The notes beneath the pieces are model-generated. The model worked only from the letters and a program-made list of their open reading frames with translations, was not told the origin of the DNA and did not search any database. Shown here piece by piece: positions 1-64,000 of a DNA stretch of 64,000 nucleotides. How positions within the stretch are numbered: position 1 is the stretch's first letter; the number at the start of each line of letters is the position of its first letter. The stretch comes from Marsupella aquatica (lineage: Eukaryota; Plantae; Marchantiophyta): contig OZ316893.1 of assembly GCA_973895155.1 (NCBI GenBank), positions 18,197,836 to 18,261,835 on the forward strand, given 5' to 3'. The position numbers and the translations under genes are program-made.

Positions 1-377
1 CATTAACTTGTGTGAAGAGTGCCCACATCATGAAGGGAAGTAGCAAGGGAGTGAGAGTTGGATGTGTCGAGCTGAGAGAGGTCTTAGCGGCTTAACCAAG
101 CCAATTGGGGATCATTCCGGCGGCGGAATCCAAATATACCTAAAGAAAGCGAGGGGAAGACAAGGGAAGGCCTAGATTGGGCCGGCTACGTATCTCATGA
201 CCCGATGAAGGATCTGTCCAGTATATGTGTGTAAAATGTTAATAGTAGTAGTAGAGGAAATTAGCAGCGTCCCATGCCGCTAAGCCGCGGAAACGGCCTC
301 GCCGAGGACGAAACCTGTGGGAATCGGCTTGTGCGGGGGCGGTTTCTTGGGTTTGGGGAGCCATGGGACGCAACACA
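1..377 (+). mobile_element. 3' end of a family A-like Gypsy LTR (runs off the left edge)
   Basis: Closely similar to 37366-37737 and 55130-55517. Ends GAGCCATGGGACGCAACACA like those copies. No PBS follows, so it is a 3' or solo LTR. Confidence 0.85.
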
Positions 378-1385
378 CACCACTTGGGATATCGTGTGCA
401 ATCTAGTTAACCCAATCTAGTTTGCGACTAAGGTAAGTCTTCCAAAGTGAGAAGCAAGCAGGGTAGGACCACTAGTAGAATTTATCTGCTACTTCTTTGT
501 CTACAAAAAAACAATACGTGTATGTCTTAGCTTGCCTCCAAAACAATGCAATTCTTCTCCCCTATCATGGGAGGCCAAATCTACTTGAAGAAACAAGTCT
601 TGAAACAAGTCTTCACACTGTTTGGAAATCCTCAAAGTCTTCCTCAATGTCAAGAATTAGTGAAGCCTTTGTCTTCTCAGAAAAACTGAGGATCCTGGAA
701 TCAGGGATAGTAGGCATCACTTCAGCCACAATTTCAGACATGAGGGAAGACGCAATTGACTTGACCTGCTCCCAAAGTGCCCACCGATGAAGCCAAAGCT
801 TGGTTTCACTATTTGAGAATTAACCTAGATGAAGAAACTTCTTCCAAAGCTCAAGCCAACACTGTGCCTCAAGGAGTGTACATTGAAGTTGTGGGGATTG
901 CAAAGTCATGCCTGTTGTAACGCTGCCAGCATGGCTGGTAATGAGTAATACGGGTTAATCTGTGTTAAGGATGTATGAAGTAGACGTAGGAATCTGTAGT
1001 TATTAGCATAACGACACAAAATTAGCTAGTCATGATGCTTAGAATAGGTTTTAGTAATAATGGGAGTTTATGCTCTGGCTGGCGGCGTGGCACCTGACAT
1101 ATCGCCGGATTAGGGGTGCGTTATGGATGTCAGCCTTGGATCCATATAACTGATCTGGAGGCAGCTCTTGCCACGCTCTGACCCAGACTGAAGGAGTGAT
1201 CGGTAAGCCTCAAGCGTAGCAAGCTTGGCCTATTGTGAGCAAGAAGGGCCGATCAATTGATGCATGATACGGGTATAAAAGATGGACTCTTCCCCGTCTC
1301 AAATTTACCAGTTCTTTCCTCGTGCAAGCTTTGAGCTTGGCCCCTTTGCGCACTTAGTGATTCAGCCAGCCCTCGACACTTTGCC

Positions 1386-2425
1386 ATGTCTGTCACGGTT
1401 ATGTCCAGTTTGGCTATTCACTTTTGGTACCAATTCCTGTGCATTGGTAACCATCTTGCGACCTCACTTGCCAAACATAACCTGCAAAAGTACAAAGCCA
1501 AAAGGCATTATGAATGGCTTATCAAATTGAACGGGCTCTCTCATTACAATAACAACCTCAACCTTCCATTTGAGAGCAAGTACTGCCAAGATGCAAAGAT
1601 CTTTGAGTTCTTCTTCGAGGGAACCAAGTACCTTGGCTTTGGAGAAGCGCTCCTCCAACTCCCGGACAAGGTTTTCAAGATCCCTCGCATGGTGGACTTA
1701 CAGCGTCATCACTTTGATGACATACCTGCCAGGGTGCAGACCTTCCTTGATTGTCGATTTGACATTAGTCCAAACGCGGGAGGACCTTCCTCAATTGCAG
1801 CATTGCTTGGCTTCCCATCTGGAACTTTGGGTCCCATGGCACCTACTCCAGCAGTAGCTACGGCCAACTCACTAGCGCCAGGACCGGCACAGACGCCACC
1901 CCGAGTACCCTTAAGCCGCTCGCCACCACCAGTCGCACCACTCGCTCGAGTGCAATCTGTGGTGAATGCGGTCAACCTGAGCTTGGAGGATGAGGAAGTT
2001 CCTCCATCACTTATCCGCAAACCACTAGGAACCCATTGACCCGGTATGGGTACTGCGCCATCGTCCCAGCAAGCCCAGACCTGGGAGGTGGCCCCAGTAG
2101 ACAACACGGTGATGGTTGCAGCCCCGACACTGTTACTGATGGTAGTGACAATACCACCACCACCGGACAAGGAAGACGGGGAGTTGTCCCCATCAACAAG
2201 TCACCCTAGAAACCAATCTTGGGGTAAGAAGCGGAAGGAGCCGGCCTCAGTATCCGGCTGACCAGTAGCTACTGTTGTAGTGGTCAAGTTGACCATGCAT
2301 CAAATGGGGGAGAATGTCCACAAAAACATTCTCCACCCAAAGCATGCATGTTACTTGAAAACCCAAGGGTTCAAGCACCTCATCGCTCTTCCTTGGACCA
2401 CTTGTAGGTATAACGGGCAAGACGT
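1386..2425 (+). pseudogene. N-terminal part of the LTR-encoded accessory ORF (family B type)
   Basis: FFEGTKYLGFGEALLQLPDKVFKIP..DLQRHHFDDIPARVQ and KLTMHQMGENVHKNILHPKHACYLKTQGF match ORFs in LTRs 8797-12694 and 58053-61493. Confidence 0.75.
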
Positions 2426-3754
2426 AGACTGGCTAAGGAGACAGCAAGATGGCCCTAACGGTACGCCGGAAGAAACAATTGCCTCCGGTGAATATCAATG
2501 TCATTGATATAGAAGACTGGGGCACTCCAAAAATTGATGTAGAAATCAATGGGTGTGTTATTAGTCGCGTCCCTGTAGATGGCGGCACAGGGATCAACAT
2601 CATGATGGAGCAGACCGCATTTGACTTGGGGTACACAGAGTTTGAACCTACCCCAAGATCATGCGCATGGCAAACCAAGAGCAGGTAATCCCTTTAGGAC
2701 GTCTCTCTCGGATCCTAACTCGAATTGGTGAGCTAGAATACCGGTTGAATTTTGTCATCATCCCTTTATCGATACCCATGACTTTTCCGTTGTTGCTCGG
2801 ACAACCATGGCTGTACCAAGCCCGAGTGATAGAAGACTGGTCAAAGAAAGAGTTTCAGATAGGGAAAGTTGTCATCCCTTGGGATAACCCTCCCTACTTG
2901 GGAGAATCCGACCGAGAGGTGTCCAATTTTACCTCTGGAGAGGAAGAAGGTAGCAAAGACCTTGATACGGATTGTTGGCTCGTTAGCGTGTAGAAACCAA
3001 TGCCTGAGGAAGTTTGCATCGAGGAAGCACACAAGGAACCACCGGCGACACCAAGTCAACCAGAACCAAGGGTAGCACAGGGAGAAAATCCCAACGCAGG
3101 AGAGATCAACGAGCCCCTCAACTCTCAATGGATCCAAGAGCAGTTGAAGTTGGACCCATTGTGACACCAATGACATGGTCCTTATTCTATAATCTGAGTA
3201 ACTAGGTTGCTGTATGCAAGGAGTAGCTATTGATACCGCATAACAATTAGCAAGCTGGCAAGAATAAGGGCAATCATGGCGTTAAGAGTAGGGATGAAGG
3301 TATTTCAGCTTGAAGACTCACAACCAAGGCAGAGGTAGTCACTGTCAAGGCCACAAAGGAGAAGCTGGGGAAGAGAGGAGGAAGCGAGTCTCCATAACTG
3401 AATATGAAGCTGTGTGGTATGGTGATTGTTCTCATGACAAAATTTGAATGTCTTGGGTGTGTAGCTTCATTTTGTTAGTTAGGTTAGTGGTTCATAGTCT
3501 AGTCTTAGAATGTTAGGGAAATAAAAGGCTATGTCGCGGGTGGTCGGCGACCATATCTCGTTCAATATGTCACCAAATCCGGATCTATAAAGAGCATTGG
3601 AAAGATCTGGTCAAGGCGAGTAAAATCGATATAAAACACTCGGGAAATGGAGGTGTATTAAGGAAGATACGGCCTGATTAGTGTGATGGGTTAACTTGTG
3701 GCCGGAATTAGCGGATTCGGCTTCAGTTTCGGGTTAACCCAAGCTCGGCCACGG

Positions 3755-3858
3755 CTTAGCTTAGGTAAGCACGGCTTCAACTTAGCTCAGGTAAGCACGG
3801 CTTCAGCTTAGCTTAGGTAAGCACGGCTTCAGCTTAGCTCAAGTAAGCACAGCTTCAG
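3755..3858. repeat. 4 x 26-bp tandem repeat (CTTAGCTYAGGTAAGCACGGCTTCAR), followed by degenerate GGGTTAG-rich repeats to ~4100
   Basis: Read directly from the sequence. Confidence 0.9.
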
Positions 3859-4512
3859 CTTAGGCTTAACCCGGGTTCGGATTAGATTGATCCCGGGTTA
3901 GACTTAACTCGGGTTAGCCTAAACTCGGGCTCAGGTTAGCATAGGTAAGCTCGGGTTCGGGCTCAGCTTAGGTTAGCGGTTAGCGGATAGCGGATAGCGG
4001 GTAGCGGCCTAACCCGAGACCACGGGTTAGCTCTACTCAGGTTAGATAGGATAGCTAGGTTAGCCGAACTCGGGTTAGCTATGTAACTCGGGTTAGCGCA
4101 GCAGTGAGTACCCCCTCTCGGTTGCGGGGGCATAACTCTCTGTGTATTTGACCAAATCGGCTATAATTGACCTCGTTGGAAAGAGGAGCTCAAGCCGCTT
4201 CCAACGCTGCTATCCACGCAACAAATGGTTGAATAGAGAAATCAGGAGAGGAGGCGCAAGCTCGCGAAAACCATGGAGGAGGGCCAAATCCGAAGTACAT
4301 AGCCAATTCGAGATAGAAATAAAGTTGCGAGTTAGGGTTTAGTAGTTAGAGATAGTGGCGGCTCTGTTAGGGCTGGGATGGGGCTCCAGCAGCGTAGTAT
4401 CCACCCATTTGGGCTCAGTATGAGAGTATATAGAGCAGCCCCCCGATAGAGGCAAGGGGGGGGGACTTCAGTTGTGTGATCTCACTTAGACTGAGCAGCA
4501 GGGAGGAGCTCT

Positions 4513-4935
4513 ATGCAAGCAAGGCTGGACTTGGACGCTGCGTGTTGGGGAGAGCTTGGTTGTGCTATTACTCAGGGAGTAATCAGCCAAGCTTCACAGC
4601 AACGGGTTGCTAGGTTTGCGAGCTGGATTGTGGCTCTTTCTAGTGGGCAGCACAACTGGGTTCTTTTCCCCCGATACAGAGCCTTGGTGATAGGTGATGT
4701 ATTGGTGATTGTAAACTGTGGGGAGGATTTCAATTCGATTTGCGGTGGGCACATTAGGGAGGCTGAGGTACTGATTAAGGGGCAGCAGGAGGAGCATTTA
4801 CAGTTCAGTCTGGCAAGGCTACGTGATCCATGGGGAGTCCCGGCCTTTGTCTGGTGGAGAGCACTAAGGGATCTATGGCCAGAGCTGAGCTTGCAGGGCA
4901 ACCGTGAGGCCGGGCCTCATTGCAGTCTGGGGTAG
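4513..4935 (+). CDS. Hypothetical 140-aa ORF inside LTR D
   Basis: ATG-initiated ORF ~85 bp downstream of a TATA-like GTATATAGA (~4425). No homologue in the window. Confidence 0.3.
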   Translation: MQARLDLDAACWGELGCAITQGVISQASQQRVARFASWIVALSSGQHNWVLFPRYRALVIGDVLVIVNCGEDFNSICGGHIREAEVLIKGQQEEHLQFSLARLRDPWGVPAFVWWRALRDLWPELSLQGNREAGPHCSLG

Positions 4936-7513
4936 ATCGTCGTTAGGCCTGGTACCAGCTTTGAAGTCGAGTCAACTAGGCATGCGTAACTTGACGTTCT
5001 GAATTGGAGGTGTGAGATCTATATGTGCCCCCAAGAATGAAGTGCAGTGAAGGAGGTTGAGTTCAGGATTGAGTTTGCAAGGCAAGTACGGGATTGGTTC
5101 AAGTCCAATCTGCCGTCGCAATCTGGAGTGAGCCGGGCTCAGGTTCAGGATTGAGCTTGCATGGCAAGCACGGGGCTTGCAGGACAAGCACGTCACAATC
5201 TGGAGGAGACAGCCTTCGGCCCTAGTGTTCGGATCAAGTGTTCTCAGTGAACTATTGTGCACATCTTTGAATCTAATTGAGTTTTCCTCTCAGGCCTCAT
5301 TTCTCTCATGGATGTGTGTGTGTGTGAGGCAATCTGAGTGTATGATGGGACTAGCAGCGCCACTGAGAGGTGTACAGGGTGCATTGAAGCGGGCTGGGTG
5401 AGGACTGTCATAGCTCTGATTGCTAAGAGTGGAATGGCAGAGTGGTGGGGCAATGGCTTAGAAGTCCCTAAGCCGGGAATCAGTCAGGAGTCACTGGTTT
5501 ATGGGTACATTCCGGCGGCAGAATAGAAACATACCTATGACAGTAAGCATACGTATAGACCTATGCGCACCGTAGCGCTAGGCCCTGTGTGTACGGGCCC
5601 GATATGAAGACCCCTTCTCACCAGAACTATCATGAGCGCAGATCTGATCCCCAACCTTGGTTCCTTGGGATTGAGCTTGGGTGATGTGTGATAGAGTCTT
5701 GCTATGATAGTCTGGTGTTAAGGGCATAAATTGGTGTTTACCGGCCTTCACAACATCCCTTCGTGATCCTCAGGTACAAGGAGATGGTTTTGGCACCCTA
5801 AGTGACATTTTTGGTGTTAAGAGCCATGTCAATCGCGTGACACCCATTGTTGCAGCAATTTGAAGGGTACTGTACAAACGCAAGAATGGAGACATCATCC
5901 AAAACCCACAACATCCGACCGCAACACTTTGAGTCCATGCAGATTTCTCCTGAGAAATCTTTCTTTGTGGGGAGGAACCTCAGTGAAGAGGAACGAGAAA
6001 CCTACCGACGGCTTCTGACAAAGTATCAGGATGTGTTTGCCTGGTCTCATCAGGACCTTACCGGCATCCCAACTATATATGGGGAACATCGGATTGATCT
6101 GAAAGAGGGGGATATACCAATGTGACAGCGATAGTACCACCTGAACCCCAAATATTTGCTAAAAGTCAAAGAAGAGATCGACAAGTTGTTGGAAGTCGGA
6201 TTCATTTTTCCAGTGCCACATAGCGAATGGGTATCACCCATTGTGATCATCCCAAAGAAGGTTGGACCAGATGGCGTAGTCAAAATACGGGTGTGCCAAG
6301 ATTTCAGGAAGTTAAATGAGGCCACCAAGAAGGATTACTACCCCCTTCCCTTCACCGATATAATACTGGATCACGTGGCTGGGCACGAGTGCTACAGTCT
6401 ACTAGATGGCATGTCCGGATACCACCAAGTCTGGATTAGGGAGGAGGATCAGATACTCACCATCTTCACCACCGACTGGGGCACGTTCGCGTTCGGACAA
6501 ATGCCCTTTGGGCTGTGCAACGCACCGGGGACTTTTCAAAGAATCATGATGGATGTCTTTTGGGATTTCCCCCATTACTTTTTGGAGATTTTCATCGATG
6601 ACTTTGCAGTGTTTGGGGCGATGATTCAACATGAGGAACATTTGGAGTTAACGTTTGGCCGATGTAGAGAGAGGAACCTCAAGTTGAATCCCCACAAGTG
6701 CTACTTTGGAGTTTCCAGTGGGATACTCCTTGGCCATCAAGTTTCCAAGGAGGGGATAGCCGTGGATTTGGATAAGATAGCAGTAATACTCTCAATCAGA
6801 GAACCCACCATGGTGACTGACGTGCGCGCCTTCCTGGGGATGGTCGGGTATTACCACAGATTCGTTGAAGGATATGGATATTCAAAGATAGCCCTGCCTC
6901 TCACTGAGCTCCTCAAGAAAAACATTTTGTTCACCTTTGAGGCACGGCAGAAGGCTGCATTTGAGGAGTTAAAACTACGGATGTGCAAAGCTCCAATATT
7001 GTGCGCTCCAAAATTTGATAGAGAATTCCATGTGATAGGAGATGCTTCCGGGTTTTGCATCGGCATCATTCTGTGGCAGTACGGAGACAATAAGGAAGAG
7101 AAGCCCATCTACTATACAAGCAGGCAGATGAGCAGCAAAGAGAGAAACTACACTACCAAAGACCAAGAATGCCTCCCGATAGTTTTTGCATGCCGGAAAT
7201 TCCGACACTACCTCCTAGGAAATGAGTGCGTATTCTATACCGATCACGATGCAATCAAGTATCTAGTCAACAAGACTTGTCAAGACAAGTAGCACGATGG
7301 GTTATGCTATTACAAGAATTCCAATATAGCATACTAGTCAAACTAGGCAAGAATAACGCCAACGCAGACTATTTATCCAGGCTCAAGGAAGAAGGCGACC
7401 TGAGCCCCCTTCCGGACCAGTTTCCAGACAAAAACCTGTTTGCCATTGTTAAACACTGATTCCTCCTTGCAATTAGCGGATAATTAACTTCCTTCTACCC
7501 ATTCGCCTTCCTA

Positions 7514-7834
7514 TTAACTGATTAACCGTCTGACTATAGGGTAATCTGACAAATTGTTCTCATTCTCCAAATCTGTGATTTTAGCTAAATGTTCTTCAAT
7601 ATCCACTTCTTCTTTCCACTTCTTAGGTACAATAGACTCAGTTAAGACCAATCCTTCTCGGTACACAATCTCTATGAACCCACACCATTCACGGTAAGTA
7701 AAGATACAAATTGGAATACTCTCTTCCTTCAATCAACGAGTAATCAAGTGTGAACCAATTGAACAAATCCACAATTCAATCGGTCTGAGTCTAATTAGCA
7801 AGTAATTGTCCCTACCCTTGTTGTTAGGATTCAT
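7514..7834 (-). pseudogene. LTR small ORFb homologue (one premature TGA)
   Basis: ELWICSIGSHLI..IPIC..TYREWCGFIEIVYREGLVL..VPKKWK aligns with 28874-29194. Confidence 0.75.
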
Positions 7835-7897
7835 ACTTCCAGGAATTGTGATCTTATCAATCCAATTGTCTCATCGATTTACTCTTAGAGAGATCAA

Positions 7898-8116
7898 TCA
7901 ATTTCGTGTGTAACGGGGTAATTCAAGAAAAGCTATTCGTAATAAAAATACCAATTCAACAATTACTCTGTTATGTTGGAGGTGTATGACAACCAGATTG
8001 TCATCCTCAAAACACACAAACTCCAACCAGACTCTATTGCTTACGAGTTGTCTGTTTGCTTGATTCCTTAAGGTATTATACCTTAAAGTCCTCACTCTGA
8101 GTTAGTTAATCCTCAT
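7898..8116 (-). pseudogene. LTR small ORFa homologue (one premature stop)
   Basis: RTLR..NRQLVSNRVWLEFVCFEDDNLVVIHLQH aligns with 17065-17259. Confidence 0.7.
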
Positions 8117-8648
8117 TCATCCTTGCAGTCGACGATTGACCGACTTAACATTTCCTTTATAAGTTCTTATCAAGGTTGTGGTTTCAATAGTCACGACTTC
8201 CTTTCTAAGTCCTGCCTATCGAATTGACTCACTTAACCCTCTATTTACTTCTCAGATTTCTCAATTTTGTCCATTCACTTTTTGTTCATACTCTCGTATT
8301 CAATCTCAATCTCTTTTCATATCCTTCACTAGCAATTGTTACTCATCCATGAACAAAGTCTCGTGGTTGCAATAATAACTTCTTTACTTCTTAACATCAA
8401 AATTCTACTCACAGTTGAGTAGGGAACACTTCTACAAACCACTGACCATCTCAAGGGAAGTCTGACTCTGCCTTTTGATCAGATTACCTATTGCAAAAAT
8501 TGACACCTTGCCTTTCCTTATTGCTAGATTAAATACTATCATTCTGCAGGGTCTATTAGTTTCCAACTATTCTGCTATACTACCAAAATTGTCATCTAAA
8601 CGACTGATCAAACATAACCGCTTAGTCGGTTATTAAACTGCTGTTCAT

Positions 8649-8774
8649 GGTTACTAAACTGCTACCCGTGTTTATGCAACTGGTACCCGCGATTACTCAA
8701 CTGCTACGCGCGGTTACTCAACTACTACTCGTGGTTACTCAATTGCTACCCGCGATTACTCAACTGTTAACTAG
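8649..8774. repeat. ~6 x 21-bp tandem repeat (GRTTACTCAACTGCTACCCGC) within LTR C'
   Basis: Read directly from the sequence. Confidence 0.85.
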
Positions 8775-8796
8775 AATTACTGCACAACAAAGGCTA

Positions 8797-11700
8797 TGTC
8801 ACACCATCGGCCTAGTCCTTAGGCCGATCTATGTCTACGACAAACACTTCCCTTGCTAGTATTCTGGTTCGGGCAGGGAGGGACATGCGGAGTGCGTATA
8901 ATTCTCCCAAACTAGCGCTAAGTGCGCATACATTTACTTACGAGCACGCTTAGGTATGTTTTGTGTTCCGCTGTTGGAACATACCTTAGTCGACATGGGG
9001 TCGACCCCGGCTTACGGACTTCTAAGCCTTCATGTTACCGCCTTCGATCCGGATCCATTACTACAAGTGCTCAACCCTGGCTCGCAACCCCGTACCCGTA
9101 ACCTGCACCCAATGCACGCTTGGCATAACGTGTTTGGCCCAACATTGATACTTGCACACAAGACTCATACATGCATACATGCATTCATACATAACATAAA
9201 TCTTGATTTACACGAAGGAATTGAGGGGAAAGGATTTCATTCATATATGATCATACACTTACGATTGGGTGACCCGACACCTTGTGAATGAACGGGCCCA
9301 AGACCAAGGAGTATACACTACAACAGAGCTCGGCTCTGCACTCGCCCAACAAGCTTAGTCGTATACCCTCCCCTTGGCACTCCGACACTTCACCGAGTTT
9401 GGGACTTCCCCGCGCGTACTGCGAATGGCCAACTTTTGAGTCTAAAATCCCCCCTGTGCCTTTACCGGGGGGCTGCTAAATACTAAGGGCTGAGGACCAG
9501 CCTGGCCTCGTGCCCGAATCTACGCTAACTTATATCCTCGCTAAGCTGGTTACGGCTTGTCCTATTAGTCTAACCTATTCTACACAGGCTGGCTAATGTG
9601 TCAGCGCCACTATCTTCTGGCCGGCACTTGTCCTAACAGCCTGTTTTAGCTACTTCTAGTTCTTTTCTAAGCCTAACCCTCCGCTAATGCCTGGTGCGCT
9701 TGCCAGAGCCGTCTGAGTGGGAGCGGCCATCCTGCTGCCTACGGAGTCTGTTGTTGTCCATCTTGAGGAGCTGGACTTGGTCTAGCAGAGATTCATTCTC
9801 TTGCTTTGCCGCGTCCGTCTCCTCAGCTGCCTCTTGGCATGCCTCTTCCAATTGTTGGGCGTCGCTCGTTAGCTTGTCCGCCATCTGGTTTTTCTTCTCG
9901 GCTTTGGTTTGAAGCCGCGCTACTTTGGCCTTTAGGGCGGAAATCTCCGCAGTATTACGCTGGTCCCGCTCGTCGGCCTCCTCTAGGTCTTTTTGCCAGA
10001 TGATAGTTTGATTCTTCAAACTGTCAATCTGGGTCCGTAGCCGTGCAATCTTGGCCTCCTTCCCAGCTTTGGCCTGTTTGGCTAAGGCGGTAAGGGCGTG
10101 CGCATTTGCTAACAACTCATTGGCGGTTGCAACCTTGGGTCATAGTTGCAGAAGCTCAGCCTCTTGAGTCTCTATTTTGCCCTAAGTACACGGACTCAAC
10201 CTGGTACCGCTCTATCCTCTGAAGGGCCTCCGACTGGGCCCGACCTGCCTTTACTGCGGTAACCAACTCCTGGTTGAAGAAGTAGGCTACCTTTCGGGCC
10301 ATGAACTCCCCGGCCCGGGCAATCTGTTGGGAGAAATCTCCCAACAGCCCGTTCAAAAATGTACCCAGTACGAAGAGTTCCGGGTGGTCTAGGTTGTGCC
10401 CGTCTGGAGTTGGGCATGGGCAGACGTCAACTCGCGCGGGAGCCGGGGTAGTGACATCCAGCCTTGGGGAAGTAGTGAAGGGGCTGGGGTGTCCTCCTCC
10501 ATCATCGTGCTGTCCTCTAGAATAGCCACTAGTGAGCCTTCTGGACCCTCGGGCTCGAGCAAGGCCTCCACCACCCCGACTTCTGCGCTTGGCCCGGCCC
10601 GGTTGATCGCGTCTAAGGTTGCGATCACTGCCTTGTCCGGTACCTCTTCGGCCACGGTTACGGCTACTTGTGGAGGTGGGGTGGGTGAGGCCTGCATGGC
10701 CGCCAGACTTCGGGCCTCGGGTTGAGGCCGTCTCTCCAAGGTCGGGAAGACCCACCTAGTCGGGACCAACTTAGTTACGTTGGCCCGGGGAAGGGTTCAT
10801 CGATCAAACTGGAAGTACCACTCAAGAATGATCTCGATGTGGCTCGCAAAATATGCCTTCCCGCCGATGTACAACGCCTTCCTTTGCCATTCCATCTCTT
10901 CATGGAACTTCTTAGCAAAGTACGATGCCCACTTCCTAGGCCGATAGTTCTTGACCTGGATAACCTGGGTAGCGGAGATCTCGCCTCGGGGTTCCATCAT
11001 ATGGAGGGCGTACCTCTGGAACTCCAGTTGCTCGCTATCTTGGGGATGAGGCAGGTCCTCATCACAAACCCGTTGTCCACTGACTACTTGGAGGGGAAAC
11101 TCAAGGATTGGTACTTGGCTCCTTTGCCCCCGAGAGCCCAAAGATCATCCTGAGCCGCTTCTCTATGAGGGACATATTCCTCCCCCGTAGCCGAGTATGC
11201 TGACAGACATTGTCATAATTCTTGACGAACTCTGTCATGTCCTCCCCGTAGTACCTGCAGGTGTTCCAGGGGAGAGAGGCGAGGTGCTCAAACCCCTGAG
11301 TCTTCAAGTACACCGCATGTTTGGGGTGGAGGATGTTCTTATGCATGTTATCCCCCATGTAGTGCATTGTCACCTTGGCCATGGTTAACCCGGATACAGC
11401 TACGGGTTCCTTCCTCTTCTTTCCTCGAGACTGGCTCCCATGATGGCTCGGAGAGGGTGACATCTCCCCATCCTCCCAATTGGGTATGGGTAGTGCCACG
11501 CGCTAGTATTGGGGCCGGGGCGGCTACGGTCACCATGTTGTCCACCGGAGCCACTACTCGGGTCTGGGCCTCGGGAGGGGGCAATGTAGTGCCGGCTCCC
11601 TGGGTGCTCGCTCCTCTGGGCCGCCTGAGCAAGGGTAGGGTAGCCTTGTTGTCATCGCTGAGGTCCACAGCATTGATGACAGATCGCACCTGTATGGGCG

Positions 11701-12694
11701 GGGCGACCGGCGGTGGGGATCGGCTAGGCTGAGGCGGAGCCTAAGCCGGTGTTGGTGCGGGTACGGGCACGGTCTCGGCTAGGCTGGCACCGGTGGTTGA
11801 TGGTATGGCTGCCATGAAGTTTTGCAGGTGCCGGTAGAGGTTTTTCGAAGCAAGTGTAGACAGCCTTGTCGACTAGGTAGTGTTGAACTCGCTGTTGATG
11901 ATGGCCTGGACCCGAGCGGGGATGTGGTCAAAGTGGTGCTGCTGTAAGTCGATCGTGCCCGGGATAGTGAAGACCCCGTTCGGAAGCCCAAGCAATGCCT
12001 CTTAGAAGCCGATGTATTTGCCCCCGTCAAAGAAGTACCCTGATATTTCTTTGGGTTGGTAAAGCTTGCTTTGGGACGGGTAATCAAAGTTAAGGAGATA
12101 GTGGTGGTGGTCTGCTAAGCGGATGGCTCTCTCATACTCGTGTTTTAATGAGTTGGCCAAGTGCCCCCGATAGGCAGGAACTGTGTCCAGAATCATATGG
12201 CCAAACTGGAAAGGATCGTGTGCGACATTCAAAGGAGATAGAAGGCGACTAAGGATGGGCAAGAGAACTGGGATCGAAGCTGGCGCGTGGACTGAAGAAT
12301 TGGTGCACTACAAAGGATCGGCCCCCTTTTTATACCCTGAGAGCTCGTCGGTCGCCCGACGCCTCCTTGTTGCTTATAGGCCAAGCCTTTCACACTTGCA
12401 GTGTACCGGCCACTCCGCCAGTCTGGGTTAGCGCGTGTCAGTGGCCGTCTCCCGGAGTTCATTATACGGACCCGAGGGAGGGGGGCCCATTACATGCTCG
12501 CGACCGGGCGTGCGAATGGTGACCCGCCGCCAGCCCAAAAACGAATGCGCCTTATTGACTAATGATTTCCTACTTATAATGTCTACCTAAATACTCTCGT
12601 TACGCTAATAATTATGGTCTAAGATACCCCTAATGTGCGTGCTAAGCATGGTTAGGCCGAATTACTCATTACCCACCGTACCGGCGGTGTCACA
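8797..12694 (-). repeat. 3' LTR of element B (3898 bp)
   Basis: Minus strand reads TGTGACACCGCC...GGTGTGACA. Preceded by PPT AAGCAGGGAGCTA. Homologous at both ends to solo LTR 58053-61493. Confidence 0.9.
9684..12262 (-). pseudogene. LTR-encoded accessory ORF (novel N-domain, Pro-rich linker, PMD/Transposase_32-like domain, coiled coil)
   Basis: Consecutive fragments 12002-12262, 11101-11499, 10797-11141, 10156-10769 and 9684-10115. Motif YLKTQGFEHLASLPW..TEFV..RLRG..IFGL. Ends GKRTRH*. Confidence 0.75.
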
Positions 12695-15600
12695 TAGCTC
12701 CCTGCTTAATTGTGAAGCGTCCTCGCGAACATCACTATCAGCATCGTCGTCTTGATGGTGGTACTTCTTCACACGATTGTAACTGACTCGCATGGGGAGT
12801 AAATTGCCGGCGTACGTTGCGAGTTAGGGTAGATCTGATTGACTAGGAAAGGCCCTAACCAACGGGTATGAAGCTTCCCCAGAAATTGCATGTACCTGCT
12901 ATCGTACAACAGGACTAGATCGCCCGTCACAACATTGACTTCCGTAGTCCTTTGTCGTGCTGCTTCTTGGAAGCTGCCTGCTGCTTTACGACGTGTCGAG
13001 CTGCCAGTAGCCATGCCTCTTCTAAGGCTTCAATCTGATAAGCTCTGTCTGATGAACTTTCAGGTTTGGTTAAGCGATCCTGAATGCTGACCCGGGGAGT
13101 GTGTACTTCAAACTCAACGGGCACCAACGAATGTTGGCCGACCACGAGAAAGTATGGGTTGTGACTCGTAGTAGTCTTGTAAGCTAGATTATATGAGTAC
13201 ACCGCTGCGTACAACTTATCATCCCAATCCGTTTTGTGCGCGGCTATTGTCTTGTTGAGGATCTTCCCAATGATACCATTGGCTCTCTTCGTCAGCCCGT
13301 TGGCTTTAGGATGATACGGGGTTGTCTTGCGGTGCTTGACTAGGTAATGCTCCGTAAGCCGTGCTACGGTGTCATTGAGGAAGTGTGTTCCACGGTCGCT
13401 TACTAATTCCAAGGGAGGCCTAAACCGGGTGAAGATCTGCTCGTATAAGAATTGGGCGCTTGTGGCGGCATCGTCCCTCACCGTAGCCCGTGCTTCGACC
13501 CACTTGGTGGAGTAATCTATAGCTAGCAGGATGTACCTGCATCTTCATCTTTGGGTAACGGGAGTGAACGGCCCGATATAATCAATACCCCAATTTTTGA
13601 AAGGTGCTAAGGGAAGCATGGACGTGAGAGGGTGATGATGAGCTTGTCTTGGGGCCCCAGCCCGCTGACACAGATCACAGCCTTTGATGAAGCACTGTAC
13701 ATCCCTATGCAACGTGGGCCACCAATACCCCGAGTCAAGAATTTTCCGGGCTGTGGTGATAGCCACAAAATGGCCTCCTGCTTCCTCTTCGTGCAAGGCC
13801 GACATCACAATGAGAGTTTCTTTGTACTCCAGGCAGCGTCGTAGTTTCCCATTAACTCCTTCCTTGTGTAAGTGGCCCTGTATCATGATGTATGGCCCCG
13901 CCTCTTGGAGAAACATGGCGGCAGCTTCTTGGTTGATGCCATCGGGGATGCGTCCAGTCAGAAGGAACGTAATGATTGGCCCATACCATGTTGGCGCTCC
14001 CGTCCCTACGTGGAACAATTCCTCATCGAGGAAGGTGTCGTTAATAGATTGCTCAACTGGTACTCCATCTAGTCTTGAAAAGAAATCAGCATTGAGGTGC
14101 GTCTTCCCGGGTCGAACCCATACTTTGTAATTAAACTCTTGCAGTAGTAACAGGGCTATGTGTCCTGTGACATCTGCTTTGTTGACCATGTATTTTAGGC
14201 TATCATGATCCGTGTGGAATATGACCTTGTAGCCAAGCAGATAGTGTCAGAACTTCTTACATGAGTAGATAATACCCAGAGCTTCTCAATCAATGGGAGA
14301 ATAGTTTTTCTAGGCTGCGAATAGTTGACGGCTAGCGAAGTAGATGGGGTGGTCACATCCGTCCTTATCAAGCTGACTGAGCACGGACCCAATATAGAAC
14401 CCGGACATGTCAACATACACATGGAACTCCTTATTCCAGTCCGGAGTGACCATGATAGGTGTTGTGGTGAGTCATTTACGGAGTTCTTCAAAAGCAATCC
14501 GTCTCCGGGGTGTCTCCTCGATCACCGCGTCCTTCTTCATCATCTCAGTTAAGGGCAACGCAATTTTAGCAAAGTCTTTAATGAACCGGCGATAGTACCC
14601 AACACAGCCTAGAAAAGACCTTACAGCCTTTTGATCAACGGGGAACACTACTGCCATCCAGGCTGCTACCTTCTCGTGATCCACTTCAATACCCCGTTTG
14701 GATACCCGATGGCCGAGCAACACTCCTTCTACCCCAAAAAAACACTTGCCCAGGTGGAGCTTAAGGTTAACCTCCTGGCATCGCTATAGAGTACGTCGTA
14801 GGTGTTCGGGGTGCATGGCCACAGTTCCAAAGATGGCGAAGTCATCGATAAATATCCCAAAAACTCCCGTAGGAAATCATGGAAATATTCATCATGAGCC
14901 GCTGGAACATGGCCGAGGCGTTACACAGCCCAAAAGGCATCCTCCAAAATGCAAATGTCCCCCACTCGGTGGTGAACGTGGTTTTTAGCTGATCCAAGAG
15001 GCGGATCCAAATCTGGTTGTAGCCCGAATAGCCGTCAAGGAAGGTGTAGATTTCATTCCGAGCTACCATATCCAAAACCATGTCCGTGAATGGTAACGGG
15101 TAGTGGTCCTTTTGGGTAGCATCGTTCAGCTTACGATAATCCTGATAGATGCGGATCTTGGGTTTCCCTTCCGTGCCTCCCTTTTTTGGCACAATGACGA
15201 TGGGAGATACCCAATCACTCGCCATTACCGGGTAAATGATATCCGCGGCCAGTAGATGATCGATCTCTTCTTTCACCAAGATTGAATATCTCGGGTTCAT
15301 ACGCCGCTGGCGCTGCTGTACCACATGTGCACCTAGGTTTAGGTCGATCGTGTGTTCTCCTAGCTTGGGGGAGACACCCGTCAAGTCATGATGGCTCCAT
15401 GCGAACACATCCCCATACTCCTTGAGCAGTGACTGAATGGATTTCTTGGCCTAACCCATTAAGGCGTGGCCTAAGTTGAACGTCTTATCCATCCCCGTGG
15501 TGTACTTTTGGTAGTGCTTCTTCCTGATGACTTCTACTTGATTACGCAAGCCCGGGTCCAGACTAGCGTCTAGCTCTGCTAAGTGGACTCCCCTGTACGT

Positions 15601-15869
15601 CGGCGGGGTCGGGTTTGACTCTGGTGCTATGACCACGTCTTCTTCCATCGGGATAGAAGGGTCCCGGGATACTTGCTTATTATGATTGGGTCCCGAACTC
15701 TCGGCTTTGGCTGAGGTCGTGGTGGCCTTGCTTCCTGAGGGGTTGATGGTAGGCATAATGGCTTCAGCTCCCTGCTTAGCTGGAGCTGCATTTTGCGTGT
15801 CCTTCTGGGTGAGACTTTGAGCGGGTTGCACCTTAGTTGAGGGGTTAGAGGAACTCGGGTTGAGGTTGC
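12695..15869 (-). pseudogene. pol: pol of element B (RT, RNase H, integrase)
   Basis: RT WVSPIVIVPKK, FLDGYSGYNQI, MPFGLCNA. Integrase GGHF..WWPTL..CDLCQ, WGIDYIGP, SDRGTHF, YHPKANG. Confidence 0.92.
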
Positions 15870-15990
15870 TGTAAACGATAAAAATTACACCGGCAATATT
15901 ATAGTTTTTCTTTAGGTTTAGAAGTGTCAACTAGAGGTCAACCAAGAGTATTTAGGAAGTAGTAAGCAAGGACCAGCGGTTATTCATTTT

Positions 15991-16602
15991 GTGGAGATGA
16001 CAGAAAGGCTGGAAGTAGGGGAGGTGACGATCATCTCGATTAACAGTCGTGTAGGAGTCAAGTTCTGCTATGAAGGCTGCGATGGCCTACTAGCAGATGG
16101 CAGAATATGTGCCTTAGGCACAAGAGCTCGACAGAGAAGGCAAGGGGGGGCGAATATAGGAACCCCCGTTAGCAGGAATCGGTTAGCTCATGAGTGTAAG
16201 TCGCTAGGAGAAGGAGTGCCTATGTTCATGTTCACTATTCGGATCAAAGAAGGAAGCTGTCGTGTATGGGATGCGGCGGGGCAACAATTGTTCGGAGTGA
16301 AGGGCGAAGAGTTCTGCCAACGATTCACCACCGGCGAGGCCATCGAAGAACTCTGTAGAAAGGTCATGCGGAAGAAATGGAATCTGCTGCTAAGACGGGA
16401 TAACAGCCACGATCAGCGGATTACGTGGCGATTAATCACCGCCGAACAAGTAATCGTGGCCGGCGAACCGAGCAACCCCAAGGAAGATGACAGAAGTCAG
16501 GAGGTCGAGGCACATATGGCAAGATTAACAATCGGGAGTCCGGAAGCTTCCGGATCAGGCGCAACCGAAGGGAATCGAGGAGGCCGTTGCACAGTTCAGT
16601 AA
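15991..16602 (+). CDS. LTR-encoded RPA70 C-terminal-like OB-fold/zinc-ribbon protein (first ATG at 15997)
   Basis: Intact ~200-aa ORF. Pattern FCYEGC-x9-C...HEC..PMFMFTIRI...VWDAAGQQLFGVKGEEF...KKWNLLL resembles RPA1 DBD-C (YxAC..C..C..YxLxxxIxD..AExLLG). Confidence 0.65.
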   Translation: MEMTERLEVGEVTIISINSRVGVKFCYEGCDGLLADGRICALGTRARQRRQGGANIGTPVSRNRLAHECKSLGEGVPMFMFTIRIKEGSCRVWDAAGQQLFGVKGEEFCQRFTTGEAIEELCRKVMRKKWNLLLRRDNSHDQRITWRLITAEQVIVAGEPSNPKEDDRSQEVEAHMARLTIGSPEASGSGATEGNRGGRCTVQ

Positions 16603-16927
16603 CCAGGAAGACAAAACTTCTTGACATAGTAATCAGCAGTTCTTGGCTTCCACTCATCGTTCTGGTAGGCATTAGTTAGCGTTCTTGATGAACGAGCAAA
16701 GGAGATCAAAGAGGAGGCGCGAGTCGTCCAACTGTAATCGGCGCACCCCAAGAAGTCGTAGAGGCCTCTGGCAGAGACGGACACGAGGCATAGGTATTTA
16801 GAGGCTGTGGAGCGCTAGGCGCTCTGTCACTTTTTGCTAGAAGTCTGGGGCAAGGTAGGGCTCCGCTCACCTTAGGAATGCCAGCAATTTTGTAATAGTG
16901 TCCCTACTCAGTTGAGTAGTCTTTGAG

Positions 16928-16933
16928 TATAAA
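16928..16933 (+). promoter_or_regulatory. Putative LTR TATA box (TATAAA)
   Basis: Lies between the OB-fold ORF and ORFa. Present in both LTRs. Confidence 0.5.
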
Positions 16934-17064
16934 GAGAGAGTTTGGAATGAATGCAACAGAGTGAAGTCCGCACTTGAGCAGTGAAGGAGAACGTCGAATC
17001 AGAGAGAGAGAGAGAAGGAATTTGCCTTATGCAGCAAGTCGTTACTCTTTAATCGCAACGATGA

Positions 17065-17259
17065 ATGAATATCGTCTCATTGCAAACCAGAACCTTACGG
17101 GCCAGTGCCTCAAGGTATAGGTTGAACAGACAGCTAGTGAGAAGCGGTGTCTGGTTGGAGATGGTGTGTTTTGAAGGCGATACACTGGTCGTCATACACC
17201 TCCATCATACAAGGGTAAACGTGATACTGGGGTACTTGCTTAGGGTAACCCTGTCATAG
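17065..17259 (+). CDS. LTR small ORFa (64 aa)
   Basis: Open in both LTRs. Protein-level similarity to 7898-8116(-). Confidence 0.6.
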   Translation: MNIVSLQTRTLRASASRYRLNRQLVRSGVWLEMVCFEGDTLVVIHLHHTRVNVILGYLLRVTLS

Positions 17260-17344
17260 TCACCCACACAATCCGAAAATCAATTGCCAGGCAGGCTGAT
17301 TCAAAGGATAGCCGGACTTAATCAGGTCACGGCTACTAAAAACC

Positions 17345-17667
17345 ATGAACGCAGACAGCAGTGACGACAAGTCTTGCTCCTTGATTACCTTAAGATCATT
17401 GGAACTGTGGATCTGTTCTATCGGCACCCATCTTATTTCCCGTCAGTCACTATACGAGAACATTCCGATTTGCTTGATCACTTACCGCGAGTGGTGTGGG
17501 TTCATTGAGATTGTGTATAGAGAGGGGTTATAGTGTTGGTCGAGGCTAAAGTACCTAAGAAGTGGAAGACGGAACTCAACATTCAAGAGCACTTGGTCGG
17601 ATTCACTTACAGGGACTGTGTCGAGATAAAAGGAGTGCCGCCTCTCGAAGGTCGGTTAATCATTTAA
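17345..17667 (+). pseudogene. LTR small ORFb, broken in this copy by a 2-bp insertion at ~17530
   Basis: GGTTATAGTG here versus GGTTAGTG in the 3' LTR, where the ORF is open. Confidence 0.65.
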
Positions 17668-17737
17668 ACAAGATTACTGAGGAGAAGGTAGTTAAACGGC
17701 CATTAATTGCAAGGTCGAAGTTGGCGTTTAACATTTT

Positions 17738-17755
17738 TGGTGACCATACTGGGGA
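17738..17755 (+). promoter_or_regulatory. Primer-binding site TGGTGACCATACTGGGGA (tRNA-Arg-like)
   Basis: TGG-initiated, 4 nt after the LTR end. The tRNA identity is inferred from resemblance to Ogre/Tat-type PBS. Confidence 0.7.
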
Positions 17756-18656
17756 ACGCCTCGTTGAGGGTTCCGAAAGAGGAGCAACTGCTATGACCAG
17801 CAGTCCAAACCAAGAGAGAAACGCGCAAATCCAAAAAGGCGAACGGGTGACATGAACTCGCCGAAGGAGTTCTGGACGATGTTCTATTTTGAGAAGGATG
17901 CCGAAGCAGCAATCATAGCAACACTGAACGAGAAAGAGCACTCGATACTAGCCAGCGGGAGAAGTAGGGCATGAGAAGGCGATGTTATGATAATTGCTTA
18001 CACCACGCCCACACACACAGAGTTGGTACTTCAAGAAGCGCATGGAGGAACCTGGAACGTGAGGAGGCGAGCAATTCATTTGCAATCCTCTGTTCGGAGC
18101 AGTGTTTACAGCAGCGACCATGCCACCAAGTGATCGATTACCTCAAGGCTACACGCAATACCGCCTACCCAAGAGAAAGGAGGACCTTAGAAAACTCTTA
18201 GAATGGTGTCATTGGAATCGAAATGAGTACCCGGTTGCGATAGCATTGCAGATAGGCTGAATCACTAGGAAATTAAGTTCTAAACTAGAGGAAACCGCAG
18301 GAGCTTGCCCAAGATGTATGATGTGGAGTCAACATGACAGTTTTGAGTTTTCTATGTTAAACCAGTTATTAACGATGTGCTTTAACGAGGAACTCATGGC
18401 TCCAGAAGCCTGCACTCCTAGTTTAAGCGAATAGGAGTCATTTCGCAGAGGGCATAGCCGCAGTTGAGCAAAGGAGAGAGAGGAACTGATTAACAGAAGT
18501 TATAGCATTAGTCAAGTAAAGGAGACAGTAGAAGGTCTCCGTTTTTGTGAAAAGTAACGAGTAATAAGATCTTGACATCACCCTTGTAAAGAAAGACCTG
18601 ATCGTTGAGTATATTGCTTGAAGGCAGAGAAAAGGCTTTGCTAACCCAGAAGATAA

Positions 18657-21600
18657 ATGGGCAAGACGCCCATCAATCCCAACGAAGGGGAAATGGCAGA
18701 GGAGTTTGAACCTTTCCAAGAAAGCAGACTCAAACTTGAGGTCGAAGAACAAATCGAGACTTCAAGGGCTCAAGATAAGGTCGAAGAACCCTGGAAGAAG
18801 CCATGGAACGACTTAAAACCCACCAAGGAGCTGGCATTAGTTCAAGATCGGCTCCTACCAGAAGGGTTAAAATACCCATGTTCAAGGGAGCACCTGATGA
18901 AGATGCCGATACCCACTTAGCACGTTTCGAAGAAATGCTCAGAGCTAACCACGAACAGAACGACACAGCCCGATTAGAGCTATTTCCCAGCTCACTAGAC
19001 AAGGAGGCTTTTGTATGGTACACTCAATACCCAGCTGACCATTTCAAAACTTGGCCTGAGTTTTCAAAAGAATTCTTAGATCATTACAGAAGGGCTAAGG
19101 AAGAATCTGATTTGTATAGCATTCTGCAAAACATGACTCAGAAGAAAGGAGAACCAGTACAGAACTATATTGGACGGTTAAAGGTAACAATGAGGCGATT
19201 AACTAACAAACCGTCCGACGGGCAACGAATTAGCTGGATGAGAAAGGCTGTAAAGGGAAGTCTAGTCACAGTGGTAGAACAAAATCCCACTTCTAATGCT
19301 GATGAATACGAGAAAAGATTAATACGGCTAGAAGGCATTACTCAAATGCTTAACCAGGAAAAGAACGAGAGCAGTAAGGATGAAGAGAGGGTTAACCGGA
19401 AAACAGAACCTTCTAAGGTAGAAGTCAAGGAAAACCGAGAGCGAGGCGAGCTTAGTACTCGTAAATTCTGTGAAATACATGAGGCCTGGACATACTACTC
19501 AGGAATGCAACCAGAATCCTTTTAAAAAGAAACCTAGCCTAGGTGTAAATCAGGTAGGAACAAGCAAACAAGATGGGGATAGGATGGAGAGTAGTCAGGG
19601 ATATTACAATCCGGATCGTAATGCAAACCGAAGGCCCTATAAGGATGGTGGTACTAAATACCCACCGATTTGCTATTACTGACGACTAATTGGCCACATC
19701 AGGGGGCCCGATTGTGAATTATGGATGAAGCACATGAAAGAAAAAGAAGAAATAGCGGGGAAAGCCCCAGCACCTGTGAATATTGTGCAGGTGTCAACAT
19801 ATGTGGTGACAAGATCTCAAGGGCAGCCAGAGAACTCAACTCAAACCAATTCCCCGGAGACGGAGGGGGGATTCGATTGGAGCCAAATGGATGCAACCAC
19901 CCGAGAAATGGTGGATGAAATTCGCCACAAACAGCGGAACGAGACTTTGCCACGACCTGAACGATTAATGCGTTCAGAACCTTACGCAGAGACAGATACG
20001 GAAATTCTAGAGGAGGGAGTGACGATGGGGGGATTCGATCAAGAAACGGGACAACTTCCACGAGACGAAGAACCACCGAATAACCCTGCCGAAGCAAACC
20101 AGCGAATAGTGGATAAGCTAGTGCAACTCATCGTGAAGACCAGAGTCGACATCACTGTCGAGGAACTGTTCCAGCTAGCACCATAGTGCAAGGAAGCAGT
20201 AATGAGACGGTTGGGGGGCAGAATTAGTCCTACCACATTACCCGGAGTACCACTGTACCAAGCTGGGAAGATTCCCCTAATCGACAAAGGAGCCGTAGTA
20301 CAGATCAGCGTAAGGGGCATCAAACTAAAGAACGTATTGCTGGATGGAGGGTCAGCCGTAAACCTCATGAGTGAGCCCTAAACCCTAAACCCTAAACCCT
20401 AAACTCTTACCAGCCCCTTTTAATTTAATAATGGCCGATCAAAGCAGCTGTCACCCACTGGGTTACGTGCCAGACTTACCAATGCTGATTTCAAGCATCA
20501 AGTACAATTTAGGAGTGGTAGTTTTGAGAGAAGCAGATTCCACCCGAGGACAACCCATGTTGTTAGGACGACCTTGGCTAAGACAGGCCAAAGTAAAACA
20601 ACATTGGGGGGAAGAGAAGGATTGTATAAAAATAGAACATGGAGGAGAGACTTTCAAGATCAGAACCAAGGCTATCGAGGACGGTGTACCACCTATGGCT
20701 AGAGTCTGTACCTTGAACTGGGCAGAGGGGTTGAATGAGGATGAAGAAGAGACCTATTTAAAATGCCGTCCAGACTTAGTCCCAATTTCAGATATGGAAA
20801 TAGTCAAGCTCAACGAGATGCAAGGAATGACCAAAGAAAAAATGGATCATGATCTACGAAACGATCTGTTTAAACACATAGACCCGCAAGGCATTCAGGA
20901 GTGCTCATTAAAGGAGGAAGAAGCACAGACCACCTTGCAGGATCTAGCAGAGAAGGTGGTGGGATGGAGTGCCACCGAAGAAGAGCACATTCAGAAGGTC
21001 GATTTGAGTGACACTGAACGACCACGAGAAGTAAAGATAGGGAAACACCTTTCCCCCGAGCTCAAAGAGGAACTTGTTACCCTACTCACCGAATTCCGAG
21101 ATGTTTTTGCCTGGGATTACACGGAGTTAAAGGGAGTTCCAGAGTCAATTGGCGTACATCGAATCTGACTCGTACCAGGATCAGTACCGGTGCAGACACA
21201 ACGATATAGGATGAACCCCAACTATGCGGAAAAGGTAAAAGAAGAAATCCAAAGGCTCCTTGATGCCAAATTCATTGAACCTGTTAAGCGTTATACGTGG
21301 CTATCCCCGATAGTCGTAGTACCTAAGAAAAATGGGAAGTTAAGAGTCTGCATTGATTTCAGAAAATGAAATGCAGCGACCATAAAAGACCCTTTTCCGG
21401 TACCCTTTCTAGAAGCAGTTCTGGATGTGGTAGCAGGAAAGTCAACTTACTCATTTTTAGATGGGTACAGCGGGTACAGTCAGGTCCGGTTAGCCACAGA
21501 AGCAAGGGAGCTGACCACTTTCATTACAGAATGGGGCGCTTTCCAGTGTCTCGTATTACCCTTTGGATTATGCAATGGGCCTAGTACATTCCAGCGATTA

Positions 21601-23961
21601 ATGATGATGTTATTTCATGAGTATTTGAATCAGTTTATGCAAATCTTCCTAGATGACTTCACCATATACGGAGAGGAAGAGCAACATATAGGTCATCTCA
21701 GATTATGCCTCTTAAGATGTAGGGAAGGGGGAGTCAGCCTGAACCCTGATAAGTGCACCTTCTTTGTACCATCGGGCAAGATATTAGGACACATAGTTTG
21801 TAAACAGGGCTTGTTAGTAGACCCAGATAAGATAAAAATCATTAAAGAGATGCCAGTTCCCAATAGTGCAACTCAAGTCAGAAGGTTCCTGGGAAGTGGA
21901 GGTTTCTATCGTCGTTACATCAAGAGTTACTCCCAAATCAGTGCCCCGTTGGCACGATTAACGGGTAACCATCAAATGTTCACTTGGGACGACGACTATC
22001 AGAAAGCGTTTGAAGAAATCAAGGACCGGTTGTGCCATGCACCCATACTCAAGGAGCCAGATTGGAAGAGGGAGTTCCATCTACATACAGATGCTTCTCT
22101 GGTGGCGGTGGGGGCAGTGTTAGCACAGAAGGGAGAACAAGGTATCGATTTACCAGTATACTATGCCAGTAGACTGTTAAACATGCATGAAAGGAACTAC
22201 ACCACGACTGAGAGGGAAGCATTAGCCATGATATTTGCAGTAAAGAAATTTAGGCATTATTTACTTGGGAATCGATTCATATTCTATGTAGATCATAATG
22301 CCTTGGTCAACTTAGTAAACAAACCACAGCTGTCGGGCCGAATTGCAAGATGGATTTTGTTATTAGCTGAGTTTGATTACACCATCATTTATAAACCCGG
22401 GAAAACCCATGTCATACCCGATTATTTGAGTAGACTCGAATCAGGAGAGACAGGCAAGGAAGAAGACGATCAATTACCGGATATGGAGCTATTTCAAGAC
22501 GCCAAGGAAAGGCATCCTGTAAATCTAGTGACCTTGGATGATGAACCAGCATTAGAAAGGTATTTACGCACAACGGTATTCCCCGAGGGGTTGTCCAGTA
22601 AGGAAAGGAAGGTCTACGCCTATAAGGCAAGACCCTACACCTTGATCAACCACGTGCTTTATTACCAGGGGCCCGATGACATACTACGTAGAGTAGTTCC
22701 GGAGGAAGAACGGCCAGAAGCCTTAATCGCGGCACATGAAGGACTAGGAGGGGGACATTTCGGCATCGAGATCACCCTGAGGAAGATTCTTCAGCAAGGA
22801 CGTTGGTGGGCAACTGTCCATAAAGACACTCGGGAGTTTGTAAAAATGTGCGACCTGTGTCAGCGTACAGGACCTATAAAGGAAAACATGGAGTTCAGGC
22901 CTATAATCGCCCCTTATATTTTTCAGAAATGGGGACTAGATTTCATAGGACCCATCACTCCATCTTCCAGATATAGTCAGAACCAGTATATTTTAGCAGC
23001 AACAGAGTATACCACAAAATGGGTGGAAGCAGTCGCAACTCGGGAGAACACTGCCCGAGTAACAGCCAAGTTCTTGTACCAGAACATCATCACGAGATAC
23101 GGATTACCAGGTGAGCTAGTGAGCGATCAAGGTTCACATTTTCTGAACAAGGTTATCCAGGAACTGACGGATAATTACCATATAAGCCATCGGTTTTCGA
23201 CTCCCTATTACCCTCAGTGTAACGGGCAAGCGGAGTCAACAAACAAAGTCTTACTCAACGTTTTACGGAAAGTGGTTAACGAACAGCAAAACGATTGGGA
23301 CGTTCAGCTGCCGGCGGCAGTATGGGCATTCCGCACGACATATAAGGTAACCACGGGCCACACCCCTTTTCAATTAATGTTTGGAGTTGAGGCCCGTATG
23401 CCGACAGACTATGAGTTACCTAGTTTGCAAATCGCAGCGAGATACGACATAAATCAGAACCCGTGTTTAACTAGACAGTTAAAAGCACTATTGGAGGTTA
23501 CCGAAACCCGGAGAAGGGCCGAAGAACAATTAGAGTATGTACAAGGACAACGCAAGCAATGAATAGACGATCAACGGGAGGTAACCACGTTCACGGAGGG
23601 GGAATTAGTACCGTGGTGCCGAAAGCAGGCACGAATAAAAAAAGGAAAGTTGAGACTTAAATGGGAAGGACCCTTTACCATCCACAAGGCATGGGGAAAC
23701 GGAACCTTCAAAATTACCAGCCAGGATGGGAGCGAGCAACAGCGGGTGAACGGGAATAAGATGAAGTCGTACCACGTAAGGAACGACGTGTACTTACGAG
23801 AAGTAGAGGATACGGTTAACGACTACCCAGGGGAAAGCGAAGTCGGCAACGACTCCGATACGGTACCGGCGCTCAACGAGGACGATGACAGCTATCAACT
23901 GCCGACAACACCACCTAACAAGAATCAAGCGGATGGAGAAGGGTACGGAGCTACCCACTAG
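18657..23961 (+). pseudogene. gag-pol: gag-pol of element C with several stops and frameshifts
   Basis: Retrotransposon Gag (IPMFKG..LFPSSL..AFVWY), zinc-knuckle remnants, protease LLDGGSAVNLM, RT FLDDF, RNase H TDAS, integrase WGLDFIGP/SDQGSHF, GPF motif. No chromodomain or extra RNase H is recognisable. Confidence 0.95.
20376..20403. repeat. Interstitial telomeric repeat (CCCTAAA)4 inside the protease
   Basis: Four perfect Arabidopsis-type repeats between NLMSE and LLPAPF. Confidence 0.92.
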
Positions 23962-23962
23962 A

Positions 23963-26900
23963 ATGGTAGCCTGTATCAGCGTGACCCCCGATCAAGCATC
24001 TACGGAAGCCACCGAAGGGGCACTCACCGCCAAGAACAAGGAACGACCCTTAGCACACGCAAAGAAGCTAGTCACGACCACCACACGTGACACACTACGA
24101 CGAGAAGAAAGCACCAATGAACAAGGACGAGAACTAACGATCAAGGGGTACCCGTTAGAGGATTACGTGAACGGAACCATTCCATCAAACAAACCAACGG
24201 AATCAGGTCAAATCAAGTCAGTGGTTCTAGCAGAGGAGGACCTATCTGAAATCTTTCAGATCCACGATTGGAAGCACAAATTACCCAAAGGCCAGGAAGA
24301 GAGGAGGAGAAGGTTTCCTTATAGAGTAGTAATCGTAGGATGTACACACGGACCCTTTTCCACATGGATTGCAGATTGGATTTTGATAGGACCCAACTCG
24401 ATACCCTGTATTGAGGACTACTCCATGGGAAAATTACATGTTATACTAGAAGTTCAGGATACACTAGAATCCAAAGGGCGAGCACCATCATCCGCAAAAG
24501 AACTGTTAAACCAAAAACCCTATTTCTGACTGGCAAGGAGATTACGAGAGAACCCCGAGTGGAGTGGCTATCAGCGTGAGGTGAAATTCGAATGGTCGAG
24601 GGTCGGTAATAGGCATTACACATTACCGGTGGGCATGAAGACTTTGAAGCTGAAACGATCAAACGAGTTTGAGGACGATAAACCGAGGAAGCGCATTACT
24701 ATTAGCGAACTACTCAAAACCCCGGTGATGGAGGAGACACTAGCCCCCACACACACAGAGGGAGAAGGGCCGACAACAGCAGAGGGCATGGAGCTGGAAG
24801 TTTCCGAGTCAGCGGAAAGGGAAAGGAGCAACCCCGAAGATGATCAAGAGATCGTGAGTCAGGGACCCCGTCAGGGACCTTCAGCCGCTGACCATCTCTC
24901 GGAAACTACAGCCAAAAGGGAAGGGCAGGGGCCCGCCGAGGAGCCAACCCTAGAGACACAAACCGAATCAGTAATCGAGGCACCAACGGAGCAAGCGGCC
25001 GAGCAGACAGAAGAACAACAGGGAAACCAGCTGAACGAACTTCAACGAGAAGGGAGACGGAAGCTGACCATGGCAAAATTGTTAGCCAACCCGGATCCCA
25101 TGGAAGCGATCACGGCGGTCACCACAGCGATAATTGAGGAAACGACTCCTTCTAGGACCAAGAGGAACCGCAAGGGGACAGCCAAAACGATTAAACTTGA
25201 GCCGCCAACGATGAGGGAGGTGCGATCCGTAAGGGGAAAGAGCAAAATAGTCGAATACGAGGAGGAAGAACCGGAAGAATCCGACAGTGAGGAAGAAGAA
25301 GAACCAGCAGAAGAAGCAAAAAGTAGGACCGGGAAGGCGACGCGCGCCGCAAAGGCGAGTCCAGGGGAAACAAGTCATGTTTTGAAATTTGAGAGAATGG
25401 GGCCACAAATATTGCAAACTATGCGCGGACAAGCACACAGGAAATTTCTACAGACACAAGGATTGGAGAAATTCGTGAAACTAAAGTGGAATCAAACCAC
25501 GAAGCTACAAGCAGAGGACTACAACGAGTTCATCACCACGTGGAAACCCACCAAAAATCAGGGAATATGTAGGGGCCAAGTCATTAAGACGAATCCTCGG
25601 AAGCTTCAGGAGCTTTTCAAACTGCCAAAGCAAGGAGCGGAGATCAAGAAACGGATGGGGAAAACTTGGCAACCTGCCACATTTCCACAACACAAGGACG
25701 TAGACGACAACAGGGGCTATCCGACCAAGCATTGCACGAATGAGAAAATCAAGGAAAGGCTCAAATTCGTAACCCATGCATTACATTGGAAGAGGCCCAC
25801 ATCAGAATATCCTCGATTTATGATTAAAATTGTAGAGGAGGGAAACGGGAAGCAAAAGGATTGGTCAGCCTTTTTCCACGAAGGGTTTCATGTAGCCATC
25901 AAGCGAGCTAAACGATTAATCAGCAGTAAAAGCAACCTGCCAGTAGAGATCGAGTTGCATCTCCAAGTGCTAATCGAGAGTCAACTTACAGGGGAAGACG
26001 AGGGAAAAACGGAATCAGCAGCTACCATTTACCAACCAACGAGGAGTGAGGGAGCCAAGAAGCAGGAGGGCACCCTACCAGAAGAGGAAGCAGCCAACAA
26101 AGAGCAAGAGGGGGACGCATCACCAGTGCGCACCACCAGGAGGAAAGAAACCAATCCAACACCAACCAAGAAGGAGTCAGAATCAGAGGGTCAGGAACCA
26201 GCGGAGGAAGACAAAATGCGAGCAGAAACCAAGGCTTATAGGACAGCGCCCATTGATGACGACGACCTCAAGTACACCCTCTCAACCGTAAAAGAAGGTG
26301 ATGAACAACAATTATGGGAGAAGCTGGGGATCGAAGTATTGAAAGAGAAGATCAGCACAGTGCAAAAAGATAGCATCTTTATAGTCATGATCGGACAAAT
26401 CGCCAGTCAATTAGCCATTTATCAAGGAATAACGAGTTCGCTAGTACACTTGGAGTGGAACAAGCGAGAAGAAGAAATCGCCGAGGACTTAGCCGGGAAG
26501 GAGGAGGCAGATAAATGGGCAGTGGAGGCCGAGGAGACCATCAAGGAGTTACTAAATCGTAACAAAGAGCTAATAGCAGATAAAGGATCGACTGACAACC
26601 ATAGGAAGAGGCTGGAGGCATGAGGAGGCAGCCATGCAGGAATTGGCTGATTACCTAGGAATAGAAGGGTTACGTCCAGGGGGACTAACGACACATTACC
26701 AGGAGGTTGTCATGGCCATCGGAGCAGCCATAGCCACAGTCAAAGCAGATAGCCAAAAGATCAATTCACAGCTAAGGGAGGATAACGAGAAACTCAAGGA
26801 AATAGAAGAATTGCAATCGCAACTCAAGGATGAAGCAGCAAAGCAACGCAGAACAGCCGGTGAATGGGCAGTGGAACGCCAGAGGGTGGAGGAATTGAAG

Positions 26901-27314
26901 AAAAAGCTCCAGGGTCTGGAAACCCAACTCCAGCAAACCACCGCAGTCAAAGGGGACCCCACGAAGGATCTGAACAAACAAGCCCTACTGGAGGAGCAAC
27001 TGGGGAAGCTCGGAAGAAAACACTATGAAGTATTGGAGAATTGGAGAATCACAGAAGATGACTATAAGCGGAAAATTGCTGAGTTAGAAGCCACGGTGAA
27101 GCTACAGGGCACTGGAGAGGAGAGTATCACTGAACAGACCAAGGAACTCGAGCAGTTGAGGACAGAGAACGATCAGCTTTCGCAAGAACTGGAAGATAAG
27201 GAACGATCAATTTTGGATTTAAAATCCGAAGTGAGGAAGCTGAAGGCACAGAGTAGAGTTCCGATAACTCCAACCAGGATGACCAATGTTAGCGAGGGTA
27301 GGGGAGTGAAGTAG
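23963..27314 (+). pseudogene. Accessory ORF 3' of pol (~1115 codons): unknown N-domain, acidic linker, PMD/Transposase_32-like domain, coiled coil
   Basis: 23885-24529 and 24581-26623 are in the same frame, separated by one TGA. One frameshift leads to 26634-27314. Motif FLQTQGLEKFVKLKW..EFI..CRG..LFKLP. Confidence 0.8.
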
Positions 27315-27378
27315 ACCGGTGACGACTGGTCCCCAACGTATACCAAGCATAACGGATATCGAGGACGAATCCGTAGGT

Positions 27379-27391
27379 AAGCAAAGGAGAA
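27379..27391 (+). promoter_or_regulatory. Polypurine tract AAGCAAAGGAGAA
   Basis: Immediately precedes the TG of the 3' LTR. Confidence 0.8.
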
Positions 27392-27512
27392 TGTAAACGA
27401 TAAAAATTACACCGGCGATATTATAGTTTTTCTTTAGGTTTAGAAGTGTCAACTAGAGGTCAACCAAGAGTATTTAGGAAGTAGTAAGCAAGGACCAGCG
27501 GTTATTCATTTT

Positions 27513-28123
27513 GTGGAGATGACAGAAAGGCTGGAAGTAGGGGAGGCGACGATCATCTCGATTAACGGTCGTGTAGGAGTCGAGTTCTGCTATGAAGGCT
27601 GCGATGGCCTACTAGCAGATGGCAGAGTATGTGCCTTAGGCACAAGAGCTCGACAGAGAAGGCAAGGGGGGGCGAATATAGGAACCCCCGTTAGCAGGAA
27701 TCGGTTAGCTCATGAGTGTAAGTCGCAGGAGAAGGAGTGCCTATGTTCATGTTCACTATTCGGATCAAAGAAGGAAGCTGTCGTGTATGGAATGCGGCGG
27801 GGCAACAATTGTTCGGAATGAAGGGCGAAGAGTTCCGCCAACGATTCACCACCGGCGAGGCCATCGAAGAACTCTGTAGAAAGGTCATGCGGAAGAAATG
27901 GAATCTGCTGCTAAGACGGGATAACAGCCACGATCAGCGGATTACGTGGCGATTAATCACCGCCGAACAAGTAATTGTGGCCGGCGAACCGAGCAACCCC
28001 AAGGAAGATGACAGAAGTCAGGAGGTCGAGGCACATATGGCAAGATTAACAATCGGGAGTCCGGAAGCTTCCGGATCAGGCGCAACCGAAGGGAATCGAG
28101 GAGGCCGTTGCACAGTTCAGTAA
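27513..28123 (+). pseudogene. Second copy of the RPA70C-like ORF with a 1-bp deletion at ~27727
   Basis: TCGCAGG here versus TCGCTAGG in the 5' LTR. Confidence 0.7.
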
Positions 28124-28593
28124 CCAGGAAGACAAAACTTCTTGACATAGTAATCAGCAGTTCTTGGCTTCCACTCATCGTTCTGGTAGGCATTAGTTAG
28201 CATTCTTGATGAACGAGCGAAGGAGATCAAAGAGGAGGCGCGAGTCGTCCAACTATAATCGGCGCACCCCAAGAAGTCGTAGAGGCCTCTGGCAGAGACG
28301 GACACGAGGCATAGGTATTTAGAGGCTCTGGAGCGCTAGGCGCTCTGTCACTTTTTGCTAGAAGTCTGGGGCAAGGTAGGGCTCCGCTCACCTTAGGAAT
28401 GCCAGCAATTTTGTAATAGTGTCCCTACTCAGTTGAGTAGTCTTTGAGTATAAAGAGAGAGTTTGGAATGAATGCAACAGAGTGAAGTCCGCAATTGAGC
28501 AGTGAAGGAGAACGTCGAATCAGAGAGAGAGAGAGAGAGAGAGAAGGAATTTGCCTTATGCAGCAAGTCGTTACTCGTTAATCGCAACGATGA

Positions 28594-28788
28594 ATGAATA
28601 TCGTCTCATTGCGAACCAGAACCTTACGGGCCAGTGCCTCAAGGTATAGGTTGAACAGACAGCTAGTGAGAAGCGGTGTCTGGTTGGAGATAGTGTGTTT
28701 TGAAGGCGATACACTGGTCGTCATACACCTCCATCATACAAGGGTAAACGTGATACTGGGGTACTTGCTTAGGGTAACCCTGTCATAG
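28594..28788 (+). CDS. LTR small ORFa (64 aa), 3' LTR copy
   Basis: Near-identical to 17065-17259. Confidence 0.6.
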   Translation: MNIVSLRTRTLRASASRYRLNRQLVRSGVWLEIVCFEGDTLVVIHLHHTRVNVILGYLLRVTLS

Positions 28789-28873
28789 TCACCCACACAA
28801 TCCGAAAATCAATTGCCAGGCAGGCTGATTCAAAGGACAGCCGGACTTAATCAGGTCATGGCTACTAAAAACC

Positions 28874-29194
28874 ATGAACGCAGACAGCAGTGACGACAAG
28901 TCTTGCTCCTTGATTACCTTAAGATCATTGGAACTATGGATCTGTTCTATCGGCACCCATCTTATTTCCTGTCAGTCACTATACGAGAACATTCCGATTT
29001 GCTTGATCACTTACCGCGAGTGGTGTGGGTTCATTGAGATTGTGTATAGAGAGGGGTTAGTGCTGGTCGAGGCTGAAGTACCTAAGAAGTGGAAGACGGA
29101 ACTCGACATTCAAGAGCACTTGGTCGGATTCACTTACGGGGACTGTGTCGAGATAGAAGGAGTGCCGCCTCTCAAAGGTCGGTTAATCGTTTAA
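28874..29194 (+). CDS. LTR small ORFb (106 aa), intact copy
   Basis: Conserved with 7514-7834(-). All differences in the core motif are synonymous. Confidence 0.7.
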   Translation: MNADSSDDKSCSLITLRSLELWICSIGTHLISCQSLYENIPICLITYREWCGFIEIVYREGLVLVEAEVPKKWKTELDIQEHLVGFTYGDCVEIEGVPPLKGRLIV

Positions 29195-31699
29195 ACGAGA
29201 TTACTGAGGAGAAGGTAGTTAAACGGCCATTAATTGCAAGGTCGAAGTTGGCGTTTAACAGTTGCACGTGTCTTTGTGATGCCTAGCCAGGAATCACTAG
29301 GCCAGTTTAAATAGTAAAATCAGTAGTGTACCCTGGAAACACATTAGTATAGTAACAAAAAACTGGAAAATATAAACAATTAAGGGTGACTATGGAACCC
29401 GAGCCGAGGCCGAAAGTAAGGACATTGGGAGAGGGAACACGATTAGGGTTAGGGCGCACTAAGTACCGACGGCTATGGGTAACTAACGGGAAGGAAGACC
29501 AGGCAGGAGGGGGTAAGGATTGATTGCAAGGAATGGTGGCTCATTTGCAAGCACGAACTAAGCAAACGACTACGAGAGGCCAACTACTATTACCTGCTCA
29601 GGCAAGCACTTGGGGTGGAAGCAGATACGGACAATCAACTCAAGAAGGGTATGAGCAACGTCAATCAAGCTGCTCATTTTTTGGGATGCCTGTTAGAACG
29701 GGCAACTGAGTACATTGGGACCTACAAGGACAAAGAATCGGAGAGAGTCGCTCGAGAACGGCAGGAGCTTGCTCGACTGTGGGAGCTGCAGAAGTCTGCC
29801 TTCTTAGGAGGAAAACTCATCACGGCTGAATTCCTGTGGACACCTACTGGCGACGAACTCGATAATCTTCTGTTTTGTGAGAATAGAATAGTTGGCATTT
29901 GGGAAGCCATCAACCACTGCAACGACACACTGGGAGTTGAAGGGTAGCACAGAGGGGTGGACGAAGGCAACCGTGCTAGGAGAAACATCCACGGCAGCCG
30001 CTATGAAGTGGAAAGGGAACATCAATGAAGAGGCCACCCCTGCAAAAAGAAGGAGGTCGGCGGCACCCAGGAAGCCAACCAAGCAAGGAAGTAGGAGGCA
30101 GGGAGAAGCCGCAAAAGAGGAGGTCGACCCCATCAATGCCGTTCCAACAAGGGATGACACTTGGAAAGGCTGGGCGGCGACCCTCCCCGAGGAAGTGCAA
30201 TTACATTTTGCATGTGAAGAAGATGCATGCTTTACGGCTATGCAGACTCAGAAATACCAGGGCTTCATGGCCGGATCCGGCTTGGAAGCCTTTGTGAAAT
30301 TACCATGGCTGAAGCCGGAGGTGCCGGATTCAGACTTATTAGAATTTGTGGGATCTTGGGAGCCCAAGACCAATTCCACAAGGGTGTATGGGAAGGAATT
30401 CTATCTCACTCCCCGGATGATTGCCGAAGTGTTTGGCTTGCCGATGGGCAATAAGACCAAAGTAGATACCCGGAAGACCTTGCCAAACAAGGAGTTCCGG
30501 TTGTTTCCAAGGCCATCAACAAAGAATGGCTTCTTTCGAAACACCTGCACCAACTCACACATCGGAGAAATGATTGATTTCTTGCGGGTAACCATGCACT
30601 GCAACTTGCCAAGGGCAGAGATCGGCAAGGCACAGGTCTACCTGGCGGAGAGGCCAGACCCAAGCCGGGACTACAACGGGTACCTCCTCACCCAACTGAA
30701 GAAGATCTTGAAGGAGGAACAACAGGCGATCGGCATGGGAAGCGTGTCCCGACTTGGCTATCACATGCCACTGTTGTGCCGGTATGCCCAAAGTTAGATC
30801 TTTGCCCCGGTACTTCCACTACAGGCAAGGGCACTAGAGGAAGTTCTAGAACAGAGGCCAGAAACAAAGAACCAAACCAGCCCGACAGTCCTACAATCAA
30901 GCAGGTGTTTAGGCTGAGGACAGAGGACTTGCCGATGCAGCAACCAAGCATGCAGAATCTGCTGAAATTGCTGGAGAAGGAAAAGAGAACGGCAACGACA
31001 ACGGCAATGACACAGGTACAGGACACTCCTTCAGAGGTCGGCCTAAGCCGACTCATGAAGGAAAACCCCTTTACCGGAGCCAAGGAAAGAAGGAGGCCGG
31101 AACACGAGCCGGGGGTTCAAATGTATGTAGGAGCCTCGAGTCCCGAAGCCAAGGGAAAGTAGCCTAAAGCTCCTGTTTCCGGTAAGTGGAGGGAGAAGAC
31201 AGCCTGGAAGCCGGAGGAGGAACTAGGACCTGTGAGCTATGATCGGCAGGAAGTCGTGTTCACAGCAAGACCAGGAGAGCAGCGAGGGGAGTCGTTAGTC
31301 CAAGTTGGGGAGGAGGTGGTGGAGGACTACGGCAATGATGACTCCGACTACGGGTCGGACCATCATGTCCCAGGAATAAGGACCTGTGGCCGCTTCATCC
31401 CCACACTTCCAAAAGTAGTTCGAGGGGACCCCACCCAGCAGAGCAGCCCCAAGTCTCCCCCACCAGATGTCGCTCCCCCGAGCTTTGACAGAATAAAGCA
31501 GATGGCACAGGAGTTCCAGGAGCAACTCAGGGAGGAAGAGAAGGCAGCCCTGGCTAGGGAGAAAGATTTACCAGGGGAAGAATGGCTAGAGGACATCAGG
31601 CGGCTTGCAGAAAAACAAAGCAGCCCTCCAGCCAGGATAGAAGAAATCCGCAAGGCGGCTTGGGAACAAAGTATCAGGCCTGCAAAATATCAGGCCTTG

Positions 31700-32055
31700 T
31701 TGAGGAGGAGAAGGAAGACACCAAGAAGGTAGCAATTTCATTCTTCCAATCTCAGATGAAAGTGCATGACCCTATCATTTTGCAAGCATATAGGATTGGG
31801 CAAAAGAAGGGGGACCTTCCACGTCCAATCTTGGTGAAGTTTGCAGTTGAATCCGAGAAAGCTAGAGTGATGGCTAACAGGAGCATGCTTAAAGGGCTAA
31901 GGATTTGGTTGGATGATGATCTGACTCCCACACAAGTCCAAGCAAGGAAAATTGAGCTTGAGAAGGTGAGGGTAGCCAAAGACCAAGGATTGGTAGCCTA
32001 CTTGCGCAATGGACAAGCTGTTGTTACCAATAAGAAGAGAGTTGTTTCTAAATGA
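31700..32055 (+). pseudogene. C-terminal part of LINE ORF1
   Basis: RIGQKKGDLPRPILVKF...IWLDDDLT is typical of L1-transposase-type ORF1 of LINEs. Confidence 0.75.
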
Positions 32056-32067
32056 TGGATTGGGACC

Positions 32068-35000
32068 TTGAGAGTCATGGCATGGAATGTTTCAGGACTT
32101 TCCATAGAAACAGCAATTGGAGGGGAACCTTTGTTTGAGAATTTTGACATCTTGCTTTTCACGGAGACTTGGGAATATGAGGGAAATGCTCTACCTAGCA
32201 TTAAAGGCTTTACTTGCATACAATCCATCTTCAATGAGAAGAAGACCACACGGGGAAGAGGGTTTGGAGGCATTGCTGTCTACACCAAGAATCAACTTCA
32301 ACACATCACCTCTATTGAACATGAAGATCCCAGCAAGCAGTTCATGGTGGTGAGACTTCATACCAGAGGTACTCCATCATTTCTGATTGTCACCTACTTT
32401 GCTCCCCTTAATATGAATGTCTATAAGATGGGAATTGCTGATGCACATTATCCATTTCATAGGTTAATCCAAGTCATTCATGATATATCACCACTAGGGG
32501 AGACATGGATAGTGGGGGACTTTAATGCCAGGGTATCTAATGAACAATTTACTGAAAGTGAGGACTTAGGAACTTTACCTTGGTCATCATGTAGTGAAGA
32601 GATACCTTGGGTGAGAGAGGCTCTTGATACCAGAACAAATGACATGACACGTCACTTTTTGCATTTGGGAGCTTCTTGTAATCTAAGAATATTGAATGGG
32701 CTTGAGAGATTTCCCCAATCATCTGGTTACACTTTTAGATCTAAACAAGGATGTAGTACCATTGATTACCTTCTTGCCTCACCTACCTCTGCCACTAGAG
32801 TGGTTGACTTTCAAATACTTGATCAACAACCAGAGTCTTCACACTTGCCTTTGTTGTTCCATCTTGACCTGACCACAATCCCAAACAAAGTGCATAGAAA
32901 GCCAGTACCCAAACCTCTGTTTCTAGACCCTGATAGAGAAGTCATCTTCAAAGCCAACTTTGAACATCTTCTCCATACCCTGGATGATCAGATTGAGCTC
33001 TCAGAAGTCATAGGACAAGCAGCAGCCTCTACTTTCTCCACCAAACCCCCTAGAAAGCAAAACATGAAGGCTTGGTTTGACGAGGATTGTGCTAGAGCAA
33101 GGATGCAAGCAAGATCACATTCAGGGGAAAAGAGACTTTTGGCATTCACTATGTACAAGAACTTCATCAAACACAAGAAGAGGTGCTTCTTGAAGAGTCA
33201 TCAACAATCACTATGTGAGGAGTTCATCAAACATCCAAAACGTTTTTGGGAGAGAATGCAATCAGGCAAGACTACTCCCCCCTTGGATCACCAGGACCTG
33301 GTAACCTATGTCACATCCTTGTATTTCTTTCCAGATGCTAGTGGCATGCCTTTGCCCCTTGGGGACACCATTCAGTTTACAGAGAGGGAGGTGAAGGTGC
33401 ATCTTTCCCACATGCAACATGGGAAAGCTAAAGATCTGTTGGGCCTGAACTTGGAGCTTCTTTTGTGGGGAGGACCCTCTTTACTAACAAACTTGGTGCA
33501 TGAGCTGAATCAAGCAATGGCTTTAGGTTTACCTAAAGCTTGGATGACCAGAAGAGTGGTGCCTATCTTCAAGGCAGGCAACAAGGACGATGTGCACAAC
33601 TACAGAACCATCATGGTAGGCAATACTTTTGCTAAAGTTTTGGGAGGACTACTTGAAGCCAGATTAAGCTCTTGGTTGGAGAGTGAGATGAAAAGGGCAC
33701 CTTCACAAGCAGGTTTTAGGAGAGAATTCAGCACTATGGATCACATTCTCTGCTTGAGGGTGTTGTGTGAAAAGGCCAAATCTCCACATAAACCATTATT
33801 TTGCTTGTTTGTGGACTTCTCCAAGGCCTTTGACAAAGTTTCCCGATCCAAGCTTTGGGATAGGATGGTGGAGTTGGAAGTGCCTGAAGAGCTCAGGTTG
33901 GCTGTTTCTAAATTGTACCAAGAAGTGCGCATCAAACTTTCAAAGGAAACCTCTGAAGAAATCTGGAGCACTCTTGGGGTGATCCAAGGTTGTCCTCTCT
34001 CACCAACTCTCTTTGGCATCTTCATTGATCAGCTACACAACATTTTGGAGGAGCATGGTGGAGTTGGCACTCAATTGGGTAGGTTTGTCCTCCAACTTCT
34101 TATATTTGCAGATGATGTGGTCCTACTTGCTCATGCTCAAGAAGCTTTGCAAAGACATCTCAATGCCTTGGAGGAGTTTTGTCAAGCAACAGGGATGGTA
34201 GTCAACCTCAAGAAGACCAAGTGTTTGGGCATTGGCACACGACAAAATCCAGAGCTCTACTTCCAAGGGAATCTGGTGGAATTTGTGAGGACCTACAAAT
34301 ACCTTGGGGTGGAGTTCTCTCAAAACTTGAGTTGGGCCTCATGTGTAAAATCTAGGGCTGCCAATGGGTACAGAGCTTTTTATGCATTCATGAACAAATG
34401 CAAAAGAGCTGGTCTACACACTTGGAGGTTAAGGAAACATCTCTTTGGAGCTTTGGTGAAACCAGTCATTCTTTATGGAGCACCAATTTGGGGAGCAGGT
34501 GTGTCTAAATCTGGGTGGCAACAGATTGAGGGGCTGCAAAAGCTATTTCTTGAGATGGAGCTTGGGATCAAGTCACAAACCCCATATGCACTTACACTTG
34601 CAGAGGCAGGCTTGTTTCCTTTGGAGGTGGAGGCACTCTTCCACACACTCAAATACATCATGCGTGTAAGAGAGTTGGAGGAAAACATATTTCCTTTTCA
34701 TGCCTTGCGCTCATCTTCAGCTAAAGGGTGGTATGCAGATGTGTGCAGGTGGGCCCATGCTTGGGATTTTCCTGAACATGAATGGCCAACACACCCAACC
34801 AAGCTAAGAGCAAAACTTGAGCAAAAGGCTTTGCACAAACTTTGGCATGAACCTAGCCCACGGCAGCAATACTACATGAGAGATGTGAACCCCATGAAGA
34901 AATATCGAGAACAAGAATACTTATCTAGCACTATCTCAGTACAACTTAGACAACTTATTGCTCAGTATAGACTAAAGCTCACACCACCTTGAAGTAGAAC

Positions 35001-35290
35001 AAGGGAGATGGAAGGATATTGACAGGAAAAAGAGGGTTTGTCAACTATGTGATAGCTCTAGTATAGAGAATGAATATCATGTATTCATTGCTTGCAAGTT
35101 TTATGAGGGGGTTAGGATGGCATCTCAAATCTTGGTGAAAGATTTGTATGCATTGTTTGGTCTGCCCCCTCAACAACTTGGAAGATATATCTTTGCGGTG
35201 GATAGGGAAAGGAGAATAGGTTTGGAAAATCTTTCAGGGCTCTCTAGGTCCATAGGGCTCTCTAGGTCCATAGTTTCTTTGAGGACATAG
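32068..35290 (+). CDS. LINE ORF2 (APE endonuclease, RT, C-terminal CCHC), with one frameshift at ~34975
   Basis: WNVSGL, TETW, GDFNA, IDY, QAGFR, QGCPLSP, FADD, YKYLG. After the shift: SSHHLEVEQGRW..RVCQLC..ENEYHVFIAC. Confidence 0.92.
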
Positions 35291-37742
35291 TTGTCCTCTT
35301 CTGAGCAATCTCTTTTGGTTGCTCTTTTCTTTGATTGCATTGTACTTTACTTTTTGTGGCAGCTCCTTTGACTTTCATGGTCCCGGAGCTTATAATACAT
35401 TACCATTACCATTACCAAAGACCACGGTGGTTGATGCCAATGACTTCTACTCACTCCACCTATGCTAAAGAAAGATCCATGGAGTACAGGGAGATGTGTG
35501 GGGAACTTGCGCTCAACATCTTTGGGGAGGAGTTGGAGCAGGGACCTTTTCTCTAGAGGGAGATGTTGGAAAAACGCCGATTAGAAGAAGCGGTGGCTTT
35601 GGAGAGAAGAAAGAAGGACGAGGTCATCCGTTGGCTTAGGGCAAGGGAAGCCAAGGTGGAAGACCTGAAGGCGGCCAAGAAAGCCCAAGATGAGCTGTGG
35701 ATTAAGCGGCATGAGCTAAACATCATGCAGGGGCAATTGGATACCGCTCAGTCTGATAATCAGATTATCAAGGATAAACTGACTCAGACCCAGGGGGAGT
35801 TGGCCGATGCGGTCAAGGAAAGGGAGAAGTGGAAGCGGGAGCTGAGAAACGCAGAGGAGGCCCACATAGCAGCCAACAATCGGGCCATGGCGGAGACTCA
35901 GAGAAGGGAAAGGGCATTGAAGGGGGAACTCAAGGATATCCACGGAGCCCTTGAGCAGAAGGAGGCCGAATTAGGGAAATCCTATCAAGGGATTATTGTG
36001 CTGCGGCAGGAGCTTGCATCCCTGACGGCCAGCTTCAAGGCCGACCTGCGTGAGAAAGATGACTAGCTTGATCAGACTTATGCCAAAATGAATAAAATGG
36101 AGTCTGAGGTCGTAACGGAGCTTGACAAGGAGCTAAGAGCAACCCAGGAGGAGAGGGCTACATTAAAGGAGTTGGAGGAAGCCCAAAAAGAGTTGGAGGA
36201 AGCCCAGAAGGAGCTAGAGGAGGCGCGCAAGGACTTGGACGAAGTGCAGGAGGAGTTGGAGGAAAGCACGAGGAAGATGGAGAACTTACAGCGGCGAGCC
36301 GACAACCAAACGGAGCGGCTAAAGAAACAAGCCACAGTATTTAAGTGCTTGGCTTCATCAAGTCCAATTGGGGCAACCAAGTTGCCAGGAGTAGTATTGG
36401 CCGAAGGACAAGCCGCAATACTCGCACCGGTGCCGGAGATAAGTGGCAAGGGGAAGGGACCAGTTGCCGAAACAGGGAAGAAGAAGAAGCGGAAACCTTC
36501 TGGGTCAGGGAGTAATGCGGCTTCTCAAGCCATCGTGACCAAGGAGGTAAACCCGACACCAACCTCAGGCGGGATCACGGCAGAGGATCCAACTGCCCTA
36601 GAAGGCGGGGATGGCAGAGCCAAGGCCAAGACACTCAGTGATGAAGCCGGGGTACCGGATCCACCACTAGAGCATGCCGAGGAGACCGTAGCCGTATTAG
36701 AGGCCGTGGCCAATGCAGAGACCAAAGCCGAGGGTGGGCCTAGTCAGGCCAATGGAGAGTTGACTCGGTCCGGGGCAGGTAATCTATCAGAGGACGGACC
36801 TACGGCAGTGGCTGCGGAGGAAGCGTTGGGGGCGTCCATTGAGGACCAGCCACCGCTACCATGACGATGGTGGAGGGCCGCTCCTTTTAAGGAGGGCGGA
36901 CATGGAGGGAGGAGGCGTGAGTGGGCAGGGCGGGCTCAGATCTCCAAGTTTAGAATTAGGATCAGGACCAAGAGGCGGCCCTGACACTTAGATTAGTGGG
37001 ATTGCGGATCCACTAGTAAGAGCAACACTTGTGCTCCTGCCTCGTTGTACATAGGTAGATTACAGTTAGGTAGATTAGGCTTACACTGCAAGGAATTAGG
37101 CGGATCCACTGCCAGGATAAGTACCTGGCCTGCTTCTTTTGCAAGTTTTTAGTGCACCAGCAGGGCTGGGATCAAGTAGTAAAAGAAGCTCTCGGTTAGT
37201 TATACGGTGACCCGTGTGTATATTCATGTTTCCTCATGCCTAAGAGATGAATAGAGTTGGCCTCACGGCTTAGTTTGCAGATCTTGTGTATGAGAAGTAC
37301 TGTTTGTATGGCAAGTGCTTGGTATAACTCAATCAGAAGGAGTCATTTTGCTATTTGTGTGTCGCATTAACTTGTTTGAAGATTGCCCACATCAACCAAG
37401 AAGGGAGTAAGCAAGGTAGTAAGAGTTGGATGTGTCGAGCTGAGAGAGGTCTTAACGGCTTACCCAAGCCAGTTGGGGATCATTCCGGCGGCGGAATCCA
37501 AACATACCTAAAGGAAGACCAAGAGAGGAGGCCAAGGGAAGACATAGGAGAGGCCGGCTACGTATCTCATGACCCAATGAAGGATCTGTCCAATATATGT
37601 GTGTAAAATGTTAGTAGAGAGCTAGCACCGTCCCATGCCACTAAGCCGCGGAACCGGCCTCGTCAAGAGCGAAACCTGCGGGAATCGGCTTGTGCAGGGG
37701 GGTTTCTTGGGTTTAGGGAGCCATGGGACGCACCACAGTCTT

Positions 37743-39520
37743 CTTTCGAGTAGTTCATGAGATGGGTGTCTTGTGTTGCCTCTATCCCAAAAACATCCTC
37801 CTCGGAAAGAGATGAGATGAGCTCTATCATATTGAGCTCTTCTTCCTCCGAGGTCTCTGAATCATATTCCTCCGGCCCCTATGGTGTCTCTCCCTGATAG
37901 TCATCCAAGGCCCACGACACTTGCAGGGTGGGTGTCCCAAATTGCAGCTCTTTCTTTCCCCAATCCGTGACTACATTGCCCCCGTACAGCCATGGCCTCC
38001 CCAGCAGAACTGGATGAGAGGATGGTCTCACCGGCCTCATGACTAGGAAGTTGAGGTAGAACTCAACGCCCCCCACAAGAGTGAGCACCCTTGTGAGCGT
38101 GCCCAAGGGAAGGACCCGTGCCCCATTCGCCAATCGGATGGCTCGGGCCGTGGGTTGATACGTGAGATACCCCAGTTTGATCAACGTTTCTTCAATCATG
38201 ATGTTGACTCCCTCGCCGCCGTCGACCAGGACCATCTTGATGGTGCAATTGTTTATCTCAATAGATATGTCCGGCGCCCCAAGGTCTTTGCAGATCATGT
38301 TGCAATCTGCCGTCCCCACCCGGGGTAGCCGCCTTCGTCGTTGACCCGCGAGTAACTGCCTCAGTTGCTGTCAATACTGAGGGTTATTGTGCAGTAATTG
38401 CCCTACTATTGCCGTGACCGGGCAACTTTTCACGTCTTGCCGGATATCATAGTCCTCCTTCTTCTCTTCCTTGGGACGTTGTTGGGCTTCCTCCTGTCGC
38501 TTCTCCTGCTCTTGTCTTTGGGCGGCTTTGGCTGCTTTGATGTCCTTGTCGATAGCTTTCTAGTATTCGCGTGCTTCATAAGCCTCCAACTACTTCTTAA
38601 CCAATTCTTCGATGCGGGGGAAGAATAGCTTTGGGTAATCTCGCCGGTAATCGTCATCCTCCTCGGGGAAATTTCTATTGCTGGCTGCACCGGGGTAGTA
38701 TCTTGCTTTTTCTGACGCTTCTCTTCCTATTTCTCTTGCTTTTGTTTGGCCCAAGTCGACACACGGTAGCACTCGACTTCGTCCAACGGATTTGGGTGTT
38801 CCACCACATCCACCAGATTTACCCATTCCATGGTATCATCTTGCCATTCTACAACAATCATTTGTACGACAACATTGCTAGTAGCAGGACCTCCCAGGGC
38901 CGGCCTGGCTGCACTGGCTCGGGCAGCGATCACCAAGGGGCAATTGGCCGTGGAGTGGGCCTTAGTTTTGCAAACTTGACATAGTGGAGTGCCCCGGCCA
39001 TCTCCCTGCCGTCTTGGCTCGGTGCATTCCCTGACAAAGTGGCCCGGCTTCTCACAGTTGTAACAAACCGGGGATCGCCAAATCCCAGGTTTAGGAGGGA
39101 TGCTCGGGTTACAGATAACCTGGACATTCCTGCCATTGTTTGGGTAAGGGTAGGCCATCCTACCAGCTAAGTTGCGCGGACCCATCATGGAAATCTGGTA
39201 TACAGAACCCGGGGAGTCTTCGAAGAAGTACTCGGTGGACTCCGGTTCTGGTCCCGAGCTGTCAGCGTCCTCCAATTCCACCTGATGGACCCTATTCTTC
39301 CATCGTGGGCATTCTTGCACCATGTGCCCGGATTGGAAACACTTGGAGCACCATGCGTGTGCTCGGGTCTCGGAAGGTTTCTTTTTCTCCACGGGCTTGT
39401 CCGCAAGGTGTATCGATAGTGCTTTGAGACGATCTATAATTTCATTGAGCTTATCTGCTTTAGCGGCCTTCGGATCGGGTATCGTTCTTTGAACATGGGG
39501 TTTGATTTTCCCCTCCTTCT
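37743..39520 (-). pseudogene. gag: gag C-terminus and protease of element B
   Basis: Three CX2CX4HX4C knuckles. Protease LVDGGEGVNIM..LLGRPWL. Confidence 0.88.
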
Positions 39521-39784
39521 TCCTTTTAAACCATTTTATATTTTTATATATATATGAGCCACGAAAACCCCATGGCACGGGGAACAAGCAGTGTCACAGC
39601 AGTATACATAATGAATGCCTCGGTACAAGAGGACCCAAACAGCACAGCAGCGCTACCAATGGGATCAAAGATGTACACAGTCCACTGTAGCCCATAGGCT
39701 CAGTTTTTAATCCAAGATATCCAGTGTCAGTACCCCCCCCCCCGCTGAAGCAACAGGCAGCCCATCTCCAATCCTACATCACTG

Positions 39785-42700
39785 CTAGCCTGATGTAACC
39801 CAGATGTCCCTACGATTCAACCATACAATCCGTTCATTATTGATCATCTCCTTGGCTCTTAATAGCCTCGTCTTCTTGTTACAAGCAGGTAGAGCCAGTG
39901 CAATCGCCGAGACATGATCAGCTGCTTCGGATAGCATGAAGCAAAGGTCCAGTTTCCTGGTCCCAAGTGCCTGGAACATGTGCTCATTCCTGCCATTCCA
40001 TAGCATCCATAGTAGCTGATAAATCACAAACATATTCACAATCTTGCCTGGGTTCCGCCCTAAAGCAGAATCCATCACCCCAATCAGTCCAGCTGAGTAG
40101 TCCACATAAGAGCCACCAAAACAGTCAGCACATAGAGCCCAACATTTTTGGGCATGTGAACATTCCAGGAAGAGGTGAGGAATGGTCTCCCTAGACCCAG
40201 GACACAACTTGCACTCTCCATTGCCTTTGCCAATCTTGAGTGCGCGCGCCCCGGTGAACAGACCCGAAGCTATGATCCTCCACAAGAAAGTCTTGGCTCT
40301 CATTGCCAGTCCCGAGCTCCATATACCAGCCCAGCTCCCACTCCATTCTTCCGTTGTCCTGGACAGTCCCCACGTCCTATTCAGACTAGGGGTGTCACTG
40401 CACTCGGTCCGGAGCATCCCATATGCTCTTCCATTAGAGATACTAAAACTCTTCAAAGGATCCGAACTGTCCGCCCAACGCGTTGATCTGGGGCCAGGTT
40501 CAAATCCCCACTCACAGTAATTGGTGCATGTCAGTGCATCAATAAATGCCCTGCCCAGTATCCTCTGTTCCAGTGTGAATCCACGCAATAGCCCCCATCG
40601 CACAGTTCTCCATTCCTGCTTGTCCACAGACCAGAGGTCCTGCAGACACCTGATACCCAGTCTCCCACATAGCCTCGTAACAGCAGTCATATCCTCGTTG
40701 TTTCGCGCCTGGAATCCCTGCATGCACCTGACCATGTCACCTACAGCCCAGCGTCCTGGTACATGTTCCGTTGTGCTGTAAATCAAATTTGACCGAAGTA
40801 GTTCCCAAGCCTTCCAGAGTCCCCCTGTGTATGCCAGGCCATGCAGTGTGCGCGGCCAGCATAGTAGCATCTTATCTCGAAATGTGTAGTTGTTCCTCCT
40901 TACAATCTTAAAGTTGGTCCATCCAATCAGCTTCAGATTTTCGGAGGACAGGCACGCCCATTCCGATCCAGGGCAGTCTAGTGCCCCAGTAAACCATTTA
41001 GCAAGTAGTGCATCCGAGTGACTTCTGAACTCTTTTATGCCAAGTCCCCCCTCCCCCTTAGGGCGAGAGATGCGTGCCCAGGATACCAATGGTACTCTTC
41101 GGCCCCGTTCACTATTATAGCCCCACAGAAAATCTCTACATAATGCCGTCAGTTTCTTAGCCAGTGCTTTAGATGCCTTGAGAAACACTGAGTGATAGAT
41201 TGGAATTGCCTGTAAGATGTGTCTTACCAACAGTGTTCGGCCTGTGAATGTTAGTAGCTTGTTCGCCCAGGATGAGAGCCTTTGACCAATTTTGTCCAAG
41301 ACATAGTTGTGCAATTGTTCCGTCTTTAGATCCATCCCCAGTGGTGCCCCTAGGTATTTGCAGTTCACCCCTACCACTAATCACACACCCGGTGTCCTTG
41401 AGCCATTGCGGCATAATCGTCATTGCCAGTGGTATCACAATAGATTTCCGTAAGTTGAGGCGAGCCCCAGATGCCAGCTCATAACATTTTATCACCTCAG
41501 TTACCTGTTGGAAACTGCTCTCCTTTGCAGGGATGAACAGTCCCATATCATCCGCGAACAATCGGTAGCAAATAGTCAGTAGCTCCGATATCTGTATTCC
41601 CTCAAGTCTGCTTGCAGCTAGCTCCGCGTCCATGAAGTCCATTAGTGGTTGCGTTGAGATCACAAAGAGTAGAGGCGACAATGGACAGCCCTGTCGAACC
41701 CCCCGTTGGAGCCCAATATCCATTGACAACATTCCATTTAGGTGGACCCTTGATGTAGCGTGTTGCATCAGTGCCTGCACCAATTTGATGAAATTGCCAC
41801 TAATTCCGAGCAGGTGCATCGTTTCCCAAATATATCCCTGATCTACTTGATCAAACGCGAACGAAGTCCTGCTTGAGGAAGAGTGCCTCATAGTTCCTGT
41901 TTTTTGCCCAGTCAAAAGTCAGCCACACCAGTGAGATGTTTTCCAATATATTCCGGCCAGGTATAAACCCCGTTTGCTGCGGACTGATTAGCCGGGGCAG
42001 GATGCGGATCAGTCTAAGTGCCAAAATCTTGGCAATCAGCTTATATATTGTGTTCAACATAGTTAGTGGCCTCCAGTCCTTCAGCATCCTCTTATCCGCC
42101 TTCTTAGGAATGAGTTTGATAATCCTTTCTTTTATCCCACTCGCCAGCTTCCCTGTCAACCAAAATTCTTGTATCATTGCCACCAAGTCTGTTTGTATGA
42201 ACTCCCAGCATGCCTGGTACACTTCCGTAGATAGCCCATCAGGTCCGGGGGCCTTGTCCTTTGGGAGCCTCCATAGAACTTCTTTAATTTCAGAGTTAGT
42301 CGGCAGCTTCTCCAGCCTAGTGATTTCAGTTGCGGACAGGGCCGCCCGAGTGTGTCCAAGCAGTCAACTTTGTTCATTTAAGGAGACCATCCGCTCCTGA
42401 TGAGAGGGATCCCCAGGGGCATACAACTCCCAACATGTGCTTTCTACTTCCCTCATGATTTGTACTGGATCCGTGATCACCCTCCCATCTTCCAGCAGCA
42501 GGCTCTTCATTGCTTCCCGTTCTCTTTTTGCCTTCACAGTCTCAAAGTAAAAATGGGAGGGTTCATCATCCTCTCCCAACCATTTTATCCTCGCAAGTCG
42601 TCTTCCCCTATACGCCTCCTCTAGCTCTGTTGCATGTAGTAGATCTTCTGTATCAACATATTCCTTAAGTTCATTTTCGGAGTAATCTTCCATTATTGTT

Positions 42701-43696
42701 GTCTTCAGTACCCGAAGTTGATTCCTCAGCATCATCATTTCTTCCTCTCTTCTCTTAGGTGACCCTTGTTTTTCTATGTACATTTTATGCATGTTCCGGC
42801 TCGCCTTATCAAATGCTAGTAGTGGTTCGACACATTCCCCTTTTCCTGTAATCCATGCTGCCTGAAGTGCTTCCACTGTGCCTGCAATCTTTAGCAATGC
42901 CGGGTTTGCTTTAAAAAGTGTCATTCTCACCCGCAGGCTCTCCCCCCGCCCACTGTCTGTAAGTCGTAGACTTAGCACAACCGGATCATGGTCTGAGAGG
43001 GCCGAGCCTCCATCGTGCTCAAGCTTTACTATCTGGTTAATCCATTCCCCATTAGTGCTACAGTAGAATCGGTCCAACCGTGATTGCACCAGTATTCCAT
43101 TCCTACTCCGACGCCAAGTGTATCTGGCCCCCCTATCAATTCTTTGAAACAATATAGCATCCACCAGATTGAATCGTACCTTGAGGAATCTCCAAAATTC
43201 AGCCTCTCGTCCTCTGATCAAGGGCGAGTCCCCCGTAGAGTCCTCTCTTATTTCCGTCATATTGAAGTCCCCACATACTATCCAGTTGGTTGGGGGCAGT
43301 TGCAATTTGAGTTCATTCCATAAGATTGCTCGTCTCTTGGGAGAGTTAGGAGCATATACACTTGCAATTCCAAAATTACATTCCTCATACACTACCAGTG
43401 CCCATGCAGCTCTACCGAGATCCATCACTCCCGAACTCACAATTTTAATCGCAGGATGCAACAATAGTGATGTACCCCCCCCAGCCCTCATCAGGGGCAT
43501 ATGTTATAATCTGATATGATGGCAGTATCACCCGCATTGCCAAGTCCAGTCTGAACTGGTCCGCCTTGATTTCCTGCAAAGCCAAAATATCTATCCGTTC
43601 CTTTCTGGATTCAATCCAGTTCTTCACCGTATTTTTTCTGTTGGGCTCACATAGCCCACACACATTCCAGGAGGCCACCCTTAGCACCTCCCCCAT
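39785..43696 (-). pseudogene. L1 ORF2 (APE-RT-zf) with about 4 frameshifts
   Basis: Consecutive fragments 43445-43795, 42364-43500, 41851-42222, 41169-41915 and 39785-41377. Confidence 0.9.
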
Positions 43697-44063
43697 AGTG
43701 TCGCCTGGTCTCCCCCTTTCGTCAGTCTCAGATCTTAGATACGCACGCGCCCACCAGAAGGCGTACCTGAACCAGCACTCACACTCCTCCGGCAAGCCGG
43801 TGTTGCTAATCCAATTACTTCTGTCTCCTCCATTTGGTGGTCCACATTTAGCTCTGTAGGAGGCTCAGTTCTTCCCCAGTCCTCAGCCCCAGGAGTGTTT
43901 GCAATATCAACAGTCAATCCCTCTCTCACGTTCGCCAATATAGGCCTGCTCTCTACACCTGCATCAAGGACAGACGAGTGTGAGTGTGAGAATTTTAGTG
44001 ATCTTTGTTTTTTGGGCTCCTGTAACCCTCTGTCCTTCTTAGCCGCCGGCCCTAGGCCCTCAC

Positions 44064-45334
44064 TCTTACTATATTAAGTGAACCCCCCTGAGAACAGACA
44101 CCCCCCGTGTACCCCTTCTTAATATTTTTGTTCACAAAAACAAATCCCTTGTTAATGTAAAAACATTATTTTTTCCTATAAAAATTTATCCTTTTGTAAA
44201 TTATAACAGAGTTTTTCAAGGAATTAAAAAAACCCTTGAATTTTTAAAAATTGTAAATATCATATTGAAACATAAAAGATTCTATTTTGCAGAGGGGAAT
44301 ATTATGTTACACTGATGTTCACGGTACATATTTTATATAGATCATAACAAAATTAGTACTAAAGATTTATAGTTCTTCCTAGAGTATATGACTATAACTC
44401 AGGCAACTTGTAGACCTCATAGAGATAAACTGAACTAGTACAAAGGCATTATTATGCTATGCTATATCCTTGGAGGAATAATTGCATATATACTACTTAT
44501 GTAAACTCCAATTGCTAAATTATTCTATCTTGACTAAGAATGGTATGACATCAACCATTAACACCAAATGATAAGTAGAGTTTTTGGCAACTTCTTTCAT
44601 GCAACCTGACACATCAAACCACACATTAATCATATATATTCTAGACACAAAGTAATAATAATACAAAAAATGACTACTGAAAATTGTGGAGAGTAATACC
44701 ATCAAATCTCCTTTGGCTGAAATTGTTACTTAGACATGGTGGGTAATTTTCCTGCCATCTCTACAATCAAACAACTGTGAGCACCGGGTACCCCCCCCAA
44801 CCCAATGATCAAGGCTCGGATCAAGGGAGTACACCACCCCACACACAAACACACCTGGCCTCATACCTGGCCATTTGATTTGAGGGAATTCAAAAGTAAT
44901 CTTGTTTGTCTATGTGGGATTGATTCATGGGTCCCCATCAATCCCAGAACCCCAAAGGAGTTGGGCCCCAAAATCCTGGCCCAACATTTACTTAACTCCC
45001 AACTTAACACATGCGGGTAAACAAGTCTACCATGCAAGCCCATGAAACCAAACTTGCCTTAAGAGGATAAATAATTAAATGTCTGATTTACTATATGGAC
45101 ATGTGTGCCAATGAAGTGATGACATGTGTGCCAACCATATAGTGACACGTGTCCTTGGCATTTTAGGTACCCTTGCATAAGATTAATGTGACATGTATTT
45201 GATAAGAGCCTTATTACTAATATTGTGATGAATGTATATACATGGATGTTGCCTACTTTAAAAAATATTATAAAAATTAGTTTGCATTACATTAAAAATA
45301 CCCTTGCATTGTTCGCACGTCCTCCCTGCATTAG
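44064..45334 (+). mobile_element. AT-rich non-autonomous Helitron-like insertion in L1 ORF1
   Basis: 5' TCTTACTATATTAAG. 3' degenerate CCCTTGCA..GCACG hairpin then TTAG|T. No TSD. Sharp drop in GC content. Confidence 0.6.
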
Positions 45335-47497
45335 TAACGCTGAGGGCCCAGGGGCCGCCGGTGGGGTCCTCCTATCAAGCTTCCTGTCTCTTTCCTTCCC
45401 TTTGCTTGAGACATATGATTCATATTCAGACATCTCCACGTCCGTGTCCCCCAGGTATGAAGAGCCATTCCTCTCTGCACTTTCACTAAGTGAATCCACC
45501 GAAGCTACAGTCTCTTTCGTGGCCACTACCACCTCAATAGGTGTAAAACTCTCCGCCCTAGCATCCAGTGGAGAAGGTGGCAATGCCTCCATGGTAGATA
45601 TCTCAGTGGTCTCCTTCCTCAATGAAGGCTGCGTCTCCTTATTTGCTAAGTTTACTAGCACCTCCTGTCTAGAATTTATCAGCCCCGCCTGTTCAGGTTC
45701 AATCCGGGTGGATTCAGCTTCTGCCCTCATCAAGGATTCCACAGCAAATAGATCTGCTGTCACCGTATCGTCCTCCCTAGGGGCAGTTAGACCCGCGCCC
45801 ATTCTAACCTGCAGGTTCATAGCGAGTTGTGTTCTGAGTACCTCCTCTGGGTCCCTCTGGACCAAATCAAGACGGCCTTCATCACGGAATGGGGGATCTA
45901 TGTCTTCAATCGTATGCCGTTTGGACTCTGTAACGCACCAGCTATGTTCCAATGATTAATGGTGAACATTTTCCATGACTACTTGAGAAAGTTCATGGAA
46001 ATCTTCATTGATGACTTTGCAGTATTTGGGAAAGCATCGAAACATGCTAAATACCTAAGGAAGACCTTCATGAGATGCAGAGAGGTAGGTCTCAAGTTAC
46101 ACCCAGATAAATGTTTCTTTGGAGTAACAGAGGGTGTGCTGCTAGGGCACAAAGTATCGAAGAAGGGCATTGAGATCGACAAGGGTAAGCTAGCAGTATG
46201 GCTTGATATCATGCAACCTAAGAACATAAAGGATGTGCGATCCTTCTTGGGGTGCATTGGGTATTACCGCCGGTTCATCAAGGATTTTGCCAAGCTAGCT
46301 TTACCATTAACCAACATGCTCAAGGCAGGCACAGACTTTGAACCCGCACCAGAAAGAGTAACAGCTGTGGTGGAATTAAAGCAAAAGTTAGTGGAGGCCC
46401 CAGTCATGATAGCACCAGACTAGAACAAGGATTTTCATGTCTTCGTAGATATCTCAGGCTTCTGTATCGGCTCAGTACTAAGTCAGTTAGATGAGAAAGG
46501 AAGGGACCATCCCATATACTTTGCAAGCCGCCAGCTTGCCGATGCCGAACGGAACTACTCCACCACAGAAAGAGAAGCTTTAGGAGTCATTTATTCATGT
46601 AAAAAGTTTTGGCATTATTTGCTAGGGCACAAAGTAATCTTTCATACTGATCATGAAAGTTTGAAGTACCTAGTAAATAAGCCGGACCTTACAGGCAGGG
46701 TAGCAAGATGGGTTTTGTTATTACAGGAATTTGACTACGAGCTAAAAATCAAGCCGGGAAAGCTACACGCCAATGCCGACTTCTTTTCAAGGATCACAGG
46801 TGAACTTGCCACCGATTGCATCGATGACCAATTTCCCGACAAAGAGCTATTCGTTGTGGAAATAGCTGATACATGGTACCCTGAGATTTTGCAATTTCTC
46901 AGCACGTCCAGATTACAACCAGGGCTAACCCGAGAACAAGCCGCAGTCTTTCTGCGGAAGGTCAGACAGTATTAGTACATTAAGGGTGTGCTACACAGGT
47001 ATGGAATCAACGGCACGATTCAAAGGTGTTTGGAGAAGGGAGAGGTAAAACAATTCTTACGGGCTATGCATGGGGAGGAGGTTGGCGGACATTTTGCTCC
47101 AATAACCATGTCTAAAAAGATATTAAATGCCGGTTACTAGTGGCCCACCTTGCACAAAGATGTCTATCAGTTTATCAAACAATGCGATCCTTGTCAACGA
47201 GCGGGAGGACCAAGGGCGTCCACAAGGCATCCTCTGCACCCTATTCTACCTCTGGCACCATTCGAGAAGTGGGGTATTGATTTCATGGGACCTCTGAAAC
47301 CATTGACCCATCCTCGGAGAAACAAGTACATAATCCTGGCCACGGATTATGCAACTAAGTGGGTAGAGGCCAGGCCGATGACGAAGGATGATGCAATTAC
47401 AACGGCTCGATTCATGTATGAGCAGATCTTCACCAGGTATGGAGCACCCCTAGAATTAGTTAGTGATAGAGGAACCCATTTTCTGAATGATATAATT

Positions 47498-50312
47498 CAT
47501 TGGAATGGATTTTTTATAAATTTTAATATCGTGAAACCCCACGGATAGGGGGGACAACAAAGGCCAATGCAGCCAGAACCTTACAACACAGCAGGGGCAA
47601 CAGTCCGGGGCCAACACACCCCAGCAGCCCCACACCCCCAACAGGGCAGACCACCGCAACATTAGCGGCCGACCCCTGGGAGCCCAAGAAAACTAATGAG
47701 CAACTAACAATGACACTACCAAGCTAAAAGACATCACACCACGCCATCACCAAAGCGAAGCCGACCAGCCCGAAACCAATCCTGACGATGAGAAGCAAGC
47801 CATTCGCCGGCCCGGCTCACCCGGGCATGACGCCTGCCAAGTGGAAAACGGCAGCCCACAGCAAACAAGTGATCTGCCGTCTCAGTGAGCACCAAGCCAA
47901 AATTCAAATTTCCTACCAACACCGCCCTGGAACATATGATCATTGCGGGCCCTCCAAATCATCCACAACATTTGGTAAAGCACAAACAGCTTCACAGAAT
48001 GAGTAACTTCCTTCCCCAGGGAATCATCCAACAGGGGCAGCAGACCTACACCGCAAGGCACCCGCAGAGTCCCAAGCACATCCCTATACATCTGCCAGCA
48101 CCTGATAGCAAACCTGCATTGAACAAACAGATGTGGCATCGACTCCAGCAGCCCACTGCAATACTTGCATTTGCCGTTACTAGCTTTAATTCTAAGAGCC
48201 CTCTCACCCGTGAACAGACCCCCAACAATCACCCTCCATATGAAGGTCTTGGCCCTGCAAGAGAGATCGGACCTCCACAGCCGACTCCATCTCTTATTCC
48301 ACTCCATCTCAGTCCCATTTGATGACCAGATACAGTTCAGACGCTCATAGAATGACACAAATGGTCTAAGAAACTCATACACCCTACAATTGGCAATATC
48401 AAAGTTCTTCAGGGGCCCAACCTTATCAGCCCATCTCCACCTCCGAGCCCCAGGGTCCAGGTTCAGGGTACAGGAGCCAAACGCCCAGATCTTTGCCAAA
48501 AATGCCTTAGTCAAACCGCGTTGCTCCTCAGAGAAACCCCTCATTTGATGCCACCGCAAGGGCATCTCCTTCCAACCAGCACTCTCCGTACACCATCCAT
48601 CCCTAATACTTCTCAAGCCTAGCCTGCCACAAATGGCAGTGATCCCTAATATATCCTCGTTTGGCAGCGAGTTAAATTCTGTACTGCATCTAAGGGTATC
48701 CTGAATGCTCCAGCGCCCTGGAATACCCCACATCCCAGGTTCGAACAAGAGATGTGCTCTCACCTGCTCCCAGGCCTTCCATAGACCAGCGGTATATGAA
48801 AGACCACCTCCGGTGCGGGGAGAACACAGCAAAAGCTTATCCTTGAGCGAAGACTGATTCCTGCGTATGACTTTGTAATTCAACCAGCCCATTAAGGAGA
48901 GGTTTGCAGCTAGCATTCTAGCCCATTCCAGATCAGGGGAATTCAGTGCTTTAATAAACCACTGTGACAAAAGAGCATCTAAGTGGCTCTTAAAGTCTTT
49001 AAAGCCCAGGCCACCTTCGACCTTTGGCAGAGACATCTTTGCCCAAGCAACCAACGGAATTTTCCTCCCTCCAGCAGGATTATAACCCCACAAGAAGTCG
49101 CGACTGAGAGCACTCAGTTTCTTTGCCAACTCGGCTGAAGCTTTGAAATGCATGACGTGATAAATTGGGATTGCCTGCAACACATGTTTTACTAATAAGG
49201 TCCTCCCTGTAAATGAGAGCAGCTTGTTAGTCCAAGATGCTAGCCGACCACTCACTTTATCTAGACAGAATTTGTGAAGTTGCTCAGTCCTCAAACCCAC
49301 ACCAATGGGGGCCCCAAGGTACTTTTGTATCTCCCCTCTCTGGCAAACGTGACATCCAACTTCCTGCAGCCACCGTGGGATGACATTAAGAGCCAGCGGG
49401 ATCACCATAGATTTTTGCAGGTTCAACCGGGCTCTAGAGGCCGTCTCATAGCAAGCCAACGCCACCATGGCCTCCTTGAAAGCCTGCTCTGAGGCAGGAA
49501 TAAACATACCCACATCATCCGCAAACAGACGATAACAGATAGTCAAAGTTTCGGAAATTGCAATACCACTCATCCTACCCGCAGCCAACTCCGCATCTAG
49601 GAAGTCCATTAATGGTTGGGTTGAAATGACAAAAAGCAGCAGCAATAGAGGGTAGCCTTGACGCACACCCCTTAGCAATTCAATCGGCCCAGAGCAATAA
49701 CCATTCACCAGAACCCTTGATGAAGCTTGCGAAAGAAGAGCTTGTACAAGCTTAATGAAATGACTGCTTATGCCCAATACGTGCATAGTCTCCCATATAT
49801 ACTCATGATTAACTCGATCAAACGCCTTTTCAAAGTCCAGCTTTAGAAAAAGTGATTCAGCCTTTTGCTTCTGCACCCAATCGCACGCCAACCATGCCAA
49901 TGAAATGTTCTCCAGGATATGATGACCTGGGATAAAACCAGTCTGCTGCGGGCTGATCATCTGGTTCAGTAGAGGCTTCAGCCGCAAAGCCAAGATCTTG
50001 GCAATGATCTTGTATACCGTGTTGAGCATCGTGAGCGGTCGCCAGTCTTTAAGGAATCGTTTGTCAGATTTTTTCGGAATAAACTTGATGATCCCCTCCT
50101 TGATCCCCCTATCCAGCTCCCCAGTAAGCCAGAATGCTTGAATCATCTCTACCAGATCATTTTCAATAAAGTCCCAACAAGCACGGTACACCTCTGCAGT
50201 CATCCCGTCCGGCCCAGGTGATTTGTCGCAAGGGAGCATCCATAATACATCTTTCACTTCCTTAGTTGTGTTCAAAGCATCCATTCTCCTCATTGCCCCA
50301 TCCGAAAGTGCA
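47498..50312 (-). mobile_element. 5'-truncated L1 LINE with 18-bp TSD TTTCTGAATGATATAATT
   Basis: TSD at 47480-47497 and 50313-50330. The 803-aa RT/zf-RVT ORF is related to the L1 at 39524-45857. Confidence 0.93.
47882..50293 (-). pseudogene. Truncated L1 ORF2 (RT plus zf-RVT)
   Basis: KSPGPDG, WRPLTML, KLDFEKAFD, FADD, CKYC..HLFVQC. Confidence 0.9.
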
Positions 50313-51005
50313 TTTCTGAATGATATAATTAGTCGTTTAAATGAGCAGTATTTAGTTAGACATAGACCTACTACTCCTTACCACCCAAAGGCAAATGGGT
50401 TGACAGAACAAGCCAATGGGATTATAGGAAAAATATTAAACAAGACTGTAGCTCTAAACAAACTCAATTGGGATGATAAACTGTTTGCTGTTGTTTTTGC
50501 TTACAATTTAGCCTATAAATCCACTACCGGTCATACACCCTTTTTCTTAACCTTTGGGCAAGAAGCTCTGGTACCCATGCAACTTGAGATACCTACATTT
50601 CAAATTACAATTGAGGAAAGAGTCTCTGAGGAGGAAAGCCTAAAGGAGCGAGAATATAGATTAGAAGCTTTAGAAGAAGCAAGAATGATTTCAGCCGAGA
50701 GAGTAGAATATAGACAGAATACCATGAAGCAACAGTATGATAAAAGATTGAAACCAGTTAGTATCCACACAAGAGATCTTGTATTACTTTATGATAGTAG
50801 GTATAGTAGGTTCCCAGGGAAACTTTACACTCGCTGGTTAGGACCCTTCAGGGTAAAAATGAAGTTCTCCAATGACTCTGTGCAATTGGCCAACATTACT
50901 GGAGAAATATACCCAGTTCGCATTCATTACGACCGCCTCAAGAAATACTATATGGACGAAGATGAAGTTGTTCGCGAGGACGCTTCACAATTAAGTGGGG
51001 AGCTA

Positions 51006-54000
51006 TGTGATGCCTAGTCAGGAATCATTAGGCCAGTTTAAATAGTAAAATCAGGAGTGTACCCTAGGAAACACCTTAGTATAGTAACAAAAATAGGGAA
51101 AATATAAATAATTAAGGGTGACTATAAACAACCCCCGTTGGTTACCCATAGCACTCGGGGTGGAAGTAGATACCGACAATCAACTCAAGAAGGGTATGAG
51201 CAACGTCAATCAAGCTGCTCATTTTTGGGGATGCCTATTAGAACGGGAAACTGAGTACATTGGGACCTATGAGGACGAAGAATCAGAGAGAGCGGCTCCA
51301 GAATGGCAGGAGCTCGCTCGGCTGTGGGAGCTGCAGAAGTCTACCTTCTTAGGAGGAGAACTCATTACGGCTGAATTCTTGTGGACGCCTACTGCCGACG
51401 AACTCGACGATCTTCTATTTTGTGAGAACATAATAGTTGGCATCCGGGAGGCCATCAATCGCTGCAACGACATACACTGGGAGTTGAAGGGTAGCACGAA
51501 GGGGTGGACAAAGGCAACCGTGCTAGGAGAAACATCCACGGCAGCCGCTATGAAGAGGAAAGGGAACAACAACAAAGAAGCCACCCCTGCGAAAAGAACA
51601 AGGTCGGTGGCACCCAGGAAACCAGAAGAGCAGGGAAGTAGGAGGCAGGCGGAAGCCGAAGAGGAGGAGGTCGACCCCATCAATGTCGTTCCAACAAGAG
51701 ATGACACCTGGAAAGGCTGGGCGGCGACCCTCCCCGAGGAGGTGCAATTACACTTTGCACGAGAAGAGGATGCATGCTTTACGACTATGCAGACTCGGAA
51801 ATACCAGGGCTTCATGGCCGGATCCGGCTTGGAAGCCTTCGTAAAGTTACCATGGTTGAAGCCGGAGGTGCCGGATTCAAATTTACTAGAATTCGTGGGA
51901 TCATGGGAGCCCGAGACCAATTCCACAAGGGTGTATGGGAAGGATTTCTATCTCACTCCCCGGGTGATTGCCGAAGTGTTTGGCTTGCCAATGGGCAATA
52001 AGACCAAAGTAGATACCAGGAAGACCTTGCCAGACAAGGAGTTCCGGTCGTTTCTAGGGCCATCAACAAAGAATGGCTTCTTCCGAAACACCTGCACAAA
52101 CCCGCACATAGGAGAAATGATTGATTTCTTGCGGGTGACCATGCATTGCAACTTGCCAAGGGTAGAGATCGGCAAGGCACAGGTCTATCTGGCGGAGAGG
52201 CCAGACCCAAGCCGAGACTACAACGGGTACCTCCTCACCCAACTAAAGAAGATCTTGAAGGAGGAACAACTGGTGATCGGCATGGGAAGCGTGTCCCGGC
52301 TTGGTTATCATATGCCACTGTTGTGCCAGTATGCCCGAAGTCAGATATTTTCCCCGGTACTGCCCCTGCAGGCAAGAGCACCAAAGGAGGTTCCGGAACT
52401 GAGGCCGACAACAGAGAACCAACCCAGCCCGACAGTCCTACAATCGAGCAGGTGTTTAGGCCGAGGAAGGAGGACTTGCCAATGCAGCAACCAGGCATGC
52501 AGAATCTGTTGAAATTGCTGGAGAAGGAAAGGAGAACGCAACGGCAACGGGACCGGTACAGAATACTGCTCCCGAAGTTGGCCTTAGCCAACTTACCAGG
52601 GAAAACCCCTTTATCGGGGTCAAGGAGAGAAGGAGGCCGAAACACGAGCCGGGAGTCCAAATGTATGTAGGAGCTTCAAGTCCCGAAGCTGAGGAAAAGC
52701 AGCCCAAAGCTCCTGGTCGCGACAAGGAGAAGATGAGATCAACGTGGAAGCCGAAGGAACCAGGACCCGTGATCTGTGAGGCCGTGTTCACGGCAAGACC
52801 AGGACAGCAATGGGGGAAGCTGGTAGTCCAAGCCGAGGAGGAGGCGGTAGAAGGCTACGACAATGATGACTCTGGCTACGGGTTGGACCATCATGTTCCA
52901 GGAATAAAGGACTTGTGGCAGGTTCATCCCCACGCTTCCAAGAGTAGTTCGAGGGGACCCAACCCGACAGAGCAGCCCCAAGTCTCCCCCACCAGATGTC
53001 GCTCCCCCGAGCTTTGAGGGCATAGAACAGACGGCACAGGAGTTTCAGGAATGACTCAGGGAGGAAGAAGAGGTAGCCCTGGCTAGGGAGAAAGATTTAC
53101 CAAGAGGAGAATGGCTAGAGGACATCAGGCGGCTTGCAGAAAAATGAAGCAGCCCTCCAGCCAGGATAGAAGAAATCCGCAAGGCGGCTTGGGAACAAAG
53201 GCCGCGGTGGATGATGCCGATGACTTCTACTCACTCCGCCTATGCTAAAGAACGAGCCATGGAGTACGGGGAGATGTGTGGGGAACTTGCGCTTGGCATC
53301 TTTGGGGAGGAGTTGGAGCAAGGACCCTTTTTCCAGAGGGAAATGTTGGAGAAGCGCCGATTAGAAGAAGCGGTGGCTTTGGAGAGAAGCAAGAAGGACG
53401 AGGTCATCCGTCGGCTTAGGGCAAGGGAAGCCAAGGTAGAAGACCTGAAGGCGGCCAAGAAAGCCCAAGATGAGTTGCGGATTAAGCGGCATGAGCTCAA
53501 CATCATGCAGGGGCAATTGGATACCGCGTAGTCTGATAATCAGATTATCAAGGATAAACTGATTCGGACCCAAGGAGAGTTGGCCGATTCGATCAAGGAG
53601 AAGGAGAAGTGGAAGCGAGAGCTGAGAGATGCAGAGGAGGCCCACATAGTAGCCAACAATCGGGCCATGGCGGAAACTCAAAGAAGGGAAAGGGCACTGA
53701 AGGGGGAACTTGAGGATATCCGCAGAGCCCTTGAGCAGAAGGAGGCCGAGTTAGGGAAATCCTATCAGGCGATTATCGTGCTGCGACAGGAGCTTGCATC
53801 CATGATGGCCAGCTTCCAGGCCGACCTATGTGAGAAAGACGACCAGCTTGATCGGACTTATGCCAAGATGAATAAAATGGAGTCTGAGGTCGTTATGGAG
53901 CTTGACAAGGAGCTGAGAGCAACCCAGGAGGAGAGGGCTACCTTAAAGAAGGAATTGGAGGAAGTCCAAAAGGAGCGGGAGGAGGTGTGCAAGGACCTAG

Positions 54001-55517
54001 ATGAATTGCAGGAGGAGTTGGAGGAAAGCACGTGGAAGATGGAGAACTTACAGCGGCGAGCCAACAACCAAACGAAGCGGCTGAAGAAACAGGCCGCAGT
54101 ATTTAAGTGCTTGGCTTCCTCAGGTACAACTCCAATTGGGGCAACCAAGTTGCCAGGAGTAGTACTGGCCGAAGGACAAGCCGAGACACTCGCACCAGTG
54201 CCGGAGGTAAGTGGCAAGGGGACGGGGCCAGCTGCCGAACCAAGGAAGAAGAAGCGGAAACCTTCTGGGTCAGGGAGTAATACGGCTCCTCAAGCCGTCG
54301 TGACCAAGGAGGTAAACCCAGCACCAACCTCAGGCAAGGTCACGGCAAAGGATCCAACTGCCCTAGAAGGCGGGGATGGCAAAGCCGAGGCCAGGATACT
54401 TGGTGATGAAGCCAGGCTACCGGATCCACCACTAGAGCATGTCGGGGAGGCTGTGGCCGATGCTGAGGCCGAAGCCGAGGGTGGGCCCAGTCAGGCCGAT
54501 GGAGAGTTGACTCGGTCCGGAGCAGGTAATCTGTCAGAGAATGGACCTACGGCAGTGGTTGCGGAGGAAGCGTTGGGGGCGTCCATTGAGGACCAGACAC
54601 CGCTGCCATGACGGTGGTGGAGGGTCGTTCCTTTTAAGGAGGGCGGATGTGGAGGGAGGAGGCGTGAGTGGGCAGGGCGGGCTCAGATCTCCAAGTTTAG
54701 AGTTAGGATCAGGACCAAGGGGCGGCCCTAACACTTAGCTTAGTGGGATTGCGGATCCACTAGTAAGAGCAACACTTGTGCTCCTGCCTCGCTGTACATA
54801 GGTAGATTACAGTTAGGTAGATTAGGCTTATGCTGCAAGGAATTAGGCGGGTCCACTGCCAGGATAAGTACCTGGGCAGCGGGGAGTTCAGGGCCTTCTT
54901 CCTTAGCAAGTTTTTAGTGCACCAGTGTGGCTGGGATCAAGTAGTTAAAGAAGCTCTCGGTTAGTTATATTGTGACCCTTGTGTATAGTCATGTTTCCTC
55001 ATACCTAAGAGATGAATAGAGTTGGCCTCACGGCTTAGTTCGCAGATCTTGTATATGAGAAGTACTGTTTGTATGGCAAGAGCATGGTATAACTCAGTCA
55101 AAAGGAGTCATTTTGCTATTTGTGTGTCGCATTAACCTATTTGAAGATTGCCCACATCAACCAAGAAGGGAGTAAGCAAGGTAGTAAGAGTTGGATGTGT
55201 CGAGCTGAGAGAGGTCTTAGCGGCTTACCCAAGCCAGTTGGGGATCATTCCGACGGCGAAATCCAAACATACCTAAAGGAAAACCGAGAGAGGAGGACAA
55301 GGGAAGGCCTAGAATAGGCCGGCTACGTATCTCATGACCCGATGAAGGATCTGTCCAGTATATGTGAGTAAAATGTTAATAGTAATAGCAGTGTAAGGAA
55401 GTTAGCAGCGTCCCATGCCGCTAAGCCACGAAATCGGCCTCGCCAAGAGCGAAACCTGCGGGAATCGGCTTGTGCAGAGGAGTTTCTTGGGTTTAGGGAG
55501 CCATGGGACGCACCACA
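51006..55517 (+). repeat. 3' LTR of element A (4512 bp)
   Basis: TG...CA ends. Follows the PPT. Same termini as the TSD-flanked solo LTR 29275-37737. Confidence 0.92.
51118..54611 (+). pseudogene. LTR-encoded accessory ORF of family A (~1150 codons, few lesions)
   Basis: Consecutive fragments 51118-52512, 52146-52670, 52661-53017, 53211-53531 and 53580-54611. Confidence 0.8.
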
Positions 55518-58412
55518 ACCCGGAATGTTGTCCCTATCAACTGTTTTGCTTCTTTGAATTTTCTTGTCATTTGTCCGGTTGAATCCAAAAGATTGCCCTT
55601 GAGCCAATTATTGCAAACCTCTCTCCATAAAGAGTAGAGCTTCTCGGGAGCAAACAAAATCCAATTGTACTTGTTGATGCTATTCACCTTTAACGTAACT
55701 TTGGCAAGTGTTTCATACTCATGGGAGGAAAGACCAAACAACTCAAAGTTAGCTAGCTCAAAGTTTTGAATCCCAAAATACTGGAAAGGCTCTACACGAC
55801 TCTCGCGTAGAAAGGAGAGAAGGACAAAGTGTCTGAATTTTGTTCACAACTCTCATGGAGAACCTACCTGAAATTCTGGAGATTTCCGACCCGATGGAAG
55901 TGGACGAGCTGGTCGCCCCATATCATTGTATTGCATTCTTGCATGTTTCACTTGATCAATAAATGGAGATGAAAACCGATGTGCCTCCGCCTGAACTTTC
56001 ACCGGAGTTGACCCTTTGAGAATTCGCGCGCGACGATATTTGAGCAAATTGGCTGTTTGCATGAGAGATGGTTGGGTCTTTGAACTCTGGATAATTTTCT
56101 TGGCGGCCATTGTGGAATGTTGACCACTGATGGCAAAGAACTTGAATTCCACAAGCTTCTTGGTGTCAATATCCTTTCCCGCAAGGTCAATTAAACTTGA
56201 TACTCTGTCGATCATCTTGTAAGGAACCAAATCTACAGGTAAAGGTTCTTGCCCTGCATTTGTCATCATCAGTTGCGCAAGATGGTTGACATGCTCCTCA
56301 TTGAGGAGTCTCTCATTTATCTTTGCAGGAGGGGGATGGATGTTTTCAACCGGGACAGAAAAAAATTTGGATATCCCGAAACAATACCAAGACTTATTCA
56401 ACTCCAATGTTTTTTCTGCAGTCTCCAGACAACTAGCTTCGCGGAACTAGGGTTCTCATCAATATCCACAGCTTCCTGATTTTTCTTTGCTTTCTTGGGC
56501 TTGTGAACGACAGCTTGAGAGGTGATGACAACCTTCTTCTCAACGTTTGGGGCCTTCTTCTCCACGGCTCTGACCATGGGAGTTTTCACAACAATTTCAG
56601 CCGACTCTCTGGTCGTTCCCCTTCGCTTAGGAGGCTTTGCCCTTGATTCCACAACTACTAATTCAACATCAAGTTTTGCTTTTTTCTTTCCCTTTGGTGA
56701 AGGATCTTTTACGACTCCCTTTTGCTTCAGCGTCCTGATCTCCGGTTCGACCTTTTCAACTTTCTTCCTGACCAACGCAGATTTCTATCCAACCCAAGAC
56801 TTTTGAGATGGTTTCTCCTCCTCAGGTTTTGCTGGTGAAGCGACTTTCTTTGCTTTGCTTGATTTTCGTATTCTGTCCTTGATTCCTTGCGCTTCCTCGA
56901 CAACTTGAATTCTCTTTTGAGAAGATGTTGCCTCTTCTTGTTTATCAACCGGAGATACGTTTTTTCCACCTTTCACTTGAGGCACAACTTTGCGCTGGTC
57001 AGAAACAAGAACTCTTTTTTGAGATGGTTTCTTGTCTTCTTTTTGTTCTTCCCATTGAACCTTCTTGCGGCCTGTTTTTGCCGCAGGCGGCTCATTTGCT
57101 TGATCAACGACTCTCACTCTCTTCCTAGGTAGTTTAGCTTCTTCATTTGTTTTCTCAAAATCAACCTTCTTCCGACCTAGTTTCCCTGATGGTGATTTTT
57201 TGTCCACTGCTTTTTTCTTCCAACTGGGTGTGGATGACTTTGACACGACACCAGCTTTCCCCTTCCTGGGCAAAACTCCCTTTGAAGTCTTTGTGTGTCG
57301 CTTCTCTGTTGGAGGCTTTGCTGGGGGGATGACCTCATTTTGTTGAATTTCCCCACTCTCAACATCATCGTTGGTTGGTTCAACTCCACCTTCTAAACTT
57401 GTTGACTCTGACTCATTCTCTGACTCATTCTCTGACTCATTCTCTGACCCCGCCCGATTCTGAAAAGTCTTCTTGCTCTCTTCTTGGACACTTCCCTCCT
57501 CTCCGTCATCCTCATTTTCTGACTCATAGACTGATATCGTTTCATGGGACTTGCTCTCTCCAGAGGCGGACGAGTCATCATCGGAGGAGTCATCCTTGTC
57601 CTTTCCCTCCCCATCATCATCGTCAATCTCTTTTCCACCAGCTTCTTTCTTCTTTGGGCGTACCAAGTCTTGGATTACTGGATGCCCTCGAATCCATTCC
57701 TCCACCTTTGTCTAAGTGAAGTGTTTCATGAACATAACATTCAGAGAAATAGTCATCTTTCTCCTCCAGTCATCGTCTGGGATCTTCATCCGCATTATGT
57801 GATCCACCTCTCGTGTCCGAGAGATAAAATATTCCGACTGCTTCATGACATAGGAGACCCGTCCAAGCCCCATAATTATTTCATCAACCGTAAAGACCCG
57901 GTCAGGTGAGAGCCATCTATCCGCCAAAGGATCGAAGAAATCGCATGAGACAACATTTGTGTCCTGGTTGTAAGGTTCAAGACAATGTGCTGAGCAAAAC
58001 CCATGAAGTGGAGCAACCATCTGCTTGAAATTCCAAGAACTCTCAGACTCCATGTGACGCTGCCGGTACGGCGGGTAATGAGTGATTCGGCCTAACGACG
58101 CTTAGCATGTGCGTTAGGGGTATCTTAGGCCATAATTATTAGCATAACAACAGTATTTAGGTAGCCATTATGAGTAGGAAATCATTAGTCAATAAGGGGC
58201 GTTCGTGTTCAGCCCGGCCGCGGGTTGCCATTCGCACGCCCGGGTTGCGAGCGTGTAATGGGCCCCTTTCTCGGGTTCATATAACAAACTCAGGGAGGCG
58301 GCCACTGACACACGCTGACCCGAACCGGCAGATTGTCCTGTACACTGCAAGCTTGAAAGGCTCGGCCTATAAGCAACGAGGAGGCATCGGGCAACCAATG
58401 AGATCTCAGGGG

Positions 58413-58419
58413 TATAAAA
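58413..58419 (+). promoter_or_regulatory. Conserved TATA box upstream of the LTR B ORF
   Basis: GGGTATAAAA lies 358-360 bp from the LTR start in all three B-type LTRs (1274, 12334 minus strand, 58413). Confidence 0.65.
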
Positions 58420-58479
58420 TGGGGGCCAATCCTTGGCAGGGCACCAGTTCTTCAGTTTACGCGCCAGCTTCGACCCCAG

Positions 58480-61137
58480 TTCTCTCACTTAGCCTTAGTC
58501 GTCGTCTATGTCCTCTGAATGTCGCACACGATCCTGTCCAATTTGGCCATATGATTCTGGACGTAGTTCCTGTCTATTGGAGGGCACTTGGCCGACTCAT
58601 TAAAACACGCCAACCCGCGATGATACAAAATCGAACGCGAGTACAAGAGAGCCATTCGCCTAGTAGGACAACACCACTATCTCCTTAACTTTGATGACCC
58701 ATCCTAGAGCGAGCTTTACCGACCCAAAGAAATATCAAGGTACTTCTTTGACGGAGGCAAATACATCGGCTTTTGGGAGGCATTGCTTTGGCTTACGGAC
58801 GAGGTCTTCAATATCCCGGGCACGATCAACTTGCAACAGCACCACTTCGACCACATCCCCGCTCGGGTCTGAGCTATTATCAATAGCGAGTTCAACACTA
58901 CCCGGTCGACAGGGCCGCCTATACTTGCTTCAAAAAACCTCCACCGGCACCTGCAGAACTTCATGGCAACTCTACCATCAACGACCAGTGCCGGCCAACT
59001 CGTGCCCGTGCCTGCACCTACACCTCCTCGGTCTCACCCGAGCCAGTCCCCACCACCGGTCCCACCACCTCTTTGAGTATGATCCGTGGTGAATGCGGTG
59101 AATATTAGCTTCGAAGACGAGGAGGCTCACCCTCCTCTGAATCGATGGCCGCGGGGTACGACGCAACAAGCATCGAATAACCCAGCATCACTCTAGCAAG
59201 CCCGAGGGGATAACACGGTCACTCTAGCGGCCCCGACACCAATACTCATGGCAGTCGCGCTACCACCACCTGACCGAGAGGAAGGAGAGATGTCCCCTTC
59301 TTCTAGTCAACCCGGGAATCAGTCTCGGGGTAGGAAGAGGAAGGAACCCGCAGCCGTATCCGGGTTGCCTTTGGCCACGGTTGCGGTAGCCAAGCTGACC
59401 ATGCATCGCATGGGGGACAATGTTCACAAGAACATCCTCCACTCCAAGCATGCATGATATCTGAAGACCCAAGGGTTTGAGCACCTTGCCTCTCTCCCTT
59501 GGAACGGAAGTAGGTACTACGGGCAGGATATGACGGAGTTCATTCAGAACTTTGACGAGTCCCGTCAACAAACCCGAGCGCACGGGAGATTGATGTGTCT
59601 CAATGAGGCATGTTTGAAGATGATTTTTGGCCTACCCGAGGGGATAAACCGGGTAGACTCACGAGCTCCTGGGGGCAAGGGAGCTAAATACCAGTCTTCT
59701 AGCTTCCCGACTGAGGGAGCAGTGGACAACGGATTCTTAATGAGAACGTGCCTCATACCAGAAGTGGCAGAATGCTTGGAGTTCCAGCGGTATGCCCTCC
59801 ACATGATGGAACCTAGAGGCAAAATATCGGCCGCCCAGGTCATCCAGGTGGAGAACTATCGGCCCAGGAAGTGGGCGTCCTTCTTTGTCAAGAAGTTCCA
59901 CAAGGAGATGGAGCGGAGAAGAAAGACTTTGTACCTTGGCGGAAAGGCGTACTTCGCTAGCCACATCAAAATCATCATCGAGTGGTATGCTCGTCTCGAC
60001 CGCCGCAGCCTCCCGCGTATCAATGAGCCTGAGCTGACCCCATCAAAATGGGTGTTCCCAGTCCAGGTGAGGCGACCGCAGCCCAAGGCCCAAAGTCTGG
60101 CAACTGCAAGCCCTGCTACCCCGGCCCCGCAACCCGCCATTGCCGCCCCGTGAAGCATACCCATAGACGTTATCGCGACCTTAGACGTGATCAATTGGGA
60201 CAATGCAATCAAAGCCGGGCCGGATGAAGCCATACCCGAAACAAATGCCATGGTAGCCGAGGAGATTCCACCACCCCCCGCGGTTGTGTAGGAGAACCGC
60301 CCACCTCCAGTGGAACCAGCCCCTTTGACCAACTTACCTCAAGGGCTGAATGTGTCCACTCCTACTCCCGCACGGGTTGGAGTCTGCCCGTGCCCAAATC
60401 CAGATGGACACAATCTAGACCATCCGGAACTCTTTGCGCCGGGCACATTTATGAACGGGTTGTTGGGAGATTTCTCTCAACAGATCTCTCGGAACACCGG
60501 GGAATACATGGCCCGAAGGGTGGCTTACTTCTTCAACCAGGAGTTGGTTGCGGCTGTAAGGGCAGGACATGCGCAGGCAGAGACAACACAGAGAACAAAG
60601 CAATACCGGGTTGAGTCTGCCTACCTAAAGGACGAAGTGGCAACCCTGGAGGCTGAACTCCAGCAACTGCGGCCTCAGGTAACGGCCACGGAGGACCAGG
60701 TTGCCAAGGCTAGGGCCCGAGGAGCTTTAGCAGAACAGACCGGGCTCGAAAAGGACGTCGAGATTGCACAGCTCCGGACCAAGATTGACGGTTTGAAGGG
60801 ACAAGCCATCAGTTGGCAAAAGGATCTAGAGGAAGCTGACTCTAGGTCTCAATGGGACACAACCGAGATTGACACCCTGAAGATAGAGGTGGCGCGGCTT
60901 CAAGGAGAAGCCACGAAACAGGCCCAATTGGTGGATAAGCTGACAAGCGACACCCAACAACTAGAGGAGGCATGCCAGGAGGCCGTGGAAGAGGCGAAAG
61001 AGGCGGATGCGGCGAAGCGGGAGAACAAATCTCTGTTGGACCAGGTCCAACTACTGAAGCAGGACGCCGACAGACTCAGAAGGCAGTGGGACAGCCGCTC
61101 CCACTCAGGCGGCTTTGGCAAGCGTGCCAGGCATTAG
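58480..61137 (+). pseudogene. LTR-encoded accessory ORF of family B
   Basis: Homologous to 9684-12262(-). Ends GKRARH*. Confidence 0.78.
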
Positions 61138-62993
61138 CGGCGGAGTAGGATCAAAATAGAGTTAGGAATAGCTAAATCAGGCTATAGGGACAAGCACCTG
61201 CCCTAGTTAAAGCAACGTACCCATATCATCAAATCCGGATCAAAGGCGGACAACACAAAGGCTTAGAAGCCCGTAAGCCGGGGTCGATCCTGCTATCAAT
61301 TGAGGTACGTTCCAGCTGCGGAACACAAACCATACCTAGGAGGTGTCCGTATATGACAATAGACGCACTTAGCACTAGTTTACGCGAGTTAGGTGCATTC
61401 CGTGCCTCCCTCCCTGCCCGAACCCTCATTTTGACGAAGGATGTGCCTGTCTAAGCCGAAGCCCGGGTTAAGGCCTAGGCTGACGACGTGACACTCCAAT
61501 GTCAGCAGAAGAGATGGGTTGTCCTTTGGGGACGCAAATCTCATACAGTCTGCGAGAGTGCCAAAACTCACAAAGTTTCTTCGTCCATTTTCTGTTTTAA
61601 CTCCCCTCACAATCAAACGGTAGTTGCCTTTGACTGGTTGCAATTCAAAAGACCATGAATTCATAGTTGCCAAAATATTCTCAAGTTTTTCGACCTTGGG
61701 GTTTCAATCCAAAGCCTGTCAAAACGGAAATAAACAGAGCGAACTCCTAGAAGACAAGGAGAAATATGTCAAACATCTACACGACACTCGCGTAGAAAAT
61801 AAAGTGAGCCGACAAACTGTTGATTCATTATAAACAAAATGATGTGAAAACATCCTTTACAAAATGGCCTCTTTGGCGTGTAAACGGTCCCGTAAAAAAT
61901 GACTATCAGAACTTTGGAGATAGTCTTATGAGCCATTTGAGCTCATCATGATTCGGAGTCAAAACATTGTCTAGATTTAAGAAAACAATCCGATCCGCTA
62001 GAAACATAAGAGAACCCTAACTCAAAGTATGCGCACACATGTGGCCATGAAGGCAACAATTTTTTTTCCAATTCAATCCATCGCACTTTGGTATCCAATT
62101 GTCTTTCCCTCTCTCGGCCATCGGCCAGCTCCTGTCGCAAGTCATGAACTTGATGATCTCAAAACTTCTCCATCTCAAGAGAAGCTTTCATGGACTTTGC
62201 CGCTACGTTGCAAGTAGTCAAATGCTGGATCTGTGCCCATCGATACTTTGCAAACATCTGCTCCCGCTCGTATTCTATTGCTTCCTTTTCATCCTCTAAT
62301 GCTTTTTGGAGAATGGAATTCTCCATCAAACTCATATCAAAAGCAGAAATACTTTTTTGTAACAATCCCTCAATCTTCTCAAAATTGTCCTTGCGATGAG
62401 CGCCTTCCTCTAGAAAAGTTGAACGAACAAAGTCACATGAACAATGTTTTGATTCCATATGGTACTATCTCCGAACAAGGATTCTACACGATAGTCGCAT
62501 AGAAAACCTGAGTTTCTACACGATAGTTGCATAGAAATCCATTATCTTCCAAGATTGGAGAAACGGTTCTACGCGAGACTCGCGTAGAACTAAATAGAAA
62601 ATTCTAAATTCTGACATAAGGGCTCTCAAATAGAGATTATGGGTTGATGAAAGAGACCCATTCTACATGACTCTCGTGTAAAGCAGACTCAAGTTTAGCA
62701 CAATCCATAGAAAACAGAGAAATTATGTAGGTCAGAATTACCTTTGAGCTTCCTCAATGCAGCTAGAGCAAGTAATCCGACGTCATTTTCTGCCAAAGAA
62801 GTCGTCATTCCCTTTGCACGTGCGAACTCCTCCATGACAATGTCAAGGACCGACGAGTTGAGTGAAAATAAATAGAAAACACAAATGATCCAAGGTCCGA
62901 GGTCCGAGGTCCTTTTATAGTCCGAGACAAGCGTGAAAGAGCGTATCGTCCAAGGCGAGCGTGAAAGAGCGTGAAACAATCTGAGGGCCAAGC

Positions 62994-62995
62994 GT

Positions 62996-63027
<32 letters not shown>

Positions 63028-63110
63028 AAGAGAGAGAGAGCGAGAGAGAGAGAGAGAGAGCGAGAGAGAAAGAGAGAGAGAGCGTGATTGAGAGAGAAAG
63101 AGAAAGAGAG
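62994..63110. repeat. Imperfect (AG)n microsatellite
   Basis: Read directly from the sequence. Confidence 0.95.
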
Positions 63111-63776
63111 CGATAGCGAGTTGGAAAGCAACATATGCCCCTTCCGGGTGGAATACTGTTGAACAATGATTGCGGTTGCTACCCGGCCACCAAACTTGAC
63201 ACTCGGGATCTGGTGGAGGACGTGTCACTAACATGGGGAACCACCACCCGCCGCCAAACCAATCTGCATTTATGGAAATAGCTGCTCACCACACACCACG
63301 CCGCCATAAAAAAGTACTACACGACAATCTGGTAGAGTTGAAAGTCTGAAATTCTTGCACCCCCACTCACTATATAACGTGACTGTGAGTAGTGGGTAAT
63401 ACCGAAAACCTGAAATTACTGAAAAATTTGAACTTTTTACGGTGTTTAAACCTGCTGTTGCTGTTAAAGTGCCAAGTGTAAACCTTATTCCAACTTAGTT
63501 ACGCGTATACGCCTTACGGGTATACGTGTTAATTACGTGTTACGCCTTTACGGGTATACGGGTTTACGGCCTACGCCTTACGCGTTTAAGGAAAGTGTAC
63601 GTTACGGCACTAAGGCTAACTTTGCAACGGGACTTAGAAATGGATCGGGGACTTCATACCTTGATAGGAATCAAGCACAGAGTTCAGGCGCTCACTCCTG
63701 TCTTTTCACCACCCCTATTCACTTGCTCTTTCTCTTCGAAAGCAACCTTTGCAGCACGCAAATCACCGTCGCAGCT

Positions 63777-64000
63777 ATGGCAAACCTGGGTGTTGAGGAA
63801 CAGTATCAAATTGAAGCTCTAGTAGTCTCAAAAGTAGTGGCAGCTCGTATACCACGAGCGCCTGATAGTCTTTCTAATTTACAAGACTCCTTACAGCACT
63901 TAGGATTGGAGCGCTTGCTCAAGATCCCCTGGAATGTCGAGCTCGACTCCTACTTGCAGGATTTTGTGAAAGGGACTATCATCCCGATTGAATTCAGGTG
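63777..64000 (+). CDS. Start of another PMD/Transposase_32-like ORF (open at the window edge)
   Basis: MANLG...LQHLGLERLLKIPW..LQDFV shares the GLxxxxxxPW..[ED]FV motif of the accessory ORFs. Confidence 0.5.
   Translation, partial: MANLGVEEQYQIEALVVSKVVAARIPRAPDSLSNLQDSLQHLGLERLLKIPWNVELDSYLQDFVKGTIIPIEFR

Follow-up and report, generated by a model that had tools for sequence, protein, structure and literature searches.

A predicted RPA70 C-domain-like OB-fold gene within the LTR of a liverwort Gypsy retrotransposon

Helitrons and Helentrons carry RPA-like cargo (PMC4067079, in excerpt), and the first-pass annotation had cited RPA70-like genes as established cargo of plant Helitrons. Here we describe a retrotransposon, element C, from a 64-kb stretch of Marsupella aquatica DNA (the window), in which an ORF inside the LTR encodes a protein predicted to resemble DBD-C, the C-domain of RPA70. 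As with the RPA70-like genes of plant Helitrons and Helentrons, an RPA-related OB protein would serve as the extra gene of a transposon. The two settings differ in that Helitrons and Helentrons are rolling-circle DNA transposons, with a mite example that has DBD-A and DBD-B (PMC4067079, in excerpt), whereas element C is a retrotransposon whose gene lies inside the LTR and has, by prediction, DBD-C only. With the LTR ORF, a transposon would have recruited RPA independently once more, following the Helitrons.

Coding genes within an LTR are familiar from animal retroviruses. In HIV, nef overlaps U3. The sag gene of MMTV is an ORF of the 3' LTR, according to the title of a reference in PMC11569226. 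Element C resembles both in that its LTR carries a coding gene, which therefore occurs in two copies, the 3' one being the copy expected to be read. It differs from them in that sag and nef belong to animal retroviruses, and their unrelated products have immune roles. The LTRs of plants are regarded as non-coding (PMC13192763, in excerpt), and the literature searched yielded no example of a sag-like gene within the LTR of a plant LTR retrotransposon.

A second group of comparable proteins consists of HIV Rev, MMTV Rem, HTLV Rex and CERV of C. elegans Cer1, which are small and have a basic region and an export pattern, as does the product of the LTR ORF (PMC10674744, PMC10309623, in excerpt). 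They also share with it an element that carries several downstream ORFs, and CERV comes from a nematode Gypsy element, Cer1 (PMC10309623, in excerpt). Elements with such ORFs are the setting in which Rev, Rem and CERV act (PMC10309623, PMC10674744, in excerpt). Unlike the LTR ORF protein, none of the four is described as an OB fold or as LTR-encoded in the available sections of PMC10674744 and PMC10309623.

In plants, the conserved accessory ORFs of non-chromovirus Gypsy elements, such as Athila ORF1, plant mobile domain, Transposase_28 and orchid AlkB (PMC6317226, PMC7264820, PMC12786077, in excerpt), offer a third parallel, and element C is like these elements in having two extra ORFs between pol and the 3' LTR. 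The extra ORFs described in the available sections of these three sources are, unlike the LTR ORF, internal. For most of the extra ORFs in plant retrotransposons, neither origin nor function is known (PMC7264820); for the LTR ORF the structural ancestor is clear, selection has left a signal and the motif can be tested, and its plant group includes a tractable model. The available part of the domain table of the REXdb survey (PMC6317226, supplement 4; ORFs of at least 250 codons) lists no RPA or OB domain, and the available main text of that survey names no liverworts. The main text of the plant extra-ORF review PMC7264820 mentions neither RPA nor within-LTR ORFs, and the accessible portions of PMC11728184, PMC12786077, PMC12964672, PMC12885004 and PMC13192763 add none. 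A literature search that mostly covered papers outside subscription turned up no description of a retrotransposon with an RPA-like or OB-fold gene in its LTR. Each ingredient has precedent, and the combination, as far as searched, has none.

Self-comparison of the window revealed a 1.87-kb direct repeat with 97.8% identity, the LTR pair of element C, a 13.4-kb Gypsy element with a 5-bp target duplication at both ends (GTTGC, left 15865..15869 and right 29261-29265; this and all other features of element C are on the plus strand). Both LTRs begin with TG and end with CA; the 5' LTR spans 1864 bp (15870..17733) and the 3' LTR 1869 bp (27392..29260), and they differ by 29 substitutions and three indels. 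A PBS-like sequence beginning TGG, recognised from sequence only, lies 4 nt past the 5' LTR (17738..17755), and a polypurine tract (27373..27391) precedes the 3' LTR. The internal region holds gag-pol in several pieces, followed by two extra sense ORFs: gag (Retrotrans_gag in Pfam, 18803..19525) is the first piece of the broken gag-pol, and pol (20389..23958), with the order RT-RNaseH-integrase, contains stops and has its nearest protein in the leafy liverwort Calypogeia fissa (71%). Extra ORF 1 (662 aa, 24635..26623) has no Pfam match and is common to three other window elements, and extra ORF 2 (226 aa, 26634..27314) is coiled-coil-like. The TG...CA LTR pair, 5-bp target duplication, PBS, polypurine tract and gag followed by RT-RNaseH-integrase identify a Ty3/Gypsy element; a Pfam scan showed no second RNase H between RNase H and integrase. 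Because gag-pol is broken and the 3' copy of the LTR ORF is frameshifted, this insertion is likely no longer an active source. Immediately upstream of the 3' LTR, ~27316-27345 appears by eye partly complementary to the PBS and could pair the RNA ends.

The first-pass annotation had reported an ORF of ~200 aa starting ~125 bp into both LTRs, intact in the 5' LTR and carrying a 1-bp deletion in the 3' LTR, and this description proved accurate. The ORF of the 5' LTR encodes 201 aa (15997..16602) from an ATG at 15997, 127 bp into the LTR; position 15991, where it had been placed before, is a GTG two codons 5' of this ATG, and the frame is closed upstream at 15921. The 3' copy (27519..28123) lacks the base matching T16205, a deletion near 27727 that splits it into two frames. 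The motifs singled out earlier, YEGC..C..HEC, MFTIRI, WDAAGQQLFG and KKWNLLL, are all present. The ORF lies wholly within both LTRs, as in an LTR-encoded gene of the sag type, and an ORF of at least 201 codons from ATG arose by chance in 3 of 2000 random LTR-like sequences.

The two copies of the ORF differ by eight substitutions, seven of them at codon positions 1-2, and such changes point to decay after insertion. At six of the eight, public sequencing runs show the 3'-LTR letter, and by this comparison the open 5'-LTR copy is itself decaying. Neutral decay of this kind is what would be expected of a passenger, a piece of RPA1 from the host or a Helitron that ended up in the LTR and is copied along without function, and the same reading is favoured by the retention of core plus tail in only 24 of 70 family sequences. 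Comparison with a diverged subfamily argues strongly the other way. Five public runs match the LTR or part of it; four were compared, and three of these contain a diverged variant that aligns gap-free over 16108-16461 (354 nt), with 57 differences in X1 and X2 and with pieces in X4, and much of its flanks lies below 80% identity. Between X2 and the window over 16194-16461, 20 of the 31 listed differences (of 38) fall at third codon positions (p 4e-4). Classified by hand, these 31 comprise 19 synonymous and 12 non-synonymous changes, which gives the core a dN/dS of 0.12-0.21 depending on transition bias (31 of 38 differences, one pairwise comparison), or 0.10-0.18 (p<=2e-4) when two changes private to the window LTR are left out. 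The basic loop alone, with six changes of each kind, has a dN/dS of 0.21-0.31, which is not significant on its own.

Among the 12 indel rows listed, of 16, the four within the ORF form two +3 pairs, and seven of the eight outside it are not multiples of three. Since a dN/dS of ~0.1-0.2 without gaps against a diverged subfamily indicates a selected gene, this sequence comparison shows the LTR ORF to be under purifying selection between two subfamilies, with the estimate coming from one pairwise comparison, for which the assembled contigs are possibly from another species. A dN/dS near 1, which the first-pass annotation had named, along with frequent ORF disruption among young copies, as refuting evidence, was not seen in this one pairwise comparison (0.10-0.21). 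The low ratio and the frame-keeping indels between subfamilies both speak against a passenger, as does the deeply diverged family, which still keeps the cysteines, the histidine and the tail motif; moreover, no Rep-helicase domain, the Helitron hallmark, and no other Helitron domain occurs among the 29 window ORFs scanned. The passenger reading is largely refuted already and we regard it as very improbable, and a real, selected OB-fold gene within the LTR is very probable.

Relatives of the LTR ORF protein were found by sequence profile. The Pfam scan of 29 window ORFs gave no match for it, none of 137 candidates from a word-indexed homologue search was useful, and no useful PDB match was obtained by sequence. 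Ypt7 alone appeared in a PDB profile search, at E 0.3 or worse, and was discarded because its similarity to a short motif looked accidental, and weak PAS matches (E 0.005-0.01) were rejected because of the predicted fold. A full HMMER scan of 1.84 billion representatives at E<=0.001 returned 72 matches, from which seven repeat proteins with many short stretches (P0132, P0153, P0156, P0158, P0182, P0187 and P0189; two judged by sequence, five from the table) were left out, leaving 65 plausible relatives. Among 30 matches that were looked up, four belong to Calypogeia fissa and four to Riccia sorocarpa, and all named relatives are from liverworts; a separate profile search gave seven matches, of which the four named are Riccia proteins. 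Homologues include CAM6124012.1, CAM6096102.1, CAM6089831.1 and CAM6107815.1 of Calypogeia fissa and KAL3697841.1 of Riccia sorocarpa. P0174 was counted as Riccia through its 91% identity to P0184 and not by look-up. Most relatives are 80-300 aa long. The four Calypogeia fissa members are mutually 30-59% identical, and this divergence, together with the presence of core plus tail in just over a third of the family, is what one would expect if many transposon copies differ in age. A tree of the family, with 43 rows of at least 95 aa, is unrooted and without RPA1 rows and names no donor, and no related locus was found in metagenome or viral contigs. Within the 64-kb window, the family profile finds just the two LTR copies of element C.

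Several relatives are annotated as 'hypothetical' host genes in liverwort gene sets and may be transposon-borne. Riccia-type models P0145, P0147, P0161, P0177, P0181, P0205 and P0206 have coiled-coil or RING-like parts fused upstream of the OB domain; their junctions differ, a methionine mostly stands just before the OB domain, and P0184 is stand-alone. Such models may have arisen by wrongly joining transposon ORFs, or they may represent a fusion that was domesticated. We do not claim that their upstream parts correspond to the extra ORFs of element C, as a profile built from four such parts had no match in the window, and the coiled-coil match (E 3e-4) is possibly compositional.

An AlphaFold2 model of aa 1-158, built from 62 sequences (the window protein, 60 of the 65 kept relatives and one cluster member), reached pLDDT 93.2 and pTM 0.84; the fold matches of a single-sequence model (pLDDT 38.7) were meaningless and were set aside. 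The core domain, aa 4-151 (16006..16449), is predicted to form an OB fold with a zinc-ribbon-type insertion, like that of RPA70 DBD-C. Foldseek at E<=0.001 gave five matches, all of them RPA-containing entries or RPA70 C-domain structures, with 4gop_C best (E 7.1e-5) and a TMq of 0.65 to 1l1o_C, the human RPA trimerisation core. VIA-align placed human RPA70C first (chain 458-603; Z 11.8, rmsd 3.7 over 132 residues), and its top matches were RPA70 C-domains (Z 11.8, 11.6 and 11.4; rmsd 3.7-4.0 over 129-133 residues). In the next ranks stood Ustilago RPA (11.6), Teb1 OB-C (10.8), yeast RPA (9.4) and CTC1 (9.0), and plain SSB and PriB folds scored under 8. The ESM Atlas put Rep_fac-A_C first at 0.88, which serves only as a lead, with a recognition score of 1946 against the 2300 mark; a second ESM Atlas query gave no usable match, and viral structures gave none to the model at E<=0.001. 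The proposed check by AlphaFold and Foldseek accordingly matched an OB fold with the RPA70 C-domain on top, and the earlier assignment to the RPA1 DBD-C (Rep_fac-A_C) fold is borne out by the model, in which RPA70 DBD-C ranks above all other solved structures.

The accompanying claim of a captured ssDNA-binding protein holds in part: the predicted DBD-C fold agrees with it, but the protein is a single, diverged domain below the Pfam cut-off. The PF08646 gathering score of 28.5 bits was not reached (three of 34 relatives score 12-15 bits, E 0.024-0.14), identity to RPA70C is 8-12%, and tandem DBD-F, A and B domains are absent upstream of the core, given the 201-aa ORF and the closed upstream frame. 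With one domain, such low identity and neither DBD-A nor DBD-B, it is not an RPA70 subunit; it is instead predicted to be a lone, very diverged RPA70 DBD-C-like domain, and capture from host RPA1 is plausible on the model. It shares with RPA70 DBD-C (PF08646; 1l1o_C, 8rk2_A, 4gop_C) the same insertion and helical region in the predicted OB fold, and differs in being a single domain of ~150 aa with CCHC and an export-type tail.

In RPA70 the insertion carries four cysteines as zinc ligands. The putative ligands of the LTR ORF protein, C28, C38, H65 and C67, surround a basic 26-residue insert (16078..16197); CCHC occurs in 40 of the 54 aligned rows that fill all four columns, the insert C38-H65 is net positive in 54 of 54 rows, and these four residues would bind zinc. 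Y25-G27-C28, D34-G35, C38-L40-G41, R45, H65, C67, F79, W91, G95, L98-G100 and W128 are conserved in the family. Telomeric OB domains are sequence-preferring. Their position near RPA in structural rank (Teb1 OB-C and CTC1) and the invariably basic insert could fit another selected role, for example that of a transactivator of the Tat, Bel1 or VANC kind which recognises a specific sequence in the LTR or its RNA. No activation domain is evident, however, and the C-terminal export motif is unexpected for a chromatin-bound activator, and we consider this role decidedly unlikely.

The tail contains, after an acidic linker of variable length, a motif resembling a class-1a nuclear export signal (aa 170-179, 16504..16533), with the pattern hydrophobic-x3-hydrophobic-x2-hydrophobic-x-hydrophobic, which fits the CRM1 consensus in PMC10674744 (in excerpt). 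The first-pass annotation had overlooked this motif, which opens the way to an RNA-export role. The pattern occurs in 16 of 24 near-full-length tails against 2.47 expected, with a maximum of 8 in 2000 shuffles and of 10 in a second run of 500; eight tails are without it. Outside the Riccia-type group it is found in 10 of 15 tails against 0.9 expected. Eleven other spacings were compared in that subset: ten occur in no more than 2 of 15 tails, and one, overlapping the same motif, in 8 of 15. When all 24 tails are counted, helix-type spacings come to 7-9 owing to the Riccia coiled coil. Loose ends of the diverged variant, read by hand, keep the four hydrophobic positions though 13 of 30 nt differ. 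The motif was noticed ahead of testing, and because family members are related and not independent the shuffles overstate its significance, so these counts speak for conservation and not for activity. We regard aa 170-179 as a likely nuclear export signal, and the motif could also be a displaced trimerisation or oligomerisation helix.

In a decoy role, a DBD-C mimic would bind RPA32, RPA14 or another RPA partner and remove it from the nucleus, which would weaken silencing or change repair at the site of integration. Plant RPA2 has a role in silencing. DBD-C, the only RPA domain kept here, mediates subunit interaction in the RPA trimerisation core (PMC8210275, in excerpt), and viruses are known to equip decoys with an export signal (PMC10674744, in excerpt). 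Against this, the model, which ends at 158, shows no helix directly following the last strand (aa 152-158), the RPA70C alignment stops at human residue 603, with the candidate tail helix coming only after the variable linker, and identity to RPA70C is low. Such a decoy is unlikely.

The only TATAAA of the LTR (16928..16933) lies 326 bp downstream of the ORF stop, and the ORF would be located in U3 if this is the promoter. Lying upstream of it, the ORF would be read from the 3' LTR, like MMTV sag, and the copy normally read would be the broken one in element C, a point that the first-pass annotation had missed. It would be transcribed only as the 3' terminus of element RNA, and a spliced or subgenomic message would be needed. 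A pyrimidine-rich AG at 15914-15915, with no ATG from there to 15997, is a candidate splice acceptor, and the AT-rich stretch just before it could instead be a second promoter.

Taken together, the single-strand-binding fold, the basic insert, the export motif and the several downstream ORFs suggest a resemblance to Rev, Rem and CERV. Our preferred reading, held tentatively and at somewhat less than even chances for the mechanism as a whole, is a Rev-like adaptor that exports unspliced element RNA. A lone RPA70C-type zinc-ribbon OB domain, presumably derived from an RPA70 C-domain, would bind single-stranded nucleic acid, with RNA as the supposed ligand, and the C-terminal signal, with exportin-1 as the supposed partner, would carry the unspliced RNA of the element out of the nucleus. 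Element C has several downstream sense ORFs, which would need subgenomic RNAs. Against an export adaptor, the best structural matches are all ssDNA-binding proteins and not RNA binders, and an export signal would suit an ssDNA chaperone in the cytoplasm, or a decoy for host factors, just as well.

The chaperone, which was the main idea of the first-pass annotation and is the chief rival here, would coat minus- or plus-strand DNA while strands are transferred across the 1.9-kb LTR, or would protect cDNA, and the tail motif, compatible with cytoplasmic retention, would keep it in the cytoplasm close to the particles. It draws on the fact that every top structural match of the model binds ssDNA, and Helitron-borne RPA has been proposed to bind ssDNA in transposition (PMC4067079, in excerpt). 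However, ssDNA binding by RPA is dominated by DBD-A and DBD-B, which are absent here, and DBD-C is a weak binder (PMC8210275, in excerpt); the ORF is unfused to gag or pol, with no evident particle route; and a relative whose LTR has the same 3' part is without the ORF. We find the chaperone doubtful. Unspliced-RNA export or cDNA protection by plant retrotransposons with several downstream ORFs becomes directly testable with this gene. Returning to the export adaptor, its fullest version, in which liverwort Gypsy elements took an RPA70 C-domain into the LTR, combined it with an export signal and have retained it from a time before the Riccia/Calypogeia split, as a plant counterpart of Rev made from a DNA-replication protein, is rather doubtful taken as a whole.

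The relative just mentioned lies on the minus strand (12695-7441) inside the pol of another element and shares the 3' part of the LTR at 74-78%, with matches at 7963-8056 and 7587-7723 and, weakly, at 7441-7528. The upstream part of its LTR differs, contains a short tandem array (8627-8769) and is without an OB ORF. The gene is thus not universal in the clade, which counts against an essential role.

Elsewhere in the window, an extra ORF without a Pfam match recurs at 24635-26623, 30003-30797, 51196-52512, 59395-59982 and 11424-11134 with ~25% identity, usually next to a coiled-coil ORF; by eye it presumably recalls Athila ORF1 or plant mobile domain proteins. One element has only the extra and coiled-coil ORFs, with copies at 29272-37737 and 51003-55517 (88%) and a fragment at 1-377, and an L1-like LINE at ~31672-35415 interrupts the first of these copies. 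On the minus strand at 38727-50293, two further L1-like LINE copies (zinc-knuckle ORF1, endonuclease, RT, zf-RVT) lie among Gypsy pol fragments.

What the first reader, a model, noticed from the sequence alone, without database searches (positions are those of the whole stretch)
51006..55517. Giant protein-coding LTRs: the accessory gene lies inside the LTR in families A and B but outside it in family C
Seen: TSD-flanked solo LTRs and PPTs fix the LTR limits at 3.4-4.7 kb, and ~65-77% of each is one decayed ORF. The shared core GLxxFxxLPW..EF[VI]..G..[IL]F[GK]LP plus coiled coil occurs in LTR A (2 copies), in LTR B (2 full copies and 1 partial), and between pol and the PPT in element C (23963-27314). 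Known: 3' accessory ORFs with PMD/Transposase-type domains occur in Athila/Tat relatives. LTR-internal genes are known mainly from retroviruses (MMTV sag, HIV nef). Inference: the PPT/U3 boundary moved relative to the gene, so each element carries two copies and every solo LTR retains one.
Basis: partly seen in the sequence, partly recalled or inferred. Interest (0 to 1): 0.8.

Follow-up and report, generated by a model that had tools for sequence, protein, structure and literature searches.

The report
Giant LTRs carrying a VANC-like gene
In what is likely a liverwort genome, two families of jumping elements have 3.4-4.7 kb end repeats that are mostly one gene, now broken but with the marks of past selection, whose protein is predicted to fold like a known anti-silencing DNA-binding protein, so even the leftover single repeats would keep a copy of that gene.

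Summary
Confirmed and extended. Units A (4.5-4.7 kb) and B (3.4-3.9 kb) are LTRs of Ty3/gypsy elements. One copy of each has TG..CA ends and an exact 5-bp target duplication; another copy of each starts right after integrase and a polypurine tract. One broken gene fills 65-79% of each. Its homologue in element C lies between pol and the PPT. New here: the gene was under purifying selection while inside the LTR (core dN/dS 0.18 in A, 0.05 in B). A natural unbroken 906-aa relative is colinear with B. Two AlphaFold models of the core match only VANC21 among 48,161 solved chains (Z 7.6 and 6.5; next 2.1 and 2.6), and distant relatives hit PF20167 below cut-off. In B the gene has its own TATA box, and a second TATA-like element lies downstream, so the gene is probably in U3. 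Not shown: a paired LTR with a PBS for A or B, transcription, DNA binding, or the direction of the move. VANC-type motif arrays are absent from the non-coding LTR parts. No earlier scan note covers this. New variant of a known kind.

The parts
51006..55517 (+). LTR A1, 3' LTR, 4,512 bp, TG..CA, terminal inverted repeat 7 of 8
50993..51005 (+). polypurine tract of the A1 element, inside the last codons of integrase
   Evidence: nearly the same sequence precedes B2 (88% over 59 bp)
45845..51017 (+). truncated RT-RH-INT of the A1 element, split by a LINE at about 47550-50270; the INT frame ends just inside the LTR
51151..54611 (+). broken accessory gene in A1 (frameshifts, stops, a 184-bp deletion near its start relative to A2)
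51754..52350 (+). globular core of the A1 gene; predicted fold like VANC21 (DUF1985/PMD/Transposase_32 type)
53532..54110 (+). coiled-coil part of the A1 gene
   Evidence: dN/dS 0.21
54632..54647 (+). PPT-like run just after the A1 stop codon, also in A2 at about 36885; possible relic PPT (weak, post hoc)
54612..55517 (+). non-coding 3' 0.9 kb of LTR A1, with a motif shared by A, B and E about 250 bp from the end
29275..37737 (+). solo LTR A2, TSD GTCTT, LINE inserted at about 31672-35415
1..377 (+). 3' end of a third LTR A, cut by the window start
58053..61493 (+). solo LTR B1, TSD CTCCA, 3,441 bp
   Evidence: joints skipping 3,446 bp (LTR plus one TSD) in 3 of 4 runs
58413..58419 (+). TATA box at about +361, present in all three B copies, upstream of the gene
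58519..61137 (+). broken accessory gene in B1; core at 59458-60012
8797..12694 (-). LTR B2, 3' LTR after integrase and PPT, 3,898 bp; gene at about 12228-9686
9449..9485 (-). second TATA-like element with a C-run/G-run hairpin downstream of the B2 gene, alike to the TATA region of gene-less LTR E
   Evidence: score 47; best of 200 shuffles 36
916..2422 (+). B3: 5' part of a B-type LTR joined to a protease region and followed by RT-RH on the same strand; probable truncated 5' LTR
3160..5842 (+). solo LTR E, 2,683 bp, TSD CCCAT, B-like ends and 3' region, no core gene found
15870..29260 (+). element C, full length: LTRs 15870-17733 and 27392-29260 (K2P 0.016), PBS-like TGG at 17738, gag-PR-RT-RH-INT, TSD GTTGC
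23807..27314 (+). homologous accessory gene of C, between pol and the PPT (27380-27391); core at 25388-25987
15997..16602 (+). a different ORF inside LTR C, upstream of its TATA at +1059; weak likeness to Rep_fac-A_C

Best explanation
Units A and B are 3.4-4.7 kb LTRs of Ty3/gypsy retrotransposons that each contain one broken accessory gene bearing the marks of purifying selection; the gene likely sits in U3 with its own promoter, would therefore be copied into both LTRs and kept by every solo LTR, and encodes a protein predicted to be a nuclear, coiled-coil, VANC/PMD-fold DNA binder that most likely shielded the element from silencing. Shown: the LTR ends, TSDs and PPT context, the gene inside them, its homology to the pol-to-PPT gene of element C, and the selection signal. 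Inferred: priming at the PPT that ends pol puts the gene into U3; reverse transcription duplicates it; LTR-LTR recombination leaves a cassette of promoter, gene and 3'-end region; the core binds DNA and the coiled coil oligomerises, as modelled for VANC. Odds by step: LTR-resident gene 0.9; U3 rather than R 0.75; VANC/PMD/PF20167 fold family 0.8; anti-silencing as the main job 0.45.
For: Ends and TSDs. Two independent copies (A1, B2) start exactly after integrase and PPT without a TSD. Joints skip 3,446 bp (B1 plus one TSD) in 3 of 4 public runs, and A's 3' end joins to other places. Selection between copies that both hold the gene in the LTR: A core dN/dS 0.18 (bootstrap 0.10-0.31, 196 codons), N-terminal part 0.22, coiled coil 0.21; B core 0.05 (0.04-0.13, dS saturated). 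Changes by codon position are 41/35/79 over three A blocks and 34/16/74 in the B core. Natural unbroken relative P0100 (906 aa) is colinear with B1 from 58540 to 61131. Models have pLDDT 92 and 94. VANC21 is the only chain with Z of 5 or more among 48,161 for both: Z 7.6, rmsd 4.0, 190 aligned; Z 6.5, rmsd 4.2, 172 aligned. Foldseek ranks it first for the A model (TMq 0.49, E 1.1). The Atlas gives DUF1985 0.90 and PMD 0.88. PF20167 is hit in 8 of 41 relatives. Basic NLS-like runs are present and no 19-residue window reaches hydrophobicity 1.6. A TATA lies upstream of the gene in 3 of 3 B copies and a second TATA-like element downstream in B2. Papers report PMD-DUF1985/VANC structural likeness (passages).
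Against: No paired A or B LTR and no PBS after an A or B end in the window. Every window copy is broken. Z of 6.5-7.6 is middling at 9-10% identity, the two models share most alignment rows, and Foldseek did not list VANC21 among the rows shown for the B model. The PF20167 hits are below cut-off, come from weaker relatives and sit on a long branch; the window cores hit no Pfam family. No repeated 6-8-mer enrichment and no tandem array in the non-coding parts of A or B, whereas VANC targets form arrays. The A C-terminal tail looks neutral (0.79) and two B N-terminal blocks have intervals that include 1. No clear second promoter was found in A. CpG depletion in the A LTRs (0.56-0.64 outside the first 145 bp) is like that of the A pol (0.49-0.57), with no clear protection.
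Confidence: 0.6

Rival explanations
1. Same LTR-resident gene and fold, but another nuclear job: chromatin tethering or integration targeting, nuclear import of the pre-integration complex, or transcriptional control of the element, without removing silencing marks.
For: A shared fold shows no function. MAIN/MAIL PMD proteins act on host genes, and direct DNA binding is unproven (passages). No VANC-type motif arrays in A or B non-coding LTR parts. Reviews leave aORF function open.
Against: The only solved match is the DNA-bound anti-silencing protein. The core diverges fast between elements with close pol genes (about 24% against 68%), as expected of sequence-specific factors in an arms race (inference).
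Confidence: 0.35
2. The gene lies in a very long R region: the TATA near the LTR start is the only promoter, and the gene is the first ORF of the genomic RNA.
For: The clearest TATA boxes are upstream of the gene (B +361 in 3 of 3 copies; A about +97 in 2 of 2). No clear downstream TATA in A.
Against: B2's 3' 890 bp matches gene-less LTR E both at a TATA-plus-hairpin element and over the last 270 bp, and E's TATA resembles C's at +1059. Gag would have to be translated behind a 2.6-3.7 kb ORF.
Confidence: 0.2
3. Origin by capture, not by a PPT shift: a short LTR took in the 3' end of another element (gene, PPT, LTR) by nested insertion or template switching, separately in A and B, and LTRs were then exchanged between pol lineages.
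For: A PPT-like run directly follows the stop codon in both A copies. A and B genes are not resolved as sisters although their pol genes are 68% identical, and the pol downstream of B3 is only 51% identical to that of B2. A and B 5' ends show no similarity.
Against: No internal TSD or second LTR start was seen: A1 has TG where A2 has CA after the run. No such run in B. The B3-to-pol link is across a deletion junction. The deep nodes of the core tree are open. This rival concerns history and is compatible with the best explanation's present-day anatomy.
Confidence: 0.35
4. The units are independent non-autonomous elements, not LTRs.
For: No paired copy or PBS seen for A or B.
Against: No terminal direct repeats inside the units. 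Two units begin exactly at a PPT after integrase in two different elements, with no TSD. TG..CA ends with 5-bp TSDs in solo copies.
Confidence: 0.05

Closest known systems
Plant Ty3/gypsy elements with a sense 3' additional ORF (Athila; sunflower Athila 14 aORF with Transposase_32, PF20167; PMC11728184 passages; review PMC7264820)
   Same: Extra sense ORF downstream of pol, PF20167-related core, NLS-like motifs. Element C has this layout.
   Different: The papers read place these ORFs in the internal region. In A and B the whole gene is inside the LTR, and no transmembrane segment was found.
VANC anti-silencing proteins of VANDAL (Mutator-like) DNA transposons; VANC21, PDB 9LNK/9LNJ (PMC5735166 and PMC13547354 passages)
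   Same: Predicted core fold (Z 7.6 and 6.5), TE-encoded, coiled coil, fast divergence between related elements.
   Different: Host element is an LTR retrotransposon in a probable liverwort; 9-10% identity; no Pfam DUF1985 hit; no target-motif arrays found; activity untested.
Plant Mobile Domain proteins (PF10536): PMD-A of retrotransposons such as Ogre, and MAIN/MAIL1 (bioRxiv 10.1101/2024.09.27.615353 and PMC6317226 passages)
   Same: Same structural superfamily by the Atlas (0.88, PMD on 14% of that cluster) and by the reported PMD-DUF1985 likeness.
   Different: No PF10536 hit in the window cores or in 41 relatives; the position inside the LTR.
Elements with very long LTRs: OTA non-chromoviruses up to about 5 kb (PMC6317226 passages); Retrosat2/RIRE3/RIRE8, over 3 kb with ORF0 (PMC3485330 passages)
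   Same: LTR size.
   Different: In the passages seen the extra ORF is listed apart from the LTR (ORF0 upstream of gag-pol), and no gene is said to fill the LTR.
Genes within LTRs: MMTV sag and HIV nef in U3; 5S rRNA segment in Cassandra LTRs (all recalled, no call)
   Same: A gene in the terminal repeat, duplicated at each replication.
   Different: Those are retroviral or RNA genes and much shorter. Here a gene of roughly 870-1,200 codons fills two thirds or more of a plant retrotransposon LTR.

Membership tests
LTR (solo or 3') | TG..CA ends with a short inverted repeat | tested here: met
   A 7 of 8, B 6 of 7
LTR (solo or 3') | 4-6 bp TSD around solo copies | tested here: met
   A2 GTCTT, B1 CTCCA; empty-site joints of 3,446 bp
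LTR (solo or 3') | PPT immediately 5' of the 3' LTR | tested here: met
   A1 and B2
LTR (solo or 3') | paired 5' LTR followed by a PBS | tested here: inconclusive
   None in the window for A or B. B3 lies upstream of PR-RT but is truncated. No genome held. Met for C.
Ty3/gypsy | order PR-RT-RH-INT | tested here: met
   C complete; RT-RH-INT order for the A1 and B2 elements
Chromovirus | chromodomain after INT | tested here: inconclusive
   No chromodomain hit in the INT C-terminal ORFs scanned (A1, B2), and A1's INT ends at the PPT; decayed or plant-specific chromodomains can escape Pfam
Athila/Tat (OTA), Phygy or Selgy lineage | placement on an RT-RH-INT tree with reference elements | not testable with these tools
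   No reference set available. RH runs straight into INT in C, which fits Athila, Phygy, Selgy or liverwort 'Tat Z2' (PMC13468544 passages)
Transposase_32 (PF20167) | Pfam score at or above 45 bits | tested here: not met
   Window cores no hit; 8 of 41 relatives score 21-34 bits. A distant relative, not a member by cut-off.
PMD (PF10536) and Transposase_28 (PF04195) | Pfam hit | tested here: not met
   0 of 31 window ORFs and 0 of 41 relatives
VANC | DUF1985-type DNA-binding fold | tested here: inconclusive
   Sole structural match at Z 7.6 and 6.5; Atlas 0.90; no Pfam PF09331 hit; Foldseek not significant
VANC | encoded by a VANDAL Mutator-like DNA transposon | tested here: not met
   Encoded in Ty3/gypsy LTRs
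VANC | arrays of a short target motif in the element's non-coding DNA | tested here: inconclusive
   Not found in the non-coding LTR parts of A or B; their leader regions are not in the window
VANC | sequence-specific DNA binding and loss of methylation in trans | not testable with these tools
   Needs experiment
env-like aORF | transmembrane segment | tested here: not met
   Highest 19-residue Kyte-Doolittle mean 1.59 over 8 window pieces and 3 relatives

The most novel reading that the evidence does not exclude
These LTRs are self-contained anti-silencing cassettes. Each carries promoter, VANC-like gene and 3'-end signals, is exchanged between pol lineages, and survives as a solo LTR. Host removal of the element by LTR-LTR recombination then leaves behind dispersed genes that can keep the family unsilenced in trans. 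VANC-type counter-defence would be far older than eudicot VANDALs and present in LTR retrotransposons.
Probability: 0.3. Interest if true: 0.85.

Novelty: new variant of a known kind. Interest (0 to 1): 0.62.

Why it matters
Solo LTRs are usually counted as gene-less remains. Here they keep a whole accessory gene, so solo-LTR formation would not remove the element's trans-acting factor. The VANC21-like fold gives a testable function for a class of extra ORFs whose role reviews call unknown, in a non-seed plant lineage. In practice, LTR finders with usual LTR-length limits may miss such elements, and gene annotators may call their LTRs host genes (several relatives are deposited as unnamed Calypogeia fissa proteins; their context was not seen). 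No report of a plant retrotransposon LTR filled by a protein gene came up in searches or in the review's main text. The library lacks most subscription papers, including Steinbauerova 2011 on extra ORFs, so absence from print is not established.

Tried and rejected
No whole genome is held, so intact A and B elements could not be sought. The word-based homologue search found nothing for the core among long proteins or for the LTR C ORF. Metagenome scans by protein profile and by LTR-end pattern were empty; a viral-contig scan could not be built from the wide alignment. No RNA holder was listed, which says nothing on expression. The PDB sequence search with the wide profile gave only coiled-coil matches and nothing for the LTR C ORF. 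Foldseek against viral models gave no hit at E of 0.001 or less. An internal short LTR starting at 54648 in A was considered and not supported, because A2 has CA where A1 has TG. Read depth is high over all of A and B and far lower in their 3' flanks, but summed contig depth is no copy number and was not used for LTR-to-pol ratios. CpG ratios gave no clear sign of self-protection. The ORF at the window end (63468-63998) resembles the core motif by eye but had no tblastn hit below E 0.05. The VANC21 structure paper and Sasaki 2022 are not held, so DNA-contact residues could not be mapped. Earlier scan notes: three look-ups gave one note on a fungal element with a protease gene, not used. What follows the LTR A end in other copies remains unseen.
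Full report
Setting. The window is a nest of retrotransposons and no whole genome is held. A profile of four window cores found 89 relatives at E of 0.001 or less among 1.84 billion representatives. Of 20 looked up, 8 carry an organism name: 6 Calypogeia fissa, 1 Riccia sorocarpa and 1 Selaginella moellendorffii. The host is therefore probably a liverwort (inference).

The units are LTRs. Self-BLAST gives a 4.5-kb repeat A (51006-55517; 29275-37737 with a LINE inside; a 3' end at 1-377) and a 3.4-3.9 kb repeat B (58053-61493; 12694-8797 minus; partial 916-2422). All whole copies run TG..CA with short inverted ends. A2 has the duplication GTCTT and B1 has CTCCA. A1 and B2 have no duplication and begin right after an integrase C-terminus and a purine tract; their upstream 59 bp are 88% alike. 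Neither unit has terminal direct repeats of its own. In public runs, contigs skip exactly 3,446 bp at B1, which is the LTR plus one duplication, in 3 of 4 runs, and A's last base joins to other places; the empty form may come from paralogues of the target repeat. What is missing is a 5' LTR with a PBS for A or B: none is in the window. B3 lies upstream of PR-RT-RH on the same strand but across a deletion. Element C (15870-29260) is complete, with 1.86-kb LTRs at K2P 0.016, a TSD and a PBS-like TGG.

The gene. One broken gene covers 77, 79, 76 and 65% of A1, A2, B1 and B2. Its core of about 190 residues is 23-25% identical among A, B and the ORF that C carries between pol and PPT (E 1e-13 to 1e-19), and a coiled coil follows. 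A natural relative, P0100, is one open 906-residue frame that matches B1 in order from 58540 to 61131, so the pieces belong to a single gene. Pairwise NG86 on ungapped, stop-free codons gives dN/dS 0.22, 0.18, 0.17 and 0.21 for four A blocks (upper bounds 0.31-0.41), 0.35 for a 32-codon block (interval includes 1) and 0.79 for the tail. B gives 0.05 (core, dS saturated), 0.12-0.24 for four other blocks and about 0.47 for two short N-terminal blocks whose intervals include 1. Transition bias lowers NG86 ratios, so the codon-position counts are the safer test: 41/35/79 over three A blocks and 34/16/74 in the B core. Shifted frames mostly give 0.6-2.3, with exceptions at 0.30, 0.41 and 7.6. Both copies in each pair hold the gene inside the LTR, so by parsimony selection acted while it was there.

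What the protein is like. The window cores hit no Pfam family at E of 0.05 or less. Of 41 relatives scanned (of 89), 8 hit Transposase_32 (PF20167) at 21-34 bits against a cut-off of 45; none hit PMD, Transposase_28 or DUF1985. AlphaFold models of the A1 and B1 cores are confident (pLDDT 92 and 94). Among 48,161 solved chains only VANC21 bound to DNA reaches Z 5: Z 7.6, rmsd 4.0, 190 aligned, and Z 6.5, rmsd 4.2, 172 aligned, with the next rows at 2.1 and 2.6. Foldseek ranks VANC21 first for the A model but at E 1.1 and does not show it for the B model. The Atlas gives two unnamed clusters at 0.91, a DUF1985 cluster at 0.90 and a PMD-containing cluster at 0.88. The Z values are middling and the models share most alignment rows, so this is good evidence for the superfamily and only a lead for function. 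There are basic NLS-like runs and no transmembrane segment. Against a strict VANC analogy, the non-coding parts of A and B show no tandem arrays and no enriched 6-8-mers; one 5-mer in B2 reached 1 of 100 shuffles among 24 tests.

Where in the LTR. All three B copies have a TATA at about +361, some 100 bp before the first codon. Downstream of the gene, B2's last 890 bp match the gene-less solo LTR E (3160-5842) at a TATA-plus-hairpin element (score 47; best of 200 block shuffles 36) and over the last 270 bp (85; best of 30 shuffles 43). E's TATA resembles the one at +1059 in LTR C, though that alignment is not above its shuffles. The simplest reading is a gene with its own promoter in U3, ahead of a conventional promoter, R and U5. 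For A this is less clear: a TATA lies at about +97, no clear second TATA was found, and a PPT-like run directly follows the stop codon in both copies. That pattern was chosen after the fact and matched 3 times in the window.

How it arose. But RT-RH of the A1 and B2 elements are 68% identical against 42-44% to C, while the A, B and C cores fall in separate groups of an open polytomy (53 of 63 rows kept). One shift followed by fast divergence, or separate captures with LTR exchange, both fit. The direction is not shown. C's own LTR also carries an ORF, weakly like the RPA C-terminal OB fold (0.83, lead only).

Known and new. Extra ORFs between pol and the 3' LTR, some with PF20167, PMD or Transposase_28, and LTRs up to about 5 kb are known (passages of PMC6317226, PMC11728184, PMC11963269 and PMC3485330; main text of PMC7264820). 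Structural likeness of PMD and VANC is reported (passages), and VANC action through motif arrays is established (passages). Those texts place the extra ORFs in the internal region. Searches returned no plant element with a gene filling the LTR. Supplements were not opened, the VANC21 structure paper was seen only as a reference, and MMTV sag, HIV nef and Cassandra are recalled. Verdict: a real feature, a new variant of a known kind, with a testable anti-silencing hypothesis. Interest 0.62.

Noticed in passing
window 15997-16602 and 27519-28123: Both LTRs of element C hold an ORF of about 200 codons upstream of the TATA at +1059; the 3' copy has a frameshift. Atlas hits are Rep_fac-A_C clusters at 0.83 (lead only); no sequence relatives or PDB hit. 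It may be a second, unrelated U3 gene.
   Followed up: partly
window 3160-5842: Solo LTR E, 2.68 kb, TSD CCCAT, B-like ends, no core gene, with tandem arrays (26-bp unit x 4.2 at 3754-3863; GGTTAG-rich words) in its 5' part. It could be the gene-less state or a target-rich derivative.
   Followed up: partly
window 55225-55275, 37460-37510, 61260-61340, 9030-8950 (minus), 5455-5540: A shared element about 230-250 bp from the 3' end of A, B and E: two short inverted repeats followed by CATACCTA. Not folded or tested.
   Followed up: partly
window 45872-46975 against 14855-13890 (minus): The RT-RH next to LTR A1 and LTR B2 are 68% identical over 220 columns, although the two LTRs share almost no DNA similarity.
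   Followed up: partly
window 55853-58101 (minus): Broken ORFs of another repeat, target of the B1 insertion, with an ISGQHS motif that recalls ParB/DndB-like domains (recalled; no Pfam hit).
   Followed up: no
window 63468-64000: An ORF cut by the window end with a GLxxxxxIPW motif like the start of the core; no tblastn support.
   Followed up: partly
window 7447-8796 (minus): 3' part of a C-like LTR, inserted in the pol downstream of B3 and cut by the B2 element.
   Followed up: partly
window 31672-35415, 39785-43864, 47550-50270: Three LINE insertions; the first has a (CATTAC)n tail and a 978-codon EN-RT frame with very low CpG (0.10).
   Followed up: no
window 51764-54868 and 52121-55106 (joints): Contigs from public runs skip about 3 kb of LTR A, which suggests gene-deleted LTR A derivatives (short side 21-28 letters, weak).
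   Followed up: no
window 54111-54608: The A gene's C-terminal tail has dN/dS 0.79 in frame but 0.30 in the +1 frame; unexplained.
   Followed up: no
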